Shown here: positions 1 through 64,000 of the stretch, one piece after another | Numbering within the stretch: position 1 is the first letter of the stretch | Layout of the letters: each line of letters begins with the position of its first letter | Origin: an uncultured Acidobacteriota bacterium | GTDB taxonomy: Bacteria > Acidobacteriota > Thermoanaerobaculia > Multivoradales > JAHEKO01 | NCBI GenBank assembly: GCA_963713825.1 | Contig: CAVQNG010000014.1 | Span: forward strand, 54,366 to 118,365 | Reading direction: 5' to 3' | Length of the DNA stretch: 64,000 nucleotides | Notes under the pieces: generated by a model | Told to the model about the DNA's origin: nothing | Databases searched by the model: none | Seen by the model: the letters and a program-made list of their open reading frames with translations, nothing else | Program-made: the position numbers and the translations under genes

Positions 1-405
1 GAGATTGTGCCCACAGCCATGCCCCGCGGCTCCCTCCTCAAAGGGCTCCTGCGTCGGCTGGGCCTTTTGTGAGATGCCTGGTAGTGCGTCGTACTCACCC
101 ATGACGCCGATCACCGGCTTCCCCTTGCCGTAGGTCGCAACGAAAGCGGTCGGCATTTCCGCCACACCACGCTCGACCTCGAATCCCTGGGCTTCGGCAT
201 AGTCGGCCAACACGGCGGCCGACTGGACTTCGCGAAGCGCGGTTTCGGCGTAGGCCCAGATCTGGTCCGCCATCTCGATCATCTCGGGTTGCTGATTGTC
301 GATCGACGCCACGGCGGCCTGCTTGGCCTCGCTGGCGGCCTCTGTCGGCGCTGATACGGCCATCAGAAGGAGGGGCAGGATCAGGATGGTGAGGATTTTC
401 TTCAT
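1..405 (-). CDS. M20 family amidohydrolase (AbgB / aminobenzoyl-glutamate hydrolase-like), N-terminal part; 3' end lies beyond window start
   Basis: Reverse translation from ATG at 405 gives MKKILTILILPLLLMAVSAPTEA (signal peptide), then GKPVIGVMGEYDALPGISQ and GHGCGHNL, matching the N-terminal metal-site region of AbgB-type M20D hydrolases. Absent from the ORF track because the gene is partial. Its ATG overlaps the stop of the upstream S9 peptidase gene (ATGA). Confidence 0.7.
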   Translation of the reverse strand, partial: MKKILTILILPLLLMAVSAPTEAASEAKQAAVASIDNQQPEMIEMADQIWAYAETALREVQSAAVLADYAEAQGFEVERGVAEMPTAFVATYGKGKPVIGVMGEYDALPGISQKAQPTQEPFEEGAAGHGCGHNL

Positions 406-2462
406 GAGTCGTCTCCATTCAGGTACTTGTCGAACCATGCCAGATAGCGCTCGTAGAGATCCTTGTTGTACGAAGGTGTACCGATGCCGTGATACTCACC
501 GGGATAGACAACCAGCTCGGTGGGGACTCCCAGTCTCTTGAGCGCCAGGTAGAGCTGCTCCGAGTTGATGATCGGCACGTTCCAGTCCTTTTCGCCACCG
601 AGAATCAGGGTCGGGGTCACGACGTTCTCTACCTCGTTGAAGGGCGACATCCTCTCGTAGAGCTCGCGGGCCTCGGGCTCCCAGGGAAAACCGAGCTCGT
701 ACTCCCACCATCGCTGGTAGTGATCGTGGCCGTAGTTGACCACATAGAGAGTGGCGCTCGCGCCCGTAGCGGCGGCCTTGAAGCGATCGGTCTTGGTGAT
801 GATGTGGTTGGTTAGCATTCCGCCGTAGGACCATCCGCCCACCGCGAGGCGTTCGGGATCGGCCCAGCCCCGTTCGATGACCGTGTCGACCGCCGCCATC
901 ACGTCCTCGTAGTCTGGGCCACCCCAGTCCCGCCAGATCGCGAGACAGAACTCCTGTCCGTAGCCTGTCGAGCCCCTCGGATTGGGCATCACCACAACGT
1001 AGCCGTTGGCAGCGAAGAGCTGCTGCTCGAAGCTGAAGCTGAAGTCGTACTGGGCTTGTGGGCCGCCGTGAATCCTCAGAACCGCGGGGTAGCGTTGGCC
1101 CTCCTCGAAGCCCGGTGGTCTGACGACGAAGCTCTCGATCTCGGTGCCGTCTTTGCTCTGAAAGCGGATCTTCTCTACCTCACCCAGCTCAATGCCGGCC
1201 AGCAGCTCGGCATTGGTCTTGGACAGTTGCTCGAGCACTCCATCTTCGAAGAGGAAGATCTCGTCCGGCAGGTGCGGATTGCTGATTCGAGCAGCAATCA
1301 CGCCGTCGGATCCAAAGTCGAAGGCGCCGACGATATGGCGGCTCTGGATCAGCCGCTCCACCGGTCCACCCTCGGCCGAGATCCGCGCCAGGTTCTGCTC
1401 TCCACTGTCCTCGAGTAGGAAGTAGACCGCGTTCTCGTGGGGAGAGAATCGGGGGCTGTAGACCATCCGGTCCAGCTCTCGGGTCAGTACCTTGCTGTTA
1501 TCTCCACTCGAGGAGGAAACGGCCAGATGGTTCGTGCCATAGAGAGTGCGCGCCTTGGTTTCGATGTTCGAGGTGTGGGCGATCAGCTTGCCGTCGGGAC
1601 TCCAGCTGGGCGATGCATCCGGACCAGGGTTCTCGGTAATCTGCAGCAGCTCGGCACCTTTGTCGGTGTTGCTCGCGGAGACCACCCAGATATCGGTGTT
1701 GTAGTTGGAGTCCGGAGCCTCGGTTCGGTTGCTGGTGAAGGCGATCCGGCTGCCGTCGGGTGACCAGGCGGGCTGCGAGTCGTCGAAGTCTCCCGAGGTG
1801 ATCTGGGTCGTCTCCTTCTTCTCCAGATCGAAGACATAGAGATGATCGCGGCGACTGTCCAGGTAGCCGACATAGTCCTGCTTGAACTGCTGGCGCGTCA
1901 CGACCCAGGGCGGTGGAGTCTTCTTTTCGTAGTCGTCACCTTTCTCGTGAGCTTCCAGCTCCTCGGGCTTGGGATCCTTCAGCACGAGGACAAGCCTCTT
2001 GCTGTCGGGGGCCCACTCGAAGGAGCCAACGTCCTGTGCGGTATCCGTGACCTGCACACCCTCGCCTCCCTCGCGGAACAGGGTCCAGACCTGGGTCTTG
2101 CCTTCATCGCGGGCAGAAAGAAAGGCGAGGTACGTGCCGTCCGGGCTCCATCTGGGGCGCGAGGACGAGACGCTCTCACTCGTCAGAGGCTTGGCGTTGC
2201 CGCCGGTGCTCGGCACCATCCAGATCCGGGTGTTGGACTTGTCTTCCTCGAGATCCTGGGTCGTCACCGTGTAGGCGATCCATGTGCCATCCGGTGACAT
2301 CTGGGGATCGCCGACGTCGCCGATCCGAAAGTAGTCGTCGACCTCGAGAGGCCGAGGCTCAGTGGTTTTGCCAGCAGCTGTCTCTGCGGCCAGAGCAACC
2401 GCTCCGCTACCGGCCAGCAGAAGCAGAACGAGCGACAGAACGACCTTGGTTGTGGTCTTCAT
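402..2462 (-). CDS. S9 family serine peptidase (prolyl oligopeptidase / acylaminoacyl-peptidase type), secreted
   Basis: Start chosen at MKTTTKVVLSLVLLLLAGSGAVALA (signal peptide) inside the 402..2768 ORF. The N-terminal TolB-like beta-propeller has repeated SPDG motifs. The C-terminal alpha/beta-hydrolase domain has the GGWSYGG nucleophile motif and a peptidase_S9 His region. Confidence 0.85.
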   Translation of the reverse strand: MKTTTKVVLSLVLLLLAGSGAVALAAETAAGKTTEPRPLEVDDYFRIGDVGDPQMSPDGTWIAYTVTTQDLEEDKSNTRIWMVPSTGGNAKPLTSESVSSSRPRWSPDGTYLAFLSARDEGKTQVWTLFREGGEGVQVTDTAQDVGSFEWAPDSKRLVLVLKDPKPEELEAHEKGDDYEKKTPPPWVVTRQQFKQDYVGYLDSRRDHLYVFDLEKKETTQITSGDFDDSQPAWSPDGSRIAFTSNRTEAPDSNYNTDIWVVSASNTDKGAELLQITENPGPDASPSWSPDGKLIAHTSNIETKARTLYGTNHLAVSSSSGDNSKVLTRELDRMVYSPRFSPHENAVYFLLEDSGEQNLARISAEGGPVERLIQSRHIVGAFDFGSDGVIAARISNPHLPDEIFLFEDGVLEQLSKTNAELLAGIELGEVEKIRFQSKDGTEIESFVVRPPGFEEGQRYPAVLRIHGGPQAQYDFSFSFEQQLFAANGYVVVMPNPRGSTGYGQEFCLAIWRDWGGPDYEDVMAAVDTVIERGWADPERLAVGGWSYGGMLTNHIITKTDRFKAAATGASATLYVVNYGHDHYQRWWEYELGFPWEPEARELYERMSPFNEVENVVTPTLILGGEKDWNVPIINSEQLYLALKRLGVPTELVVYPGEYHGIGTPSYNKDLYERYLAWFDKYLNGDDS

Positions 2463-2527
2463 CAGAATTCCCCCCTGTGTAGCGCCCAACCTCGAAGAAC
2501 CGCAGGGTGGGCGAGAGCTCCAGACCT

Positions 2528-3580
2528 TCAAACCTCCAGAACGATCTTGCCGAACTGCTCGCCACTCTCGAGACGGTCGAGCGCCGCTTCGGCCTCGCTC
2601 AGCGGCCACGTCGAGTCGATCACCGGTTCCAGAGAATGGCCCTCGACTGCTGAGAGCATGTCGCGGAAGTCCTTGTCCGAGCCCATCGTGGAGCCGAGAA
2701 TCGAGATCTGCCGCCAGAAGACCTCGCGAATGTTCACGACCCCGTCGGCTCCGGTTGTTGCACCACACGCCACCACGCGGCCGCCATTGCGTGCCGCCGC
2801 GACGCTGGAAGGCCAGGTGGCCGCGCCGACAGTGTCGATCACGAGGTCAACCCCCCGGCCGTCGGTGAACTTGCGGACTATCCCAGCCACCTCGTCCTGA
2901 TCACGGTAGTTGATCCCAAGAAGGGCTCCCAACTCATCGGCGCGCTGAAGCTTCTCGTCCGAGCTGGAGGTCACAATGACTTTGGCATCCAGCAGCCGTG
3001 CCAGTTGGAGCGATGCGAGGGCCGCGCCGCCGCCTATGCCGTGAATCAGAACCGAGTCACCCATCCGCAGATCGCCGCGCGTCATGAGCATCCGCCACGC
3101 GGTCACATGATCCAGGCAGAGTGCAGCCGCCTGCACGAAGGAGAGGTGAGTCGGCTTCGGGTGGAGATTTGCAGCGGGCACGACGATCTTCTCGGCGTAG
3201 GTCCCAGGGATTCCTCGGCCCACCAGGTCGAAGCGAGGGCACTCGCTCTGCTGTCCACGCATGCAGAATTCACACTCGCCGCAGCCCAGTCCGGGGTTCA
3301 GAACCACCTCGGCGCCGACCTCGAGAGTGTCCACCTCCGGACCTAGAGCCGAAACGACGCCGGCCGCGTCGGAGCCGATGATCTGAGGCTCGGCCTCCGG
3401 GTTCGCTGCGTGGTGGGCTCGGGCGTAGAGATCCAGGTGATTCAGCGCCGCGGCGCGTATCTCGAGAAGAGCTTCGCCGGGGCCTGGAACGGGGTCAGGA
3501 ATCGATTCGACCGACATTACGGTCTGCGAGTCCTGTTTGACGAGCGTCGAGGCCAACATGTGCGAAGCAGAATACCGCAT
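2528..3580 (-). CDS. Zinc-type alcohol dehydrogenase / MDR-family NAD(P)-dependent oxidoreductase
   Basis: Contains GPGEALLEIRAAALNHLD, the catalytic-Zn ligand region GLGCGECEFC and the Rossmann motif IHGIGGGAALASLQLA. Start placed at MRYSASHM (ATG at 3580); an ML start at 3558 is also possible. Confidence 0.75.
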   Translation of the reverse strand: MRYSASHMLASTLVKQDSQTVMSVESIPDPVPGPGEALLEIRAAALNHLDLYARAHHAANPEAEPQIIGSDAAGVVSALGPEVDTLEVGAEVVLNPGLGCGECEFCMRGQQSECPRFDLVGRGIPGTYAEKIVVPAANLHPKPTHLSFVQAAALCLDHVTAWRMLMTRGDLRMGDSVLIHGIGGGAALASLQLARLLDAKVIVTSSSDEKLQRADELGALLGINYRDQDEVAGIVRKFTDGRGVDLVIDTVGAATWPSSVAAARNGGRVVACGATTGADGVVNIREVFWRQISILGSTMGSDKDFRDMLSAVEGHSLEPVIDSTWPLSEAEAALDRLESGEQFGKIVLEV

Positions 3581-3771
3581 ATTCACTGGAAAAGAACTGG
3601 TTTCGCTCGACGCAGAAGGAATCCTGTATGCTCGCCCTACTGATCGCCGCCAGGAGCGCAACATCGGGCCCGGAGACACGTAGTAACAAGTCAACAGGGG
3701 TAGACTTGCGGGCTGGCAGGCGCCAGGAGGGGCGAGCCTGCGCCCTGATCGACGAAAAAGAGAGGAAATTC

Positions 3772-4965
3772 ATGAGGTTTCTTGCATCCGGAATGCGACT
3801 CCTGCTCGTGCTTTGCCTATTGCTGTCGCTAGGACTCACGACTGCCTGCAACCGGTCGGACGATGCTGGCGGCGGCGACGAAACCGAGGCGGTGGACGGC
3901 GACTCGGACTCGAACGAGGACCGGGACTCCAAGAAGAGCAAGAAGAAGGACAAGAACGGCGAAGAAGAGGAGGGTGACGAGGAAGAGGCCGTACCGATCG
4001 AGGTGGTCGCCCTGGAGCGCGGCAAGATCGAGTCGCTGCTGCGTTTCTCGACGAATCTAGAGGCCGAGAACGAGGTCCAGGTCTTCTCCGAAGCCGAGCG
4101 CAAGGTCACTCGACTGCTGGTAGAGGAGGGTGACGATGTCAAGAAGGGCCAACTGCTCGTCAGCCTTCAGGATGAAGCTCAGCGCACCGAGGTGGCGCGG
4201 GTAGAAAGTCAGCTTGCCAAGGCCAAACGGGAATACGAGCGGCAGACCAACCTGTGGGAGCAGAAGCTGATCAGCGAAGAGACCTATACCGAAGCGACCC
4301 ATACTCTGGAGCAGCTGGAACTGGCTCTGCGGGACGCCAAGCGAGAACTCGCCTATACAGAAGTGAGAGCCCCGATCAAGGGAACGATTACCGAGCGGTT
4401 CGTAAACGTCGGCGACCAGGTGACGGTCAATCAGCATCTGTTCGATATCGTCGATTTCGATTCCATCGTCGCCCGGGTGTACGTACCCGAGAAGGAGCTG
4501 CATCGACTGAAGCCGGGCCAGGTGGCACGTCTTTTTGCCGAGGCTGCGGGGGCCGAAGCGCGAGCCGGGGCGGTCGACCGCCTGGCTCCTCGAGTCGATC
4601 CCAAGAGTGGCACGGTCAAGGTAACCGTGGCGATCCCACGCGGTGAGAATCTTCTTCCTGGCATGTACGTCACTGTCGAGCTCATCACCGAGGTTCATGA
4701 GGACGCCGTGTTGGTGCCCAAGAAAGCCTTGGTCTACGACGCCGACCAGATCTTCGTGTTTCGCATGAAAGACGACGAGACCGTAGAGAGACTGCTGATC
4801 CAGGCTGCCCTTCAGGACAGGGACAACATCGAGCCGGCCGGCATCCTCGAAGCCGGCGACCGAGTGGTCGTCGGCGGCCAGTCGAGCCTCAAGGATGGCT
4901 CGATGGTGAGGCTGGTCGGAGCCGACCGACCGGAAGAAGAAGGTGCGGAAGAGGAGGCTAGCTAG
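3772..4965 (+). CDS. Efflux RND transporter periplasmic adaptor subunit (membrane fusion protein), lipoprotein
   Basis: Starts MRFLASGMRLLLVLCLLLSLGLTTAC (lipobox-like) with a GAGAGG-type RBS at 3758-3766. HlyD-like coiled-coil and beta-barrel segments follow. There is a D/E/K-rich low-complexity linker after the signal peptide. Sits directly upstream of two RND permeases. Confidence 0.85.
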   Translation: MRFLASGMRLLLVLCLLLSLGLTTACNRSDDAGGGDETEAVDGDSDSNEDRDSKKSKKKDKNGEEEEGDEEEAVPIEVVALERGKIESLLRFSTNLEAENEVQVFSEAERKVTRLLVEEGDDVKKGQLLVSLQDEAQRTEVARVESQLAKAKREYERQTNLWEQKLISEETYTEATHTLEQLELALRDAKRELAYTEVRAPIKGTITERFVNVGDQVTVNQHLFDIVDFDSIVARVYVPEKELHRLKPGQVARLFAEAAGAEARAGAVDRLAPRVDPKSGTVKVTVAIPRGENLLPGMYVTVELITEVHEDAVLVPKKALVYDADQIFVFRMKDDETVERLLIQAALQDRDNIEPAGILEAGDRVVVGGQSSLKDGSMVRLVGADRPEEEGAEEEAS

Positions 4966-4972
4966 AAAGAAT

Positions 4973-5105
4973 GCAATGAGGCATTGAGGCAGTGGGGCAG
5001 TGAGGCCACGCAAGCTTGAAGCGGCCGGCGCCCCTGCCGGCCAGACCCCGCAATCTCCATGCCCCTACACCCCCTAAGCCCTTAAGCCCCTAGGCCCCTA
5101 CGCCC
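4973..5105. repeat. Intergenic short tandem repeats and GC hairpin between adaptor and RND genes
   Basis: Four tandem 8-mers aNtgRggc at 4973-5007. A 7-bp GC stem GGCCGGC/GCCGGCC at 5023-5042. Roughly five copies of a gcccctaN motif at 5061-5105 running into the RND ATG. Confidence 0.4.
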
Positions 5106-8100
5106 ATGACCACCACCGACACCACCAGAACCACCAACTCCAGCGGCCTTTCCACCTTCACCACGCGACGGCCGGTGGCCATCACCATGGTCTTCGTGGC
5201 GGCGGTCGTTTTCGGCTACTTTTCCTACGGTCGGCTGCCGGTCAACCTCATGCCGGAGCTGTCCTATCCCACGATCACGGTGCGCACGGAGTACCCGGGC
5301 ACAGCGCCGGAGGAGGTGGAGAATGACATCAGTCGCCCGGTGGAAGAAGCCCTGGGTGTGGTCGGCGGGCTGCGGCGCATCAGCTCGATTAGCCGCGCCG
5401 GAGTGAGTGACGTCGTCCTGGAGTTCACCTGGAATACCTCCATGTCCGAGGCGATCCAGGACTCCCTGGAAAAACTGGACCTGATTCTCTTGCCGCAAGA
5501 GACCGAGAGGCCCCTGATCCTGCGGTTCGATCCCTCGCTGGATCCGGTCATGGAGCTCAGTCTCTCGGGCAGCGGCAATCGCTTCGAAGGTGAGGAGGGC
5601 CTGCGGCGCCTACGGCGCATCGCGGATCTGCAGATCAAGCGATCCCTGGAACCGATCAAGGGCGTGGCGGCAGTCCGAGTCCGCGGTGGCCTGGAAGAGG
5701 AGATCCACGTCCTACTGGACGAGGTGGAGCTGCGTCGGACGGGCCTGTCGATCCAAACGGTCATCGACCGCCTGGCACAGGAGAACATCAACCTTGCCGG
5801 TGGAACCTTGACCGAGGGGCGCACCGAATACATGGTTCGTACCCTGAACGAGTACGAGAACCTGGGGCAGATCTCCGACACGGTGGTGGCCCGCTACGAG
5901 GGCCGGGAAGTCCGCGTGCGAGACATCGGTACCGTCGTCAGGGCGCACAAGGAGCGTGAGATCCTGACGCGCACCAACGGGATGGAGAGTGTCCAGCTCG
6001 ACATCTTCAAGGAAGCCGATGCCAATATCGTGGCGCTGGCGAAGCGGGTGACGGAGGCGCTCGGCGAGTTCGATCTCGAGAAGGCGAAGCTGGAAGCCGA
6101 GCAAAAGGCGCAAGGCCAAGAGCAGGAAGACGAGAAAGAGACCGATAAAGAGGCCGGCTGGTGGCAAAAGAAGGGCAAGAAGAAACCGCCACCGCCGCCG
6201 GGGCTGATCGAGCAGGCCTGGCTCAACGAGGGGGCCGAGCTGACGCTGGTGGCTGACCGCTCGCTGTTCATCGAAAGCAGCATCAAGGAGGTCCGTAATA
6301 CTGCGATCATCGGTGGGATGCTGGCCGTGTTGGTGCTCTTTCTTTTCCTCAAGGACCTGCGGACGACCGCCATCATCGCCATCAGCATCCCCATTTCCCT
6401 GTTGGTGACCTTCGCCCCGCTCAACATGCTCGGCGTGAGCCTCAACATCATGTCGCTGGGTGGCCTTGCGCTGGGCATCGGCATGTTGGTCGACTCCTCG
6501 ATCGTGGTACTGGAGTCCATCTTCCGGTGCCGCGAGGAAGGCGACGATCTAGAGACAGCTGCCAACAGGGGAACCTCCGAGGTACGAGGCGCGGTCGTCG
6601 CCTCGACGCTCACGACCATTGCAGTCTTCTTCCCGATGGTCTTCGTGGAGGGTGTTGCTGGGCAGGCTTTCGGCGATCTCGGCTTGGCGGTGGTGATCTC
6701 GTTGCTGGCTTCACTGGTTGTCGCTCTTTTCCTGATTCCGATGCTGGCCAGCCGCGAAGGCCTGCAATGGACCGAGACCAAGCCTCTCGAGACCCACTGG
6801 AGAGAATTTGGGGCCTGGCTCTCCCTGAAGAACGATTGGCAACGATTCCGCGCTGCAGGTGCCAAGCCGCGAGGCGCGGTGCGCAAAGTGCTTCGCTGGC
6901 TTGCTTATCCCCTGGCGGTTCTTTATCTGCTCTTGCGCTTTGTGATCGGAGCGGTTCTGGAGGTCATCGGAAAGACGAGTCTGGCCTTCTTTTTCGGCTT
7001 GATCTGGCTGGTTCGCAAAGTGATCGCTGCCGCCCTGGGAGCCGTCTTCGGTGGTCTGGTCTATCTGCCGGTCAAGCTGATGGATACTGCGCTGGAGGGC
7101 CTGCGCAGATGGTACCCAGGGGCTCTGAAATGGGCTCTGCACAACCCCATAACCATGTTCATCCTGGTGTTGGCCTCGCTGGCTGCGACGGTCTGGTTCG
7201 CTACCTCGCTTGGTACCGAGCTCCTACCGGAGGTTCGTCAGGGTGAGTTCACGGTCGAGGTCCAACTCCCTGTCGGGACTCCCATCGAAGCCACAGAAGA
7301 GATCGTCACGCCGATCGAAAAGGCGATTCTCGAGGAGAAGAAGTACATCGAGTCGCTGATGCTCACCGTGGGCTACGATGCGGCCTACTCGAATCGCTCT
7401 GACGAAGGGGAGCACACCGCGCGCTTCAAGATCCTGCTGGAACGGGCTGATCTGCGTCTCGAAGACGAGGTGATCCGTCGATTGCGAGCTCGGTTCGCGG
7501 AGATTCCGGACCTCGATGCCCGGGTGACGCGACCGGTGCTGTTCAGCTTCAAGTCACCCATCGAAGTCGAAGTTCACAGCGACGATCTGGTGCTGCTGCG
7601 ACAGCAGGCCGGCAGGGCCAAGGAGACCATGGCGGCGATGCCGCAGCTGGCGGATGTCGAGACGACCCAACGGCGTGGTGCGCCAGAGGTCCAGGTTGTC
7701 TACAACCGGGACCTACTCTCCCGCTACGACCTGAATCTCTCGCAGGTCGCTCGCTTGGTGAGAGACAAGGTGCAAGGGTTCGAGGCCACCCGCTTCAATC
7801 TCAAGGATCGCCGCATCCCCATCGTGGTGCGACTGAAGATGGAAGACAGGGAGACAGTCGAGGAGGTGGAGGGCATGATCGTCAATCCGGGAGGGGATCG
7901 GCCGATTCCCCTTTCGGCGGTGGCGACAGTAGAGCTCGCCGAAGGCCCGAGTGAAGTGCGCCGCATCGACGGACGTCGCGTCGCTCTGGTGACCGCGAAT
8001 ATTGCTCAGGGTTCGTTGGGTGGGGCCGTCGGGGCGATCAATGACGAGCTGAGCAGCATCAGTTGGCCCACCGGTACGACTTTCTTCATCTCCGGGCAGA

Positions 8101-8708
8101 ACGAGGAATGGGAGCGTAGCCGGGGGAGCCTGGTGCTGGCTCTCGCGCTGTCGGTCTTTCTCGTTTACGTGATCATGGCGGCACAGTTCGAGTCCCTGTG
8201 GCAGCCCTTGGTGATTTTGTTCACGATTCCACTGGCCTTCTTTGGCACCATGATGACTCTCTATCTTCTGGGGATCAGCCTGTCGATCGTAGTCTTTCTC
8301 GGCATGATCATGCTGGCGGGGATCGTGGTCAACAACGCCATCGTGTTGGTGGACTACATCAACGTCCTCCGAGGTCGTGGCATGGAGCTCATCGAGGCGG
8401 TCGTTACTGCCGGCTCCGTGCGGCTGCGTCCGATTCTCATGACGACTGCGACGACGACTCTCGGACTATTGCCGATGGCGTTGGGTCTTGGCGATGGTGC
8501 AGAGTTGCGGACTCCGATGGCGGTCACTGTGATCAGCGGACTGTTGATTTCGACCCTCTTGACTTTGTTCATCATCCCGTCGATCTACGCTCAGGTGAGT
8601 CGATTGCGGGGTCGCTTGATGGGCGAGGAAGTGTTTGAGAGCCAACCTGGGCGGTCGGTTGTGGGTGATGTGGCAGCGGCGGACGCTGCTTCCTTCGAGA
8701 GCGGCTAA
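5106..8708 (+). CDS. Efflux RND permease (HAE1 / AcrB-MdtB-like), unusually long at 1200 aa
   Basis: RRPVAITMVFVAAVVFGYFSYGRLPVNLMPELSYPTITV matches the AcrB N-terminus. 12-TM architecture with two large periplasmic loops. Extra inserts: a charged or proline-rich stretch (EQKAQGQEQEDEKETDK...KKGKKKPPPPPG) and a ~150-aa hydrophobic insert between the halves. Confidence 0.9.
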   Translation: MTTTDTTRTTNSSGLSTFTTRRPVAITMVFVAAVVFGYFSYGRLPVNLMPELSYPTITVRTEYPGTAPEEVENDISRPVEEALGVVGGLRRISSISRAGVSDVVLEFTWNTSMSEAIQDSLEKLDLILLPQETERPLILRFDPSLDPVMELSLSGSGNRFEGEEGLRRLRRIADLQIKRSLEPIKGVAAVRVRGGLEEEIHVLLDEVELRRTGLSIQTVIDRLAQENINLAGGTLTEGRTEYMVRTLNEYENLGQISDTVVARYEGREVRVRDIGTVVRAHKEREILTRTNGMESVQLDIFKEADANIVALAKRVTEALGEFDLEKAKLEAEQKAQGQEQEDEKETDKEAGWWQKKGKKKPPPPPGLIEQAWLNEGAELTLVADRSLFIESSIKEVRNTAIIGGMLAVLVLFLFLKDLRTTAIIAISIPISLLVTFAPLNMLGVSLNIMSLGGLALGIGMLVDSSIVVLESIFRCREEGDDLETAANRGTSEVRGAVVASTLTTIAVFFPMVFVEGVAGQAFGDLGLAVVISLLASLVVALFLIPMLASREGLQWTETKPLETHWREFGAWLSLKNDWQRFRAAGAKPRGAVRKVLRWLAYPLAVLYLLLRFVIGAVLEVIGKTSLAFFFGLIWLVRKVIAAALGAVFGGLVYLPVKLMDTALEGLRRWYPGALKWALHNPITMFILVLASLAATVWFATSLGTELLPEVRQGEFTVEVQLPVGTPIEATEEIVTPIEKAILEEKKYIESLMLTVGYDAAYSNRSDEGEHTARFKILLERADLRLEDEVIRRLRARFAEIPDLDARVTRPVLFSFKSPIEVEVHSDDLVLLRQQAGRAKETMAAMPQLADVETTQRRGAPEVQVVYNRDLLSRYDLNLSQVARLVRDKVQGFEATRFNLKDRRIPIVVRLKMEDRETVEEVEGMIVNPGGDRPIPLSAVATVELAEGPSEVRRIDGRRVALVTANIAQGSLGGAVGAINDELSSISWPTGTTFFISGQNEEWERSRGSLVLALALSVFLVYVIMAAQFESLWQPLVILFTIPLAFFGTMMTLYLLGISLSIVVFLGMIMLAGIVVNNAIVLVDYINVLRGRGMELIEAVVTAGSVRLRPILMTTATTTLGLLPMALGLGDGAELRTPMAVTVISGLLISTLLTLFIIPSIYAQVSRLRGRLMGEEVFESQPGRSVVGDVAAADAASFESG

Positions 8709-8732
8709 AACCAGGACAGCGAGGAGTCAGGC

Positions 8733-11700
8733 ATGGACAGCAAGGATCCCACCGAGACCGTCGCCACCGAGACGACTGCTCAGGAATCACGCCTGCCCCA
8801 ATTCTCCCTGGACCGTCGCATCACGGTCCTCATGATCCTGCTGACCATGATCGTTCTGGGGACGGTGGCTACGATCAGCATTCCTATCGAGCTCCTCCCA
8901 TCGGGCTTCGCCGGCCCTCACTTGAGCGTGCGGGTGCCATGGCGTGAAGCCCCATCGCAAGAAGTTCTCGACAAGATCGTTCTCCCGCTCGAGGAAGAGC
9001 TCTCCACAGTCGCCGGTATCGATCAGTTGAACTCCTATGCGCGAACGGGCTTCGCCATGTGCAACCTGATGTTCAAGCAGGGCACGGACATGGACGTGGC
9101 CTACCGGGAGGTGCGGGACCGAGTCGAGCGCGCCAGGATCCAGATGCCCGACGATGTGGAGCAGGTCTTTGTCTACAAAGACGACGCTTCAGGCATCCCC
9201 ATCTTCTTCCTGGGCCTGGCCATCGATCCGGCAGTCGTGGACGTTTACAACCTGGTTCAGGACGAGATCGTTCTTCGCCTGCAGCGCGTCGAGGGCGTGG
9301 CCTCTGTCGATGCCCACGGCCTGGAAGAGAAGGAGATCCTGATCGAGCTCGACCGGGAGCGGACCTCGGCCGCGGGACTGAACATCTACGAGCTCGCACA
9401 GCAGCTATCCGGCGATAACTTCACACTCTCCAGCGGCACGGTGTACCAAGGATCCAAGAAGCTACTTTTGCGATCGGTGGCTCGCTACCACAACCTCGAA
9501 GAACTGGAGAATCGCCTCGTAGCAGACAACGTGCGGCTGCGAGACATCGCCACGGTCACCTACGATCTGCCCGAGAAGACCTATCGGGTAAGAGCGATGA
9601 GCCGGCCCGCAGTGGCGCTGGGCATCAACAAGGAGGGCGACGCGAATACCCTGGAAACAGCCCGACGTGTCGAGGCTGTGGTCGAGGAGCTGCGGGAGAA
9701 CCCCCGCCTGCAGCTCATTGAGATAGCGACTCTGTTCGACCAGGGCGAGATCATCAGGGAATCGTTGGACACGATGTTCGACAGCGGCAAGGTCGGAGGG
9801 ATTCTCGCCCTGCTGGTCTTGTTCTTCTTTCTGCGGCGCGTTCGGATGACCCTGATCGTTACGCTGTCGATTCCGGTGAGCATCGTCATTGCTCTGACGG
9901 TGATGTATTTCGTCGGCGAGTCCCTGAACATCCTGACGCTGCTGGCGCTGATGATCTCTGTCGGTCTCCTGGTGGATAACTCGGTCGTAGTGGCCGAGAA
10001 CATCTTCAGATTGCATCGCGAGGGGATGCCACGGCGCCAGGCCTGCATTCAGGGCGCTGGTGAGATTGCTTTGGCGATCGTCATGGCCACCCTGACGACG
10101 ATCGTGGTCTTTCTGCCGGTCTCTCTTGTCGAAGGTATGGGCCAGTTTTTCCTCCTTCGGCTCTCGATCCCCATCTCCGTGGCCCTTCTGGGCTCTCTTC
10201 TGGTGGCGTTGATCTTCATTCCGCTTTTCGTCTTCATCACGCTGCCCGAAAAGGAGGCCGAAAACCACGAGAAGCCTCATCCGATGGCTATTGGCCTCAA
10301 GAAGGCCTACGACCTTACGTTCGGCAAGCTCAATTACTTCTACACCAAGACTCTGGCGTTCTTCCTGCGCCGACGGCTGGATCTCGTGCTGCTGGTGATG
10401 GCGGTGTTCGCTTTGACGGCCGCCTTGCCGATGAAGCAGATCAAATTCGTCGATGTGCAAGACGAAGACCGCGGTGGCTTCGAAATCAACGTCAACTTGC
10501 CGCAAAACACCACCCTGGAAGAGGCTGAGGAGTACTTCCTGGTGGGCGAGAGTCTCATCGAGGAGATGGCGGAGGACCTGGATCTGGACGGGTGGTTCAT
10601 TCAGCACCGCAGCACGTATGGGTCCTTTCAAGGATGGTTCAAAGAGGAGCGCACCAACAAGGTCAGCCCCAAGGAGGCAATGGAACGGGTCAAGGAGCGG
10701 CTGCCGGAGAAGGCCGGTGTCAAGCTCTACACAGGGGAGGACCAACAGGGCGACGAGCGACAGGGCAAAGGCACCCATACCTTCAAGCTCGAAGGCGAGG
10801 ATGCCGAGGCCCTCGAGGTGATAGCGGCCCAGCTGGAGGAGATCTTCGCTTCGGTCGAGGGTGTCGTGGGCGTGAAGAAGGTGGGGGACGACACGCCCAG
10901 CGAGATGGCTCTGGTGCTGGATCGTGAGCGCATGCAGAACCAAAACATCAACCCCATGGTGGTCTCAGCCGTTGTGGGCTACGCCTTGCGGGGTGAGACC
11001 TTGCCTCGCTACCACCAGGCTGGCAAAGAGATTCCGGTCGTCGTGCGCTTCCAGGAGGAAGACCGGGACTCCCTCGACGAGCTCAACAACTTCTGGGTAC
11101 CGACCAACGATGGCGCCGCCGTGCAGTTGTCCTCGATATCCGAGCCCCGCTATCTGGCTTCGGCGCAGCGCATCTTCCGCACCAACAAACGAACATCGAG
11201 GGAGATCACCCTGGAGCTCCGCGAGGAGGAGGAGGAGGAGACGCGGGCCCGGCTCATGGCCATGGCGAGCCTCATCGAGCTGCCTGAAGGTGTGATCTTC
11301 GGTATGGGTGAGAGCATGCTGGGCCTGAGTGAAGACCTTCAGAACATGCTGTTTGCCGGCATCGTATCGGTGATCTTCATCTACCTGCTCATGGGTTTCC
11401 TCTTCGAGAGCTTCATTTTGCCGCTCTCCATCATCCTCACCATTCCCCTGGCCAGCTTGGGGGTCTACTGGGCTCACTTCATCTTCGGGCTGAATATCGA
11501 CTTCCTGGGAGCAGTCGGGTTGATCCTCCTGGTGGGCGTCGTGGTGAACAACGGCATCGTTCTCATCGACTACGTGACGCGACTGAGGCACGCTGGGCAC
11601 AGCAGGCACGAAGCCCTTCTCCTGGCGGCCGAGCGGCGCTTCCGACCCATCATGATGACCGCCCTGACCACCATCGGCGGCATGATCCCGTTGACTGTTC

Positions 11701-11894
11701 AGGGTGCCTCCAGCATCGGCCTGAGCTACAAGAGCTTCGGCCTGACTCTGATTGGCGGTCTGACAACGGCGACCCTGCTTACCCTCCTGGTAGTGCCCGT
11801 CTTCTACACCTTCTTCGACGACGCCCGCGCCGCGGTCAGCGGCATCGTCAAACAGGCCCTGGGCAAGCGCCGCGCTGCAGCGACCACTTCGTGA
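8733..11894 (+). CDS. Efflux RND permease (HAE1, MdtC-like second permease)
   Basis: GAGGAG RBS 6 nt upstream of the ATG. AcrB-family TM and porter domains. It sits in tandem with the preceding permease, an arrangement that suggests a heteromeric MdtBC-type pump. Confidence 0.9.
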   Translation: MDSKDPTETVATETTAQESRLPQFSLDRRITVLMILLTMIVLGTVATISIPIELLPSGFAGPHLSVRVPWREAPSQEVLDKIVLPLEEELSTVAGIDQLNSYARTGFAMCNLMFKQGTDMDVAYREVRDRVERARIQMPDDVEQVFVYKDDASGIPIFFLGLAIDPAVVDVYNLVQDEIVLRLQRVEGVASVDAHGLEEKEILIELDRERTSAAGLNIYELAQQLSGDNFTLSSGTVYQGSKKLLLRSVARYHNLEELENRLVADNVRLRDIATVTYDLPEKTYRVRAMSRPAVALGINKEGDANTLETARRVEAVVEELRENPRLQLIEIATLFDQGEIIRESLDTMFDSGKVGGILALLVLFFFLRRVRMTLIVTLSIPVSIVIALTVMYFVGESLNILTLLALMISVGLLVDNSVVVAENIFRLHREGMPRRQACIQGAGEIALAIVMATLTTIVVFLPVSLVEGMGQFFLLRLSIPISVALLGSLLVALIFIPLFVFITLPEKEAENHEKPHPMAIGLKKAYDLTFGKLNYFYTKTLAFFLRRRLDLVLLVMAVFALTAALPMKQIKFVDVQDEDRGGFEINVNLPQNTTLEEAEEYFLVGESLIEEMAEDLDLDGWFIQHRSTYGSFQGWFKEERTNKVSPKEAMERVKERLPEKAGVKLYTGEDQQGDERQGKGTHTFKLEGEDAEALEVIAAQLEEIFASVEGVVGVKKVGDDTPSEMALVLDRERMQNQNINPMVVSAVVGYALRGETLPRYHQAGKEIPVVVRFQEEDRDSLDELNNFWVPTNDGAAVQLSSISEPRYLASAQRIFRTNKRTSREITLELREEEEEETRARLMAMASLIELPEGVIFGMGESMLGLSEDLQNMLFAGIVSVIFIYLLMGFLFESFILPLSIILTIPLASLGVYWAHFIFGLNIDFLGAVGLILLVGVVVNNGIVLIDYVTRLRHAGHSRHEALLLAAERRFRPIMMTALTTIGGMIPLTVQGASSIGLSYKSFGLTLIGGLTTATLLTLLVVPVFYTFFDDARAAVSGIVKQALGKRRAAATTS

Positions 11895-11981
11895 ACCCTC
11901 CGAGGTTGGGAAGGGGCTTTCCCCCTCCTGCGGGTGACCGCGAGGGCCGCCCCCAAAATGTCAGTCGAGTGCCTGGTGGGA

Positions 11982-12422
11982 CTAGAGGTAGTCCCGGAGC
12001 TGCAAAACTCGCAGCCCGCCGACAGCCGGGATCCTTCGATCATTGGTCACAAAGGTAGTACATCCGGTTTGTAGGGCTGCAGCAATTTGCAGGGCGTCAG
12101 GAGTCTCGAGTCCTTCAAGAGCGCGGAGTTGTGCTGCCAGTCGCACAAGCGGCCGGTCGAGATCGAGCAGGAGGAGTCCGCGACTGTGGCTCAGGTGGCC
12201 CTCGTACTGCTCGGCCAATGTGAGATTGCCAGCGCGGATTGGAACGACAAGAGTCTCGAGCAGGGTGATGGTCGAAGTCACTCCGACCAACCGCTCCTCG
12301 TCCAGGGCAACGAAGATCTCCTCGACCAGTGACAAGTAAAGGGGGTGCTCTTCAATGAAGTAGATGAAGACCGCTGTGTCGAGAGCGACAGGCCCCCCAT
12401 CGAGGTCGCCGATCAGTCCCAA
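11982..12422 (-). CDS. vapC: Type II toxin VapC (PIN-domain ribonuclease)
   Basis: C-terminal part of the 11982..12695 ORF. Carries the PIN motifs LDTAVFIYFIE and DALQIAAALQTGCTTFVTNDRR. A TTG start at 12422 overlaps the upstream antitoxin by 8 nt; the start is uncertain. Confidence 0.6.
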   Translation of the reverse strand: MGLIGDLDGGPVALDTAVFIYFIEEHPLYLSLVEEIFVALDEERLVGVTSTITLLETLVVPIRAGNLTLAEQYEGHLSHSRGLLLLDLDRPLVRLAAQLRALEGLETPDALQIAAALQTGCTTFVTNDRRIPAVGGLRVLQLRDYL

Positions 12423-12643
12423 GAATCGCGCTCCTCGGCCACATGTCGTGCTGCATCGAGATCGACCCAGGCTGACCTTCCGAGGCCACGAAGCTCGAGA
12501 ATCGAGCCTTGTTTTCTGGGCTCTAGAGTCTCGGCAAGAAGATGGATGACCTCCTGGGAGACTGAGCGGCGATCCACTTTGGCGCGCTCGCGAAGTTTCT
12601 CGTACAACTTGTCGGGGAAGTTCTTGATGTTGAGCACAGACAT
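12413..12643 (-). CDS. vapB: Type II antitoxin VapB (ribbon-helix-helix, FitA/StbC-like)
   Basis: MSVLNIKNFPDKLYEKLRERAKVDRRSVSQEVIHLLAETL is a classic RHH antitoxin. GGAGG RBS. Immediately upstream of the PIN toxin. Confidence 0.7.
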   Translation of the reverse strand: MSVLNIKNFPDKLYEKLRERAKVDRRSVSQEVIHLLAETLEPRKQGSILELRGLGRSAWVDLDAARHVAEERDSWD

Positions 12644-12650
12644 GTTGTGT

Positions 12651-12676
12651 CCTCCAAAGTTCCTCCAGTTTGGAGG
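12651..12676. promoter_or_regulatory. Inverted repeat (CCTCCAAA..TTTGGAGG) overlapping the vapB RBS; candidate autoregulatory operator
   Basis: 8-bp arms seen directly in the sequence, 8 nt upstream of the vapB ATG. Confidence 0.3.
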
Positions 12677-12862
12677 AAAGCAAAGCGAGAGTCAATTCCC
12701 TCCATTCAAGAAGACGGATTGAAAAGGAAGGTTCTCGTCATCCCTTGGCGGGTTCATAGGAGGTCAAGTCTTGGGAAGCCTCGCCTCCTCATCGACAGGC
12801 GAGTCACTTGGAGGTCGCGATTCGAGCGTAGCGCCGCAGTTGGGGCTGAGGCTGGTCCTGGC

Positions 12863-13639
12863 TCAGGGCGACCTGGAGATGCTTTCGTACCAGGCGTCGA
12901 TCTGCGTATCGGGAACGAACCCGAGCTTGGCTGCCAGGCCGAGGGACCCTGGGTTGTTTTCCATGGCGCCCCAGGCGGGGATCAGACCATGGTCCGCCAT
13001 GTGTCGGGCCAGGGAAAGGAAAGTCGCCGCTGCCAGGCCGCGGCGACGGTAGGGCTTGATGGTCTCGATCGAGACGTCCCACAGAGTATCGGTCGTGAAG
13101 GCGGCATAGCAGAAGGTGACTGGCAGCCCCTCGACGATGGCGATGGCCATGGGTCTCTTGGCCACCCAGTCGAGGTTGTATTCGTACCGGGAGGTTGCGG
13201 GGACATGGTCGAACGTGAGTCCAACAGCACTATGCCCTTCGGGGAGCAGGTCGATTCTGGCATCGACGTCGAGATCGGGTCGTTCGAGCTCTCCTTCCCA
13301 TCGATGCAGATGGACGCTGCTGCGTCGCCAGTCTGGCAGCGCTGCTTCCACGGCCATTCGGCTTTCCGGAGGTGCCAGGAGTTGCCACCCCTCTGGGACG
13401 TGTTGGCCCTGAGAGGCTGAACGACCGGCTTCGACGGCTTGCCGGATGAGGCTGACCCCTGGCATTGCATGGATCGCAGCGAATGGGTAGTCCCAGGATC
13501 GGGCGACGAAGCCTCTTTCCGGCTCTGACTCGGACCAGATGTCACAGCGCCCACTGACCAGCAGGCCCTTGAGATCGATCCACCTCGGCTCATCAGAGAG
13601 CGGCGAGGCTAGATGCGCAGGCGTTGGGGAGGGGCTCAT
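12863..13639 (-). CDS. GNAT-family N-acyltransferase with a ~120-aa N-terminal extension
   Basis: The C-terminus YRRRGLAAATFLSLARHMADHGLIPAWGAMENNPGSLGLAAKLGF is the GNAT motif A/B region (R-x-x-G-x-A). It sits between two VapBC pairs. Confidence 0.6.
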   Translation of the reverse strand: MSPSPTPAHLASPLSDEPRWIDLKGLLVSGRCDIWSESEPERGFVARSWDYPFAAIHAMPGVSLIRQAVEAGRSASQGQHVPEGWQLLAPPESRMAVEAALPDWRRSSVHLHRWEGELERPDLDVDARIDLLPEGHSAVGLTFDHVPATSRYEYNLDWVAKRPMAIAIVEGLPVTFCYAAFTTDTLWDVSIETIKPYRRRGLAAATFLSLARHMADHGLIPAWGAMENNPGSLGLAAKLGFVPDTQIDAWYESISRSP

Positions 13640-13670
13640 TCCTCTGGACGGGCGGGGAAGGGCTCTGAGT

Positions 13671-14072
13671 CTAGCTGGTGAAATCCTCGATGGTGACAGT
13701 CAGTTCGGGGCACTGTCTGGCGATGGCGGCATCACCGGTCACCAACGGTACCCCCAGATCCTGAGCCAGTGCGACGAAGTGGGCATCGTAGGCTGATATC
13801 TGTCTTTCGAGAGCGACGCTCAATACCTGGTCACCGTCTGGCTCGATCTCCTGATGGGAGAACACATCGCAGGCGGTCCACCAAACCGAAAAGGCCTGCG
13901 CTCGTTCGAGAACCCTGGCTCTGACCGCGGTGGCGAGGACATTGAGGAACTCACTGCGCCACAGGGTTGGCAGTTTCCAGTCGGGGTCCTGCTGATGGAC
14001 TCGGCGAGCGGCACCCGTTCGCTCACCCTCGATGAGCAGGTAGCTGACCAGATTTGTGTCGGCAATGATCAC
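13671..14072 (-). CDS. vapC: Type II toxin VapC (PIN domain)
   Basis: MIIADTNLVSYLL PIN N-terminus with conserved Asp5. ATGA overlap with the upstream antitoxin. Confidence 0.8.
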   Translation of the reverse strand: MIIADTNLVSYLLIEGERTGAARRVHQQDPDWKLPTLWRSEFLNVLATAVRARVLERAQAFSVWWTACDVFSHQEIEPDGDQVLSVALERQISAYDAHFVALAQDLGVPLVTGDAAIARQCPELTVTIEDFTS

Positions 14073-14302
14073 GGGCGGCCGCTCGTGCGAGCGCGGTCAA
14101 TCAGATCCTGGGTCAAGAGCTTGGCACCCTCCACTCGGAGAGCGTCGATCTGTTCCAGAGTAGGCGGGCCTGCCGGGGTGGAGAGCGCCTGCTCGAGAAG
14201 AACGAGGGCTTCCCGGCCAAGGCTGCGACGATGTGCCTCGGCCCGCTCCTTGAGTTTGTCGTGGAGTTCTTCGGGGACATCTCTGATGAGCACTCCTGGC
14301 AT
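14069..14302 (-). CDS. vapB: Type II antitoxin VapB (RHH)
   Basis: Internal start MPGVLIRDVPEELHDKLKERAEAHRRSLGREALVLLEQAL (ATG at 14302) chosen over the longer ORF. AT-rich promoter-like stretch at 14315-14350. Confidence 0.75.
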   Translation of the reverse strand: MPGVLIRDVPEELHDKLKERAEAHRRSLGREALVLLEQALSTPAGPPTLEQIDALRVEGAKLLTQDLIDRARTSGRP

Positions 14303-14423
14303 CTCGGGCGACCTCGCGTTCTTGGAATAGCGTAATGATAGCATAATGCTTACAAGCAAACAGGCCCAGTCTTCTGCAGAGGACGGAACTTGGTGTTGCG
14401 ATCTCGCAGGGCGAGGGCGGGTT

Positions 14424-15011
14424 CTAGACCGATTCCCAGGCGCAGGACACGAAGCGGCCATCGTGGGAAAGGGAGAGGTCGAAGGGAAGGGGTTGTCCTT
14501 GCCGTTGTGCTTGGGGGACCCTGTTCACCGAAACGATCTCGATCTCACTCGGGGTGATCTCGAGAAGACCTCCGAGGGCGGAGCTGGCCAGGCGTCGGAC
14601 CCGTTCCCTGAAGCCTTTCTCCAGGGACCCGGGGTCGGTTGAGGAATCCCCATCGAGGAGGAATTTCGGCTTCTCGCCGGCTTGGCTAGCGACGGCGTGC
14701 ACCCACTGGTCCGAGTGATCGAGCCAAACGCTGAATCGAGCCAGTCGATGGGTCACCTCAGCACGAGCGTCGCCAAGAATGACCTCGAAGTCGCGGGGTA
14801 TGAAGCGAACCTGTGAGTCGAGCTTGCGGAGAGCCTTGAAAGCGCTTTCCTTGGTCGCCCATAGCGACCATCGCATCTGGTGGACTTTGTCTGTGGCTGC
14901 TAGTAGCGCGATCTCGCGCGCTGAGAAGGCCCGGTTGTCGAAACGAGGGTGGATCGCGTCGGGCTGGCAGAGGGGATGCCGGAGGTCGACGACGTCGTTA
15001 CCGACTGGCAA
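14424..15011 (-). CDS. 4'-phosphopantetheinyl transferase (Sfp/EntD superfamily)
   Basis: WSLWATKESAFKALR (W/F-x-x-KE-A/S-x-x-K) and LSLSHDGRFVSCAW motifs. Last gene of the FAS-like cassette; overlaps the acyltransferase gene by 14 nt. Confidence 0.75.
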   Translation of the reverse strand: MPVGNDVVDLRHPLCQPDAIHPRFDNRAFSAREIALLAATDKVHQMRWSLWATKESAFKALRKLDSQVRFIPRDFEVILGDARAEVTHRLARFSVWLDHSDQWVHAVASQAGEKPKFLLDGDSSTDPGSLEKGFRERVRRLASSALGGLLEITPSEIEIVSVNRVPQAQRQGQPLPFDLSLSHDGRFVSCAWESV

Positions 15012-15744
15012 AGTAATCCTCTTCCATCCGCGCCAGCTTGGCGACGATCTGCTGGGCCAGATCCCGCGACCGCCGCAGGCCCTCGTGCAACGATTCGGGC
15101 TGAAAGAGCTCGAAATCGACGTGGAAGGTCTCTCCCAGGGCCGGAATGGTCGACCAGGTACGCTGCCCCTCGCCGCGGAGATACACGCACAGTGCTCTGC
15201 AGTCCTCGACAGCGCTCAGGATGCGGCCCGGGCCGTGAGCGACGGAATCCGCCTGTACTCGCCCAGTTCGGCTGCGCCCGCCCTCGGCAAAGATCAATGC
15301 CGTTTCGCCGCGGGAAAGCACGTGCTGCACTCTCTTGATTACGCCGGACACCTGTTGGCGCGGGCCGCCGCGCACCACGGGGATGCACTTCGTCACCCAG
15401 GCTGCAACGCGACTGAACCAGATCGACGCGAAGTTGTTGTACTCGGGGAGATTCCAGGGCATGCGGCGGTAGTTGAAGATGTACCACCAGGATCCACCTA
15501 GCGCCCAGGCCAGGATCGCCGAGTCCACCATGGTCAAATGGTTGGCGCAGATCAGGATCGGTCCGTCGCTCTGCTTGATCATGACTCGATACCGTCTCCG
15601 AAGCTCGGCCGCGTTCTCGATGCGGTAGCGCAACAGCACGCGCAACGTGAAGACGATCGGAGGAATCCAGACGATGGACGACAACCGACCAGCCTCGCGC
15701 TGGAGAGTCAGTGCGGCACGGGTGCGAAAGGGAAGCGCGGACAC
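14998..15744 (-). CDS. Lysophospholipid / 1-acyl-glycerol-3-phosphate-type acyltransferase (PlsC/LPLAT family)
   Basis: ICANHLTMVDS is the HxxxxD catalytic motif. FAEGGRSRTG is the FPEGTR-type acceptor motif. An N-terminal hydrophobic anchor is present. Confidence 0.8.
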   Translation of the reverse strand: MSALPFRTRAALTLQREAGRLSSIVWIPPIVFTLRVLLRYRIENAAELRRRYRVMIKQSDGPILICANHLTMVDSAILAWALGGSWWYIFNYRRMPWNLPEYNNFASIWFSRVAAWVTKCIPVVRGGPRQQVSGVIKRVQHVLSRGETALIFAEGGRSRTGRVQADSVAHGPGRILSAVEDCRALCVYLRGEGQRTWSTIPALGETFHVDFELFQPESLHEGLRRSRDLAQQIVAKLARMEEDYFASR

Positions 15745-15754
15745 AACTGTTGTT

Positions 15755-16003
15755 CTAGGAGACCCTTGCAGCGATCAACTGCACGGCGTCACCCACCGTA
15801 TTCACTGCGTCGGCATCCTCGTCCTCGACCTCGATGTCGAAGGCGTCCTCGAAGTCGAGGATGATGTCGACCAAGCGGGCCGAGTTCACCTGCAGATCCT
15901 GGAGGATGTTCGTGTTCTCACCCACCGACTCGAAGGCTTCCTGGTTCTTGACGAACGGCTTGATGATCTCGATCACCTTGGCGAAAATCTCGTCTCTCGT
16001 CAT
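15755..16003 (-). CDS. Acyl carrier protein (dedicated, cassette-encoded)
   Basis: 82 aa, acidic. EIIKPFV..LQDLQVNSARLVDIILDFEDAFDIEV has the ACP four-helix pattern, with the Ser in NSA at the DSL position. Confidence 0.7.
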   Translation of the reverse strand: MTRDEIFAKVIEIIKPFVKNQEAFESVGENTNILQDLQVNSARLVDIILDFEDAFDIEVEDEDADAVNTVGDAVQLIAARVS

Positions 16004-16027
16004 GGCTTCTTCCTGTCTCGCAGAGTG

Positions 16028-17314
16028 TTAGCCGTTCCAACGACGGAAGACTAGACACGAATTGACGTCTCCGAAGCCGAAACCGGCCTTGATGATGGTC
16101 TTCAGCTGCGGCATTTCTAGCACACTGTGGGGAATCGAGCCAGCGAAAGCTTCGATTTCCGGATGTACATCCTCGCAGTTGAGGGATGGATGAACGAATC
16201 CTCCTGTCAGCATGAGGACGCATGCCACCGACTCCATGCCTCCAGCGGCACCGAGCCCGTGCCCGATCATCGACTTGGTAGAGACAATCGGTGGAAAGTC
16301 CTCTGGCGAGCGACCGAGCGCTTTCGACCAAGCGTTGACCTCTCTTGGGTCGGCGCCGGTTGCTGTCAGATGCCCGTTGATCGCGTCTATCTCGCTCGGG
16401 TCGATACCCGCGTCATCGATCGCTTGGCGAATGCAGCGCTGCACTCCTGTGGGATTCGGGGCGGTCATGCTTCCGCCGCCGCGGTGGCCGCCGCAGTTGA
16501 TGGCACCGCCGAGGATCTCCGCATGGATTCGAGCTCCCCGTGCTGTGGCACTCTCGAGGCTCTCCAGGTGCAGGATCCCGGCGCCGCTGCCCGGCACGAA
16601 ACCGCCCGCTGAAGCGCTCATGGGCCGCGAAGCTCTCTCGGGTTCGTCGTTGAACTTGCGACAAAGCACTCGCATGGAGTCGAAGCCGCTCCAGTTGTAG
16701 TGACTGGATCCTTCGGTTCCGCCGCACAACATGCGCTTCGCCAAACCCGAACGAATGCGGTAGTACCCGTCGATGATCGCTTCGGAACCTGTGCTGCAGG
16801 CGCTCGAGTTGGACGTGACCTGGTTGCCGAGGGCCAGCAGGCCGGCGACTCGTGCAGAGACTCCGCTGCCCATGACCTGTTCCACCACCGTGCTCCCAAG
16901 CCGGCGGACGCGGCCGCTGTCGACCAGGGGCACAATCCGCTCGCCAACAGTGTCGAGGCCCCCGATGCCGGTGCCGATGATTGCACCCACATCCCAATCG
17001 ATGGCCGCATCGTCCAGCGGATCTGGTCGTTCATAGCCGGCGTCGGTCCAGGCATCCACTGCCGCGATGCAGCCGAAGCGGTGGCTCGAGTTCATCGCTT
17101 TCAGCTCGTCGGGCGCAAAGTACTGCTCGGCCAACTCGTCCACGTCCTGGGGCACACCGGCCACCTGGCAGGCGAACTTGAGCTCGGCCAGCAGGGGAAT
17201 GTGGCGAATCCCGGAGGTGCCTCTTCTCAGGGCTTGCTCATACGCTTCTGTGCCGGTGGCGTTGGGTGCCACGACGCCCAAGCCGGTGACGACGACACGG
17301 CCGCTCTCACTCAC
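16028..17314 (-). CDS. Beta-ketoacyl-ACP synthase I/II (FabB/FabF-type KAS)
   Basis: GTG start at 17314 (V-SESGRVVVTGLGVV) forms a GTGA overlap with the FabZ-like stop. Motifs: active-site Cys region NSSACSTGSEAI, Hs GHLTATG and IGHGLGAAG, and C-terminal GFGFGDVNSCLVF. The 692-aa track ORF is a read-through in this GC-rich frame. Confidence 0.85.
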   Translation of the reverse strand: MSESGRVVVTGLGVVAPNATGTEAYEQALRRGTSGIRHIPLLAELKFACQVAGVPQDVDELAEQYFAPDELKAMNSSHRFGCIAAVDAWTDAGYERPDPLDDAAIDWDVGAIIGTGIGGLDTVGERIVPLVDSGRVRRLGSTVVEQVMGSGVSARVAGLLALGNQVTSNSSACSTGSEAIIDGYYRIRSGLAKRMLCGGTEGSSHYNWSGFDSMRVLCRKFNDEPERASRPMSASAGGFVPGSGAGILHLESLESATARGARIHAEILGGAINCGGHRGGGSMTAPNPTGVQRCIRQAIDDAGIDPSEIDAINGHLTATGADPREVNAWSKALGRSPEDFPPIVSTKSMIGHGLGAAGGMESVACVLMLTGGFVHPSLNCEDVHPEIEAFAGSIPHSVLEMPQLKTIIKAGFGFGDVNSCLVFRRWNG

Positions 17315-17787
17315 CGCTTCACCCCCATTCCCGAAATTGTTCCCTCGCATACCAGGGTGCCGTCTGCGAGGGTCATGCTGGCTTTCGAGCGAATCTTGCT
17401 GCGGCGCCAGAATACCTTTGTGGCCGAGATGGTCACTTCCGTGTCCGGTGGCACCATGGCGAAGAACTCGACCTCGGCGTCGGCGAAAAGGGATACCGTC
17501 TGCTCGGCTTCCTCCAAGGTGTGATCGAGGGCGAACAGATAGATGCCCAGTGCCACGACGCCTGCTTGACCCAGCGCTTCCAAGAGGATGACACCGGGTG
17601 TGACGGGATCGCCTGGGAAGTGTCCGCGGTAGAAGTCGGCCTCGGGTCGAAATCGATAGGTTGCGACAATGTGTTCTTCGTCGATTTCCAGAATGCGGTC
17701 CACGAAGCGGAAGGGCTCCTGCTGGGGGAGCATCTCCAGAACCTGATCCGGAGTCAGTGGGCCGAGGACTTCTGCAGAGCCCTTCAT
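17311..17787 (-). CDS. fabZ: 3-hydroxyacyl-ACP dehydratase, FabZ-like hotdog fold
   Basis: FRFVDRILEIDEE...YRGHFPGDPVTPGVILLEALGQAG matches the FabZ signature (HFPG.P..PGV). ATGA overlap with the fabA stop. Confidence 0.8.
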   Translation of the reverse strand: MKGSAEVLGPLTPDQVLEMLPQQEPFRFVDRILEIDEEHIVATYRFRPEADFYRGHFPGDPVTPGVILLEALGQAGVVALGIYLFALDHTLEEAEQTVSLFADAEVEFFAMVPPDTEVTISATKVFWRRSKIRSKASMTLADGTLVCEGTISGMGVKR

Positions 17788-18374
17788 TCGCCCATCTTTC
17801 CGCCCCGAGAGTTTCTGGAGCGCCGAGGATAGTCTGGATAATCGATGTCGCGGAACATTCCCACTTTGGCCCGCTTGATCTCGTAGATCGGGTCGTCGTC
17901 GACGCAGACGGTCGCGTCACCGAGGACCACGGCTGAGCCAGAGGTCGCGAGCGTTTGGTAGCGCACGATGTCGACCTCGTACCGAACGATGCTATTGAAA
18001 GGCCGGATCTGCCCGGCGAACTCGACTTCGCCGCAGCCGAGGGCTCTACCCGAGCCAAGAGCACCTCGCCAGGCGCAGTAGAAGCCCAGAAGCTGCCAGA
18101 CGGCATCGACGCCGAGGCACCCCGGCTGCACCGGGTCCCCGAGGAAGTGACACTGAAAGAACCAATCGTCGACCCGAACGTCGCGCTCTGCGACGATTCG
18201 CCCGCGGGCCCGTTTCGAGGACACCTCGACGATGCGATCGATCATAAGCATCGGCGGCAGCGGCAAACCCGTTTTGAGCTCCGGTGGGGCGTCGTCGAAG
18301 AGAGAGCCGTGTGCGATTGCCAGCACCTCCTCGTGGGAGAAGCTGGACTGGTTCTGAAATTCTTCGTACTTCAA
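17784..18374 (-). CDS. fabA: 3-hydroxydecanoyl-ACP dehydratase/isomerase FabA
   Basis: PPMLMIDRIVEV, DDWFFQCHFLGDPVQPGCLGVDAVWQLLGFYCAW and GRALGCGEVEFAGQIRP align along the full length of E. coli FabA. TTG start at 18374 forms a TTGA overlap with the KAS III stop. The ATG at 18461 would overlap KAS III by 91 nt. Confidence 0.8.
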   Translation of the reverse strand: MKYEEFQNQSSFSHEEVLAIAHGSLFDDAPPELKTGLPLPPMLMIDRIVEVSSKRARGRIVAERDVRVDDWFFQCHFLGDPVQPGCLGVDAVWQLLGFYCAWRGALGSGRALGCGEVEFAGQIRPFNSIVRYEVDIVRYQTLATSGSAVVLGDATVCVDDDPIYEIKRAKVGMFRDIDYPDYPRRSRNSRGGKMGE

Positions 18375-19366
18375 GCCTGACCTCCGAACCGAAGGATGTA
18401 GCTCGACCAGGTGAGCCCCGAGCCCACACCGATGATGGCGATGTTGTCTCCGTCCTGCCATCGGTCCCAGTTCATGGAGATGACCGATGGTGCGGCAGCC
18501 GCCCCGGTATTCCCAAACTCGACAACATTGGAGTGATGGTGGTCGGCATCGACTCCGCAGCGCTCGCAGACTGTCTCGAGCATCCGGAGATTGGCCTGAT
18601 GGCCGATGAAGTGGAGGTCATCGGCCACTTCCGGGAACGCCTTCTTGAGGTCGCGGAAGCACCGAATGGTCTTCTTGATCGCGAACATCTGGACAGTCCG
18701 CCCCTCCTGATCGAAGTGACCGAATAGCGGTGCGATGACCTTTTCTCTTCCGGCAGGGCTCGAAGCCAGGGTATTGCCGAGAATCTCGGCTCGTCCGGGT
18801 CGGCGAGTCGAAAGGACGGCTGCGGTGGTGCCATCTCCCCACAGCACAGAGGCCGACCGGTCGGAGTAGTCGACGGTGGTTGTAAGGCTCTCAGGTGTCA
18901 CCAGCAAAATGAGCTCTGGTAGGGCCTCGGGGCGCATCATGGAGAGCATGTACAGGGCGGCCCACATACTCGTACAGGCCGAGTTGATATCGAACGCCGG
19001 GACCTCGAGCTCGAGGGCGTCGGCAATGGCGCAGGCGTCGGCCGGGGAGGACATCTCGGGCCGACTGGACCCGGCAATGACCAGGCCGATCTGATCCTTG
19101 TCGATACCGGCCCGCTGGAGGGCCATCTCGGCCGCCCTCTTGCCCGTCTCGGCATGGGAGTAGAGAGCCGCCTCGAGGGCCATGGAGGGGTCCGCATTTC
19201 GGGTGTCCCGAATGTAGTCGAGGGGCATTACGGTACGACGAGTCTCGATTCCTACCCTCTCTTCGATCCACTCCTGGCTCGTACCGATGTCGAGCTCTTC
19301 CAGGAATCGATTGGTGATCTGGACCTCGGAATGGAAATGGCCGAGGCTGTGCAGGAACAGGCTCAT
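18371..19366 (-). CDS. Beta-ketoacyl-ACP synthase III family (FabH-like)
   Basis: The N-terminus aligns to FabH (VQITNRFLEELDIGTSQEWIEERVGIETRR). Cys/His/Asn triad context: DINSACTS, IGHQAN, FGNTGAA. Confidence 0.8.
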   Translation of the reverse strand: MSLFLHSLGHFHSEVQITNRFLEELDIGTSQEWIEERVGIETRRTVMPLDYIRDTRNADPSMALEAALYSHAETGKRAAEMALQRAGIDKDQIGLVIAGSSRPEMSSPADACAIADALELEVPAFDINSACTSMWAALYMLSMMRPEALPELILLVTPESLTTTVDYSDRSASVLWGDGTTAAVLSTRRPGRAEILGNTLASSPAGREKVIAPLFGHFDQEGRTVQMFAIKKTIRCFRDLKKAFPEVADDLHFIGHQANLRMLETVCERCGVDADHHHSNVVEFGNTGAAAAPSVISMNWDRWQDGDNIAIIGVGSGLTWSSYILRFGGQA

Positions 19367-20319
19367 CGCGAGGCCCCCGAAATGCGTTCGCCACCGTCGA
19401 CCCGGATGATCTCGCCATTGATCCAGCTGGCCTCTGGCAGGCAGAGCAGGTAGATGGCATTGGCGACATCTGCAGGAGTGGTCAGACGATGGAAGGGGTT
19501 GCGGAGGCGGGCCAGCGCCTTGAGGTGGGCGCTACCCGGAATCATCCGCAGGGCATTCGTATCTGTGACGCCGGCTTGCACGATGTTGGAGCGAATTCCG
19601 TATGGCGCCATCTCGACTGCGATAGAGCGCGAGACCGATTCGAGCGCGACCTTGGCCGCAGCCACGGCGGCGTAGCCCTTCCAGGCGACTTCGTTGCCTT
19701 CGCTTGTGAGGCCGAGTACTCGGGCATCGGAAGCAAATAGGCCCCGTTCGAGGATCTCCTGCGTCCAGCCGAGGAGGCTCGTGCCCATGGCGTGAACGGT
19801 GCGCGCCATGTCCTCTTCTTCCAGGAAGAGGTCGGCCGAGTACTGCGGTGGGGTGGTGAGGCCCTGGACGCCGTCGCATCCCTCCTCGAACAGGCGGTCG
19901 GCAGTCTCCCGCACGACGCTCTCTTCGATGCCGAGTGCCGCGGCGAGCTGGGCGCCGGCCGTATCGTTGGACGGCGCTTCGGGTCCGACGAGTTTCAGGT
20001 TGCCGAAAGCGATGGAGTGGAGGAGGACCCGGATCTTGCCGCTCGGTGCGAGGGCCTCGGTCAGTGTGTCCAAGATCTCACTGCGGACCTCGGAGTCGAG
20101 GGCATCCCGGTTGAAGGTCACCAGGGAGACACCCCGCTGGCGGAGGCGCTCGAATTCCGGTTCGATCTTGCGCATCGCTCCCCGACGATCCCGGTGCACG
20201 ATGCAGAGGTTCAAGCCGTGTTCGGCCAGCTTGTGAGCGGTGGCCAGTCCAAAGCCGCTGGAACCGCCGAGGATCAGGGCCCATTCATCGGTGCTGAAGC
20301 GTGTCGCTGAGACGTTCAC
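19363..20319 (-). CDS. SDR-family reductase with FabI/FabL-type Tyr-x6-Lys (putative enoyl-ACP reductase)
   Basis: GTG start with an AGGAA RBS. ILGGSSGFGLATA glycine motif. YAAVAAAK gives the Y-x6-K spacing typical of enoyl-ACP reductases. First gene of the cassette; ATGA overlap with KAS III. Confidence 0.6.
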   Translation of the reverse strand: MNVSATRFSTDEWALILGGSSGFGLATAHKLAEHGLNLCIVHRDRRGAMRKIEPEFERLRQRGVSLVTFNRDALDSEVRSEILDTLTEALAPSGKIRVLLHSIAFGNLKLVGPEAPSNDTAGAQLAAALGIEESVVRETADRLFEEGCDGVQGLTTPPQYSADLFLEEEDMARTVHAMGTSLLGWTQEILERGLFASDARVLGLTSEGNEVAWKGYAAVAAAKVALESVSRSIAVEMAPYGIRSNIVQAGVTDTNALRMIPGSAHLKALARLRNPFHRLTTPADVANAIYLLCLPEASWINGEIIRVDGGERISGASR

Positions 20320-20654
20320 TCGGGTTTCCTTCCCGGTGGAGTGCAGGCTGAGACCACCGTAGATGCATCGACCGCAAGCTCGATGCCCGACTTAGCTATC
20401 TCCTTTGATCTGGGGACAGAGAATACCAAAGGGACCGGATCGAGGTGAAGCGAGAAGCCAACTACAGAACCGCCTCGAGTCGTGCCGAGCGAGCTCGCGG
20501 TTGATGGTCAGAGCCGTGTTCAGTGCGAATGACCGCTTATAGACTCATGGCTACTCATCAATTGGATTAGCTGCGCACGCCGCCTTATGATCGTTGGGTT
20601 GTTGGAACCATTGTGGTCGAGACTCTTGGGATGTGAACCGGAAGGAGGAGTTGC

Positions 20655-21863
20655 ATGTCGGGTGGAAGGTCGATTTATCTGATGGTGGGTTTAGTGTTGG
20701 TCATGCTGTTTTCGATCGTACCGGCTGAAGGGTCGGGTCGAGGGGCTGGAGACTTCGAGTCGTGGGAGTGGGACGTGATCAAGCCGAGTGATCGTTTCGA
20801 TGGAAGCTGGTCGCCGCGGGCTGGGCTTCAGGTGGTCAAGCTGCGCAACACCTTTTACCTCATGGGCGGACGAACTCCGAAGCCACCCAGCTTCCCTCCA
20901 ATTCCCGGCGATAGCATCATTTGGGGAGACGTTTGGAAGAGTCGTAATTTGGGACGTACCTGGGAGAGAATTCTCGACACCGACTCCCCAGGTCACTGGC
21001 CCGCTCGTGCCTACTTTCAGGTCGTGAAGAAAGGCGGGTGGATGTACGTGGTCGGAGGACAGAACTTCAAGGCCGGCCCGGTCGACTGCCCCGTAGACGT
21101 GCCGATTTGCTCCGACTTTTTCAGTGATGTCTGGCGCAGCAAGAACGGTGTCGACTGGGTCGAGCTGACCGACGATGCTGGCTGGGAGCCTCGTGCAGGT
21201 CTCAGCAGTATTGTCTTCCGAGGCGAGATCTATGTGATGGCTGGTTCTCAGAATGATGACGAGTCGATTGGTCCCGGCGGTCCGGCCAGGATCTACTTTG
21301 ACGACGTCTGGAAGTCTCGCAATGGCAGGGATTGGGAGCTCGTGACCCAACATGCCCCGTGGGAAGCGCGAGCCGGCGCGGTCCTGGTAGAGAAGAACGG
21401 CTATATGTACTTGCTGGGGGGAGAGGAAGGATTCGTTTGCGATCCACTGCCGTTTTGCGAACCCCCGTACTTCAACGACGTATGGCGGTCGCGGAACGGT
21501 GCCGACTGGGAGCTGGTCACCGAGGCGGCTGGATGGTCTCCGCGACCCGGGCACCAGTGTGCCGTGGTGTTGAACAACTTCGTCTGCTTCGGCGGCTTTG
21601 GCCTTCTCGAGAATCCACAGGACGTCTGGGTCAGCAAGAACGGTGCGGACTGGCGGCAGGTCAATGACTCACCGTGGAACTCGACCTCGGCGGATGACAT
21701 CAAGTACGACTTCGACGTCTTGGTGGTGCGGGGCGGCAAGCGAGGACAGCGCCCATCGATCTTCACCTTCGGCGGCGATCGGGAGACCTTCGATTTCACC
21801 GACCCCACCAACTTTCTGAGAGTCGACAACGACGTCTGGAGATACTCGCCGCCCAAGCACTAA
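20655..21863 (+). CDS. Secreted Kelch-type beta-propeller protein
   Basis: GGAAGGAGG RBS and a signal peptide MVGLVLVMLFSIVPAEG. Six repeats of the D(V)W(K/R)S.NG.DWE.V blade motif. Confidence 0.75.
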   Translation: MSGGRSIYLMVGLVLVMLFSIVPAEGSGRGAGDFESWEWDVIKPSDRFDGSWSPRAGLQVVKLRNTFYLMGGRTPKPPSFPPIPGDSIIWGDVWKSRNLGRTWERILDTDSPGHWPARAYFQVVKKGGWMYVVGGQNFKAGPVDCPVDVPICSDFFSDVWRSKNGVDWVELTDDAGWEPRAGLSSIVFRGEIYVMAGSQNDDESIGPGGPARIYFDDVWKSRNGRDWELVTQHAPWEARAGAVLVEKNGYMYLLGGEEGFVCDPLPFCEPPYFNDVWRSRNGADWELVTEAAGWSPRPGHQCAVVLNNFVCFGGFGLLENPQDVWVSKNGADWRQVNDSPWNSTSADDIKYDFDVLVVRGGKRGQRPSIFTFGGDRETFDFTDPTNFLRVDNDVWRYSPPKH

Positions 21864-21914
21864 CGAGGGACGAAGGTTCGACTTCACAGATTGTCGGATC
21901 GAGCTGCCTTGACG

Positions 21915-21949
21915 CTGCCCCGGCCAGCCGGATCACTGGCTCGGGGCAG
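21915..21949. terminator. GC-rich hairpin downstream of the Kelch gene (possible terminator, no U-tract)
   Basis: CTGCCCCG...CGGGGCAG 8-bp stem with a nested AGCC/GGCT stem. Confidence 0.25.
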
Positions 21950-22245
21950 CCTTCGAGGGAGTTTCCAACAGGCCATCGAGAATGGCTTCCGCGGTGCTTT
22001 CCAGATAGGCGAGCTCTACGCTCGCTGCCCTGTTCATCCCCCGGCCAGATTTCCTATCGAGTCACGGTTGGATCTGCCTTCCTCGGAGCATTCGCACGAT
22101 ATGCTGCCAGTATTGGGATGATTTGGACCAGGGATCTGTGTGACCTCTGGGGCAGTTTCGCTCTATCAGGGGAGGATCCGGTCGGCTTGGACCGCGCCCT
22201 GAGATCCGCCAGAGCGCAGGTTTCAGCGGTGGGGAGGGGCTAACG

Positions 22246-23316
22246 ATGCGTCTGTCGAAGATGATCCAAGCGGTTGACACCCATGTTTGCGGTGAGCCCG
22301 GGAGGGTGATCGTCGGTGGGGTGCTGGATGTTCCCGGCTCGACGATGTTCGAGAAGATGCGGTATCTCGAAACCGAGGCTGACGACCTGCGGCTGAGGAT
22401 GCTCCGGGAGCCGAGGGGCTATCCGGCGACCTGCTGCAATCTCATCCTGCCGCCGACCCATCCAGATGCGCACGCCGGTTACGTGATCATGGAACAGGTC
22501 GAGTACCCGGGGATGTCGGGCACAAACACGATCGCGGTGGCTACGGTGCTCATCGAGACGGGGATGGTGCCATCGCAAGAGCCAGTAACCGAGTTACTGC
22601 TCGAATCCCCAGCTGGCCTGATCGCGATTCGGGCAGACGTACGAGGGGGAAAAGTCGAGCGTGTGACTTTCGAGAATGTCCCGGCGTTCCCGGTCCAACT
22701 GGACGCCGAGGTCGAAGTGCCCCATATCGGCAAGGTGAATGTCGATGTAGCCTATGGCGGTATGTTCTACGTCATCGCGGATGCCGATCAGTTGGGACTG
22801 AGCTTGAGCGCCGCCGAAGGGGGGGAGGCCGCTCGGGTCGGAGAGATGATCAAGGCGGCGACCATCGAGCAGCTCGAAACGCCGGTCCATCCGGAGAACC
22901 CTGACATTCGGGGCGTGACGATCAGTCAATTGTCGGCTCCATCGACCAACCCGATCGCCGACCGCAAGAACACGGTGATCGTCTCCTCGGGCGAGCTGGA
23001 TTGGAGTCGGCCCAGCACCTGGACAGGTGTCCTCGACCGTTCCCCCTGCGGCACCGGCACATCGGCCAAGATGGCCTGTCTGTGGGCCAAAGGCCATCTA
23101 CCGCTCGATCAGGACTTCGTGCACGAGGGAATCTTGGGTACGACCTTCACTGGCAGGCTGGTGCGAGAGACAAAGGTCGGCAATATCGAGGCCGTTGTGC
23201 CAACGATCTCTGGCACTGCGTGGATCACGGGGTTCGCCCAGTACGTGGTCGATCCCGACGACCCCTTTCCCAATGGGTTTACCGTAGGTGACATCTGGGG
23301 CGGACAGGAGGAGTAA
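22246..23316 (+). CDS. Proline racemase-family enzyme (4-hydroxyproline epimerase / 3-hydroxyproline dehydratase-like), Ser/Cys active-site pair
   Basis: GGGGAGGGG RBS. MSGTNTIAV stands where epimerases carry MCGH(G), so the first catalytic Cys is replaced by Ser. DRSPCGTGTSAKMA retains the second catalytic Cys. Confidence 0.85.
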   Translation: MRLSKMIQAVDTHVCGEPGRVIVGGVLDVPGSTMFEKMRYLETEADDLRLRMLREPRGYPATCCNLILPPTHPDAHAGYVIMEQVEYPGMSGTNTIAVATVLIETGMVPSQEPVTELLLESPAGLIAIRADVRGGKVERVTFENVPAFPVQLDAEVEVPHIGKVNVDVAYGGMFYVIADADQLGLSLSAAEGGEAARVGEMIKAATIEQLETPVHPENPDIRGVTISQLSAPSTNPIADRKNTVIVSSGELDWSRPSTWTGVLDRSPCGTGTSAKMACLWAKGHLPLDQDFVHEGILGTTFTGRLVRETKVGNIEAVVPTISGTAWITGFAQYVVDPDDPFPNGFTVGDIWGGQEE

Positions 23317-23320
23317 GGGA

Positions 23321-24289
23321 ATGGTACAGATCATCCCTCTTGAAGTCATTGAACGCGTTCTGAAACGGATCGATGTCGTCGGGCTGATGGAGGAGGGCTT
23401 TGTCGCCTATTCTGAAGGGCGGGCGATGGTGCCGCCCGTCGGCGAGCTGATCTTCGAAGATCCACCGGGCGAAACCCACATCAAGTATGGCTACATCCGG
23501 GGCGGAGATCACTATGTCATCAAGATCGCCTCGGGTTTCTATGGGAATTCCGAGATCGGCTTGCCGTCGGGCAGCGGCTTGATGCTCCTTCTCAGCCAGA
23601 AGACAGGCTTCCTCGAAGCGGTCTTGCTCGACGAGGGCCGTCTCACCGATGTGCGGACCGCTGCGGCTGGTGCCGTGGCCGCTAAGCACCTGGCGCCGAG
23701 TGAGGTTCGGCGCATCGGAATTCTGGGTGGAGGAGTGCAGGCTCGACTCCAGTTGGAGCTCATGCTGCCGTTCATCTCGTGTCGGCAGGTCCTGGTTTGG
23801 ATGCGCGATCCCGCCGAGGCCGAGCCCTACCTGCAGTACTTCGCAGACTCGGATGCGGAGATCGAGATTGCAGGTAGTGCCGAGGAGGTCGCCGATGGCT
23901 GCAATCTGATCGTAACTGCGACTCCCTCCAAGACACCATTGCTTTCGGCGGCGAGCATCCAAGCCGGGACTCATATCACCGCCATTGGCTCGGATACGGT
24001 CGACAAGATCGAGTTGGCTCCGGAAATCCTCGGCAATGCGGACCTGGTTGTGGTCGACAGTCTCTCTCAGTCGGAAGCTCGGGGCGAGGTCTTTCGAGCT
24101 GTGGATGCGGGAGCACTGAGTCGCGAGACCGTTGTCGAGTTGGGTGCCGTCGTCGCGGGCCACGCTACGGGCCGAGTCGATGACAGCCAGGTGACCGTTT
24201 GCGACCTGACCGGAGTCGCCGTGCAGGACCTGATGATTGCCCAGGGCGTGAAAGACGGGGCCGACCCGGAATCAAGTCACGAGTTCTGA
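23321..24289 (+). CDS. Ornithine cyclodeaminase / mu-crystallin family protein (candidate delta1-pyrroline-2-carboxylate reductase)
   Basis: Start MVQIIPLEV at 23321 with an AGGGA RBS right after the preceding stop. Rossmann motif RIGILGGGVQA. OCD-family C-terminus. Confidence 0.8.
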   Translation: MVQIIPLEVIERVLKRIDVVGLMEEGFVAYSEGRAMVPPVGELIFEDPPGETHIKYGYIRGGDHYVIKIASGFYGNSEIGLPSGSGLMLLLSQKTGFLEAVLLDEGRLTDVRTAAAGAVAAKHLAPSEVRRIGILGGGVQARLQLELMLPFISCRQVLVWMRDPAEAEPYLQYFADSDAEIEIAGSAEEVADGCNLIVTATPSKTPLLSAASIQAGTHITAIGSDTVDKIELAPEILGNADLVVVDSLSQSEARGEVFRAVDAGALSRETVVELGAVVAGHATGRVDDSQVTVCDLTGVAVQDLMIAQGVKDGADPESSHEF

Positions 24290-24361
24290 ACAAGAGCTCC
24301 GTATTCGGATTTGGCTCGTTTCGTGTCTGTGGCTGAAGTGAATCTGTAACGGAAGACGGCA

Positions 24362-26369
24362 ATGAACCGGAAGCGCCTCCTGAACACGCTTGTGGCCTGC
24401 GGCATCTTCGGACTCGTGTCGCACTCTTCGATCGCAGCGCAGGCGAAGCGGGCGATGACCGTCGACGACATGCTCGACATGGTTCGCGTTGACGACGTCC
24501 TGATGACGCCGGATGGTTCGAGAGTCTTCTTCACCGAACGCCGACTGAACTGGGAGACGAACAAGTACGAGAAGACTCTATTCGCGATCTCTTCTCGCGG
24601 TGGCGAGGCCGTGCCGTTCGTGCGAAAGGACGGCGGGGAGAGCTACCGGATCTCTCCCGACGGGAAGTTCCTATCTCTCTTGCGAGAGGTCGAGGACAAG
24701 CCCCAGATCTTCCTGATGTCTCTGGAGGGCGGTGAGCCCTGGCAGTTGACTGAACACCAGGGCAAGATCACCGACTATCGATGGTCCGGCGATAGCAGGA
24801 GCCTCGTTTTCGTTTCCGAGCAGGCCATGTCCGAAGAAGAGGAGAAAGAGTTCAAGCTGGGCAACGACCCCATCTATGTCAATGAGGGGCCCAGCGGCAA
24901 GAATCACGGCAGGTGGACCCATCTCTGGCGGGTCGATCTTCAAGCCAAGGCCGAGATCCCGATCCTCGAAGAGGACCGCCTGATCGACGGCTTCGATGTG
25001 TCGCCGGACGGCTCGAGAGTGGTCTTCTCTGCCCGGCCTGACAATCGCGGCAACTTCCCGTTTACTTCGGAGCTCTATGTTGTCGATACAGAAGGTGGTG
25101 ATCCGATCAAGGTCACCGACAACCAGGATCTCGAGTTCGATCCGCTCTGGTCCCCCGATGGGAAGACCTTCGTCTTTCATGCCAGCAGCGGCAAGGGCTT
25201 CGATCTCAGGAACGGGTATCTCTGGATTCTGAATCCAGACACTGGGGCGCTCCGAAGGCTCGAAGCGCATCACATCGGCGAGATCGATCATCTGGTGTGG
25301 AGCGCTGATGGCAAGAGCCTGCTCTTCAATGAGGTACATGGCACCGACACCAACCTGTACAGGCTCGACATTGCCTCCGATGCGTTGGTGGCCCTGACGA
25401 GCCAGTCCGGGACCTTTCGCGCTCTCGCTTACTCGACAGGACAGAAGTGCGATTGCCTACTCCTTCAACGATTTCGATACACCGACGGACCTCTATGCAT
25501 CGGCTCTCGACGGATCTGGAGCCATCCGACTTACCGACGCCAACCCGTGGATCGAAGAAGACATTCTCCTTCCCAAGAGTCGAATTCTCCAGTGGAAGAG
25601 CTCGGACGGCACGAGCATCGAGGGCATCTTCATGCTTCCCTCTGACTACCGTGAAGGAGCGCAGGTGCCCCTGGTCTTGCAGATTCACGGCGGACCCAGT
25701 GGCTATTGGGCCAACGCCTTCGAACCGGACCTGATCGTCTACACGGGTCTCGGCTATGCGGTGCTGGGACCCAATGTCCGGGGTTCCAGTGGGTACGGTG
25801 ATGATCTGCTCAGGGGGCTGATGGGTGATGTCGGCGGGGGCGAGTATCAGGACCTGATGTCGGGAGTCGACCAAGTCATCGAGGCCGGCTATATCGACCC
25901 CGAGAAGATGGGAGTCGCTGGTTGGAGCTGGGGCGGCGTGCTGGCTGGCTGGGTGATCACCCAGACCGACCGATTCAAGGCGGCTTCCGTCGGTGCAGGG
26001 GTGAGCAATTGGATCGCGGAAAGCGGCCCGGGCTACAACTGGGACATCTCCCATTGGCACGTCGGTGGAAAGCACTGGACCAACCGAGACGAGTGGCGCC
26101 GCCGCTCGGCCATCAACTTCGTGGAGAACGTCCAGACGCCAACCCTGTTCTTGCACGGGGAGAAAGACCAGACGAGCAGTACCAACCAGAGTATGGTCTA
26201 CTTCGACGCTCTACAGGAGCGCGGCATCCCGACCCGATTCATCAAGTTCCCTCGGCAGGAGCACGGAATCCGCGAGCCACGACTCCTCAGGGTCCGCATC
26301 GTCGAAGAGATTCGATGGATGGAGAAGTACGTGCGCGGCGTTGACTGGTCGCCGTGGACTCGAGACTAG
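24362..26369 (+). pseudogene. S9 family peptidase (beta-propeller plus catalytic domain) interrupted by a +1 frameshift near 25448
   Basis: The 24362..25645 frame (signal peptide, propeller) reads sensibly to ...GTFRALAYSTGQK, then degenerates. The +1 frame continues AIAYSFNDFDTPTDLY...GWSWGG (Ser nucleophile) to the stop at 26369. Removing one base restores a ~668-aa protein. Either a true pseudogene or an assembly indel. Confidence 0.6.
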
Positions 26370-26388
26370 GGTGACAGGAGCGAAGAGA

Positions 26389-27318
26389 ATGCAATTCGAA
26401 GGCATCTACACACCGGTGATCACGCCGATGGGGCCCGATCGGGAGATCGATGAGAAGGGGTGGGTCGAGGTGATCGAGCACCTTGTGGGGCAGGGGATGC
26501 ATGGGTTGGTGCTGGGCGGTACGACTGGCGAGAACTACGCGCTGACGACCAAGGAGCGTATCCGCCAATTTCAGTACGGCAACGAGGTGATTGCCGGGCG
26601 GGTGCCGTGGGTTGCCGGCGTCAACGACATCCGGACCGAGGATGTCAGTGACTATGCGGTCGCTGCCCGAGAAGCCGGGGCCGCGGCGATCCTGCTGGCA
26701 GTGCCACCGTACTCGATACCCAACGACAAGGAGCTGGCACAGCATGCGTTGGCCGTTGACAAGGCCTGCGGCCTGCCGGTGATGTTGTACAACTACCCGG
26801 GACGATCGGGGACAGGGTTCGGGCGTGAGTTTCTCGAGAGGGTGAGTCGGAACAGTAACTTCACGGCGATCAAGGAGAGCAGCGGTGACCTCGACCGCAT
26901 CCATATGATTGCCCGGGAGTTCCCCCATCTGCAGCTGAGCTGCGGCGCGGACGATCAAGCCCTGGAGTTCTTTGTCTGGGGAGCGCGCTCATGGGTCTGT
27001 GCTGCGGGGAACTTCCTTGGTGCCGAGTGCATCGCCCTCTATGAAACCTGCGTGCTGCAAGAGGACTTCGCCAAGGGACGCCGGATCATGAAGGCTCTGC
27101 TGCCGGTCATGACGGTGCTGGAGCGGGGCGGGAAGTTCGCACAATGCGTGAAGTATGGATGCGAAATGGATGGGCTGCCGGCGGGAACCGTGCGTTTGCC
27201 CCTGCGGCCGATGAAGAAGGAACTGAAACGTCAGATGCGAGATGCGGTGTTGACGGCGCGGAAGACGATCAAGGGGATCTTGGCAGCATCGCCGGAGCCT
27301 GCAGCGCCAGCGAGCTGA
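26389..27318 (+). CDS. DapA/dihydrodipicolinate synthase-family lyase (candidate pyrroline-hydroxy-carboxylate deaminase)
   Basis: Start MQFEGIYTPVITPM with an AGGAG RBS. GLVLGGTTGE and YNYPGRSG motifs of the DHDPS/NAL family. The 26065 track ORF start is an upstream read-through overlapping the peptidase. Confidence 0.85.
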   Translation: MQFEGIYTPVITPMGPDREIDEKGWVEVIEHLVGQGMHGLVLGGTTGENYALTTKERIRQFQYGNEVIAGRVPWVAGVNDIRTEDVSDYAVAAREAGAAAILLAVPPYSIPNDKELAQHALAVDKACGLPVMLYNYPGRSGTGFGREFLERVSRNSNFTAIKESSGDLDRIHMIAREFPHLQLSCGADDQALEFFVWGARSWVCAAGNFLGAECIALYETCVLQEDFAKGRRIMKALLPVMTVLERGGKFAQCVKYGCEMDGLPAGTVRLPLRPMKKELKRQMRDAVLTARKTIKGILAASPEPAAPAS

Positions 27319-27378
27319 GCCACCGAGAGGAATGAGGATCTCCCAGCCTGACGGGATCACACGGATAGGAGTTTTGGT

Positions 27379-28906
27379 ATGACGGATGTTCTGACGCGAG
27401 AAGAGTACGTTGGGGTCGCGAAGGCCATGACGTATCCCGCCAGCTCGTGGATCAATGGGAAGTTCACGACCGCGAAGTCGGGGGAGACCTACGAATCGAC
27501 GAACCCTGCCACCGGTGAAGTTCTGGCCAAGATCGCCTCTTGTGGGCGAAGAGGAGGTGGACTACGCGGTGAAGAAGGCACGACAGGCCTTCGATGCGGG
27601 AGTGTGGTCGCGGCTGCATCCGTCCGAGCGCAAAGACATCATGATCCAGTGGGTCAAGCGCCTGAAGCGAGAGCGTTACGAGCTGACGGTTCTGGAGAGT
27701 CTCGAGAGCGGCAAGCCGGTCCGCGACATCGCCGAGATCGACCTCGAGGAGACGATCCACTGCCTGGCCTGGTATGCGGAGGCGGCCGACAAGCTGTTCG
27801 GCAAGATGACGCCATCGGGTGATGACGCCATGGGCCTGGTTGTACGAGAGCCGGTTGGCGTCGTGGGCTGCGTTCTGCCGTGGAATTTCCCGATGCTGAT
27901 GTTCGCGTGGAAGGTCGGTCCAGCGCTGGCGGCGGGAAATAGCGTCATCGTCAAGGCCGCAAAGGAAACGAGCATGACGGCGGTGCGCCTGGCGGAACTG
28001 GCGAGTGAAGCGGGTGTTCCGGATGGCGTATTGAACGTCGTGACCGGGCCCGGATCGAGGGTGGGGAAGGCGATTGGTACTCACGACGGAATCGACGCGG
28101 TTTCCTTCACGGGCTCGACCGAAATCGGTCGAGAGTTCTTGAAATACTCTGCAAACAGCAATCTAAAGAAGGTCACTCTCGAGCTCGGAGGCAAGAACCC
28201 GGCGGTGGTGCTGTCGGATGCCGAACACCTGGATGCGGTGGCCGAGCACGTGGTGAATGCCTGCTTCTGGAACATGGGGCAGAACTGCACCTCCAACAGT
28301 CGGCTCATCGTGCACAAGGACGTGAAGGAGGATCTGGTCGAGCGGATTCTCATCAAGGTTCGCGAATGGCGCACGGGTGATCCGCTGGAGCCGTCGAATC
28401 GGTTCGGCTCGATGGTGTCGAAAGAGCACTTCGACAAAGTCATGGGCTACATCGAGACCGGGAAGAAGGAGGGCGCGACCCTTCTGCTCGGGGGCGAGCC
28501 GATGGAGGAGGGAAGTGGCCTCTTCATTCCACCGACGATCTTCGACGACGTGACGCCCGAGATGACCATCTACAAGGAGGAGATCTTCGGGCCGGTTCTG
28601 GCCATCACGACCGCCGGCAGCGACGACGAGGCGCTGCTGCTCGGCAACGACACCTGCTACGGACTTCAGGCGTCGCTCTTCAGTGGGGGGCTGCGGAATG
28701 CCCTGCGTGGGGCCCGAGAGCTCAAGGCCGGCACCGTCTCGGTGAACAGCTACACCGAAGGCGACATCACGACACCCTTCGGCGGCATGAAGCTGTCTGG
28801 CTTCGGCGGCCGCGACAACGGGCTCGAGGCCTTCGACCAATACCTCGAAACGAAGACGATCTGGCTCGACCTGAGCGACTACGAGGTCGACGCCGAGCTG
28901 GACTGA
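27379..28906 (+). pseudogene. NAD(P)-dependent aldehyde dehydrogenase with a +1 frameshift near 27541-27546
   Basis: TAGGAG RBS. The N-terminus MTDVLT...STNPATGEVLAKIAS is in the 27379 frame. The rest (GEEEVDYAVKKARQAF...ELGGKNP...catalytic Cys region QNCTSNSR) is in the 27455 frame. One extra base in TGTGGG causes the shift. Confidence 0.6.
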
Positions 28907-28910
28907 CCCC

Positions 28911-29607
28911 TCAACCCTCCTTCCAGGGATTGGTCGCAAAGACGGCGAACTCGGGCCATAGAGCCCGGCGCTCGGCCGAGATCGCGGAGAGAATCGCGTC
29001 GGCGATATCGGAGGCGTAGAGCTTGTTGGGATTGTTGCGACCGACCTTGCCACCCCAGGCGGTCTGGACCTCGGAAGGGCACACGCAGATAACGCGGATG
29101 TCGTGCGGGCGTAGCTCAGCCTGCCAGCACTGACTCAACTCCTCGCACGGCCCACTTGCTTGCCGAGTAGGCGGTGCCGTGGGCGTGGCCCTTGATCCCC
29201 GAGGTCGAGGCGATGTTGACGATGTCGCCGCTGCCCTGCGCTTTCATCATGGGAACAACGCGGTTGGTCAAGTCGACCATTCCGAAAACGTTGGTGTTGA
29301 ACAGGGCCTTCATGGCGTCCATGTCGACCTCGCCGATCTCAGCCATGTAGCCGTAGCCGGCATTGTTGACCAACACGTCGATGCCGCCCATTCGCTCCTG
29401 ACAAGCCTCGACTGTACGAGCGTTGTCCTCGGCGATAGAGACATCAGCCTGCACTCCGTGTGCTCCCGTCTCCGCGGCCACCTGTTCGATCAACTCTTCA
29501 TTGCGCCCGGTGAAGACGACTTCGCCACCGCTCTTTCGGGCCGCTTCGACAATCGCGGCTCCGATCCCCTGACTGCCGCCGGTAATCAAGTATCGTGTCC
29601 CTGCCAT
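28911..29607 (-). pseudogene. Classical SDR oxidoreductase with a +1 frameshift near 29130
   Basis: The 29116..29607 ORF (TGGSQGIGAAIVEAA ... YSASKWAVRG) stops abruptly. The protein continues as LSQCWQAELRPHDIRVICVCPSEVQT in the 28911..29138 ORF. One extra G causes the shift. Confidence 0.55.
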
Positions 29608-29658
29608 GAGGTTTCTCCTTTGTTGATGAGGGCCGATCTTACAGCGTCGCGATCGGCA

Positions 29659-30057
29659 CTAGGCCAACTCGATGGGGCAGACCTGGCTCATGCGCTCGAA
29701 GTCGCGATCCGTGGTGAGCAACTGACAATCGTTCTCGATCGCGCTCGCTGCGATGTGACAGTCGATGGTAGAGGCACCCAGGCCATGATCTCGACATTGC
29801 CGATAGAGTCGCGCAGCTACCCGGCAGAGGCTGGATTCGACGGGGAGGAGTGGAAAAGGCTCGAAGTAATCGGCGATCTGGGAAGCCACCTTCTCACTTC
29901 GGAAAGCCTGCAGAATCTCCTGCAGGATCAAGGCTGTCAGAAACAGGTCCTCCCCGGTGTCCAGATAGCGACGCAGCTTCCTCACCGCTGGATGTTCGGC
30001 CGGACCGCCGCGGCGCAGAGCCAGCGACCATACCGAGGTATCGACGAGAATCCTCAC
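29659..30057 (-). CDS. vapC: Type II toxin VapC (PIN domain)
   Basis: GTG start at 30057 (VRILVDTSVWSLAL) forms a GTGA overlap with vapB. C-terminal PIN residues TTDRDFERM. Confidence 0.7.
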   Translation of the reverse strand: MRILVDTSVWSLALRRGGPAEHPAVRKLRRYLDTGEDLFLTALILQEILQAFRSEKVASQIADYFEPFPLLPVESSLCRVAARLYRQCRDHGLGASTIDCHIAASAIENDCQLLTTDRDFERMSQVCPIELA

Positions 30058-30254
30058 CGTCTCTGCCGCTCCTTCTTGTGGTCGTACTCGGCATCCCAAT
30101 CGACCCGGCCGAAGAGGCTGACGATTTCACGGCGCTTGCGCCGCGCTACGTACTCTTCCAGCGCCTCGTTGACGGCCTGCCTCTTGGTGCGGTGGCCCCC
30201 GAGTCTGCGGGCTTCATCGATCAGTTCGTCGTCGAGGGCGAGATTGGTGGGCAT
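30054..30254 (-). CDS. vapB: Type II antitoxin VapB (MPTNLALDDELIDEA-type)
   Basis: MPTNLALDDELIDEARRLGGHRTKRQAVNEALEEYV is the conserved VapB antitoxin N-terminus. Confidence 0.7.
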   Translation of the reverse strand: MPTNLALDDELIDEARRLGGHRTKRQAVNEALEEYVARRKRREIVSLFGRVDWDAEYDHKKERQRR

Positions 30255-30265
30255 GTGGGTGGCTC

Positions 30266-30300
30266 CTTTTACACATTAACTTACACATAATATCACACAA
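30266..30300. promoter_or_regulatory. AT-rich direct repeats TTACACA x2 (+TCACACA) upstream of vapB; candidate promoter/operator
   Basis: Seen in sequence 12-45 nt upstream of the vapB ATG at 30254. Stands out in otherwise GC-rich DNA. Confidence 0.35.
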
Positions 30301-30410
30301 CATCTCGGCTCGCACTGAGCTGCTGAGGTGGCAGCTACAGGAAAAGACGAACTCTGCGGTTGGATACTTGTGGCGAGAGCTCAGGCTGAAGGCTCGAGGC
30401 GAGTCGCCGG

Positions 30411-31307
30411 TCAGGCCGGCGCCAGCTCGCCTCGTCGCCTCCAGAACAGCCAGGCAACCAGGGCGATGGCGGCGACCGTGACAACACCGAACTCACCGAC
30501 CAGGTACTGTGCCGTGCCCTCCGATGTGGTGAGTCGATCGAAGAAGCTCTGAATGAAGGCATTGTGGCTGGCATGAAGAAGCACTGCCGTCCACAGACTC
30601 CCCGATTTGAGGCGCAACCAAGCGAAGATGAAGCTAGCGGCAATCGCCATCAGCGAAAATGTGACCAGGCTGAAAGCGGCCGATCCGCTCTGATAGCCGG
30701 CGACGAGAATCAGCGGCCAGTGCCAGGTCGCCCAGATGAGGCCAGAGATCCAGGAGGTGTTTGTATAGGAGGTAACTTCCGCCAGCCTCGGGACCAGCAA
30801 TCCGCGCCAACCGATCTCCTCGCCGAGGGCGAACAGGAGGTTGAAGAACATGCCGCGTGTCGCGATCAGCAAGAAGAATACGCCGAGTACGGCGCCATCA
30901 GACCCGAATGTCCATCCCCAGCGCTCGTCGAGTCGTTCGGCGATCTGCCCAAGCATCTCGTGGTCGAAGAACGCTCCGCCACTCGCCAGCCAGGCCAGAC
31001 CATAGGCCAAGGCCGCATAGAGAAGCGGCGTCCCGTAGCTGGCCAGCAGGTACCGTGGCTTGCCCAGCCCCCACCCGAGTCCCCGGAGATTCCGCTGGAA
31101 GGCAAACCGGGTGATCAGTGCCGCGACCCCCGGGCACCACATCAGTCCTAGAATGAGGAGAGCACCCGCAGCTTCGAGGTCCCCCGCCGCGATGATCTTG
31201 TAGTAGAAGATCGAGCTCAGGCCGAGGGTGAGCAATAGGAAGGTGATGATTTCCCGCCAAGCCCCGCCTGTGTGGGTGTGCTGGGATTCTTCAGTAGAGG
31301 CCCTCAT
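30411..31307 (-). CDS. CPBP-family intramembrane metalloprotease (CAAX protease / Abi-like)
   Basis: Multi-TM protein. EEIGWRGLL (EExxxR motif 1), FSLVTFS and HASHNAF (HxxxN/D motif). Confidence 0.8.
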   Translation of the reverse strand: MRASTEESQHTHTGGAWREIITFLLLTLGLSSIFYYKIIAAGDLEAAGALLILGLMWCPGVAALITRFAFQRNLRGLGWGLGKPRYLLASYGTPLLYAALAYGLAWLASGGAFFDHEMLGQIAERLDERWGWTFGSDGAVLGVFFLLIATRGMFFNLLFALGEEIGWRGLLVPRLAEVTSYTNTSWISGLIWATWHWPLILVAGYQSGSAAFSLVTFSLMAIAASFIFAWLRLKSGSLWTAVLLHASHNAFIQSFFDRLTTSEGTAQYLVGEFGVVTVAAIALVAWLFWRRRGELAPA

Positions 31308-31371
31308 AGACTGCCTTACGACCCTGAGATGAGTCGTGTTTCACTAACTACTCGGGACTATTGCGACGAGG

Positions 31372-32427
31372 CTAACCAGGCCGAAGTGTCGCCGGTTTCA
31401 AAGCAGTCGAGGAATACCCGTCATCGGCAGTCCTGAATTGATGGACACCCAGCTTTTGCCGTCGGCCCGAGATCAAAAGATCCCTTTTCCAGTGGCGGTA
31501 ACGAGGTACCCACCATGAGCCTCCAAGTCGTTGATCTGCGATGTCACCGGACCCTCGAATCTCTGCCATTGAGCGAAGACAAGAGACGACGTCGACGCCA
31601 AAAGCACGGCTCCAAACACAAGCGCCGGCAGGGACCCCAACCGAACCCCCAGATCCGAAGGTGCGAAGCTGAAACCTGCGAGGCCCGAGACCAGAGATCT
31701 CAGGATGGACGGCTACCACTCCACCATTTCGATCGCACCTCCGTCCAGGAGTTGGGCTGTCGCGTTCGCAGCGGTGGATGGAAATTTGCCTTTGTGAGAA
31801 ATGGCAAGGCATGACCCCCTTCCTGGCATACGAGAGAGGAATCCGTGGATCGCGAAGACCACGTAGGGGCCAATCTCGACCGTCCCGCTCGACCGGAATC
31901 TCTGGTAGGACGTCCGCGGCTTCAAATGGATCGAACACCCCTTCCAGAGCCTGTGTCAGCTTCATGGGAAAACGAGCTTCGAGATCCTTGCCAAGAGGAA
32001 CCTGCGTCACGTCACCCGCCGCCATGAGGAGCGTCTCACCGCGGATCAAAGAGATGGCAAGATCAGCGGAAGACGATCTCGAGAGGTGAATCAGGTCGCC
32101 TGGTTGGCGGGCAGACATCACCTGCGTGTCGACGAAGAAGGATGCCGATGCGACCGACGCCAAGTGGCGACTTGGTGCGGTCAGCTTGATTCGACTTCGT
32201 AGAATATTGGGAAGCCAAACTCCTCGATCCCAGCCGGGGTTCGGCGTGGGGCCAGCGTCCTCGATTTGCATGTGAGGGGTATGCCCTACAAGGCGATGGT
32301 CCTGAAGCTTGCGCCCTGAGAGTTTGACGAGGTAGGTCAGCCGGGCCTCACACGACCCGCCCGAGTTTTCCCAATCCACAGGTATCTCGGCAACATAGTC
32401 GAACGTGCCACTGATGAGCATGACCAT
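31372..32427 (-). CDS. Hypothetical protein; boundaries doubtful, distal half reads through a repeat element
   Basis: The first ~190 codons have protein-like composition (MVMLISGTFDYVAEIPVDWENSGG...SLIRGETLLMAAGDV). The remainder is Arg/Gly-rich and overlaps repeat A at 31622-31880. Confidence 0.25.
   Translation of the reverse strand: MVMLISGTFDYVAEIPVDWENSGGSCEARLTYLVKLSGRKLQDHRLVGHTPHMQIEDAGPTPNPGWDRGVWLPNILRSRIKLTAPSRHLASVASASFFVDTQVMSARQPGDLIHLSRSSSADLAISLIRGETLLMAAGDVTQVPLGKDLEARFPMKLTQALEGVFDPFEAADVLPEIPVERDGRDWPLRGLRDPRIPLSYARKGVMPCHFSQRQISIHRCERDSPTPGRRCDRNGGVVAVHPEISGLGPRRFQLRTFGSGGSVGVPAGACVWSRAFGVDVVSCLRSMAEIRGSGDIADQRLGGSWWVPRYRHWKRDLLISGRRQKLGVHQFRTADDGYSSTALKPATLRPG
31622..31880. 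repeat. Repeat A: degenerate tRNA-Arg 3'-half homolog fused to a ~190-bp shared sequence
   Basis: gcgccggcagggac..ccgaacccccagatccgaag matches the 3' half of the tRNA-Arg at 58887-58931. The following ~190 bp are shared only with repeat B (48172-48404), e.g. ggctaccact..accatttcgatcgcacctcc and ggaatccgtggatcgcgaagac.acgtaggggcc. Confidence 0.55.
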
Positions 32428-32849
32428 GGTTCACCTCTATAGCTGTGCTGTCAAAAAGGAGGGTTGATGTAGTCGCTGAGCCGTGCCGCTCCCTTCAGTA
32501 CTCCAACCCGATTCGCAGCATCAGGCGGCGGGGTTTGACCCACATTCTGGGCACGAACTCGTCGCCTTCATTGAGCACGTAGTCACCGAACTGGACAACC
32601 GCAGAGCTGTTGAGCAGGGATCTCGAAAGAACCGAAGAAAAGACTTGACAAGATTTTCGCGTCATTTTTCGGAGCCTCTGAGGTCGACCCTTGAAAGAGT
32701 CTGTGTGGCCCTGGGTGACTTCCTGCGTGGCGTACCTCGCGATGCGTGACGAAAATGCCTCGAGGCCCCTCGATCGTGCGCCAGAAGACATCCTAAAGCG
32801 TTGAAAATAGTAGGTTTATAATGGTGCGTGACTCCTGGAGAGAACGCTC

Positions 32850-34172
32850 ATGATCGAACCTATTGCTACCCCGACTACGAAATCACAACTCGGCCCTGGA
32901 ACTTCGGAGGTCGACCAGCTCGGCGATCGAATCGCCGAGCTCTCGGCCCAGATCCAGGCTGCCACCTACCACCTGCTGGTCCTGATCCGGGAGTTCGACG
33001 AGAAGAGCGGTTGGAACACCGGCTTTCGCTCCTGTGCCCATTGGCTCAACTGGCGCACTGGGCTCGACCTGGGCGCGGCCCGGGAGAAGGTACGAGTGGC
33101 CAAGGCCCTGGGCGAGTTGCCGCTTCTTTCCGAGGCGATGGGTTGTGGGGAGCTCTCCTACTCCAAGGTCAGGGCCCTGACCCGAGTGGCGACCCGTGAG
33201 AACGAGGCGGAGCTCCTCGAATTCGCTCGGGCTGGAACGGCCGCCCATGTGGAGAAGCTGGTGCGGGCCTGGCGCCGTGTCGATCGGCAGGACGAGGTCC
33301 ACCGAGAGAATCTACGTCACGCCAGCCGCTACCTGGCGGCCACCACGGATTACGACGGCATGATCGTGCTACGGGCACGATTGGACCCGGAAGTGGGAGC
33401 CGCTCTGCTGAAAGCTCTGGAGGCAGCCGAGCAGGTGCTCTATGACAGAGAGCGGGAGACCAAGGACGAGCGAGGCGATGGAATCGCGGTCCGCCAGCGA
33501 CGAGCGGATGCCATAGGTCTTGTCGCCGAAAGTGCGCTGGATGGCGGGATGGACCAAGGAACTCGGGCCGAGCGCTTGCAGGTGGTGGTGCATGTCGACG
33601 AGGAGGTTCTGGCCGATCCGCAAGCCGCAGGGGTGTCCATGCTGGAGGACGGCACAGACGTTTCCGCGGAAACGTCCCGGAGGCTCTCCTGCGATGCCGG
33701 CAAGGTGGTCATGAAACACGATTCCGAGGGCAATATCCTCGATGTCGGCCGTCGAACTCGCACGATTCCCACCCCGATTCGCCGCGCTCTGACCGCCAGG
33801 GACGAAGGCTGCCAGTTTCCGGGCTGCGGATTGAAGCATTGCGAGGCTCACCACCTCAAACACTGGGCCGACGGAGGAAAGACCAGCCTCGAAAACCTGG
33901 TTCTGCTGTGTCGCCGTCACCATCGCGCCGTGCACGAAGAGGGATACCGCATCGAGCACATTGGGGATGGCGGGCTGCGCTTCTTCCGACCCCAGGGCTG
34001 GGAGATTCCGAGCGTTCCTCCGCCACCACCCCTGGTCGAGGACCCCTTGGCGGAGCTCGAGAGCCTGCTCGACGAGGAAGACATCTCGATCGACTCCCAC
34101 ACAGGGTTTCCGCGCTGGCAGGGAGAGCGACTCGACCTCAACTGGGCGGTCCAGGGCTATCGACAGCTGTGA
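32850..34172 (+). CDS. HNH endonuclease, DUF222 (REP13E12-type) family
   Basis: N-terminal DUF222 region. C-terminal HNH motif EGCQFPGCGLKHCEAHHLKHWADGGKTSLENLVLLCRRHHRAVHE. An AT-rich TATAAT-containing stretch lies 28 nt upstream. Confidence 0.8.
   Translation: MIEPIATPTTKSQLGPGTSEVDQLGDRIAELSAQIQAATYHLLVLIREFDEKSGWNTGFRSCAHWLNWRTGLDLGAAREKVRVAKALGELPLLSEAMGCGELSYSKVRALTRVATRENEAELLEFARAGTAAHVEKLVRAWRRVDRQDEVHRENLRHASRYLAATTDYDGMIVLRARLDPEVGAALLKALEAAEQVLYDRERETKDERGDGIAVRQRRADAIGLVAESALDGGMDQGTRAERLQVVVHVDEEVLADPQAAGVSMLEDGTDVSAETSRRLSCDAGKVVMKHDSEGNILDVGRRTRTIPTPIRRALTARDEGCQFPGCGLKHCEAHHLKHWADGGKTSLENLVLLCRRHHRAVHEEGYRIEHIGDGGLRFFRPQGWEIPSVPPPPPLVEDPLAELESLLDEEDISIDSHTGFPRWQGERLDLNWAVQGYRQL
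33658..33675. repeat. 18-bp perfect palindrome ACGTTTCCGCGGAAACGT (copy 1, inside the HNH ORF)
   Basis: Exact palindrome. The same core recurs at 34182-34197 and 35071-35088. Confidence 0.5.
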
Positions 34173-34181
34173 CGGACCCGG

Positions 34182-34246
34182 CGTTTCCGCGGAAACGTCT
34201 GCGCACCCTCCTCAGGGCGCCCGAATCGGCTGGCACCGTTCCCGAT
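34182..34246. repeat. Repeat unit: palindrome core CGTTTCCGCGGAAACG plus downstream CGAATCGGCTGGCACC box
   Basis: Lies 10 nt after the HNH stop. Both sub-motifs recur at 35041-35165. Confidence 0.5.
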
Positions 34247-34253
34247 CCCCGAG

Positions 34254-34592
34254 TCACAGCGCCAGTACCAGGCGAATACCCTCATCAATGCGAGTCATCG
34301 CTTGGGTTGTCAGGCGACCGACCGGTTTAGAGAGAAAGGAGCGGTCGAGTGTGAGCAGCTGCGACACATTCACAACCGAGTCCTTGGGGAGCCAGCTGGT
34401 CTTCTTCTTCAGCAATACGTTGCCGGGAGAATCTGCCAGGCGTAGGTTCGATGTAATGACCGCGACGACAACGGTCTGAATCCGGCTGGCATTGAAGGCG
34501 TCGGATTGCACGATGAGGACAGGCCGGCGAAGCCCAGGGCCAGAGCCCTGAGGCCGGGGGAGTGAGGCCCACCGGATCTCCCCCCGCTGCAC
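34254..34592 (-). CDS. Type II toxin, MazF/PemK/Kid-family mRNA interferase
   Basis: MQRGEIRWASLPRPQGSGPGLRRPVLIVQSDAFN...VVAVITSN follows the PemK/MazF fold pattern (RG-I/V-W..L.P..G.E...RP.LIVS). The start shares 1 nt with the antitoxin stop. Confidence 0.75.
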   Translation of the reverse strand: MQRGEIRWASLPRPQGSGPGLRRPVLIVQSDAFNASRIQTVVVAVITSNLRLADSPGNVLLKKKTSWLPKDSVVNVSQLLTLDRSFLSKPVGRLTTQAMTRIDEGIRLVLAL

Positions 34593-34828
34593 TACCAGTC
34601 CTCGGAATCCAGCGTAGCGAGTTGCAGGGTGTCGAGGATGGGATCGACTCGCGCTGGCTCGTCGCTGTAGATCTGGTTGAGACTCTCGGTGACTTCAAGG
34701 TGTTGATGCTCGGCCACGAAACACCGAACTGCCGTGGCATAGAGTCGGCTCCGGGAAAGACCCAAGCGTTGGGCAAGTTGCTCGGCTGCCTCGTAGACCT
34801 GGTCAGGAATCGAGATCGCGGTTTTCAT
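34592..34828 (-). CDS. Cognate antitoxin (RHH/MazE-PemI-like)
   Basis: MKTAISIPDQVYEAAEQLAQRLGLSRSRLYATAV is an RHH DNA-binding N-terminus. Directly upstream of and overlapping the toxin. Confidence 0.6.
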   Translation of the reverse strand: MKTAISIPDQVYEAAEQLAQRLGLSRSRLYATAVRCFVAEHQHLEVTESLNQIYSDEPARVDPILDTLQLATLDSEDW

Positions 34829-34833
34829 GTCTA

Positions 34834-34855
34834 TAGTATAACCAAAGTTATACTA
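34834..34855. promoter_or_regulatory. Perfect palindrome TAGTATAAC-CAAA-GTTATACTA immediately upstream of the antitoxin start; candidate operator
   Basis: 9-bp arms, 6 nt upstream of the ATG at 34828. AT-rich. Confidence 0.4.
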
Positions 34856-35040
34856 ATGAGTCAGTGATGGAGCTGAGCTGATCCGACAGCCTGGAATCGA
34901 GCCGGGAAACAGTACCCCGGAGCTTTCTAGATCTTGGTCTATCTGTATGGAGCTTCGTTACGCTTCAGGTTGTGGATCGTCAGGAGTCCACCCTGACACC
35001 CAGTCGTAGCAAAGGCCTGTTGATATCCCCGAACCGTCGC

Positions 35041-35165
35041 AGAATCGGCTGCCCCCTATTCGCAGTTCCGACGTTTCCGCGGAAACGTCTTCAGGCGGGG
35101 GCAAACCCCGCCCCTGCTCTAATACCCACCCCTGCGCCTAAATTCGAGATCGGCTGGCACCCACC
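35041..35165. repeat. Repeat unit copy 3 (AGAATCGGCTGCCCC, palindrome ACGTTTCCGCGGAAACGT, CGAGATCGGCTGGCACC)
   Basis: Shares both sub-motifs with 34182-34246. Together the copies bracket the MazEF pair. Confidence 0.5.
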
Positions 35166-35450
35166 TAGTAACCCAACTAGTACGGGCAGTGGCGAAAGGG
35201 GAGAAACAGTGCACGAAGGCGTGAGGATGCGAACCAACCCCTTGGTCCACTCCTGGTCCATTTCGGTGGAACTTGTGGACGGTTCCCGAACTATCAGTAA
35301 GTCCTTCCGATAGGTTTCCGTGACAAGGGGAGGTATCTCGGAGCCACGCGAGCGACTCGTGAATATTGAGATGACTGTCCCGATAGTTCAGACTAGGAAG
35401 ACAAGGCTGGGCGCAAGTGCCGCCACTCAGAAACAGCCTGTGAGAGCTTT

Positions 35451-36641
35451 CTATTCCACTGTATTCGACCACGCCGAGGTGTCGCCGGACTCGAAGCCGT
35501 CTCTGAATAACAGCTGAGGGGTCATGTCTCCGAGGGCAACGTGATATGTGTCGTTCTCGTCGGAGCTAAGATCGGTACAGCTGAATCCACCCAGGCCATC
35601 TCCGAGACACAACCGATTCCGCGCCTGGTAGTTCCCGAAAACAGCATCGAGGTATTGATCGTCGTCGACGTAGCTTAGAGCGACACCAAGAGAGTCGAAC
35701 TCGTCGGTACTGACATCGCCGCAGGTGAAGTGCCCGGCTCCATCTCCGAGGCACACTCGATTTCGACCGAAGGCGACCCCGAACACGGCATCGAGGTTCT
35801 GATCGTCGTCGATCAACCCCAAAGAAACTCTCGTGTGGAAGTGTTCGTCCGTGCTGACATCGCTACAAGTGAAGCCGCCCAGGCCATTGCCAATACAGAC
35901 GCGGTTGCGTTGTTCTTTGTTGGCGAAGACGGCATCGAGAATCTGGTCGTTGTCGATGTAGCCCAGAGCAACGCCAGTCGAGTAGAACTCGTCGCTACTG
36001 ACATCACTGCAAGTGAAGCCACCCAAACCGTCCCCAAGGCAGATGCGATTGCGCGGCTGACTCGGGAAACCAGTACCCCAGACTGCAAAGACGGCGTCAA
36101 GGACCTGATCGTTGTCAACTAGGCCCAGCGCAACATCTGTGGCACCAACGATGTCGGTGCCAACGTTGCTGCAGGTGAACTGTCCGGCTCCATCTCCGAG
36201 GCATACGCGATTCGGCGTGGCCGCATTGTGACCTCCAATGATGGCGTCGAGGTGCTGATCGCCATCAATAAGTCCGAGCGCCACGCCGGATGAGCCTTCT
36301 GCTACAGTATCGACATAACTGCAAGAGGAAAATCTCCCCAAGCCGTCGCCAAAGCAGACACGGTCGCGTTGATGTGCGCGATTGGCAAACACAGCATCGG
36401 GGTGCTGATCGCCATCCACGAGGCCGAGCGCAACCGTCCCGCCAGCGTCCTCGTCATCGCTGACATCACTACACATGAACCCTGCACCACCGTCGCCAAG
36501 GCAGAAACGATCTGGAGATCCCCAGACCGCAAAAACAGCGTCTAAGGATTCACTCGCCGACACCGCCCCGGCACCGACCATTGCTGACAAAAGCACAATC
36601 AGTCCGGCACAGACTTTCAACCTCTCTCTCATCTCGAACAT
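35451..36641 (-). CDS. Secreted FG-GAP / VCBS-type repeat beta-propeller protein
   Basis: Signal peptide. About seven repeats of D.DQ.LDAVF...NRVC.GDG.G.F(T/S)C.DVS.DE. Confidence 0.75.
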   Translation of the reverse strand: MFEMRERLKVCAGLIVLLSAMVGAGAVSASESLDAVFAVWGSPDRFCLGDGGAGFMCSDVSDDEDAGGTVALGLVDGDQHPDAVFANRAHQRDRVCFGDGLGRFSSCSYVDTVAEGSSGVALGLIDGDQHLDAIIGGHNAATPNRVCLGDGAGQFTCSNVGTDIVGATDVALGLVDNDQVLDAVFAVWGTGFPSQPRNRICLGDGLGGFTCSDVSSDEFYSTGVALGYIDNDQILDAVFANKEQRNRVCIGNGLGGFTCSDVSTDEHFHTRVSLGLIDDDQNLDAVFGVAFGRNRVCLGDGAGHFTCGDVSTDEFDSLGVALSYVDDDQYLDAVFGNYQARNRLCLGDGLGGFSCTDLSSDENDTYHVALGDMTPQLLFRDGFESGDTSAWSNTVE

Positions 36642-36865
36642 CCTTTCCGCATGTGGATCGGGGGAATTCCCGGCCGGCCATATCGATAGGCACTTCGGCC
36701 CCTCCTTACAGGAACGGTGATCCGGTGATTCGGCCCTGAGCTATTCCGGGTGTGCCTTCGTCGAAGCACTTTCACTGTCTCCGCTAATAGAAGGCCCAAG
36801 CGGACAGATTTGTTACCCCCAATTGACGGGGGCGCTCTCCGGGCCTGACCGTCTGAGGAAGGGAT

Positions 36866-39628
36866 CTAGAACTCAACCCTCAAGCCCAGCTCGTAGCGGC
36901 GGGGGAGCTGCCATTCGGTGGCGTCGCCTTGCTCGTACTCGCCACAACCGCTGACCCGGCCGCAGATGTCGGTAGCGTTCTCCGAGTCGAAGAGGTTGAG
37001 GACCGTTCCGATCAACCGTAGGCGGGTGCGCCCGAGGTTGAAATCCTTGGAGAGCTGGACGTCGAGCTGGCCCCACTCGTCTCCTTCACGGCTACCACGG
37101 GGCTCGACAAGAATGTTGCCCCAGGCACCTGGATCGACGGTGGCCGCAGGACGGACCGGGGTCCAACGGAAAGGCGACCCCCAGACTCCGTTGAATCCGA
37201 TGCCGAAGTCCAGCGGCAAGAAGACATAACCGCTCGCCTTCAGTCGGTGCTTGCGGTGATAGCCGAGATAGCCGTCACGATTCGTGAAGTGGTAGGGATA
37301 CAGATCGAAATCGGTCGACGCGATATTGCTGTGAGTCGAGCCTTCGGAATTGGAGTTGGTGTACGAGGCCAGCACGTGGAGGCGATCCAGCGCTCGGCTT
37401 TCGAAGCTCAAGAGCCATCCGGTGTAGTCGCGACGAGCCTGGGGAAGATTGGCGATGATGAATCCAGTGCAACTGGTACCGGTTGTAGGTGTCGGGTAGT
37501 TTTCGACACAGGTGTCGTCGAACACGTCGCGTGTGGCCTTGTCGACGTAACTCAGCTCGAGAGAGGTGCGGCGGAGGAGCTCCCTTTCGAAGCCGATGAT
37601 GAAAGTATCGACGTACTGGGGTGTGAGATCGGACGCGATGACAGAGGGCTCTGACCCGACGGTATTGAAGAGTAGCCATCCCGCAGGATCCCAGTGGTTG
37701 GGATCAAAACGCCATTCCAGACCCTGGCTTGCACCCACTGCGGCGCACACCTCGGGATCAGTCACCCCCACGATGGTCGTGCAGGAGCCCCAGATCCTTC
37801 CGGTCTCCACCGCGGTGATCGCCGCGCGCGGCAACTGAAGGAAGCTCGAGTGCATGAAGCGGCCCCCCGATGCTCGAAGAAGATTGCGTCCGTTCCGCGT
37901 CAGGTCCCAGGTGACCCCGAGGCGGGGCTGGAGCATCTGGAGATCCGCCACCTCCTGCCCTATGTCGTTGTCGTAGATCGCGCGGTCCCAGCGAAGCCCG
38001 AGCTGAAGCGTGACATCCGGCCGCACACGCCAGGAATCCTGAACGAACAGGTCGGTGATCGAGCCCGTCGTTTCATAGGGTCCCGAAGGCGACAGGGCCT
38101 GCATCAGGTACGGAATGCTGGTGCCGGAAGCGGATAGATCACCGTACTGGTAGCCTTCCTCGCCTTGCCGACAGAGCCCTCCGCCCTGGATTCCGGTCCA
38201 ACACGTATTCCGGTCTTGGGAGGTTTGGTGAATTTCGCCCCCAACCTTGATGTCGTGGCTGCCCAAGGCTTCATCCACGAACCAAGTGAAATCAGTGCCG
38301 ACCTGGTCCCGTCGGATGCCTGTGGAGCGGAGCGTCAGATAGTTGCCGGTTATGAGTCCGGTGTCGAGGTTGTAGTGCTGTATCAGGGAGTTGTCACCGC
38401 TCATGGGGCCCAATTCGTCATCGACCCAGTCCGAACCGATGTGCATCTCCCAGAGGAGGCTTCGCGCCAAGACCCCGGACACCTCGGCCTGGAAGAGGGT
38501 GTAGGGACGTTCCCAGCGACCCGTCGCCTCGGCAGCCGTGAATGTCCCGGAACCCGCATTGGTACTCTCAAAAGGGGTTCTGAGGTACTTTGCCTGGACC
38601 AACCAGTTCGGAGCCGCCTGACCGGTGATCTTGATGAAGGCCGGGGTGCTTGCCTGTCGCTCCGTGGTGGGGGAATCGAGCCAGGTCCAGCGGTAGTCGT
38701 GCGACTCGAGCGAGCCGAAGAACCAGGCTCGGTCGCGAACGAGGCGGCCACCGAGGGTGACGCCCGCGATGCTCGTGCTCGAAGTCTGTTCGTCGGGATT
38801 GTAGTGATCCCCAGAGGTCTCGAGGTTGTTGTCCGTGTAGCGGATATCGACTGCTCCCGACCAGGCATTGCTGCCGGACTTCGTCAGCGCATTGATGACC
38901 CCACCCGTAGCACGTCCAAACTCGGCTTGGAAGCCTCCCGATTCGAAGGCCACCTCCTGGATGGCGAGGGTTGGGTATCCCACCTGAGGGCCACCCCAGC
39001 TCGGGCTCGTAGCATCGAGGCCGTCGATCAGGAACACGTTCTCTGACCCAGTAGACCCTAAAACGCTCTGGGTGAAGTAGAAACCAGACTCTCCCGCCGG
39101 AAACGTGGAGCCGGTCCCAGCCGCCTGCAGAATCAGCTGTATGTGCGAATAGCGAACGCCTAGGCCGACCGCTGCCTCCTGGATGAAGTCGTTGGTGAAG
39201 CTCTGCCCCGTGGACACTCTCTGAGGATCCACTACGGGTGTCGTTTCGGTGACCGTGATCTCGTCCCCATATCTGGCGAGCGGCAGGACGACCCGCACCT
39301 GAGCCATGCGCTCCAGGCGCACCTGGACCTCGGTGAGCTCCTGGGTGTGGAAGCCGTCGAGCTCGAGGCGCACGGTGAAGTACCCGGGGCTCAGACGGGG
39401 ATACTGGAACCATCCCTCGGCGTCGGTCTGGGTCGTCTGGACTCCGCCGATCTGGTTGGGAGAACTCGCTGAGACCGCGACACCGGGCAGTGGCACACCT
39501 TCCCCGTCGACTACAAAGCCCGAAAGCCGCCCCGTAGTTCCAGCGTGAACGGGTTCGGCCAGGGTCAGAACTACAGCAGCCATTGCGATGATCAGGCATG
39601 CGGATGGGACAGCAGCTCCCGCTTTCAT
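36866..39628 (-). CDS. TonB-dependent receptor with N-terminal carboxypeptidase-regulatory-like domain
   Basis: Start MKAGAAVPSACLIIAMAAV with a GGAAGGAGAG RBS. CarboxypepD_reg-like segment (GRLSGFVVDGEGVPLPGVAVSA...DAEGWFQYPRLSPGYFTV). Plug and 22-strand barrel, with a terminal aromatic (...LGLRVEF). Confidence 0.85.
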   Translation of the reverse strand: MKAGAAVPSACLIIAMAAVVLTLAEPVHAGTTGRLSGFVVDGEGVPLPGVAVSASSPNQIGGVQTTQTDAEGWFQYPRLSPGYFTVRLELDGFHTQELTEVQVRLERMAQVRVVLPLARYGDEITVTETTPVVDPQRVSTGQSFTNDFIQEAAVGLGVRYSHIQLILQAAGTGSTFPAGESGFYFTQSVLGSTGSENVFLIDGLDATSPSWGGPQVGYPTLAIQEVAFESGGFQAEFGRATGGVINALTKSGSNAWSGAVDIRYTDNNLETSGDHYNPDEQTSSTSIAGVTLGGRLVRDRAWFFGSLESHDYRWTWLDSPTTERQASTPAFIKITGQAAPNWLVQAKYLRTPFESTNAGSGTFTAAEATGRWERPYTLFQAEVSGVLARSLLWEMHIGSDWVDDELGPMSGDNSLIQHYNLDTGLITGNYLTLRSTGIRRDQVGTDFTWFVDEALGSHDIKVGGEIHQTSQDRNTCWTGIQGGGLCRQGEEGYQYGDLSASGTSIPYLMQALSPSGPYETTGSITDLFVQDSWRVRPDVTLQLGLRWDRAIYDNDIGQEVADLQMLQPRLGVTWDLTRNGRNLLRASGGRFMHSSFLQLPRAAITAVETGRIWGSCTTIVGVTDPEVCAAVGASQGLEWRFDPNHWDPAGWLLFNTVGSEPSVIASDLTPQYVDTFIIGFERELLRRTSLELSYVDKATRDVFDDTCVENYPTPTTGTSCTGFIIANLPQARRDYTGWLLSFESRALDRLHVLASYTNSNSEGSTHSNIASTDFDLYPYHFTNRDGYLGYHRKHRLKASGYVFLPLDFGIGFNGVWGSPFRWTPVRPAATVDPGAWGNILVEPRGSREGDEWGQLDVQLSKDFNLGRTRLRLIGTVLNLFDSENATDICGRVSGCGEYEQGDATEWQLPRRYELGLRVEF

Positions 39629-39653
39629 CGAGGCTCTCCTTCCAGGTACAGCA

Positions 39654-42600
39654 TCAGGGCCACTCGGGGATCGCGGCCCAGCCGGGGAAGGGCGCGTAGC
39701 CGAGCTTCCAACCAGTCGGGGAGTCGGAATTTTCGACGACTCGAACGTTGGTCCGCGAATGGAGCTCGGCGAGCAGCTCATCATGTGGCAGGGTGTGAAG
39801 GGGTGGTTTAGACATGTCCGGAAAAGGCCAGACTCGCACAGTCCGGTCGTCGCCTACCGAGGCAATCCAACGACCGTCGGGAGACACCGCGATGGTTCGA
39901 ACGAGGCCCCGATGGCCGATTAGTAGGTGCGGTTCCTCTCCCGATACCGGGCCGACTCGCAAGGGACCGTCCAGCCCCCCACTGATGATCCACTGGTCAG
40001 AAGGATGGAGGGCGATCCGGAAGGGGTCTGGATGGGTGTCGAGGCGACGTGTCTCCCTCCCGTCGAGGCTACTCCAGGCAAGGTGGGACCGGAGATCCTC
40101 GGTGCTGTAGGCGTCGCCGTCCCAGTGCACGTCTATTTTGAATTCACCGTTGGAACTGAGTGCCCGTGTCGCGACCATTCCCTCTTCTGCCACTACCTCG
40201 ACACTGTTGTCTTCAAGATCGAAGACTCTCTCTCCACCCGTAGCGCCCGGGACGACCCCCGCGGCCCCGACCCAGCGGAGCCTTCGGTTGTCATCGAAGC
40301 GGAGAAAGGAGGTGCTACCAGGGACCGGTCCCAGTACCTGGACCTTGTTCGTCAGCAGGTCCCAGACACGTATGACCATCTCTTCTGCTGCGCCGTTCAT
40401 CAAGGCGGAAGCTAGTAGACGGCCGTCAGGGCTGAAGTCGAGCTCCATGCCGTAACGACCCCGTCCTGGCCACTCGGCGGGCATCTCTCGAACTTCTCCT
40501 CCCTCGAGCGGAACGATCATCACCGTGGACCAGCTCGAGACCGCCACATTTCTTCCGCTCGGATCGAAGGCCATCGAGGTGAAGCCTCTGAGCCTCTCAT
40601 CAGTGAGCACGCGCATCTTGCCCTCGTTCTGACCTTCGAGCGGCCAGGCAAGCAATCCGTCTCGTCCTACCGATAGCAGAAGCCAACTTCCATCTGGGCT
40701 GAACTGCAGATCACCCGCATTGCCTTCGAACCCATGAAACACAGATCGAGATCGACTGGGCAGGGGCCAGAATGCAGCATTGCCAAGGTAGGCAGAGACG
40801 ACCATCCGGCCACTGGGGTGCAGGGCGACACCGTGTGAAAAGACCTCGTCTGCCTTGCGGAGAACCAGGGGTTCAGCGGCAGGAGGTGCGCTCAAGTCCC
40901 AGAGGCGCACCGAGGCGACGCCTTGCTCCATTCCCCTGAAACCCAGCCACCTTCCGGTCGGGCCATACCCGACCCGGGACCGCACCACGACCCCCTTGAG
41001 GTTGCCCATTGCCAGGGTTCGGAGCGGCCGAGTTGATTCTCCTTCGAGTGACCAGATCTTCAACTCTCCCAACTCATCTCGTGCCGCCACTCGATCCCCT
41101 AAGGGGTGAAACGAGAGCTCCAGAACCTCGGCCGGGTGCTGGCCGACCTGGCGGGGCGCCCGCATCCACTCGTCGAGCGAGCGAATGAAGACCCGGTCCT
41201 GCCTGTTGTAGGCCATCCTCGAGCCGTTGGTGTCGATGTCAAAGGCATTGCCCCAGGCCGGCATACTGCCGATCAGCCGCGACTCACCTTCCTCGTAGGG
41301 CCACCAGCGAATTTCTGCCACCTCCTCATCCACCGAAACGCTGTAGTAACCATCGCCGCTCGGAGCGTGGAGTTGTCCCCGGCTGTCTTCGGCACTGCGA
41401 AGTTCCCTTCCCTCGGGAATGGAGAACCAGCGGAACTCACCCTGCTTCTCGATAATGACCAGGTCATCGAGCGGGAACGCGACTGCCGGTGGATACAGCT
41501 GATTCGGATAGTTGACAAGAGTGATAGCTTCCTTGCCATCTTCGGGAAGCACGGTCACCCTGTCCCACCCGTTGATCGCCAGCCACTCCCCGCTCGGGCT
41601 GAACACGAGGCCAGAAGCCCGAGACTCCTCGTTCGCCGGAAGTACTGTTGCCGGGGGAGCCATCTGGAGCGCACGCAGGGCGAGCATGCGCCCCTCCTCG
41701 GTGTCGAAGACCTCGAGGCTCTTGGTCGCCCAGGCGAGTGCGGCGGTCGGATATCTGTCGATCTCGAGCTCGCCCAGGGCCAGCAGGCGACCGGATTCCG
41801 CCCGGAGACGTTCCTGCTCAGCCCGATGCCAGAAGCCAGCGACAATGGTCAGACCAACAAGGAGAAGAGTAATGACCGTGGTGACCGCAATTCCTTTCTG
41901 CCGCCTGCGGCGCTCAGCAAACGAGGTCATCGCCCTCGCGAAGGCCTCCTCGGTATCCGTCAGTCCACCTGGGTAACGCTCGCGCCAAAGCTCGTACTCC
42001 TTGAATGCGTTCCCGGTCCAGAGATAGTCCTCGGAGCGGCGGTGCTCCTCCCAGATCCGGGCCTGGCTGCGAAGCTCGTCGCGAAGCTGTGCTCCTTCGG
42101 CGTCTTGTGTCTGCCATCGCACCAGCCGCGGCCAGTTTGAAAGCAGGGACTCGTGGATGATCTCGATGCGGTGGTGCAGCCCACCGCCTTCCTCGTCGGC
42201 AGGGACCTCGAAGGAGGTGAGGAGGCGAGCGTCGATGAGGGTGGACAGGACGCTCGCCGCTGCGCTGCGAGACCCCGCGCCAGCGGTGCCCTGTTTGTCG
42301 AAGACCGAGAACAGCTCCTGGCGGTCTCGAGAATCGCGGGTGCCCTCGGCGGTGACGAGATTGCGAAAGATCTCACGCACAATCGGCACGTTGGCTTCGC
42401 CGATGTAGTCGAGAGTCGCCTCCGCATGCTGAGCCAGGGCCCCACTCACGCCGCCGATTTGGTGGTAGCTCTTGCGAGTCAGGAGTCCGGTCTCGCGGTC
42501 GCGGCGGTCCCAGAGCTGGGCGGCGGCAAACGCGAGCAAGGGCAGGGCACCACGCTGGCCTTCGATCTCGCCCAGCATCTGCTCCACGATTCCTTCGTCC

Positions 42601-44210
42601 TCGAAGCCGTAGCCGCACCGCAGGGCTGGCTCGACCAGAGCCCGCCGCAGAGCTGCCCCGGTCGGAGCACCCAGGAGTGTCAGATCCGTGAGGATAGGCC
42701 GCAAGGCCTCGAAGTGATGACAATGGAACAGAAAATCATCCCGCATCGAGAGCAGGACGTGAATGTCGACTTCGAGGGGCAATCGACCCAGCACATCGGC
42801 GAACGATGACTGTACTATTGCAGTGTTCTGGGTGAAGAGCTCTTCGAATTGATCGACGATGAGGAGCGCGTGCGTGTGACTTCGACGCCACTCGGTCAGC
42901 AACTCGACCGCGACGTCGGGATCCTCGAGGTGTTGCAGGAGGTAGCTTGCGCTCGGCACATCGCGTAGCTCCACGGGCAGTGCTCGAGCGAGGTGGTCGA
43001 ACGGTCGGTTCCCTGGAGTCATCACGAGCGCTTGCCAGCCGTCGATCAGCGTGGGTAGCAAGCCCGCCCTCAGGAAGGAACTTTTTCCAGCACCTGAAGG
43101 CCCGATGAGAGCGAGCAGATGAGGCCGCCTAAGCTTCTTCCACAGCGATTCGATTTCCAGCTCTCTGCCGTAGAAGTGATCCGCATCCTCCTCTTGGAAG
43201 GCTGCCAATCCCGGATAGGGGCGGGCCTGTTCGTCACCGACGGCTCGTAGAGTCACCTCCTCGAGGGCTCTGGCCAGCTCTGCCGCGCTCGAGAAGCGTT
43301 CGCCGGGAGCCGGCGTAGCACACCGACGAATCACGCGTGACCAGGGGGTCTCGGTCACATGGGGTCCTTCCTGATGGAGTGCCTCCCAGATCGCTTGTCG
43401 ATCCTCGAAGGTCTTGACCCCATGCGGTTCAACCATCTCCGCCAGAAGGATGCCGGCTGAGAAGACATCCGAGCGGGCATCCAGATCGGCGCCCCGGGCT
43501 TGCTCGGGGGACATGTAGGGCGGTGTCCCGGCTACGAAACCACTTCTGCTGTCGCCAAGGCCTTTGGTGATGCCGAAGTCCATGACGACGACCCGGCCGG
43601 TGCGGGTCATCATGACGTTCTCGGGCTTGATGTCGCGGTGCACGAGGCCGGCATCGTGAATCGCTTCCAGTCCCGCCAGGAACTGCGAGGCGATCTCTCG
43701 GGCTTCAACGAGGTCCAGGGGAGAGCGCTCCTCGAGAATCTCCTGGAGCGTCGTCCCATCGATGTACTCCATCAGCACCAGCTCCTGGCCGTCGAGTTCC
43801 TCGAGATCGTAGACGCGGCAGACGTTGGGTGAGATCACTCGGCGTGCCGCTCGGACTTCCTTGCGCAGGGCCTCGAGCGCTTCCCTGTTCTGGATCAGCT
43901 CGGGGCGCAGTGCTTTCAGTGCCACATCCTGACGGAGCTTCAGGTCGTAGGCTCTCCAGACGTCACCCATGCCGCCTCGCCCGACAAGCGAGCGAAAACG
44001 GTAGCGACCGCCGAGGACTCGGCCTTCCTGGAAGGTGTCGCCTGGAGGGAGGTGCTCTCGGTCTACTTCCGACTCCGCCAACACCTCGGCCTCGATAGAG
44101 GTGTCGTCGAGTGCCATCGAAAGAAGGCAGCTCGGGCACAGTCCTTCGCTACCACCCTTCCTCGAAAGGGGTACCCCACATGTCGGGCACTGGACCGATG
44201 CGGCCTTCAT
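39654..44210 (-). CDS. Multidomain Ser/Thr protein kinase: Zn-ribbon, Pkinase, nSTAND P-loop NTPase, TM helix, WD40-type beta-propeller
   Basis: Start [16 protein letters not shown]...CPSC with a GGAGAG RBS. Kinase motifs [12 protein letters not shown] and [23 protein letters not shown] followed by [14 protein letters not shown] (Walker A). One TM helix ([19 protein letters not shown]). C-terminal WD40/PQQ-like repeats. Confidence 0.85.
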
Positions 44211-44287
44211 GGTCTCTCTCCCATCCTCGGCCGTGGGCATCCACGGTCGTCAGGCTCGAGAGAAATAGACCGAAGCCAGGCTAGGTG

Positions 44288-45016
44288 TTACTTCACTTGG
44301 CCTGACTGGGGTTTCACGACTTCCAGGAGATGCCGAATCTCATCATCGACATCATCGGGGTCGGCGACGATCTCTGATATTTCGGTGCGCAGGCACTGGC
44401 CGAAGCGCTTTCGAAGGCGGTGGACGGCGGTTCTCACCGCCCCTTCGTTCATACCCAGGGCATGGGCGACCTGGTTGTAGGGTGCCTGAGGCTCCGCGCT
44501 GGTCAGGTACTGCCTGAGCAGTTCGAATTGGTTCGGATCGCCGTAGGCATTTGACTGATCGCGTAGGCGATCCATAGCGCGGTCGAGTACAGTCAACGCC
44601 CAACCCTCCTCGAAGACTTCCTCCGGTGTGCGACTGGCAGGCTCGCCCTCGTAGAACTCCTCAGCGACGTCGGTGGCCAGAGACAGTACCCGGGTCCTGC
44701 CACCACGCTTGAGAGTTCGGTCCCGTCTTCGCTCGTGTGCGAGGAAGTGACGGAGAGATGCCAGCAGGAAGGAGCGAAATCGACCTTTCGACGGATCGAC
44801 GTTAGCCAGGAGATCCTTCTCCATGAGCTCTGTGAAGAAGCCTTGCGTCAAATCCATGGCTTCGTCGGGACTCGAGCCATGGTGCCGGATATAGGCGTAG
44901 AGGGGCTGCCAGTAGGTCTGGCAGAGGCTTTCCAGGGCCGCCCGCGCTTCCGTGTCGGAACCGTCTCTGGCGGCGAGTACCTGGCTCCACTGAGTCGTGG
45001 CCACCTTGCCGCTCAT
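44288..45016 (-). CDS. ECF-type RNA polymerase sigma-70 family factor
   Basis: Region 2 (DLTQGFFTELMEK...FRSFLLASLRHFLAHERRR) and region 4 HTH (QVAHALGMNEGAVRTAVHRLRKRF). Directly upstream of the kinase on the same strand. Confidence 0.8.
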   Translation of the reverse strand: MSGKVATTQWSQVLAARDGSDTEARAALESLCQTYWQPLYAYIRHHGSSPDEAMDLTQGFFTELMEKDLLANVDPSKGRFRSFLLASLRHFLAHERRRDRTLKRGGRTRVLSLATDVAEEFYEGEPASRTPEEVFEEGWALTVLDRAMDRLRDQSNAYGDPNQFELLRQYLTSAEPQAPYNQVAHALGMNEGAVRTAVHRLRKRFGQCLRTEISEIVADPDDVDDEIRHLLEVVKPQSGQVK

Positions 45017-45335
45017 GCTCCCTCCCGTAGGAGCAACCGAAACAACAGTCTGGACGAGCTCGCACCGCGAGGCCGTCCGCAGAGTCAGCTTGGTTCTTCG
45101 GACCCGTCAAGAGTACAGGAAGTCCTTTCAAGAAGCACTACCTGTCGAGGTAGGAATAGGTACGTCCTTGCACCGACAAGGGGGTGACCGATGGTTCTAG
45201 TTGCTCGGAGCAGCGCCGGCGGTAGCGGCCTCGTGGTCTAGTGCCATGTTGGTGACGTAGGTTGTGGTTGACAATTCCGGATCATGGCACTGCCGCCGCT
45301 ACCGCCAGTGTACTCGTGAGTGAATGCCCGCCGCC

Positions 45336-46283
45336 TCAGTCGGAGGGTGATCGACAATCGCCGTCAAGAGGCTTCACGTCAGCGTCGTGTACAGAGAAAC
45401 AGCTTGGCGTGGTGGCCCCTGCCACAGCACCATCCAGCTGCGAATGGAGCAGGGACGCGACCCCGTAGTTGCAGATCCCTCCCCTGATCTCCGAGCTTCG
45501 GACTGTCATTGAGCCAAGGGTCCCAACTGTAATCGCACAGGCTTCTCCGAGAACTGAAGTCCGCTGCAGCCCAGTCAGGCCGTAGCCCAGGATGCCTTGT
45601 GATCCTGGGCCGTCGGCAACGATTATCGAGTTCCTGACTTCGAGAACTGACTCGGCTGAAAAAGCGACGATGCCGTAGGAGCCGCGTTCATCGCTTGTGG
45701 CCAGCAGCGTGACGCCATCTAGGACCGCCGTTGATCTGGCGATTCTGATACCAGAGCCCCAGCCTGAGGTCGGAGCGATCTCAATCGTCACATGCTTGAG
45801 GTATGTTGGTCCCGCGTACCAGATTTCGATACCCCGTGGTTCGTGGCCCGAGGCTCTGATCGTGACGTCAGAAACGGATGCGGATTGACCGGAGCCTACC
45901 CACAGGACCCTCTCGCAGGAAGCGGCACCTTCGAGGGTGAGTGATCGGAGCTCCGCGTGACTGGAACCGCTGATGGCGTAGTCTCTACCTGAGACGATTT
46001 TCGTCAATGCCTCGCCTGCGCCCTCAATGTCAACGAAAGGCTTCATGTCGATTTGTTCTTCATAGACCCCGGGTGCCACGTACACCAGATAGGGGTTGTC
46101 CTCCGTCGCATCTGTGATGCTGTCGAGTGCCGCTTGTATGGAGTGGAAGGCTGCACCGTTCTTTGCTACCTGGATGATGTTGTTCGTGCCGCCCCACTTG
46201 TTCCAGAGCTGTCCTTCGACCGTCGCGGCACGGAGGAGCAGCAGAGTAATGACGATCCCTGTCCTCAGTCGATGGTGAATCAT
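45336..46283 (-). CDS. Secreted right-handed beta-helix (pectin-lyase-fold) protein, pectinesterase-like N-terminus
   Basis: Signal peptide. IQVAKNGAAFHSIQAALDSITDATEDNPYLVYVAPGVYEE resembles the CE8/pectate-lyase N-terminus. Gly/Ser-rich beta-helix turns. Confidence 0.6.
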   Translation of the reverse strand: MIHHRLRTGIVITLLLLRAATVEGQLWNKWGGTNNIIQVAKNGAAFHSIQAALDSITDATEDNPYLVYVAPGVYEEQIDMKPFVDIEGAGEALTKIVSGRDYAISGSSHAELRSLTLEGAASCERVLWVGSGQSASVSDVTIRASGHEPRGIEIWYAGPTYLKHVTIEIAPTSGWGSGIRIARSTAVLDGVTLLATSDERGSYGIVAFSAESVLEVRNSIIVADGPGSQGILGYGLTGLQRTSVLGEACAITVGTLGSMTVRSSEIRGGICNYGVASLLHSQLDGAVAGATTPSCFSVHDADVKPLDGDCRSPSD

Positions 46284-46343
46284 GATCTGTCCTCCTTCGC
46301 TGTGATCGGTGCTGATTGGGCACGACGAGATAAGCTAGCATCC

Positions 46344-47303
46344 TCACTCGAGAATTGGCTGACAATGCTCGTCCAGAGCGCTCATTTTGGGGCCGCAGGT
46401 GGAGAAGCAGGAGACACTGTCCCCAGACACATGATCCGTGAGCTCCGAGTGGGAGATTGCAACGTCCTCCCCGAGCCCGGTGGCAATCGCTCCACTGATC
46501 TCTGAATGCTTTATCTTCAGCGCCCCATAAGACCCGACGGCCCAGCTGTCTCCAGCAACCGTCACATGCTTCAGAACGGCCGACGAGCCTCCGGCGAAGA
46601 CGCTGATGGACGCCGGTTCACCCTCGACGACAATGCTCGAATTCGTCATCTCGAAGTCGTCCCGAAGGTAAACACCGGTGTTGGTGCATTCGTCATTCGC
46701 AACCAGCATCGAGAGGTCGTCAAACAGCAGAACAGGCGTGCAGCCCAACATGCATCTGCCAAGAATGCCGTTGCCACGACACAGGCCTGACTCCGGAGTT
46801 GGGACTACCGCTACCGTCACGTCCTTCAGAGTCAGATCTCCGCAACAGGTACCAATGCCGGTGGCCCATCTGCCGGACGCCTTGATGGTGACGTGAGTGA
46901 TCTTCAGAGCAGCCCGGTTGTCGATCGCGGTGCAGCTGTCGATTCCGGTGCATTCAACAGTCAGCGATCGCAGCGCCGCGTCGGCGCCCTTGAGGGTTCT
47001 TGGCCCCGCGGAGACAATCCTCGTAAGGTGCTCGCCGGCGCCCTCGATGTCCACGAAGTGCTTCATGACGACCCGCCCTGCGTAGACTCCGGGTGCTACG
47101 TACACCAGATAGGGGTTGTCTTCACTTGCATCCGTGATGCTGTCCAGGGCGGCTTGAATGGAGCGAAAACCCCGGCCGCTCTTGGCGACGATGACGATTT
47201 GATCGGTCATGCCCAATCGGTTCACCAGCTGCCCATCGGCGTTCAGGGCGCCGAGCAGCAGCAAGACAGTGAAAGCTACGATGAGTGATCTGTTCTGGGT
47301 CAT
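46344..47303 (-). CDS. Secreted right-handed beta-helix protein (paralog of preceding gene)
   Basis: Start MTQNRSLIVAFTVLLLLGALNA (ATG, 15th codon of the track ORF). Shares IV.AK.G..F.SIQAALDSITDA.EDNPYLVYVAPGVY and HVDI.GAGE..T.IVS with the neighbor. Confidence 0.6.
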   Translation of the reverse strand: MTQNRSLIVAFTVLLLLGALNADGQLVNRLGMTDQIVIVAKSGRGFRSIQAALDSITDASEDNPYLVYVAPGVYAGRVVMKHFVDIEGAGEHLTRIVSAGPRTLKGADAALRSLTVECTGIDSCTAIDNRAALKITHVTIKASGRWATGIGTCCGDLTLKDVTVAVVPTPESGLCRGNGILGRCMLGCTPVLLFDDLSMLVANDECTNTGVYLRDDFEMTNSSIVVEGEPASISVFAGGSSAVLKHVTVAGDSWAVGSYGALKIKHSEISGAIATGLGEDVAISHSELTDHVSGDSVSCFSTCGPKMSALDEHCQPILE

Positions 47304-47651
47304 ATTGGCCCTCCTTCCTGGTCGTCCACTAGAAGAAGGCCGCAACCAACAGATTCGTTACACCCCGGTCAACGAAGTTGCCCCGCGGACCAACGCACTG
47401 GAAGCAAGTGCGCGCCACCACGAACAATCGCGCCGGCTCATCGGGTCAGACAGATCGAGAGGCGAGGACAGAAGTCCTCTTCGGGACTCTAGTTCGGGCG
47501 AAGTCGGCACCGAACCGGTCCTGTGGAGCTTCCTGGAAGGGTCGGCGGCGCAGCAGAACCGCCGGCTGGCTCAGGGCTTGGGGGATGGAGCCGTTTCCCG
47601 AAGTTTCCGTTCAGCGAGGGTGAGAAGGGAAGTTCAAGATCGGAATCGAGA

Positions 47652-48053
47652 TCACCGTTTCCGCAGGACGCTCTCGAGGCTCCAGATCCCAGACCCCTTG
47701 GTGGCGATGTACAGAAACAGGAACGCGTAGAGGGCAGCCAGCTCTCCCCGATTCTGGATGGGAAGGGGACCTTGGGGTTGGTGCACGAGGAAGTAGGCGA
47801 AAGCCATCAGACCGCTGGCGAGAAATGCAGCCCAGCTCGTCCCGATACCCAGCAGGATGGCAAGTCCACCAACCAGCTCGATGATGCCAGCCACCCCTCC
47901 TCGTGACACGAGCTCGACCGTTCCGCCGTCTCCGCCCGCCCCGCCGAATAGGCCGAGGAGCTTCTGCGCACCATGGCAAAGAAAGAGAAATCCAGCCACG
48001 ATCCGCAGCATCGCATAGGTCTGGTCCGAGTACTTTCCGAGGAATCTCTTCAT
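47652..48053 (-). CDS. DoxX-family membrane protein
   Basis: Start MKRFLGKYSDQTYAMLRIVAGFLFLCHGAQKLLG with a GGGAG RBS. Four TM helices. The longer track ORF is a read-through across repeat B. Confidence 0.75.
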   Translation of the reverse strand: MKRFLGKYSDQTYAMLRIVAGFLFLCHGAQKLLGLFGGAGGDGGTVELVSRGGVAGIIELVGGLAILLGIGTSWAAFLASGLMAFAYFLVHQPQGPLPIQNRGELAALYAFLFLYIATKGSGIWSLESVLRKR

Positions 48054-48171
48054 TTTCGACTCCCTGATCTCTTCTACTCCTACCTTGTTAAAGTCCGCCC
48101 CCAGTTTCCCATAAGTGACCGGGAGGTCCAACCAGTTGCTGCTCAACCGAATGGTGTGAAGAGGTCTCGAC

Positions 48172-48404
48172 TGGCGCGCCGGCAGGGACTCGCTCCTGGG
48201 TGTGGTGGGCGGGTGTGGACGGCGACCAAAGGGAGCCACACCCTGAACCCCCAGATTCGAAGGTGCGATGCTGAAGCCTGTGAAGCAGTGAGACCGGAGA
48301 TCGTCGGGTCCACGGCTACCACTGGACCATCTCGATCGCACTCCTCCCTGGTATATCTGCAAGGAATCCGTGGATCGCGAAGATGACGTAGGGGCCGAGC
48401 TCAA
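48172..48404. repeat. Repeat B: tRNA-Arg 3'-end homolog with a 53-bp insert, fused to the same ~190-bp sequence as repeat A
   Basis: tggcgcgccggcagggactcg is identical to the tRNA-Arg 3' end. After an insert it continues aacccccagattcgaag and then the A/B-shared sequence. Confidence 0.55.
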
Positions 48405-48461
48405 TCGGGCCTCGACAGCGAAATTGGCGCTGGCGATCGAAAATCTACGTTGACAGCCGTG

Positions 48462-51400
48462 TCAGGCGATCGCCTGCTGGTCGGGACTTTCGTCGGCCCA
48501 CTTTCGTTTCGATGCCCGGGATAGTGCCACCCAATTGGCGACCGTCGAGTAGGTCACGGGAATCAATATCAGGGTAACCAGAGTCGAAGCCAGCAGCCCG
48601 CCGATGACGACGCGGGCAAGCGAAGCCTGAATCTCGCCGCCCACACCGAGGCCCAGGGCGAGGGGTACCAGGCCGAGCACGGTGGTCGCAGTGGTGATAA
48701 GGATGGGTCGGAGCCGCAATCGACCCGCCTCGATGATCGCATCGGCAGCACCCATCTGGCGCTCGCGCCGGAGCAGGTTGATGGCATCGACCAACACGAT
48801 GGCGTTGTTGACCACGATGCCGATCAGCATGACCAGCCCCATGACACTCTGGATGTTGAGAGTGGTTCCGGTCAGCAACAAAGTGGGCACCACCCCGATG
48901 AGAGCCATTGGCACCGCGAGCATGACGATAAGTGGATCGAAGAAGCGCTCGAACTGGGCGGCCATCAGCATATAGACCAGCACCAGCGCCATGATGATGG
49001 CGATGGTGAAGTCGCGCCGAGCCGCGATCTGCTCTTCGTACTGCCCCCCATAGAGAATCGTGAAACCGCTCGGTAGCTCGAGACCTGCGAGGGCGGCTCG
49101 CACCCCTTCGACCGCATCGCCGAGGGCGACACCGCTCTCGAGATTGGCGGTCACGTAGGTGACCCGCTGCCCGTCGACACGATCGATCTCCACCGGTCCA
49201 CGGCCGCGCTGTCGCTCGACCAAGCTGGAGAGTGCCACCACGGCGCCCTGCGGTGTTCGCAGGGTGACGCCGTCGAGGTCCTGGGAGATCTGTCGGTCTT
49301 GTCGTCGCAACCGGACGGTGATCGGGAATTCGTAGCCTGCCTCACGGTAGCGGCCGGCTTCGATGCCGGCAACGTTGGCCAACAGGGTCTGGCCGACTTC
49401 GCGCACCGACAGTCCCAATTCGGAGATCCGCTCGCGATCGAGAATCAGCCGCTCCTCGGGTCGTCCTTCGCGGCGGCTGACACGAACGTCGGTCACGCCG
49501 GGCACCGCTTCCATGCGCCGTCGCATATCAGCGGCGATGCGGTCGGCTCGGTCCAGCTCCCAGCCACGAAGCTCGAGCTCCAGGGCATCGCTGCCGCCCC
49601 CCGAGCTGAAGACTCGATTGAGCATCCAGAGTCCTTGTTGTGCCTCGACCTCCAGCAGTCCCCCTGGCACCCGCCCATCGACCTCGCGACGCACCAGATC
49701 CGCCAGCTCGGAGCTCGCCAACTGACGCTGGTTCTGTGACTCCAGCTTGAGCTCCACGGCGGCATTGTCGCCTCGAATCTCGGTCGAAAAAAGGCGAACG
49801 TCGCCAGCCGGTACGACGGCTCGCACCCTGTCTTCGAGCTCATCGGTGTAGGCGCGGGCGACCGCGATATTGGTGCCACGCTCCATTTCGAGCTGAATGT
49901 CGATCTCGTCGGCTTCCGTTTGGGGTGCGAGCTCGACCGGGATCAGGGGCCAGGCGGCGATAGCCAGAGCCAGAGCCAAACCGGTCAAGGCAAAAACGCG
50001 TCCGCGATGCCTCATGGCGAATCGCAGCCGATCGGTGTACCAGCTCTCGAGCCTGCGCTGTAGGCGATGGTGTGGTGATCTTTCCAATTCCTCGCGTGGT
50101 GGCAGATGGAGAAACCGCGATGCAAGCATCGGCACCAGTGTCAACGCGACAAACAGCGAGCAGATGAGTGCAAAGACAACGACCAGGGCGAGAGCTTGAA
50201 AAAGCGCTCCGGTGGTCGTGCGGGTGAAAACGACAGGCACGAAGATCACGCAGGTGGTCAGCGTCGACGCGGTGATGGCGCCGGCCACGTCACGAGTTCC
50301 TATTCGGGCCGCTTCCGGCGGCGGCAGATCCTCTTCCTCGCGCTTGCGGACGATGCTCTCCAGAACCACGATGGCGCTGTCGACGATCAGTCCGACCCCG
50401 AGGGCGAGACCGCCGAAGGTCATCTGATTGAGGGTCTGACCGCCGAAGAAGAGAAGTGCGAAGGTAGCAATCACCGAAATCGGGATCGCCAGTGTGATGA
50501 TCAGTGTGCTCGAACGGTTGCGCAGGAAGAGGTACAAGACGCCGATGGCGAGAAAGGACCCCCAGATCGCTGATCTCTGGACGTTGCCAATCGACTGTCG
50601 GATGAAATCGCTCTGGTCGACGACGACGGTCAGCTGGATATCGTCACGCTCCTGGTTGATCAGCTCCGCTTCGTGCCGAACGGCCCGTGCAACCTCCACG
50701 GTGTTGCCACCACTCTGCTTCTGGATTCCGAGACTGATCGAGGGAACACCGTTCATCTCGACGAGGTAGCGCACGTCCTCGTAGGCGTCGCGCACTTCGC
50801 CGATATCCCGCACGCGCACCGGTCGACCGCCAGGAGTGGCGACCACGGTGAGGGCGATCTCCTCGAGGGACCGATACTCCCCGAGGCTGCGGATATAGAG
50901 GTCGTTGAAACCGCTTTTCACCGTGCCGGTTGGGAGCGTCACATTCTCCCGCGCCAAGGCTCGCTCGACATCGAGTGCGGTCAGACCCGTCGCCTGCAGG
51001 CGGTCGCGGTCGAGCTCGACCCGGATCTCGCGATAGACGCCTCCACGAATGTCGATGGCGCCCACACCGGGGATTTGTTCGAACCGGCGGGCCAACTCAT
51101 CCTCGAGCAGTCGCGTCACCTCTTCGAGGTCACGCGTCGAGGTTACAGCCAGGCTCACCACCTCGACGCGGTCGAGGTCGAGCTTGAAAACGCGCGGCGC
51201 AGAGGCCTCCACAGGCAGGTCATCCCGCAATCCGTCGAGGGCTGCTCGCAGGTCGTTGGCCGCTTCGTCGATACTCGTACCGCGAGCAAACTCGAGCCTG
51301 ACCCGGCTGCTGCCCTCTTCAGACTGAGAAGTCACCCTCTCCAAGTTGGGTAGCCCGGCGACGGCGTTCTCGATCCGGTCGGTAATGATCTGCTCGACTT

Positions 51401-51572
51401 CCTCTGGACCGACATTCGGATAGCCGACCCGCACGGTCAGTTGGGTGAATTCCACTTTCGGCAGCAGGTCGATCGGCAGACTGCGGAACGAGACGATCCC
51501 GACGACGATCAGCATGAGAAAGACCATCGTCGTGGCGACAGGCCGGTGGATGGAGACCTCGGTCAAGCGCAT
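48462..51572 (-). CDS. Efflux RND permease (HAE1/AcrB family)
   Basis: MRLTEVSIHRPVATTMVFLMLIVVGIVSFRSLPIDLLPKVEFTQLTV matches the AcrB N-terminus. Full 12-TM architecture. Confidence 0.9.
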   Translation of the reverse strand: MRLTEVSIHRPVATTMVFLMLIVVGIVSFRSLPIDLLPKVEFTQLTVRVGYPNVGPEEVEQIITDRIENAVAGLPNLERVTSQSEEGSSRVRLEFARGTSIDEAANDLRAALDGLRDDLPVEASAPRVFKLDLDRVEVVSLAVTSTRDLEEVTRLLEDELARRFEQIPGVGAIDIRGGVYREIRVELDRDRLQATGLTALDVERALARENVTLPTGTVKSGFNDLYIRSLGEYRSLEEIALTVVATPGGRPVRVRDIGEVRDAYEDVRYLVEMNGVPSISLGIQKQSGGNTVEVARAVRHEAELINQERDDIQLTVVVDQSDFIRQSIGNVQRSAIWGSFLAIGVLYLFLRNRSSTLIITLAIPISVIATFALLFFGGQTLNQMTFGGLALGVGLIVDSAIVVLESIVRKREEEDLPPPEAARIGTRDVAGAITASTLTTCVIFVPVVFTRTTTGALFQALALVVVFALICSLFVALTLVPMLASRFLHLPPREELERSPHHRLQRRLESWYTDRLRFAMRHRGRVFALTGLALALAIAAWPLIPVELAPQTEADEIDIQLEMERGTNIAVARAYTDELEDRVRAVVPAGDVRLFSTEIRGDNAAVELKLESQNQRQLASSELADLVRREVDGRVPGGLLEVEAQQGLWMLNRVFSSGGGSDALELELRGWELDRADRIAADMRRRMEAVPGVTDVRVSRREGRPEERLILDRERISELGLSVREVGQTLLANVAGIEAGRYREAGYEFPITVRLRRQDRQISQDLDGVTLRTPQGAVVALSSLVERQRGRGPVEIDRVDGQRVTYVTANLESGVALGDAVEGVRAALAGLELPSGFTILYGGQYEEQIAARRDFTIAIIMALVLVYMLMAAQFERFFDPLIVMLAVPMALIGVVPTLLLTGTTLNIQSVMGLVMLIGIVVNNAIVLVDAINLLRRERQMGAADAIIEAGRLRLRPILITTATTVLGLVPLALGLGVGGEIQASLARVVIGGLLASTLVTLILIPVTYSTVANWVALSRASKRKWADESPDQQAIA

Positions 51573-52996
51573 TTCATGGCTCCACCGGTTTCTGTCTCTT
51601 GGCAGCGGCCTCCTCGAGGACTTGTTCCACCACCTGCTTCGCTCGCGGGGATCTCGGCCCCGAGAGCAGCGGCTATCGTGCGCTGTTTGTCGAGAAAGCT
51701 CTCGAGCAGGTCCTCGTCCTGCAGGTCCTGAAGCTCCATAACGCGATCCCAGCTTGTCGGGCGGATGCGAGCAACTGCTGTGCCGACGCCCTTCGGACCT
51801 TCATCGGAGTCTGGACCGGCGGCCTTCGCCGCCAACTCCGACTGCTCGTTCAAGAGGTGCTGCCCAACGGTCACGACCCAGGCATCCGCCGCGATGCCGG
51901 TAACTCCCGCGGCACCGCGGCCCTCAGCCAGGATGTCGATCGGCCGAAACACCACCCGATAGACGGTCTCCGCGCTCCAGGTATCGGCTTCGGCAGGCTC
52001 TTCGAGGCCTGCCGCTTCCTGGACCTCGAAGACTCCACGCTGGCCAGAAGCCGGATTCTCCCAGACCGCGCCCACCGGCACGAGGATCGCCTGCTGGCTC
52101 TGACCGACGAGAATGCGCACGGTGGCGAACATCCCTGGCCTCAGTGCGCCGGCGCGATTGTCGACATCGATCTCACCCAGGGTCGTAAAGCTGTCCGCGG
52201 CAAGAAAGGGGGAGATGCGCGACAGAAAAGCCCGGATCGGCTCAGCTGCCGCCGAGCGGGTTGCGATCTCCACCGACTGGCCCACTTCGACACGGGAGAG
52301 CATGGCTTCGGTCAGATCGACTTCGACAATCAGCTCGTTCAGATCGCCCATCACAAAGAGGATATCTGCGGAGTCGACCAACATTCCCACTTCGGCGCGA
52401 CGCTCGCCGAGTTGGCCGGAAACCGGAGCGCGTACAACGGTCTTGGCTCTGGAGGAACGCCTCTCTACGGCTGTAGCCTGCGCCTGCTCGACGCGTGCCG
52501 TGGCTTCGTCGGTGCTGGCATGAAGGGTGTCGAGCTGAGCTTCGAGCGTCTCGAGCTCCTGCTCACTGATCAGTTCCTCAGCCGCCAGGGTTCGGGTCCT
52601 GGCCACCCGTGCCTCGAGCTCCACGACCCGGGCTCTGGCCGCCGCCGCACTTGCTTCCGCCAGACGGACATTGGCTTCGGCCTGTCGCAGCCGTTCGCGG
52701 GCCTCGACTTCGTCCAGACGAACCAGAGGCTGGCCACGTTCGACCACCTCGCCGCTGCGGACCAGGACTTCCACGACTCGGCCCTCCATCTCTGGACGGA
52801 TCGCCACCTGATTGCGGGCTCGGACCACGCCGGGCACCGTCACCTCGATTGGCAGTGCACCAACGCGAGACTGAACCGCCTCTACCAGGGGTGCCAGTGT
52901 CGGCTTGCTCTCCTCGCGGTCGGTGCTCCCGCAGGCAAGGCCAAACACCAGGCACAGGCATACTGCGGCGCGGAGTATGGGTTGAAGAGTGTTCAT
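51563..52996 (-). CDS. Efflux RND periplasmic adaptor subunit (lipoprotein)
   Basis: Signal and lipobox LVFGLACGS. Long coiled-coil hairpin. Overlaps the permease start by 10 nt. Confidence 0.8.
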   Translation of the reverse strand: MNTLQPILRAAVCLCLVFGLACGSTDREESKPTLAPLVEAVQSRVGALPIEVTVPGVVRARNQVAIRPEMEGRVVEVLVRSGEVVERGQPLVRLDEVEARERLRQAEANVRLAEASAAAARARVVELEARVARTRTLAAEELISEQELETLEAQLDTLHASTDEATARVEQAQATAVERRSSRAKTVVRAPVSGQLGERRAEVGMLVDSADILFVMGDLNELIVEVDLTEAMLSRVEVGQSVEIATRSAAAEPIRAFLSRISPFLAADSFTTLGEIDVDNRAGALRPGMFATVRILVGQSQQAILVPVGAVWENPASGQRGVFEVQEAAGLEEPAEADTWSAETVYRVVFRPIDILAEGRGAAGVTGIAADAWVVTVGQHLLNEQSELAAKAAGPDSDEGPKGVGTAVARIRPTSWDRVMELQDLQDEDLLESFLDKQRTIAAALGAEIPASEAGGGTSPRGGRCQETETGGAMKCA

Positions 52997-53102
52997 CGCC
53001 CTGATCTTTCCCCTTCGACACCCCGCTCAGCCAGAATCGAACGGGGCGGTAGACTATCAGCTGAGCGGTCGGACACGCTTCAGCTTCTCTTCTCGGGCCT
53101 CG

Positions 53103-53378
53103 CTAGGCGGGTGTGGCGACCGGATTTGAATTCACCGGCATGAGCGGTTTCTGGTGCGGGTGGGGTGAAATGATGAGCAGGGGGTCGGTACTCGAGATCA
53201 TGGTGGCGCCATGCTTGGCAAAGACCTCACACAGGATAGGCCCCATGAACAGGTGCGCAGTGGCCAGGAAGACCGAGAGCTGCTGGCGTCGAGCCAGGTT
53301 CTCGAGGACGAGGTGACGTCGAGTTCGGAAGGCTGAAGATGTGGACCGGAGGAACACTCCAAGAAGGCGAATCATCAC
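53103..53378 (-). pseudogene. Fragment of a DDE (rve/integrase-core type) transposase N-terminus
   Basis: RRHLVLENLARRQQLSV matches the RRDFVLENLALRHQLAV N-terminus of the fragment at 56194. The rest of the frame is non-protein-like. Confidence 0.4.
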
Positions 53379-53462
53379 GCGGAGAGGATATCCGCTACCG
53401 GTGTGAAGGCTGCTGTCTACTGGACGGATGAGAAAACGACAGGGACAACCGAGGGTCAGCCA

Positions 53463-56042
53463 CTAGCCGCTACTGGTCTCGGCGAGAAAACGCTCGTGGC
53501 ATGCCTTGCCGGCGGCGCGGACGTCGGCCCACTCCTCGGCAAACTCGGGATCATTGCGCAGGCTGGCAATCAGAGGATCGGTATCGATGTGCGGGTACGA
53601 GCAGTAACCCCCATCGATCGCCCGCTCCAACAACTCTAGAGCGACCTCGTGCTCGCCGGCGAAAGCAAAAATGGCCGCATTCCAGTGGACCTGCTCCACG
53701 TCATTGAGGAGGTCCGTGAAACCCATCTCTTGCTGCAGTACCTCCGGCGCCATGGTCCGATCTTCCAAAACGGGCTCGAGACTCGCTGCCAGGATGGTAT
53801 AGCTCGTATTCCGTGACAGCTCCAGCGCCTCCTCGAGGCGCCCTTGCCGTATCCGAACGACGGCCAGATTGCCAAAGTAGAAGTCGTTGCCAGGACTCAG
53901 ATCGAGGAACTGCTCGGCCCGATCGTAGCGACTCGCCAGGTAGTTGGTGATGCCGCACGATCGAAAGCCTGGGTTGTTCGGGTCGAGACCGAGGGCCGTA
54001 TCGCAATCCCGCACCGATTGCTCGATCGCACCGGCATAGCGCAAAAGGTAGGCGCGGAGAAAATAGACCCGGCCAACTCTTGGGCGCTGTTCGATCAACT
54101 GACTCGCGGCCCTGTAGGCCTTGGCCAGCTCACCACGCTCGATATCGATCATGATGACCCGCACTTGTGGCTCGATCAGCTCGGGATCGAGCTCCAAGGC
54201 CCGGTGGGCAGCTTCGATGGCCCTGTCACTGTCCTCGAATGTACCGCCGCCGTAAAGCACGTAGAAATGCAGGCGATTGGCCAGCTCTCCCCAGGCTGGC
54301 GCGTAGTTCGGGTCGAGCTCGACGGCCCGCTCCACCAGGGCCAAAGCCTCGCTATTCGGAGCGGGATCCGAGCTCATCGAGAGGCTACGTAGATAGAAAT
54401 TGTACGCTTCCTCGTTGGTCGGCAACGTACCGGTCGACGCCAGCGTGGCGCCGGGATCGAGAATCGGCATCAATCCCTGCTCCACCCTCTCGGCCACCGC
54501 TTGGCGGAGCGACAAGAGCTCCTGCCATCCAACCACGACACTGTCTCGCCAGACCACGCTATTGCCATCGACATCGATAGCCTCGAGCGTCAGTCTCAGC
54601 TGATCCCCCTCTTTGAGATACTGACCCGTCACCACGTTGGCAACACCAAGCTCTCGCCCGAGGGTCAAGGGATCTGTTCCCGCGGTATCGAGCCGCGAGG
54701 TGGTCGAGAAGGGGCGAATCGACAGACCCGAGCCGCGACTCAAGGCCGTCGTGATTTCATCAGGCACCGCCAGTCGCAGATAATCCAGCTCGGCGTTCGC
54801 GCCGAGATTGGCAAACGGCAGCACGGCAACAGAGCGCGGATCCTGCTCTTCAGCTGCGACTGCAACCGCATCGGTGGTCTCGGTTGGAGCCGATGTTTGC
54901 CGGCCCTGCCACCAGAAGATTCCCACAACGAGGATCCCCGCTGCTGCGACGATTGCCCCGAGCAGACCCCACGGACGCCTCGCTTCTGGCTGCGGTCCAC
55001 TAACTTGCGCCGGGACCTCGGCGACGGACGAAGCCGGATCAGTCACAACCGTCGCGCCGCCGCTGACCGCAGACGCTGGTGCACTCACAGGTGGCCCTGG
55101 AGCGCTCGAAACGGGCCCGCTCGCCGCAGCTCCCTGGAGCACGGGTGTCCCGGTGGTCGTCGAGAGCTGCCCCGAGTCGACCTCGCCGCGGAGCCCTTCA
55201 AGCTCATTGCGCACGTCTTTGGCCGACTGGTAGCGCCGCTCCGGGTCTTTCTCCAAACAGTGCTGAATGATCCGCGCCAGGTGGCGCGGCAGATCGGCCC
55301 GCATCTCGACCACCGAGGACGGCGTGTCCTTCAGGATGCTCGAAGCTAGCTCGATCCCCGAGTCGCCTTGAAAGGGTCGCCGACCGGTGACCATCTCATA
55401 GAGCAAGATGCCGAACGAGAAGATATCGGTGCGCGAGTCCACCTCTTTACCGCTCAGCTGCTCGGGACTCATGTAGGGCGCGGTGCCCATGACAGTGCCT
55501 TCGCCGGTCAGCGCTGCCGATTGCGTCAGCGCTTCGGTCGCCACATCCAAAAATGTAGTCGGCGAGGTTTCCGTCGCCAGCTTAGCGAGCCCGAAATCCA
55601 AAACTTTGATATTGCCGTCGGCGGTGACCATGACGTTGGCTGGCTTCAAATCCCTATGGGTGATGCCCTTCTCGTGCGCTGCCGCCAAGGCATCGGCCAG
55701 CGGAATGGCATACGCAAAGACCTCGGCCAGCGGCATTCCACCCGGCGGCAGAACCCGATCGAGGCTCCTGCCCTCGACCTTTTCCATCACCAGCAAACGC
55801 CGTCCCTCGGCCTCTTCCACATTGAACAGCGTGACGATATTGGGATGATTGAGCGATGCCACAGCCCGCGCCTCGCGCCGAAACCTCTCCAAGCGCTCCG
55901 GGCTCTCCTCGGCCATCGGCGGCAAGATCTTCAGTGCAACCTCCCGGCCGAGCTCCGTATCCTCGGCCAGATAGACCTCACCCATCCCACCCTCACCGAG
56001 CTTCGCAACGATTTTGTACCGCGAGAGAGTCTTTCCGATCAT
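53463..56042 (-). CDS. Ser/Thr protein kinase with TM helix and periplasmic TPR-repeat domain
   Basis: Start MIGKTLSRYKIVAKLGEGGMGEVYLA. Kinase motifs HRDLKPANVMV and DFGLA. Pro/Ser/Ala-rich linker and one TM helix. C-terminal TPR-like repeats. Confidence 0.85.
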   Translation of the reverse strand: MIGKTLSRYKIVAKLGEGGMGEVYLAEDTELGREVALKILPPMAEESPERLERFRREARAVASLNHPNIVTLFNVEEAEGRRLLVMEKVEGRSLDRVLPPGGMPLAEVFAYAIPLADALAAAHEKGITHRDLKPANVMVTADGNIKVLDFGLAKLATETSPTTFLDVATEALTQSAALTGEGTVMGTAPYMSPEQLSGKEVDSRTDIFSFGILLYEMVTGRRPFQGDSGIELASSILKDTPSSVVEMRADLPRHLARIIQHCLEKDPERRYQSAKDVRNELEGLRGEVDSGQLSTTTGTPVLQGAAASGPVSSAPGPPVSAPASAVSGGATVVTDPASSVAEVPAQVSGPQPEARRPWGLLGAIVAAAGILVVGIFWWQGRQTSAPTETTDAVAVAAEEQDPRSVAVLPFANLGANAELDYLRLAVPDEITTALSRGSGLSIRPFSTTSRLDTAGTDPLTLGRELGVANVVTGQYLKEGDQLRLTLEAIDVDGNSVVWRDSVVVGWQELLSLRQAVAERVEQGLMPILDPGATLASTGTLPTNEEAYNFYLRSLSMSSDPAPNSEALALVERAVELDPNYAPAWGELANRLHFYVLYGGGTFEDSDRAIEAAHRALELDPELIEPQVRVIMIDIERGELAKAYRAASQLIEQRPRVGRVYFLRAYLLRYAGAIEQSVRDCDTALGLDPNNPGFRSCGITNYLASRYDRAEQFLDLSPGNDFYFGNLAVVRIRQGRLEEALELSRNTSYTILAASLEPVLEDRTMAPEVLQQEMGFTDLLNDVEQVHWNAAIFAFAGEHEVALELLERAIDGGYCSYPHIDTDPLIASLRNDPEFAEEWADVRAAGKACHERFLAETSSG

Positions 56043-56193
56043 GTCTGCAGACCGATTGTAGAACTTCCAGCCCCCGCATGGGAGGGCGCAAGGCCCTGTA
56101 GGGCGCCAGAACCCCATCCGCCCAACGAAATCGTTGACACCCTGCAGTGATCGCCGGCTGACTGAGCTGATGCTCTAGATCTTCTTCACGATC

Positions 56194-56550
56194 GTGAGGA
56201 CGCTCCGATCTGCCCTCAAGGTTCGGCGAGATTTCGTCCTCGAGAACCTGGCACTTCGACACCAGCTCGCTGTCCTGACGCGCTCGGGTAACCGTCCCCG
56301 CTTTCGCCCAGCTGATCGCTTTCTCTGCACCTGGCTCCGGTCTCTCTGGGACTGTTGGAGACAATCGCTTGTCCTCGTTCTCCCGGCAACCGTCGTTCGC
56401 TGGCATCGCGAGGGTTTCCGGCGATATTGGGCTCGGAAGTCTCGTCGCCAGCCGGGTAGACCGCGAGTCGATCCAGAGCTCTTGAGACTCATCCGCCTGA
56501 TGGCCACTACAAACCCACTTTGGGGAGCGCCTGATCGGTTCTGTCCGGCG
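56194..56550 (+). pseudogene. Truncated DDE transposase N-terminal region (HTH part only)
   Basis: VLENLALRHQLAVLTR...RFLCTWLRSLWDCWRQSLVLVLPATVVRWHREGFRRYWARKSRR..GRPRVDPELLRLIRLMATTNPLWGAP is the conserved N-terminus of rve-type transposases. The catalytic DDE domain is missing and the frame degenerates after WGAP. Confidence 0.5.
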
Positions 56551-57037
56551 CGAGTGCCTCGATCACGTAATCGTCCTTGGAGAGGCACATTCGCGCCACG
56601 TCCTCGGCACCCACTTCGCCTACTACCAGCGCTCGAGAATCCACCTCTTCCTGAACAAAGATGCTCCCAACCCGACAGACATCCAGCCACCGGCGATGGG
56701 TGAGGTCATCGAGCTACCCGAAGTCGGTGGGCTCCATCATCGCTACGAACGCCGGGCGGCCTGACCACTGGACCGCCTCTCCGAGATCAGCGCCCTCTAG
56801 CCCGCCCCAAAGCTGGACCGCTGCGCCCGAGCCCCGAACGCGGCCCGCAGAAGTCACCGCTCCGACCCTGGCACGGGCCAGTCGGCGTGCGCCCATCGAA
56901 GGATCGGAGCCCAATCCCGCGCATAATCGGCCAGACGGGGTTTACGATACGGACAAGGAGATTGCACATACCAATGGACCGTGGATGGACCATGTGAGCT
57001 GGAGGTGTCTAGTGTCGCCACTTGACCTTACGGCAAA

Positions 57038-57105
57038 TGTCCTGTTTTGAGGGAGTTGCTTGGCGCGCCGGCAGGGACTCGAACCCCGAACCCCCAGATC
57101 CGAAG
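57038..57105. repeat. Direct repeat of the tRNA-Arg 3' half plus ~20 nt of trailer (att-like)
   Basis: 45 nt (tggcgcgccggcagggactcgaaccccgaacccccagatccgaag) are identical to 58887-58931. The preceding gttttgagggagttgc resembles the tRNA trailer gtttgagggagttgag. Confidence 0.7.
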
Positions 57106-57171
57106 CAGGGGGGTTCAGGGACTTCTCAGAAGGTTCTCTTGAGCCCCTGGGACCGTTTCGGCAAAGCTGAG

Positions 57172-57693
57172 CTAGGGCTTCCCGCCGTCAGAAACTCGGA
57201 AACCCAGAGGATTCAGTAGTAGTTCAGGTGCGACGACCTCGGGTTGCTTCATGTCGAGCGGTCTACAGGGCGAGTGGGCCAGGAACAGCGACAACTCGAG
57301 CAGAGTCATTTCGGGCTCGGTGGCCAGAATGTCCCTGGTCATGTGGGTGAAATCGGTCATCGATCCAAGCACCACGCGGCTGTTTGTCCGTCCGTAGTAC
57401 ATTGGATCCATCAGGGACAACTCGCGATCGATAGCCTCTTGCGGAACCTTCAGCGCGAGGAGCACGTCTGTGAGAAGTCTCAGGAATCGCTTTTCAAAAT
57501 GGTCGAGATCCCGAGCTGTCGTGACGATCGGGAGCAGGGACCGCTCGCTGACCAGGATTAGAAAGTGCCCCTGCGGGGTGTAGACGATGTTTGCGAACCA
57601 ATCTCCCAGCCGATTCTCTGGAGGGGGCGGCTCGCCTGGATCTCGGATTCCCAGCCGTTTGAGGAGCTTCGCCGTGCATCGAAGGGTCGTCAT
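57172..57693 (-). CDS. Hypothetical protein (islet cargo)
   Basis: 173-aa ORF with balanced composition and no recognizable motifs. Confidence 0.4.
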   Translation of the reverse strand: MTTLRCTAKLLKRLGIRDPGEPPPPENRLGDWFANIVYTPQGHFLILVSERSLLPIVTTARDLDHFEKRFLRLLTDVLLALKVPQEAIDRELSLMDPMYYGRTNSRVVLGSMTDFTHMTRDILATEPEMTLLELSLFLAHSPCRPLDMKQPEVVAPELLLNPLGFRVSDGGKP

Positions 57694-57758
57694 GGTTCTT
57701 CCTCGTCCAATGCAGATGGGGGCAGAAAGCCGTGCCTGATGAAGAAGCCTCCTGGGAA

Positions 57759-58097
57759 TCAGTCAGCGAGAGTCCGCTCGAGAGCATCGATCATCTCGCG
57801 CAGATCAGTCGACACGACATTCCAGACAATGTCATGGTCCACCGCGGCGTAGCCGTGTACCAGACGATTCCTCATGCCGATGATTTCCTTCCAGGGAATC
57901 TCGGGCGAGTTCGCCCTGGTCGAAGGTGAGACCTTGCTCGCAGCCTCGCCGATGACCTCGACAAAGCGCTCCAGGGCTGCAGCCAGGATCAGGTCAGAGT
58001 CGAGATCTGATCGATCCTTCTCTGCGACCGCTTCAACTGCCCGGCGGGCGTGATCGAGCATGTCGCGAAGGAGAACGTTGTCTTCAGGCGGCCTCAT
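57759..58097 (-). CDS. hepT: HepT-family toxin (HEPN domain, DUF86)
   Basis: C-terminal HEPN R-x4-H motif in MRNRLVHGY. Overlaps the MNT gene by 14 nt. Confidence 0.75.
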   Translation of the reverse strand: MRPPEDNVLLRDMLDHARRAVEAVAEKDRSDLDSDLILAAALERFVEVIGEAASKVSPSTRANSPEIPWKEIIGMRNRLVHGYAAVDHDIVWNVVSTDLREMIDALERTLAD

Positions 58098-58386
58098 AGA
58101 TGGGTATCGCTTCGGCAGTCACGCGATCGCGGAAGTGTGGGCTGAGGAACCCGGGTGTGTTCAGGTCGACCTCTCGCCCGACCAGGTTTGACAGTTCATC
58201 CTGTATAGCGATGAATTGCAGGCCTACGTTGTGCCCCGGGATGAACTCGACGAGCAGGTCAATGTCGCTGTCTGGATGCAGTTCGCGCCGCGCAGCCGAT
58301 CCGAAGACAGCCAAGCGGCGAATGCCATGTTGCCGACACAGCTCAGCGAGCTTTCGTTGGTCGATCTCGAGTACTGCCCGGTTCAT
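58084..58386 (-). CDS. mntA: MNT-family nucleotidyltransferase antitoxin
   Basis: LAVFGSAARRELHPDSDIDLLVEF is the GS-x9-DxD polymerase-beta-type NTase motif. Confidence 0.75.
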   Translation of the reverse strand: MNRAVLEIDQRKLAELCRQHGIRRLAVFGSAARRELHPDSDIDLLVEFIPGHNVGLQFIAIQDELSNLVGREVDLNTPGFLSPHFRDRVTAEAIPIYEAA

Positions 58387-58783
58387 CGCCTCGTGATGAT
58401 ACCGCAGTGAGGCTGAGTGGTAAGGGGCGGGTGAGGTCCTCTAGTGGGTGGGACGTGAGGTGGAGAAGGGCGTAGGTACAGCCCCCGTCAGTCTGCCGAA
58501 CGCGAGCGACAGGGTAGAACTGGAGAACTACTCTCAGGTGTGAGTCAGGAAGCTGCGTCTGAAGTACCGACACCAAGCGCCGGGCTTCGAGCCTCAGCGA
58601 GTATCGGCCGTTCACTCTCTCGAACTGATTTGCCTTCGTCTGGCTGTGAGGAAGGGTAGCGAGAACGAACATTCTTGGCATGAAACCAAGAGCGCCGGCC
58701 TCGTGAACATCTCGAATTTCGATGGGAAGAACTCGAGCGGAGGGCCGGTCTTCCAACAGCAGGTGCTGGCGCATCAAGCCCAC
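58343..58783 (-). CDS. Hypothetical protein (islet cargo, doubtful)
   Basis: 146-aa ORF overlapping the MNT gene by 44 nt. No motifs recognized. Confidence 0.3.
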   Translation of the reverse strand: MGLMRQHLLLEDRPSARVLPIEIRDVHEAGALGFMPRMFVLATLPHSQTKANQFERVNGRYSLRLEARRLVSVLQTQLPDSHLRVVLQFYPVARVRQTDGGCTYALLHLTSHPLEDLTRPLPLSLTAVSSRGDEPGSTRDRPTKAR

Positions 58784-58886
58784 CGCAATCCCTGCCTGCG
58801 CACCAATAGCGCACCAAATCGCCGATTTGGGGGTCTGAGGCCGACTCCAAGAATCGATGTAAATGTCTTAGTTTGAGGGAGTTGAG

Positions 58887-58963
58887 TGGCGCGCCGGCAG
58901 GGACTCGAACCCCGAACCCCCAGATCCGAAGTCTGGTGCTCTATCCAATTGAGCTACCGGCGC
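58887..58963 (-). tRNA. tRNA-Arg (anticodon TCG)
   Basis: The reverse complement GCGCCGGTAGCTCAATTGGATAGAGCACCAGACTTCGGATCTGGGGGTTCGGGGTTCGAGTCCCTGCCGGCGCGCCA folds as a 77-nt cloverleaf. 7-bp acceptor stem, D-arm GCTC/GAGC, anticodon stem CCAGA/TCTGG with loop CTTCGGA, T-arm CGGGG/CCCTG with TTCGAGT loop, and an encoded CCA. Confidence 0.85.
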
Positions 58964-59128
58964 ACGGAAAAGTGTTGTCTCACAACTGGTGCAAAGATGC
59001 AAGCACCCGGATGAAGACGCAGTGAAGATCGTCATGCCGCATAGCGGCGAAAACGGGTAGAATCGGGCTTGAAAGCGGGAGCGGTCGTCCGCAGGGGGCG
59101 AGGCCAACTCTCGGCGCGGGAGGTAAAC

Positions 59129-60964
59129 GTGGACTACAACGTCGATTTCAGGGATGTGAAGTTTCAGATCTTCGATTGGCTGCCCACCGAGCGACTGCTG
59201 GGCAAGGGAATGTACGAGGACTGGGATCGGGATAGCCTCGAGATGGTCCTGGCGGAGGCTCTCAAAATCTCACAAGAAGAGATTGCACCGACCAACGAAG
59301 ACGGAGATCAAGAGGGCTCTACTCTCGAAGATGGAGTCGTCAAGGTTCCCTCGTCATTCAAGGCGCCCTACAAGACGGTCGCGGAGGGCGGCTGGATTGG
59401 TTGTACGAACAATCCGGAGTTTGGCGGTCTGGGCATTCCGGTCGTCGTGGGCACGGCGGTCAATGAGTTCTTTTCCGGTGCCAACCTCTCTTTGGCGCTG
59501 GTTCTCATGCTGACGCGTGGTGCTGGTGAGCTCGTCGAGGAGTTCGGTACCGACGAGATGCGCGAGCTCTTCTGCGACAAGCTGTTTTCCGGTGAGTGGA
59601 CCGGCACGATGTGCTTGACGGAGCCGCAGGCAGGTTCTGATGTCGGAGCTTCGACGAGCAAGGCGGAGCCCCAGGAGAACGGGCGCTATCTCATCTCCGG
59701 TGAGAAGATCTTCATCACCTACGGCGATCACGACCTGACGGACAACGTGATCCACGCGGTGCTAGCTCGGCTTCCGGGAGCGAAGCCCGGAACCAAGGGT
59801 CTCTCCCTCTTCATCGTGCCGAAATATCGAGTCAACCCCGATGGCAGCTTGGGCGAGCCGAACGACGTCCAGTGCGCCAGCATCGAGCACAAGATGGGCA
59901 TCCACGGTTCACCCACGTGCTCGATGCTCTTCGGGCAGAATGGGGCCTGCGAAGGCTTTCTGGTAGGCGAAGAGAACAAGGGCATGAAGCTCATGTTCAC
60001 GATGATGAATGCCGCCAGGCTGGAAGTGGGCTTGCAGGGTGTGGCCGTGGCAGGAGCAGCCCATCAGGCGGCGCAGGCATACGCTCGCGAACGGGTCCAA
60101 AGTCGGCATTGGAGTGGGGCACGCGACGCCGGCCCGGTTGCCATCGTCGAGCACCCCGATGTGCGTCGTCTGCTGCTGCTGTCCGACTCCTATGTGCAGG
60201 GGATGAGGGCTCTTCTACTCCAGACCGCCCTGTACCAGGATATGGCCCGCGCACTGAATGGAGAAGAGGCGGTGAGCTACAAGGCCATTAGTGAGCTGCT
60301 AACCCCTATCTGCAAAGCCTGGTGCACCGACTGGAGCTTCAGGGTGACGGAGTGGTGCCTGCAGGTCTTTGGAGGCTATGGCTACACGAAGGACTATCCG
60401 GCGGAGCAGTATCTGAGGGATGCCAAGATCGGCTCCATCTACGAAGGCACCAACGGTATCCAGGCGCTCGATCTCGTCGCGCGCAAGATCCCGTCCCATG
60501 AGGGCAAGCCGTTCGGCGAGCTTCTGGCTCGAGTCGGCAATACAGTGAAGAACCTGCGTGGGGACTCGCTGCTCGGGGGGCCAGCGCTGCGGCTCGGCAA
60601 GGCGGTCAAGCAAGTCGAGGAGACCGTGGGGGAGGTCTCACAACGCCCCGACATGATGCAGTCGCTGATGCTGAATGCGGTGCCGATGCTCGACATGGTT
60701 GGCACGACTCTGGCCGGTAACTTCTTGCTGGAGCAGGCCAATCTTGCGAAGGCCAAGCTCGAGAAGATCCTGCAGGCAAAGAGCGTCGATGCCGAGGATG
60801 GGGATGCTCTCGCAGCCCTGCTGAGCGACGATGAAGAGGCCGCTTTCTACCACAACAAGATTCAGGCGGCGATCCACTTCGCTTTCAGGGTTCTGCCCAT
60901 GGTCAAGGCGATGGGTGTAGCGGTTCGGGCCGGTGAATCGGCTCCCATCGCGGCACATCTCTAG
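59129..60964 (+). CDS. Acyl-CoA dehydrogenase family protein (long, ~610 aa type)
   Basis: GTG start at 59129 with a GGGAGG RBS 5 nt upstream, giving M-DYNVDFRDVKFQIF, typical of long ACADs. ACAD middle and C-terminal domains (TEPQAGSDVG, GGYGYTKDYPAEQYLRDAKI.SIYEGTN). The ATG at 59069 is an upstream read-through. Confidence 0.85.
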   Translation: MDYNVDFRDVKFQIFDWLPTERLLGKGMYEDWDRDSLEMVLAEALKISQEEIAPTNEDGDQEGSTLEDGVVKVPSSFKAPYKTVAEGGWIGCTNNPEFGGLGIPVVVGTAVNEFFSGANLSLALVLMLTRGAGELVEEFGTDEMRELFCDKLFSGEWTGTMCLTEPQAGSDVGASTSKAEPQENGRYLISGEKIFITYGDHDLTDNVIHAVLARLPGAKPGTKGLSLFIVPKYRVNPDGSLGEPNDVQCASIEHKMGIHGSPTCSMLFGQNGACEGFLVGEENKGMKLMFTMMNAARLEVGLQGVAVAGAAHQAAQAYARERVQSRHWSGARDAGPVAIVEHPDVRRLLLLSDSYVQGMRALLLQTALYQDMARALNGEEAVSYKAISELLTPICKAWCTDWSFRVTEWCLQVFGGYGYTKDYPAEQYLRDAKIGSIYEGTNGIQALDLVARKIPSHEGKPFGELLARVGNTVKNLRGDSLLGGPALRLGKAVKQVEETVGEVSQRPDMMQSLMLNAVPMLDMVGTTLAGNFLLEQANLAKAKLEKILQAKSVDAEDGDALAALLSDDEEAAFYHNKIQAAIHFAFRVLPMVKAMGVAVRAGESAPIAAHL

Positions 60965-60985
60965 GGAACGAGCTTGGTTGGGGAG

Positions 60986-62719
60986 CTAGAGCTTCTCGAT
61001 CTCGACCTGCAGTCCCGCCAACGAGTCCTTCGACTCTCCGAGCGCGCTGTCGAGCTCTTCTAGCTTCTCGCGCTCTGCCCTGACGAATCGCGTATAGGGA
61101 CCGATCGCCTCTTCGATGCGGTGACGGGCGCGCTCGACCTCCCGATCGAACTGCTCGGTCAGGGAGCTCATGAGCTTCTCCCGGAGCACGAGGATCTTCT
61201 TGCTGAGCTCCTTCTTGGCTCTCTTGCGGCGAGCCGGCAACACGAACAGGCCCAGCAGAGCGAGTGTTCCGGCTGCCATCAATCCGGTGACGTCGGCCAG
61301 CTGGGTGGTGGCCATCAGTGTGATGATGGCTCCGAGCCCGAGGGCGCTGACCTCGATGATGGCAGTGCCAGCGACGGCGGTTCGCACGGATTCGGCCATG
61401 CGATCGATCTCCGCCACCCGACTGTAGCCATCCACTGCATCCTGGGCGGCCCTGCCGACAGTCTCCAGGAGGGTCTGGCGATCGTATTCGAAGGTGCCCA
61501 TCTCTCCAACCAGTTTGCTGTCGTGCTCGACCCGCCTCTTGGAGAGGCTTTCGGAGACCCCTTTCCACTGGCGCAGCTCCGCCTCGACCATCCAGTCGAT
61601 GATCTCGTTGACCTTCGTCTCGATCTGCTGTGGCGCCCGCCCAATGACCTGGCGTTCGAAGTCGGCCTTGATCTTGGCCTTGTTCATCAGGTCGAAGGCT
61701 CGGGGCAGCCGCAGCGTCTCATCGAAGTACTCCATGCCGCGGCGCTCGAACTCGAGCAGGATGTTGTCGACATCGGTGAGGCGGTAGCGAAACTCGCGGG
61801 CCATGTCCTGCCCATAGAGGTCGAGTTGGCGCTCGACATGGTCGATGGCTTCAAAGTCCTCGGCCAGGACCTCCAACCGGCTCACCGTGGCATCGGAGTA
61901 GGTCTCCGCGAGATGCCGGCCGACGCCGAGAGGATTGAGGAGTTTCAACCGGATGCGCTCTGTTTCATCGAGCGTCTCCAGGAGGAAGCTCTCCAGAGAG
62001 GGTAGGCGGCTGTGGGCGAGAAGCTCCTCGTCCACTGTGGGCCGCAGCTTCGCACTGAGCGCCTGTTGGGAAGAGACCGGGAAGACTTCGGAAGCGAACC
62101 CCAGAAGGCGTTCACCGTTCTCTCTCACGTAGTCGACGACTTGCTCGAGGTCTTCCTGACTCCGCAGGATGTCGATTTTGTTGACGACGAAGACCAGTTT
62201 CTTGCCCCACTGACGAATCCCGTTCATGAAGTTCCGTTCGCTCTCGGTGAAGGGGCGATCGGCAGAGGTCACGAACAGCACGAGGTCGGCTCGCGGCACG
62301 AAATCGGAGGTGATGGCCTCGTGATCCCGGTCGAGGGCGTTCGTACCGGGTGTGTCGACGATGTGCACCTCATCGAGGATCTCGACTGGTGCGGTGATCT
62401 CTTCAATGCCCTCTTCACCGACCGAATCGCCGTTGGCTTCGCCGTACTTGAGATGGTGAATGCGGGTGGTGGTCGGTGTGACGCCGTCCGGCAGCACCTG
62501 GCGCCCCAGCAGGGCGTTGATAAAGGTGCTTTTGCCAGCGTTGAACTCGCCTACGACAACGAGCAGAAACAGGTCGTCGAGCTGGCGAATCGAGCGCTCG
62601 AGAGTCCTTTGATCTTCTCGGCTGGCAGCAGAGCGCACCAGGGAGACGTGCAGATCACCGAGGAGGCGACGCTCCTCGATCAGTAGCTCGGTCTGATGTT
62701 TGTCGAGAATCTTCTGCAT
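60986..62719 (-). CDS. Bacterial dynamin-like GTPase
   Basis: Start MQKILDKHQ. G1 VVVGEFNAGKSTFINALLG, G3 DTPG and G4 NKID motifs. Two predicted TM helices near the C-terminal third (LGLGAIITLMATTQL.., AAGTLALLGLFVL). Confidence 0.8.
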   Translation of the reverse strand: MQKILDKHQTELLIEERRLLGDLHVSLVRSAASREDQRTLERSIRQLDDLFLLVVVGEFNAGKSTFINALLGRQVLPDGVTPTTTRIHHLKYGEANGDSVGEEGIEEITAPVEILDEVHIVDTPGTNALDRDHEAITSDFVPRADLVLFVTSADRPFTESERNFMNGIRQWGKKLVFVVNKIDILRSQEDLEQVVDYVRENGERLLGFASEVFPVSSQQALSAKLRPTVDEELLAHSRLPSLESFLLETLDETERIRLKLLNPLGVGRHLAETYSDATVSRLEVLAEDFEAIDHVERQLDLYGQDMAREFRYRLTDVDNILLEFERRGMEYFDETLRLPRAFDLMNKAKIKADFERQVIGRAPQQIETKVNEIIDWMVEAELRQWKGVSESLSKRRVEHDSKLVGEMGTFEYDRQTLLETVGRAAQDAVDGYSRVAEIDRMAESVRTAVAGTAIIEVSALGLGAIITLMATTQLADVTGLMAAGTLALLGLFVLPARRKRAKKELSKKILVLREKLMSSLTEQFDREVERARHRIEEAIGPYTRFVRAEREKLEELDSALGESKDSLAGLQVEIEKL

Positions 62720-62753
62720 GGCGAGAAGGGTCGAGGAAAAGATAGCACGGGGC

Positions 62754-63950
62754 TCACTCCTCCAAGGCCTGCTGATCGTTCTCCAGACTGGAGAGGGCCA
62801 CTTCACGCAGCGCAGCAATCTCTTCGTCGGTGGCTGAGCGCCACAGTCGCTTCTGCCGCCGGCGCTCGATGGAAGCCGGCGAATAGCGAATGGAGGTCAC
62901 CAGCTTGCCGGCCCGGTTGAACACGTGAGCGCGACCCCGCTCACCAAGCACGATCAGGGTTCTTCTGCGGGTGTCGAAGAGGAGATCCTCGTCGCTGGCT
63001 GCGGCTAGATCCGACAGAGCCTTCCAGGTGGGTCGGTCTCTTTGACGGTGCCGATGTTCAGCGTGGCCGGTTCGACGGCGCCTGGACCGATCCCGCCTTT
63101 CGAGGCGACGGGCCAGCCCAGAGAGGAGGCCCTGAATTCTCTCGTCGAGTTGGCCCTCGTCGATGGTGCGGGCTCTCGCCACGGTGTGCTCGATCTGGCG
63201 TAAGGCCTCCTGTGCCCAGCGGGCGGATCGCATCCAAGGCAACTCGCCGGTGCGGTCGAAGAGATTTTCGAGCGGCTGATCGTCTGGAGCGACACCGATG
63301 AGGTTGAGGCCGAACCGGCGTTGCCCCTTCGGGGGCTGGGAGGAGACGATCTGGAAAGTCAGGGCCAGCGTCTCTTCCAATCCGCGGATGGTGGGGAAGG
63401 AATACCAGCCTGCCGCGACTTGACCGTGGATGTGATAGCCGGAGTCGGCGTCCTGGAAGGCAGGGAGCAGGTGACTCGTCAGCTCCGGTCCCGAGGTGGT
63501 GTGCGCGATCAGTCGGCGCGGAGTCTTGTAGAGCTGATCGACCCTGGGGTCCTTTTGCTCCAGCAACCACTGGCCGAAGTCCAGGAATCGGGGCAATCCA
63601 CTTGGACCGTAACCGGCAAAGACCTCCTGTCCGGTTGCTGGTATCGAGTGGTCGCAGGCTGCACTGGCACAGCGCAGACAGTAGAGATGCCCCGGAAGAA
63701 AGACCGAGCGATGCACGAGGATCTCGTTCAGGCCGTGGCTCAAGGCGTCAGCCGCGTCGTCTCGGGCGTTCTCCAGCCAGCCTTTGCGCTGGTGAATTGG
63801 GACTTGGAGTCGCACCTCGAGCGTCTCGTCTCCGCCTTCGAGCAGATGTCCCGACGGGTGTCGTCGGATTCGGCTGCCGATCTCCTTGGCCAGCAACCGG
63901 AGGGCCAGGGAGAGCGTGTCCTTGTCGGGGCTGTCGGAGCGACCGGCCAT
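62754..63950 (-). CDS. Hypothetical protein upstream of the dynamin-like GTPase (possible partner)
   Basis: 398-aa ORF ending 35 nt before the GTPase start. Cys-containing segment LYCLRCASAACDH. No family recognized. Confidence 0.45.
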   Translation of the reverse strand: MAGRSDSPDKDTLSLALRLLAKEIGSRIRRHPSGHLLEGGDETLEVRLQVPIHQRKGWLENARDDAADALSHGLNEILVHRSVFLPGHLYCLRCASAACDHSIPATGQEVFAGYGPSGLPRFLDFGQWLLEQKDPRVDQLYKTPRRLIAHTTSGPELTSHLLPAFQDADSGYHIHGQVAAGWYSFPTIRGLEETLALTFQIVSSQPPKGQRRFGLNLIGVAPDDQPLENLFDRTGELPWMRSARWAQEALRQIEHTVARARTIDEGQLDERIQGLLSGLARRLERRDRSRRRRTGHAEHRHRQRDRPTWKALSDLAAASDEDLLFDTRRRTLIVLGERGRAHVFNRAGKLVTSIRYSPASIERRRQKRLWRSATDEEIAALREVALSSLENDQQALEE

Positions 63951-64000
63951 GACCTGATGCTATCGGAATGCGAGGTGAATCTCGGTCCGTCGGCTGGCAG

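What the first reader, a model, noticed from the sequence alone, without database searches (positions are those of the whole stretch)
53103..56703. TPR Ser/Thr kinase gene bracketed by inverted N-terminal fragments of rve-type transposases
Both flanks begin with paralogous LVLENLA(L/R)R(H/Q)QL(A/S)V transposase N-termini. One is on each strand, 85 and 152 nt from the kinase gene ends. Both are truncated before the DDE domain. The arrangement looks like the remains of a composite-transposon-like structure that delivered the kinase, or like repeated IS decay at this locus.
Basis: partly seen in the sequence, partly recalled or inferred. Interest (0 to 1): 0.5.

Follow-up and report, generated by a model that had tools for sequence, protein, structure and literature searches.

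The report
Decayed insertion sequences flanking a kinase gene
An intact Ser/Thr kinase gene in an uncultured Acidobacteriota genome sits between dead, partly deleted copies of two related insertion sequences; this looks like ordinary insertion-sequence decay beside a tRNA integration hotspot, with no evidence that a transposon delivered the kinase.

Summary
Both flanks carry genuine N-terminal pieces of a very large family of about 330-aa rve_3/HTH_32 DDE transposases.

The left piece (53252-53447, minus strand) is a 196-nt 5' end: terminal inverted repeat plus 42 codons. Its terminus lies 15 nt after the kinase stop codon.

The right piece is not simply truncated. It is an 859-nt element (56097-56955) with both terminal inverted repeats. 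It joins the 5' part of a second lineage ('B', 112 codons) to the 3' part of the left piece's lineage ('A', 86 codons, 3' UTR and right repeat). The join is a 7-nt microhomology, and the DDE core is missing.

The kinase (53463-56042) is intact. Its composition matches the rest of the window, and a conserved upstream motif survives in the 54-nt spacer. A 78% orthologue in a related genome has no such transposase within 10 kb.

Two near-identical relatives (about 98% DNA identity over the shared stretch) carry different insertion-sequence contents at the same junctions, and one has nothing downstream of the kinase. No target-site duplication is detectable, and no intact copy occurs in the window.

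Best reading: nested insertions and deletions around a resident gene next to a tRNA-Arg islet. Composite-transposon delivery is not supported. Interest is low.

The parts
53252..53447 (-). 'A5' remnant': 196-nt 5' end of insertion-sequence lineage A. It holds the left inverted repeat TGTCCCTGTCGTTTTCTCATCCGTCCAG (about 53420-53447, terminus at 53447), a 69-nt leader and the first 42 codons (GTG 53378; MMIRLLGV...RRHLVLENLARRQQLSVFLATAH).
   Evidence: 83.7% over 196 nt to the 5' end of the L097/L098 element, starting exactly at its terminus. P0003 matches at 84% over 25 aa. Homology stops at 53252. The same break is present in L113.
53103..53251 (-). It is non-homologous read-through into region 'X' (52997-53251), the stretch upstream of the efflux adaptor gene. 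It is not transposase.
   Evidence: No tblastn or blastn match to any family member. Pfam finds nothing.
53463..56042 (-). Intact Ser/Thr kinase gene, 859 aa: Pkinase domain, a predicted membrane-spanning stretch (read by eye, not tested), a 'TolB-like' middle region (JGI's name for homologues) and TPR repeats. The likely start is ATG 56042. The longer ORF to 56117 would begin inside the insertion-sequence repeat.
   Evidence: Pfam Pkinase 2e-53 plus TPR families. The NCBIfam TPR end-of-group domain at residues 789-835 shows the C-terminus is complete. Homologues align from residue 1 of the 859-aa form. GC, GC3, codon and tetranucleotide usage are typical of the window.
56055..56068 (-). Conserved motif GGAAGTTCTACAAT, 13-26 nt upstream of the kinase ATG, inside the 54-nt spacer (56043-56096). 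It is inferred to be the core promoter or 5' control element that the insertion left in place.
   Evidence: Identical in L111 and present in the 78% orthologue L112. A similar GTTCTACAAT precedes a second kinase gene in L111. The function is an inference; the sigma-70 consensus scan found no promoter-like site in this region.
56097..56529 (+). 'B5'': 5' part of lineage B. It holds the left inverted repeat TGTAGGGCGCCAGAACCCCATCC (56097-56119/23), a leader, and 112 codons from GTG 56194 (MRTLRSALKVRRDFVLENLALRHQL...NPLWGAP).
   Evidence: 72% aa to P0001 and 71% nt to its element L096, but only 54% aa to P0003. The repeat matches the family consensus (L109 TGTGCCTCGCCAAAACCC) and the element's own right repeat at 16 of 27 positions, counted by eye. 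Weak Pfam HTH_32 hit.
56525..56531 (+). Deletion junction GAGCGCC. The 7 nt read as (W)GAP of the N-terminal part and as ERL of the C-terminal part. About 130-135 codons holding the DDE core are missing.
   Evidence: The N- and C-terminal tblastn segments overlap at 56504-56532 in two frames. The blastn match to the L097 3' part starts at 56525. The sequence was read.
56531..56955 (+). 'A3'': 3' part of lineage A. It holds the last about 78 codons (LIGSVRRECLDH...GGLHHRYERRAA*, stop 56763-56765), a 190-nt 3' region and the right inverted repeat CCAGACGGGGTTTACGATACGGACA (56931-56955).
   Evidence: 84.1% over 441 nt to the 3' part of L097 and 83.9% to L098, ending at their termini. 81% aa to P0003 and 85% to P0043. 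Translation.
57062..57105 (+). Context: displaced copy of the 3' 44 nt of tRNA-Arg, an att-like direct repeat, 106 nt beyond the right element's end.
   Evidence: Exact 44-nt repeat of 58888-58931, none expected by chance. The alignment shows about 25 nt more of partial identity.
58887..58963 (-). Context: tRNA-Arg(TCG). Together with the repeat at 57062-57105 it delimits a 1.78-kb integrase-less islet (DUF6933, HepT/MNT toxin-antitoxin pair).
   Evidence: ARAGORN, Rfam, Pfam.

Best explanation
This is a resident, intact Ser/Thr kinase gene whose two intergenic flanks were colonised by members of one very abundant, unnamed family of single-ORF DDE (rve_3 + HTH_32) insertion sequences. Those copies have since decayed.

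At least two lineages are involved.
- **Lineage A**, closest to the P0003/L097 element, inserted 15 nt after the kinase stop. It was then cut back to its first 196 nt by a deletion that now joins it to the region upstream of an RND efflux operon.
- **Lineage B**, closest to P0001/L096, inserted 54 nt upstream of the kinase start.
- A lineage-A copy lying beyond B was fused to it by a microhomology-mediated deletion (GAGCGCC). That deletion removed B's 3' half, A's 5' half and both catalytic cores.

The result is an 859-nt element with a B left repeat and an A right repeat. No remnant can encode an active transposase, and no intact copy lies in the 64-kb window.

The site lies about 100 nt from the old 3' flank of tRNA-Arg, next to a small integrated islet, in a region where mobile DNA accumulates.

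Shown: the anatomy, the lineage assignments, the junctions and the variation between strains. Inferred: the order of events, the tandem A-B ancestor, and that the kinase keeps its own promoter within the 54-nt spacer.
For: - **Family and size.** More than 7,800 homologues exist, full length 320-336 aa. The window pieces cover only residues 1-42 on the left, and 1-112 plus the last 78-86 on the right.
- **Termini.** They were defined from copies seen in several contexts: TGTGGTTCCCG.../...CGGGAACCACA in ten contigs, and TGTCCCT... and TGTGCCTCGCCAAAACCC... in others. The window's left piece begins exactly at such a terminus, and the right element ends exactly at one.
- **Lineages.** The left piece and the right 3' part are 83.7% and 84.1% identical to the same element (L097). 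The right 5' part aligns to L097 over only 39 nt, but at 71% over 309 nt to L096. Best protein relatives differ for the N part (P0001, 72%) and the C part (P0043/P0003, 85%/81%).
- **Resident kinase.**
  - Its composition is native.
  - The 78% orthologue in a 1-Mb contig lies in a kinase cluster with no transposase hit within 10 kb.
  - The upstream motif GGAAGTTCTACAAT is shared with that orthologue.
  - Only 1 of 86 loci fetched with the kinase or efflux-adaptor queries (768 kb) carries this family.
- **Strain variation at fixed junctions.**
  - L113 has the same gene order, at 98.7% identity. It carries a 372-nt mini lineage-A element abutting a 23-nt stub of the B repeat, instead of B5'+A3'.
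  - L111 (98.3%) carries a longer, uninterrupted lineage-A copy at that same stub and nothing downstream of the kinase. Its homology to the window ends at 53448, one base from the A terminus.
- **Decay is common in the family.** Several database proteins are independent internal-deletion forms: P0001, P0003, P0004, P0028, P0041, P0053, P0104.
Against: - The locus was never seen empty in any relative, so the kinase's arrival at this site cannot be dated relative to the insertion sequences.
- Lineage-A parts lie on both sides of the kinase in inverted orientation, and the right element's outer end is an A right repeat. Both facts are also what a decayed lineage-A-based composite, or an inversion between inverted copies, would leave.
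- Conservation between the window and the 78% orthologue's locus ends within the short spacers on both sides. Relocation of the gene is therefore possible.
- The remnants differ between the window and L113 far more than the neighbouring genes do (11-13% against 0.5-1.2%). Simple shared ancestry of the remnants does not explain this.
- The chimera inference rests on relatives that are only about 72-85% identical. The negative N-versus-C identity correlation is partly a selection artefact, because hits were picked by total score.
Confidence: 0.7

Rival explanations
1. Decayed composite transposon. Two lineage-A copies in inverted orientation, left repeats facing in and right repeats outermost, once bracketed the kinase and moved it as cargo into the gap between the efflux operon and tRNA-Arg. 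Later, lineage B inserted and deletions erased most of both arms.
For: Lineage-A sequence lies on both sides in inverted orientation, with equal divergence from L097 (83.7% and 84.1%). The right outer end is an intact-looking A right repeat at 56955. The elements sit very tight against the gene (15 and 54 nt). The kinase's neighbours differ entirely from those of its 78% orthologue.
Against: - The kinase-proximal end on the right is lineage B, not A.
- There is no target-site duplication, and the left outer end is missing, so the defining test cannot be passed.
- L111 carries the kinase with no insertion sequence downstream and with an apparently native continuation, an intergenic stretch and a second kinase gene start.
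- The kinase's composition is native.
- The family is not associated with this kinase family elsewhere: 1 of 86 fetched loci.
- No second copy of the unit was found.
Confidence: 0.1
2. One lineage-A copy split by a rearrangement. Lineages A and B once flanked the kinase in inverted orientation. Recombination between them inverted the kinase segment and produced A5'/B3' and B5'/A3' hybrids, which were later trimmed by deletions. The left remnant and the right 3' part would then be halves of the same original copy.
For: Left A5' and right A3' show the same identity to L097. They are in opposite orientation on either side of the kinase. The right element is a B5'/A3' hybrid.
Against: - The B5'/A3' junction joins non-homologous positions (codon 112 to about codon 245) through a 7-nt microhomology, which indicates deletion rather than homologous crossover.
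- No B3' sequence follows the left remnant.
- L113 and L111 carry lineage A upstream of the kinase in the same orientation as the window's A3'. That fits a lineage-A copy that always lay upstream, plus a separate A insertion downstream.
Confidence: 0.15
3. Chance similarity of short GC-rich reading frames; no mobile element is present.
For: None beyond the shortness of the left match at the protein level (25-42 aa).
Against: The left flank matches L097 over 196 nt at 83.7%, starting at the element's terminus (E 3e-56). There is a 19-nt exact core between the flanks. The right flank scores E 2e-70 against family members. Both termini carry the family's repeat consensus.
Confidence: 0.01

Closest known systems
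IS481 family insertion sequences (ISfinder)
   Same: A single transposase ORF with no programmed frameshift. An rve-type DDE catalytic domain preceded by an HTH region. Termini TGT...ACA with imperfect inverted repeats of about 25 nt. Element length about 1.2-1.35 kb, measured terminus to terminus on L009, L087, L088, L099 and L109. PMC10045372 describes IS3, IS481 and IS1202 transposases as mutually related, with IS481-like elements encoding one protein.
   Different: Full-length relatives score 69-75 bits against the NCBIfam IS481 model, whose cut-off is 224. No 2-15 bp target duplication was visible around the relatives examined. NCBI annotation calls them only 'integrase core domain-containing protein'. 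The window copies are dead fragments.
IS3 family insertion sequences
   Same: Best NCBIfam hit (84-85 bits). TG...CA termini. An rve-superfamily core (Pfam model rve_3). A coiled-coil-like N-terminal LENLALRQQL segment reminiscent of OrfA leucine zippers; that last point is my own recollection and was not tested.
   Different: The score is below the cut-off of 160. The family has one continuous ORF of about 330 aa rather than orfA/orfB joined by a -1 frameshift. No 3-5 bp duplications were seen.
Composite (compound) transposons such as Tn10 and Tn5
   Same: A cargo gene lies between two inverted insertion-sequence-derived arms.
   Different: The arms here are fragments of two different lineages. 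The outer end of one arm is missing. There is no target duplication and no transposase. The same gene occurs without one arm in a 98%-identical haplotype.
Internally deleted, non-autonomous insertion-sequence derivatives (MITE-like elements)
   Same: The right element (859 nt), and even more the 372-nt element in L113, keep both terminal repeats but lack the catalytic core. Several database proteins are comparable deletion forms.
   Different: There is no evidence that they have been mobilised. Each was seen at one site only, and the window's version has mismatched ends (a B left repeat and an A right repeat).

Membership tests
rve-superfamily DDE transposase insertion sequence (IS3/IS481/IS1202 supergroup) | Transposase with an rve-type catalytic core (Pfam rve/rve_3) in full-length relatives | tested here: met
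   Full-length relatives carry PF13683 rve_3 and PF13565 HTH_32. The alignment keeps invariant D, D and E columns, though I did not check these against the known catalytic residues. The window fragments themselves lack the core.
rve-superfamily DDE transposase insertion sequence (IS3/IS481/IS1202 supergroup) | Terminal inverted repeats with TG(T)...(A)CA ends bounding the element | tested here: met
   The ends were defined by where similarity breaks among ten contexts and by inverted-repeat search in L009, L087, L088, L098 and L109. Window termini are at 53447, 56097 and 56955.
rve-superfamily DDE transposase insertion sequence (IS3/IS481/IS1202 supergroup) | Short target-site duplication flanking the insertion | tested here: inconclusive
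   No duplication lies at 56094-56096 (CCC) versus 56956-56958 (AGG). None is visible in the relatives examined either. Short-read contigs can join the flanks of different copies, and the window element may be a fusion of two insertions.
IS481 family (NCBIfam NF033577) | Score at or above the curated cut-off (224 bits) | tested here: not met
   P0012 scores 74.6 bits and P0024 69.2 bits.
IS3 family (NCBIfam NF033516) | Score at or above the curated cut-off (160 bits), and two ORFs with a -1 frameshift | tested here: not met
   Scores are 84.7 and 83.5 bits. The relatives have a single uninterrupted ORF of 317-336 aa.
Composite transposon | Two copies of the same insertion sequence, or copies recognised by one transposase, bracketing the cargo | tested here: inconclusive
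   The kinase-proximal parts are lineage A on the left and B on the right, which align over only 52 nt. However, lineage-A sequence, including a right repeat, is present on the right outer side.
Composite transposon | Target-site duplication outside the two outer ends | not testable with these tools
   The left outer end has been deleted; the remnant stops at 53252.
Composite transposon | The unit is present or absent as a block between relatives, or recurs at other sites | tested here: not met
   L111 has the kinase and the upstream insertion sequence but no downstream arm. L112 has the orthologue with no transposase hit within 10 kb. No second copy of the unit was found in the window or in any fetched locus.
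Hanks-type (eukaryotic-like) Ser/Thr protein kinase | Pkinase domain with the catalytic HRDLKPxN, DFG and APE-type motifs | tested here: met
   Pfam PF00069 at 2e-53. HRDLKPAN, DFG and PYMSPE can be read in the translation.

The most novel reading that the evidence does not exclude
The kinase gene with its 15-nt and 54-nt spacers may be, or may once have been, a mobile cassette moved by lineage-A ends into the tRNA-Arg-proximal gap. Alternatively, members of this family may home onto each other's terminal repeats: in two haplotypes lineage A sits exactly 23 nt inside the B left repeat. Ongoing gene conversion from active copies would then explain why the remnants differ by 11-13% between genomes whose neighbouring genes differ by about 1%.
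Probability: 0.1. Interest if true: 0.4.

Novelty: new member of a known kind. Interest (0 to 1): 0.15.

Why it matters
It matters little beyond annotation.
- The ORFs at 53103-53378 and 56194-56703 should be annotated as insertion-sequence pseudogene fragments, not as genes.
- The kinase start should be placed at 56042, not 56117. The longer ORF borrows its first codons from an insertion-sequence repeat.
- The locus is a compact example of how nested insertions, microhomology deletions and strain-specific trimming produce mosaic elements with mismatched ends in an uncultured Thermoanaerobaculia-like lineage.
- It also provides end definitions (TGTCCCT.../TGTGCC...) for a very abundant transposase family. 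NCBI's IS3 and IS481 family models do not capture it, and the matches I found in NCBI-annotated plasmids are called only 'integrase core domain-containing protein'. I did not check whether ISfinder names it.

If the minority reading were right, it would be a case of signalling-gene mobilisation by insertion sequences in Acidobacteriota, which is of moderate interest.

Tried and rejected
- **Source lookup.** An exact-sequence lookup of the window's kinase, in both the 884-aa and 859-aa forms, found nothing on record. Close relatives appeared only through the homology search and the cluster listing.
- **Genome scan.** The genome-contig scan with the efflux adaptor gave only distant relatives (58% or less) with no synteny upstream. 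It was not informative for presence or absence.
- **Metagenome scan.** The metagenome-contig scan with the kinase returned paralogues at 61% best-segment identity or less (44% for the top-ranked locus). I used them only as a background set for insertion-sequence association.
- **Viral contigs.** Only 7 partial transposase loci were found, and I did not use them.
- **First guess at the right repeat.** I initially placed it just after the stop codon (CCACTGGACC, about 56767). I dropped this once L097 and L098 showed the element runs to 56955.
- **Alternative left end for the right element** (AGGCCCTGTAG, 56091). I rejected it in favour of 56097 because of the match to L109, L096 and the element's own right repeat, and because L111 and L113 share the junction ACA|GGGCCTTGCG.
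- **Target-site duplications.** None were found here or in relatives.
- **Transposase remnants in region X (52997-53251).** None were found.
- **A third copy of the tRNA-Arg att repeat** that would place the kinase inside an older island. Only two copies exist.
- **Promoters, terminators and RNA families.** The sigma-70 and terminator consensus scan was no better than shuffles. Rfam found only the tRNA.
- **Domesticated truncated transposase.** I considered that the 169-aa right ORF might act as a regulator. I rejected this because L113 lacks that part entirely.


Full report
**1. The observation**

The interval holds three long ORFs.
- A Pkinase + TPR gene at 53463-56117 on the minus strand. 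Its likely true start is 56042 (MIGKTLSRYKI...), because homologues align from that residue.
- A 91-aa ORF at 53103-53378 (minus strand).
- A 169-aa ORF at 56194-56703 (plus strand).

A six-frame motif scan finds E-N-L-A-x-R-x-Q-L only twice in the 64-kb window, at 53277-53303 (minus) and 56242-56268 (plus). The two flanks share a 52-nt inverted match at 77% (53271-53322 and 56223-56274) with a 19-nt exact core. Nothing else aligns between them.

**2. What the fragments are**

A search with the right-hand sequence returns more than 7,800 proteins. Most are 317-336 aa and carry rve_3 (PF13683) and HTH_32 (PF13565). NCBIfam places full-length members below the cut-offs of both the IS3 and the IS481 models. 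Annotated plasmids call them 'integrase core domain-containing protein'. IS3, IS481 and IS1202 transposases are known to be related to one another (PMC10045372).

In an alignment with full-length members:
- The right ORF covers residues 1-112 and stops being homologous at ...NPLWGAP.
- The left ORF is homologous only for its first 42 residues...LSVFLATAH.
- tblastn finds the missing C-terminus of the right copy in another frame: 56504/56531-56765, LIGSVRRECLDH...GGLHHRYERRAA*.
- The two segments overlap on GAGCGCC (56525-56531), which reads as G-A-P in one frame and E-R-L in the other. About 130-135 codons, including the DDE core, were therefore removed by a deletion at a 7-nt microhomology.

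**3. Element ends**

Ten contigs carry the same relative (P0064). They are identical between TGTGGTTCCCGGAAATTCCG... and ...CGGGATTTGCGGGAACCACA and unrelated outside those points, which defines the ends. Other relatives have TGTCCCTACCG..., TGTCCCTGTCGT... and TGTGCCTCGCCAAAACCC... as inverted repeats.

The closest DNA relative is the element on L097/L098, which encodes P0003.
- Window 53252-53447 aligns to its first 196 nt at 83.7%, starting at its terminus TGTCCCTGTCG.
- Window 56525-56955 aligns to its last about 435 nt at 84.1%, ending at its terminus ...ACGA(C/T)A(C/A)GGAC(A/G).

The left remnant's terminus (53447) is therefore 15 nt beyond the kinase stop codon. The right element's far end is at 56955.

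The right element's near end is TGTAGGGCGCCAGAACCCCATCC, starting at 56097, 54 nt from the kinase ATG. It matches the L109 repeat and the element's own right repeat in register. It continues into sequence shared with L096, the P0001 element.

**4. Two lineages**

- The right 5' part is 71% identical over 309 nt to L096, but aligns to L097 over only 39 nt.
- The right 3' part is 84% identical to L097, but aligns to L096 only over the last 84 nt.
- At the protein level the N part is closest to P0001 (72%), with P0003 at 54%. The C part is closest to P0043 and P0003 (85% and 81%), with P0001 at 63%. The left fragment is closest to P0003.

I call these lineage B (right 5' part) and lineage A (left remnant and right 3' part). 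The right element is thus a B5'/A3' mosaic with mismatched ends.

No target duplication flanks it (CCC before 56097, AGG after 56955). None is visible around the relatives examined either, so this test is uninformative.

**5. The kinase**

- It is intact. It has the catalytic motifs and a complete C-terminal TPR end domain.
- GC (0.622), GC3 (0.733), codon-usage distance (0.17) and tetranucleotide distance all fall within the range of the other window genes.
- Another Ser/Thr kinase (Pkinase-nSTAND1-WD40, 1,528 aa) lies 10 kb away. These genes are common in the relatives as well.
- Of 86 loci totalling 768 kb, fetched with the kinase query (80 loci) or the efflux-adaptor query (6 loci), only one carries this transposase family.

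**6. Relatives**

The homology search found close orthologues.

*L112* (78% aa, 1-Mb contig). The orthologue lies among other kinase genes, with no efflux operon and no transposase hit within 10 kb. DNA conservation with the window runs only from the stop codon to 32 nt upstream of the ATG. That stretch includes the motif GGAAGTTCTACAAT, window 56055-56068.

*L113* (GCA_942492515.1). It has the same gene order as the window, from the dynamin-like GTPase through acyl-CoA dehydrogenase, tRNA-Arg, the islet, the kinase, the left remnant, region X and the efflux operon. Identity is 98.7% over 56119-48337.
- Upstream of the kinase it carries a 372-nt lineage-A mini-element instead of B5'+A3'. This consists of the last 275 nt, equal to window 56955-56681, joined to the first 97 nt including the left repeat.
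- That mini-element abuts a 23-nt stub of the B left repeat at the same junction, ACA|GGGCCTTGCG.

*L111* (98.3%, 4.2-kb contig). It has a longer, uninterrupted lineage-A copy of at least 143 codons abutting a similar 23-nt stub.
- Downstream of the kinase it has no insertion sequence. Homology to the window ends at 53448.
- L111 then continues with about 85 nt of intergenic DNA, the first 32 codons of another kinase gene, lower-GC sequence and an unidentified minus-strand ORF.

Three points follow.
- The junctions 'B repeat to kinase' and 'A right repeat to tRNA-proximal flank' are shared.
- What lies between those junctions differs between strains.
- The downstream arm is absent in one haplotype.

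**7. Most likely history (inferred)**

1. A lineage-B element inserted 54 nt upstream of a resident kinase, leaving the conserved motif next to the gene.
2. A lineage-A element lay just beyond it, on the tRNA-Arg side.
3. In the window's lineage, a microhomology deletion fused B codon 112 to about A codon 245.
4. In the L113 and L111 lineages, the A left end came to abut position 23 of the B repeat, either by insertion or by an end-adjacent deletion. In L113 the A copy then lost its interior.
5. A separate lineage-A insertion 15 nt after the kinase stop, shared by the window and L113, was cut back to 196 nt by a deletion. That deletion now places region X and the efflux operon next to it.

The site lies 106 nt from a displaced 44-nt copy of the tRNA-Arg 3' end (57062-57105, identical to 58888-58931). 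This repeat marks a 1.78-kb integrase-less islet. The area is therefore a sink for mobile DNA.

**8. Rivals**

- A decayed lineage-A-based composite transposon remains possible, because lineage-A sequence lies on both sides in inverted orientation and the right outer end is an A right repeat. It fails or cannot take every defining test (see the membership table), and L111 contradicts block-wise presence.
- An inversion between inverted A and B copies would explain the A halves on opposite sides. However, the B/A junction is at non-homologous positions, and no B3' sequence follows the left remnant.
- Chance similarity is excluded.

**9. Unexplained**

Between the window and L113:
- The kinase, adaptor and pump genes differ by 0.8%, 1.2% and 0.5%. 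Kinase third codon positions differ by about 1.5%.
- The left remnant differs by 11.2%, the 23-nt stub by 13%, region X by 5.9% and the A3' part by 3-5%.

Relaxed constraint alone seems insufficient to explain this. Conversion by other insertion-sequence copies, or recombination between strains at this locus, are candidates that I could not test.

**10. Verdict**

This is a real feature, correctly spotted and partly mis-described. It is ordinary nested insertion-sequence decay around a resident gene. The elements are unnamed members of a known kind of DDE insertion sequence. Interest is low.

Noticed in passing
window 57062-57105 and 58888-58931; islet 57106-58886: An exact 44-nt direct repeat of the 3' end of tRNA-Arg(TCG), plus about 25 nt of partly conserved flank, brackets a 1.78-kb islet with no integrase. 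The islet carries a DUF6933 gene (57172-57693), a HepT/MNT toxin-antitoxin pair (57759-58386) and a 146-aa ORF with no Pfam match (58343-58783).
   Followed up: partly
L113 4035-6381 versus window 57082-58882: In the 98%-identical genome the islet is only 90% identical. It lacks the region of the 146-aa ORF. It has 971 extra bases with a 188-aa ORF (weak TerB hit, below the Pfam cut-off) that replace most of the distal tRNA repeat. The islet is therefore evolving or being exchanged faster than its surroundings.
   Followed up: partly
window 53252-53447, 56097-56119 and 52997-53251 versus L113: The insertion-sequence remnants and the stretch upstream of the efflux operon differ by 6-13% between two genomes whose flanking genes differ by 0.5-1.2%. 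Possible causes are conversion by other insertion-sequence copies or a local recombination hotspot. This remains unexplained.
   Followed up: partly
window 56055-56068 (minus strand); L112 about 9960-9985; L111 about 3228-3240: The motif GGAAGTTCTACAAT lies 13-26 nt upstream of the kinase ATG. It is conserved in the 78% orthologue, and a similar GTTCTACAAT precedes a paralogous kinase start. It may be a shared promoter or control element of this kinase family.
   Followed up: partly
proteins P0001, P0003, P0004, P0028, P0041, P0053, P0104; L113 6508-6876: Many database members of this transposase family are independent internal-deletion forms. They keep the N-terminal DNA-binding part and the C-terminal tail but lack the DDE core. 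The window's junction uses a 7-nt microhomology (GAGCGCC) created by the conserved WGAP and VERL codons, which may make this deletion recurrent.
   Followed up: partly
L107 13-468 and about 344: In an unrelated metagenome contig, a member of the same family (P0064) has inserted into a Ser/Thr kinase gene just after the kinase domain. I judge this coincidental, given how many such kinases these genomes carry and the 1-in-86 association rate.
   Followed up: partly
window 39654-44240 (minus strand): A 1,528-aa protein combines a Pkinase domain, a STAND NTPase (nSTAND1) and WD40 repeats. An ECF-type sigma factor gene (44288-45016) lies next to it.
   Followed up: no
L113 about 8832, equivalent to window 54164: The kinase in GCA_942492515.1 carries a 1-nt insertion that splits it into 618-aa and 229-aa ORFs. 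This is either a pseudogene in that strain or an assembly error.
   Followed up: no
window 53023-53031 and 53060-53068: A 9-nt perfect inverted repeat, CCGCTCAGC ... GCTGAGCGG with a 28-nt spacer, lies 27-72 nt upstream of the efflux adaptor gene start (52996). It may be an operator or hairpin. It was read directly from the sequence.
   Followed up: no
L111 3261-3900: Downstream of the 98%-identical kinase, a second kinase gene stops after 32 codons. It is followed by lower-GC sequence of unknown origin, so another rearrangement breakpoint lies at this locus in that strain.
   Followed up: no

What the first reader, a model, noticed from the sequence alone, without database searches (positions are those of the whole stretch)
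57038..58963. tRNA-Arg(TCG) with its 3' half duplicated 1.8 kb away, enclosing a HepT/MNT toxin-antitoxin islet
A 45-nt block identical to the tRNA 3' half, plus ~20 nt of similar trailer, recurs at 57038-57105. Identity ends inside the anticodon loop, as expected for anticodon-loop integrase crossover sites. The intervening 1.8 kb carries HepT/MNT and two hypotheticals but no integrase. That fits a decayed integrative element or a minimal toxin-antitoxin islet stabilised at the att site.
Basis: seen in the sequence. Interest (0 to 1): 0.6.

Follow-up and report, generated by a model that had tools for sequence, protein, structure and literature searches.

The report
Decayed plasmid-like islet at tRNA-Arg
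The 1.8 kb between a tRNA-Arg gene and a perfect copy of its 3' half is the gutted remnant of an integrated plasmid-like element, with a dead replication gene, an intact toxin-antitoxin pair and a candidate defence gene; it is the newest of three such units stacked at this tRNA, which is ordinary in kind, although the element family seems never to carry its own integrase.

Summary
tRNA-Arg(TCG) lies at 58887-58963 (-). Its last 45 nt recur exactly at 57061-57105, followed by 26 nt of trailer with 21 matches. Identity starts at the first base of the anticodon loop.

The enclosed 1.8 kb holds MNT and HepT (type VII toxin-antitoxin), a DUF6933 protein, and a pseudogene of a RepA_C plasmid replication initiator whose central domain is deleted. 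It holds no integrase, and the 64 kb window holds none either.

Two older, degenerate copies of the same tRNA half lie at 48172-48262 and 31618-31660. They have the same orientation and the same boundary. The islet is therefore the tRNA-proximal unit of a roughly 27 kb, three-unit accreted island.

Close relatives differ at this locus. They show an intact repA next to the tRNA, an extra TerB gene, other att variants, and a near-empty site. The toxin-antitoxin/DUF6933 module is about 90% identical, against about 98% for the flanks.

Intact relatives of this repA occur in tandem, att-bounded units at tRNA-Arg, tRNA-Leu and comM in Thermoanaerobaculia contigs. None of about 12 units examined has a recombinase.

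Verdict: a CIME-like decayed integrative element. The kind is ordinary, but the family is undescribed.

The parts
58887..58963 (-). Intact tRNA-Arg(TCG) gene with encoded CCA. Its 3' 45 nt (58887-58931) form the attL core.
   Evidence: ARAGORN; Rfam tRNA 68.3 bits. The sequence is identical to the tRNA of relatives L001 and L003.
58861..58886 (-). Proximal trailer after CCA, holding the conserved motif CAACTCCCTCAAA. It is the left end of unit A.
   Evidence: 21/26 identical to 57035-57060. The same motif follows the tRNA in L001 and L003 and leads into repA there.
58798..58817 (-). Two direct copies of TTGGTGCGC spaced 11 nt apart, just upstream of the repA remnant. They look like an iteron or operator.
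   Evidence: One search finds 4 copies in the window against 0.68 expected, and two of them lie here. The motif is conserved upstream of repA in L001 and L003. Function is inferred by analogy with iteron replicons (PMC7433901).
58343..58783 (-). Pseudogene of a RepA_C (PF04796) plasmid replication initiator. Residues 1-73 and about 257-277 are retained; the RepA_C domain is deleted.
   Evidence: BLASTP against the L003 RepA: residues 1-73 are 64% identical (E 6e-27), and residues 81-101 match 257-277. The L003 protein hits RepA_C at 5e-24 over residues 74-226. The window ORF has no Pfam hit. P0014 is 94% identical over the first 70 residues.
58396..58423 (-). Promoter-like site TTACCA-16-TATCAT, 10 nt upstream of the MNT start.
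   Evidence: Consensus scan found 1 site against 0.5 expected, which is weak. The TATCAT is also present upstream of MNT in L064.
58084..58386 (-). MNT / MntA-type minimal nucleotidyltransferase, 100 aa, the antitoxin. It carries the motif GSx10DxD.
   Evidence: Pfam NTP_transf_2 1e-12 and Polbeta 4e-11. NCBIfam MntA_antitoxin 44.5 bits, below the 60-bit cut-off. PDB 1WOT at 2.5e-13. PADLOC PDC-S09 at 2.5e-30. The motif was read from the translation.
57759..58097 (-). HepT (HEPN RNase) toxin, 112 aa, with the motif RNRLVHGY (Rx4HxY). It overlaps MNT by 14 nt.
   Evidence: Pfam HepT-like 2.4e-25, covering profile positions 1-119 of 120. NCBIfam HepT_toxin 44.4 bits, below the 60-bit cut-off. 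The motif was read from the translation.
57172..57693 (-). DUF6933 protein, 173 aa, matching the PADLOC defence candidate PDC-S63. The predicted fold resembles the catalytic core of DDE integrases and transposases.
57106..57171 (.). Right-end spacer of unit A, between the DUF6933 stop and the attR core. Its last 39 nt are unique to this genome.
   Evidence: Homology to L062-L065 ends at 57145. The sequence was read.
57061..57105 (-). attR core: a displaced, perfect copy of tRNA positions 32-76.
   Evidence: 45/45 identical.
57035..57060 (-). Distal trailer, with the same motif as the left ends of repA elements. It is read as the left end of the older unit B.
   Evidence: 21/26 identical to the proximal trailer. 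59/60 identical to the L001 tRNA end plus trailer. Identical in L063.
56194..56764 (+). DDE transposase pseudogene. An N-terminal HTH part is joined out of frame to the C-terminal 80 aa; the catalytic core is missing. It sits where the repA of unit B would be.
   Evidence: Weak Pfam hits: HTH_32 at 0.014 and rve_3 at 0.01. The frames were read. A related N-terminal fragment lies at 53103-53378 (-).
48263..57034 (.). Unit B, about 8.8 kb: the IS remnant, a Ser/Thr kinase with TPR repeats, HlyD, AcrB and a right-end flank.
   Evidence: Bounded by att copies 2 and 3. Gene content.
48172..48262 (-). att copy 3: the tRNA 3' half interrupted in the T-loop by an insertion of about 46 nt, called att(ins) here.
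   Evidence: The same variant occurs in L064 with perfect flanks, at the end of the L003 contig and translated within P0023.
31661..48171 (.). Unit C, about 16.5 kb: DUF222-HNH, MazEF, FG-GAP, an outer-membrane barrel protein, a STAND kinase with WD40 repeats, an ECF sigma factor, two pectinesterase-like genes and DoxX.
   Evidence: Bounded by att copies 3 and 4. Pfam. The right-end flanks 31630-31738 and 31818-31877 match 48230-48341 and 48343-48402 at 79-82%.
31618..31660 (-). att copy 4: the oldest and most degenerate copy of the tRNA 3' half, marking the far edge of the island.
   Evidence: 90% identity over 41 nt to both other cores, with the same boundary CCGAAG|. Housekeeping genes resume to its left.

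Best explanation
Segment 57035-58963 is the tRNA-proximal, youngest unit of a composite genomic island of about 27 kb. The island was built by repeated site-specific integration at tRNA-Arg(TCG).

The unit descends from a small integrative plasmid-like element. Its circular form carried, in order: a copy of the tRNA 3' half (attP), a short trailer, iteron-like repeats, repA, then cargo (mntA-hepT and DUF6933).

Recombination with the chromosomal tRNA took place in the anticodon loop. It rebuilt the tRNA from element DNA and pushed the resident 3' half 1.8 kb away.

The element has since lost the core of repA. It carries no recombinase, so it is now a cis-mobilizable (CIME-like) remnant. It could still be cut out across its two identical 45-nt cores if a cognate tyrosine integrase is supplied in trans.

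The toxin-antitoxin pair is intact, and so is DUF6933. The pair would penalise loss of the unit, and both are candidate phage-defence cargo.

Shown: the repeats, the gene identities, the repA decay, the extra att copies, the absence of a recombinase, and the polymorphism among relatives.

Inferred: the tyrosine-integrase mechanism, the order of insertions, and the stabilising and defence roles.
For: **att geometry.**
- The 45/45 core starts at tRNA position 32, and there is a 21/26 trailer.
- Two further copies have the same orientation and the same boundary.
- Anticodon-centred attP sites with a regenerated tDNA and a displaced 3' fragment are the standard signature of tyrosine-integrase islands. 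Islander counts 2083 of 3919 islands as this type (PMC4383910).

**Plasmid ancestry.**
- The ORF at 58343-58783 is a RepA_C gene missing its domain.
- L001 and L003 have the full gene right after the same tRNA.
- The family hits 1103 plasmid records annotated as RepA.
- SGI1 Rep belongs to the same Pfam family and drives replication of the excised island (PMC7433901).
- The repA-then-MNT order is also seen in L061.

**Mobility and polymorphism.**
- L063 matches the flanks at 97.5-98.3% but the MNT-HepT-DUF6933 trio at only 90-92%. It has an extra TerB gene and a different att variant.
- In L064 the trio is bounded by att(ins) with no repA.
- In L003 the unit is repA-TerB.
- L004 has only tRNA scars.
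- Many relatives' contigs break at this tRNA.

**Tandem arrays elsewhere.**
- Tandem, att-bounded repA units occur elsewhere: three in comM in L047, two in L056, and at tRNA-Leu in L061 with the boundary at the anticodon loop again.

**Intact toxin-antitoxin pair.** Both catalytic motifs are present and Pfam coverage is full length.

**Composition.** Unit A has 58.7% GC, against 61.1-61.5% in the backbone.
Against: - No integrase was found in the unit, in the window, or within 10 kb of about 12 related repA units. The recombinase is therefore hypothetical.
- No genome with a clean empty attB next to the same flanks was recovered.
- Relatives L062-L065 carry the same trio immediately before the same unit B. 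Part of the unit may therefore predate the split of these lineages. In that case it was remodelled by deletion or exchange rather than freshly inserted.
- Similarity runs past the tRNA end (26 nt here, at least 140 nt in L061), which homologous recombination would also produce.
- The insertion-bearing att variant is unexplained.
Confidence: 0.72

Rival explanations
1. Integrase-free Campbell integration. A RepA plasmid that had captured a piece of the chromosome (tRNA 3' half plus trailer) integrates by RecA-dependent homologous recombination. The direct repeats are then simply the shared homologous segment.
For: No recombinase lies near any of about 12 related units. The repeats extend beyond the tRNA, by 71 nt here and by at least 200 nt in L061.
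Against: The inner boundary falls at the anticodon loop in four copies here and again at tRNA-Leu in L061. This is the classic tyrosine-integrase subsite (PMC4383910). The shared core in the comM arrays is only about 30 nt, and 45-71 nt is short for efficient RecA crossover.
Confidence: 0.13
2. Not a mobile insertion. An ancient local duplication left a paralogous tRNA fragment, and the 1.8 kb between the copies is ordinary ancestral chromosome.
For: Relatives L062-L065 have the same MNT-HepT-DUF6933 trio in front of the same downstream flank. The repA N-terminal region next to the tRNA is shared with L001 and L003.
Against: A plasmid replication gene sits at the junction. The trio is 90% identical against 98% for the flanks, with different borders and different neighbours. 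Content at the tRNA differs in L003, L004 and L007. Four ordered att copies share one boundary.
Confidence: 0.05
3. DUF6933 is the recombinase. A minimal protein with a DDE-integrase-like fold, encoded next to attR, moves the cassette.
Against: DDE enzymes make short target duplications, not 45-nt conservative att repeats. The position after beta-4 reads T-N where integrases have T-D-N. DUF6933 is absent from most repA units. It also occurs without att or repA, as in L066, and fused to PRiA4_ORF3, GNAT or DUF3024. PADLOC lists it as a single-gene defence candidate.
Confidence: 0.04
4. Assembly artefact. The second copy of the tRNA half arises from mis-joining strain variants of a hypervariable locus.
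For: Related assemblies frequently break at this tRNA, so the locus is hard to assemble.
Against: The repeat is only 71 nt, shorter than a read. The junction from the distal att copy into unit B is reproduced in independent assemblies: L063 and L062 are 97.5% identical across 57081-56681.
Confidence: 0.03

Closest known systems
CIME (cis-mobilizable element) and tandem accretion of ICE/IME-derived islands (ICESt1 family; review PMC5704250)
   Same: The unit retains attL and attR but has lost its recombination and maintenance genes. It lies in tandem with older decayed units at the 3' end of one target gene (one search gives the definition).
   Different: The ancestor here is not a recognisable ICE or IME. 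No relaxase, conjugation gene or integrase is seen in any relative. The only backbone gene is a plasmid-type repA.
Salmonella genomic island 1 (SGI1), an integrative mobilizable element with a RepA_C Rep, an iteron oriV and the sgiAT toxin-antitoxin pair (PMC7433901)
   Same: Both are chromosomally integrated elements whose replication initiator belongs to Pfam RepA_C (PF04796). Both have short direct repeats near rep and carry a toxin-antitoxin module.
   Different: SGI1 encodes its own int and xis next to rep and integrates at trmE. These units have no int or xis and target tRNA-Arg, tRNA-Leu or comM. Protein identity to proteobacterial plasmid RepA is only about 38-41%.
tDNA genomic islands of the Islander type (tyrosine-integrase islands with an anticodon-centred attP; PMC4383910)
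   Same: There is a regenerated tRNA plus a displaced 3' fragment in direct orientation. The identity block runs from the anticodon loop to the 3' end, and the units form a tandem array.
   Different: Islander requires an integrase gene in each island, and none is present here.
Tycheposon arrays in Prochlorococcus islands (bioRxiv 10.1101/2020.12.28.424599)
   Same: Successive integrations at one tRNA push older elements inward and leave partial tRNAs between units. The elements combine a replication module with cargo.
   Different: Tycheposons are defined by their own tyrosine recombinase and by primase/helicase-type replication genes. Neither is found here.
[quoted passage not shown]
   Same: A small MNT gene lies upstream of, and overlaps, a HEPN gene. 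The motifs GSx10DxD and Rx4HxY are present, including the tyrosine that MntA adenylylates in the studied system.
   Different: Both proteins fall below the NCBIfam equivalog cut-offs (44 against 60 bits) and are shorter than the studied pair. Activity is untested.

Membership tests
tDNA-integrated genomic island (tyrosine-integrase type) | An intact target tRNA plus a displaced fragment of the same tRNA in direct orientation, bounding the island. | tested here: met
   45/45 nt, same strand, 1826 nt apart.
tDNA-integrated genomic island (tyrosine-integrase type) | The identity block ends at a canonical crossover subsite (anticodon loop, T-loop or T/acceptor junction). | tested here: met
   The boundary falls at tRNA position 31|32 in all four copies. 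The subsites are as defined in PMC4383910.
tDNA-integrated genomic island (tyrosine-integrase type) | A tyrosine integrase gene inside the island. | tested here: not met
   Pfam scans of all sizeable ORFs found no Phage_integrase, Recombinase or Resolvase hit. This holds for the unit and for the whole window.
tDNA-integrated genomic island (tyrosine-integrase type) | Presence/absence polymorphism with an empty attB in related genomes. | tested here: inconclusive
   Content differs in L003, L004, L007 and L062-L065. L004 is near-empty. No empty site with the same two flanks was recovered.
CIME (cis-mobilizable element) | Both att sites retained, with integration and transfer genes lost. | tested here: met
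   The definition comes from PMC5704250.
CIME (cis-mobilizable element) | Derived by decay from an autonomous ICE or IME. | tested here: inconclusive
   Decay is shown by the repA internal deletion. However, no relative has an integrase or transfer genes, so the ancestor may never have been autonomous.
CIME (cis-mobilizable element) | Excision or co-transfer when a cognate element supplies the integrase. | not testable with these tools
   This needs read-level junction data or an experiment.
Type VII toxin-antitoxin HepT/MntA | A HEPN toxin with an Rx4HxY RNase motif. | tested here: met
   The motif RNRLVHGY was read in the translation. Pfam HepT-like scores 2.4e-25.
Type VII toxin-antitoxin HepT/MntA | An MNT antitoxin with a GSx10DxD nucleotidyltransferase motif, encoded upstream and overlapping the toxin gene. 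| tested here: met
   The motif GSAARRELHPDSDID was read in the translation. The genes overlap by 14 nt, 58084-58097.
Type VII toxin-antitoxin HepT/MntA | A score above the NCBIfam equivalog cut-offs. | tested here: not met
   Scores are 44.4 and 44.5 bits against cut-offs of 60. The pair belongs to the broad family but is not an equivalog of the studied pair.
Type VII toxin-antitoxin HepT/MntA | Toxicity of HepT, and its neutralisation by AMPylation. | not testable with these tools
   The mechanism is known from PMC7641770 only.
RepA_C (PF04796) iteron replicon | A RepA_C domain in the initiator. | tested here: not met
   The window copy lacks the domain. Full-length relatives have it, for example L003 at 5e-24. 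The window gene is therefore a pseudogene of this family.
RepA_C (PF04796) iteron replicon | Iterons or an oriV next to rep. | tested here: inconclusive
   Only two 9-nt direct repeats lie upstream of repA. An analogous box, TGTTACCAAAATTGTTAC, occurs in another subfamily. No replication test was possible.
DDE integrase/transposase (rve-like), considered for DUF6933 | An RNase H-like catalytic-core fold. | tested here: met
DDE integrase/transposase (rve-like), considered for DUF6933 | A complete D,D,E triad at the canonical positions, and a sequence match to rve profiles. | tested here: not met
   Only D31 maps to a canonical position. The motif after beta-4 is GRTNSR, with no acidic residue. 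Pfam gives DUF6933 only. DUF6933 is therefore not filed as an integrase.
Tycheposon | A hallmark tyrosine recombinase together with a replication module. | tested here: not met
   No recombinase was found (calls above). The resemblance lies only in the array architecture.

The most novel reading that the evidence does not exclude
The repA-led units may not be decayed leftovers. They may form an undescribed class of integrase-less 'satellite' integrative plasmids in Thermoanaerobaculia. Each would carry only an attP (a tRNA half or a comM segment) placed directly upstream of an iteron-repA module, plus cargo that is often a toxin-antitoxin or defence gene. They would rely on a recombinase supplied in trans by the host or a helper, and would pile up in tandem like replicative cassettes. 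The window's islet would then be a dead member of that class.
Probability: 0.3. Interest if true: 0.65.

Novelty: new member of a known kind. Interest (0 to 1): 0.4.

Why it matters
The islet is a textbook example of how tRNA genes collect and retain foreign DNA: att scars, a dead replication gene, and a surviving toxin-antitoxin/defence module.

It matters more as an entry point. The same repA family is abundant, with 694 database hits. It is multi-copy per genome, always sits next to an att site, is arranged in tandem, and was never seen with a recombinase.

If that holds, Acidobacteriota carry a cassette-like system of replicative islands driven by a recombinase in trans. That would help explain hypervariable, hard-to-assemble loci in these uncultured soil and sediment bacteria.

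DUF6933 also gains a first structural clue, an integrase-core-like fold. The family has about 4200 cluster representatives, and PADLOC lists it as a defence candidate.

Tried and rejected
**Searches that led nowhere**
- An exact-sequence look-up of the window's own DUF6933 protein found nothing. The look-up of P0029 failed as well.
- The single metagenome scan with one RepA returned only 4 short loci, so no full-length tRNA-Arg element with both ends was recovered there.
- A viral-contig scan with the 27-nt T-arm/acceptor core found nothing. A RepA profile scan of viral contigs gave only 3 distant loci at 35-41% identity, which I did not follow.
- PHROGs gave nothing useful.
- Rfam found nothing but the tRNA.
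- The afdb50 fold library was unavailable.

**Empty attB**
- L002 (90% ACAD identity) has no tRNA at all upstream of ACAD, so it shows a rearrangement rather than an empty site.
- L004 is near-empty but distant.

**Explanations considered and rejected**
- A paralogous tRNA fragment with ancestral filling.
- An assembly artefact.
- DUF6933 as the recombinase.
- A divergent integrase hidden among hypothetical neighbours of repA. Ten such proteins were rescanned at E up to 0.1 with no recombinase signal.
Full report
**1. The observation**

ARAGORN finds a single tRNA in the window, tRNA-Arg(TCG) at 58887-58963 on the minus strand. Rfam scores it at 68.3 bits.

The repeat finder reports a 71-nt direct repeat, 57035-57105 against 58861-58931, with 66 of 71 identical. 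Split by part, the 45 nt that form tRNA positions 32-76 (anticodon loop through CCA) match 45/45. The 26 nt after CCA match 21/26.

A self-BLAST gives E = 5e-23. A 23-mer from the core occurs twice, against 0.01 expected.

One correction applies. The break lies at the 5' stem/loop junction, so the whole loop CTTCGGA is inside the identical block.

**2. What lies between the repeats**

All four ORFs are on the minus strand, co-oriented with the tRNA.

- **58084-58386** is a minimal nucleotidyltransferase. It hits NTP_transf_2 at 1e-12 and carries the motif GSx10DxD.
- **57759-58097** is a HepT-like HEPN RNase. It scores 2.4e-25 with full-length profile coverage and carries the motif RNRLVHGY.

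The two genes overlap by 14 nt, with the antitoxin first. Both fall below the NCBIfam equivalog cut-offs, at 44 against 60 bits. They are therefore members of the broad type VII family, not equivalogs of the studied Shewanella pair (PMC7641770). A weak promoter-like site sits 10 nt upstream of MNT.

- **57172-57693** is a DUF6933 protein (4e-32).
- **58343-58783** has no Pfam hit. It proved to be the key to the unit.

**3. The ORF next to the tRNA is a dead plasmid replication gene**

The acyl-CoA dehydrogenase on the other side of the tRNA places the window in Thermoanaerobaculia (Acidobacteriota). It also retrieved relatives with the same tRNA-ACAD arrangement.

In L001 and L003 (ACAD 88% identical), the tRNA is followed directly by an intact gene of about 310 aa. 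That gene hits Pfam RepA_C (PF04796) at 5e-24 over residues 74-226.

The window ORF matches residues 1-73 of that protein at 64% identity, and then residues 257-277. P0014 is 94% identical to its first 70 residues. The RepA_C domain itself has been deleted.

Two copies of TTGGTGCGC, 11 nt apart, lie just upstream of the remnant. They are conserved in L001 and L003.

**4. The islet is one unit of a larger array**

BLAST of the relatives against the window, and of RepA proteins against the window, exposed two more copies of the tRNA 3' half. Both are in the same orientation and end at the same base.

- **Copy 3 (48172-48262)** is interrupted in the T-loop by about 46 nt.
- **Copy 4 (31618-31660)** is 90% identical, with small deletions.

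On their element side, copies 3 and 4 share about 250 nt of flank at 79-82% identity. The region 31.6-58.9 kb is therefore three att-bounded units:

- **Unit A**, 1.8 kb, is the reported islet.
- **Unit B**, 8.8 kb, holds an IS remnant, a Ser/Thr kinase with TPR repeats, HlyD and AcrB.
- **Unit C**, 16.5 kb, holds DUF222-HNH, MazEF, a STAND kinase with WD40 repeats, an ECF sigma factor and others.

Housekeeping genes resume left of about 31.3 kb.

The distal trailer after copy 2 carries the same motif as the left ends of repA elements, and is 59/60 identical to L001. I read it as the left end of unit B. The repA of unit B has been replaced by a transposase pseudogene at 56194-56764.

The perfect core of unit A, against the decayed cores of B and C, fits newest-nearest-the-tRNA accretion. 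This is the pattern described for CIME/IME tandems (PMC5704250) and for tycheposon arrays.

**5. No recombinase**

I scanned every sizeable ORF of the window in Pfam except two AcrB-like ones. None hits a tyrosine or serine recombinase.

**6. Relatives**

Contigs L062-L065 come from very close relatives. They match the window at 97.5-98.3% across unit B's start and the kinase gene. The MNT-HepT-DUF6933 trio, however, is only 90-92% identical.

These contigs also differ in structure:
- The trio is followed by an extra TerB gene.
- It is bounded by the insertion-bearing att variant.
- In L062 and L064 it is preceded by another unit's right end, not by repA and the tRNA.

In L003 the unit is repA-TerB followed by that same att variant. 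L004 has the tRNA followed only by short tRNA scars. L007 has a DUF6933 remnant and a different MNT/HepT pair. Many relatives' contigs end at this tRNA.

The history is nevertheless not a single clean insertion, because the trio sits before the same unit B in two lineages. Module exchange, or differential deletion from a repA-MNT-HepT-DUF6933-TerB ancestor, both fit. The order repA-then-MNT recurs in L061.

**7. The wider family**

The RepA search returned 694 proteins, often several per contig. Three contexts illustrate the pattern:

- **L047.** Three repA-led units lie in tandem inside a split comM gene. They share a core of about 30 nt and have conserved unit ends.
- **L056, L057, L067 and L068.** These show further tandem or comM-adjacent units.
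- **L061.** A repA-MNT unit is bounded by a tRNA-Leu(TAA) gene and a tRNA-Leu fragment. Identity starts 2 nt before the anticodon loop and runs at least 140 nt past CCA, through an iteron-like box.

In none of about 12 units is a recombinase called within 10 kb. Ten unannotated neighbours rescanned at E up to 0.1 show none either. Cargo is often toxin-antitoxin or defence-like: MazE, ParE/RHH, Fic, PIN and MNT.

**8. Mechanism**

The best-supported reading is as follows. A small circular repA element carrying the tRNA half as attP recombined with the tRNA in the anticodon loop. That is the 'A' subsite, used by about half of mapped tDNA islands, and only tyrosine recombinases are known to target tDNAs (PMC4383910). 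The element then decayed.

The recombinase must have acted in trans, because none is present. The unit is now a CIME-like remnant with two intact 45-nt cores. That the toxin-antitoxin pair stabilises the unit, or defends against phage, is inferred from other islands (PMC8978831; sgiAT, cited in PMC5704250) and from PADLOC hits (PDC-S09 and PDC-S63).

The main rival is RecA-dependent Campbell integration through the captured homology. It would explain the missing integrase and the long repeats, but not the recurrent anticodon-loop boundary.

**9. DUF6933**

Four acidic residues are invariant: D31, E50, E91 and D114. The canonical second aspartate is missing, however; the sequence reads T-N where integrases have T-D-N.

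The family is large, with 4238 representatives at E up to 1e-3. Most members stand alone. Some are fused to PRiA4_ORF3, GNAT or DUF3024.

I do not file it as an integrase, and I consider a role in moving the cassette unlikely.

**10. Verdict**

The object is an ordinary kind of thing, a decayed integrative element kept with its toxin-antitoxin cargo at a tRNA hotspot. It belongs to an element family that appears undescribed and consistently lacks its own integrase.

Noticed in passing
window 48172-48262; also L064:500-595, L063:2100-2176, L003:1-80: A recurrent att variant in which the tRNA-Arg 3' half is split in the T-loop by an insertion of about 46 nt (GTGGCTCCC...CCCAGGGG). In L064 both flanking tRNA pieces are perfect. 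The origin is unknown; possibilities are a scar of a second, T-loop-type crossover or a small insertion.
   Followed up: partly
window 57172-57693: The DUF6933 protein is confidently predicted to have a DDE-integrase-like catalytic-core fold. It has four invariant acidic residues but lacks the canonical second Asp. It matches the PADLOC single-gene defence candidate PDC-S63. Family members are sometimes fused to PRiA4_ORF3, GNAT or DUF3024.
   Followed up: partly
window 53103-53378 (-) and 56194-56764 (+): Two fragments of the same kind of DDE transposase, in inverted orientation, bracket the Ser/Thr kinase-TPR gene (53463-56117). In the close relative L063, the segment 56120-56680 is replaced by 97 nt that match 53351-53447 in inverted orientation. 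This suggests IS-mediated rearrangement.
   Followed up: partly
L047:4272-20912 (ERZ25039508 contig_10539): A comM (Mg-chelatase-like) gene is split by three tandem repA-led units of 4-6 kb. Each unit is bounded by a shared core of about 30 nt and has a conserved stretch of about 105 nt at its end. No recombinase lies within 10 kb.
   Followed up: partly
L004:300-430: Downstream of tRNA-Arg in a more distant relative lie a 22-nt fragment running from the T-loop to CCA, and an oppositely oriented 3' end of another tRNA. These are scars that suggest a second class of integrase (T-loop crossover) also uses this tRNA.
   Followed up: no
L002:1-1870: The relative with the most similar ACAD (90%) has no tRNA-Arg upstream of it. 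It has 2-oxoacid:ferredoxin oxidoreductase beta and a CBS-domain gene instead, and neither is present in the window. The synteny break falls about 100 nt upstream of ACAD.
   Followed up: no
window 39654-44240 (-): A 1528-aa protein combines a Ser/Thr kinase, a nSTAND1 NTPase and WD40 repeats. It lies next to an ECF sigma factor inside unit C and has a conflict-system-like architecture.
   Followed up: no
window 32850-34828 and 29659-30099; 13671-14461: More toxin-antitoxin and nuclease genes lie near the island edge and in the backbone. These are DUF222-HNH endonuclease, MazF with an upstream small ORF, a PIN protein at 29659-30099, and a PIN/FitA-like RHH pair at 13671-14461.
   Followed up: no
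window 46011-46243 vs 47031-47263; 35550-36511: Two adjacent pectinesterase-like genes are paralogues, 73.5% identical over 234 nt. The FG-GAP protein gene contains internal repeats of about 145-nt period.
   Followed up: no
L061:1-340 and 8290-8514; L057:9915-16262: In another repA subfamily, the box TGTTACCAAAATTGTTAC(C) occurs on both sides of the tRNA-Leu-derived att and again directly upstream of repA. The tRNA half there is oriented opposite to repA, unlike in the window's subfamily.
   Followed up: partly
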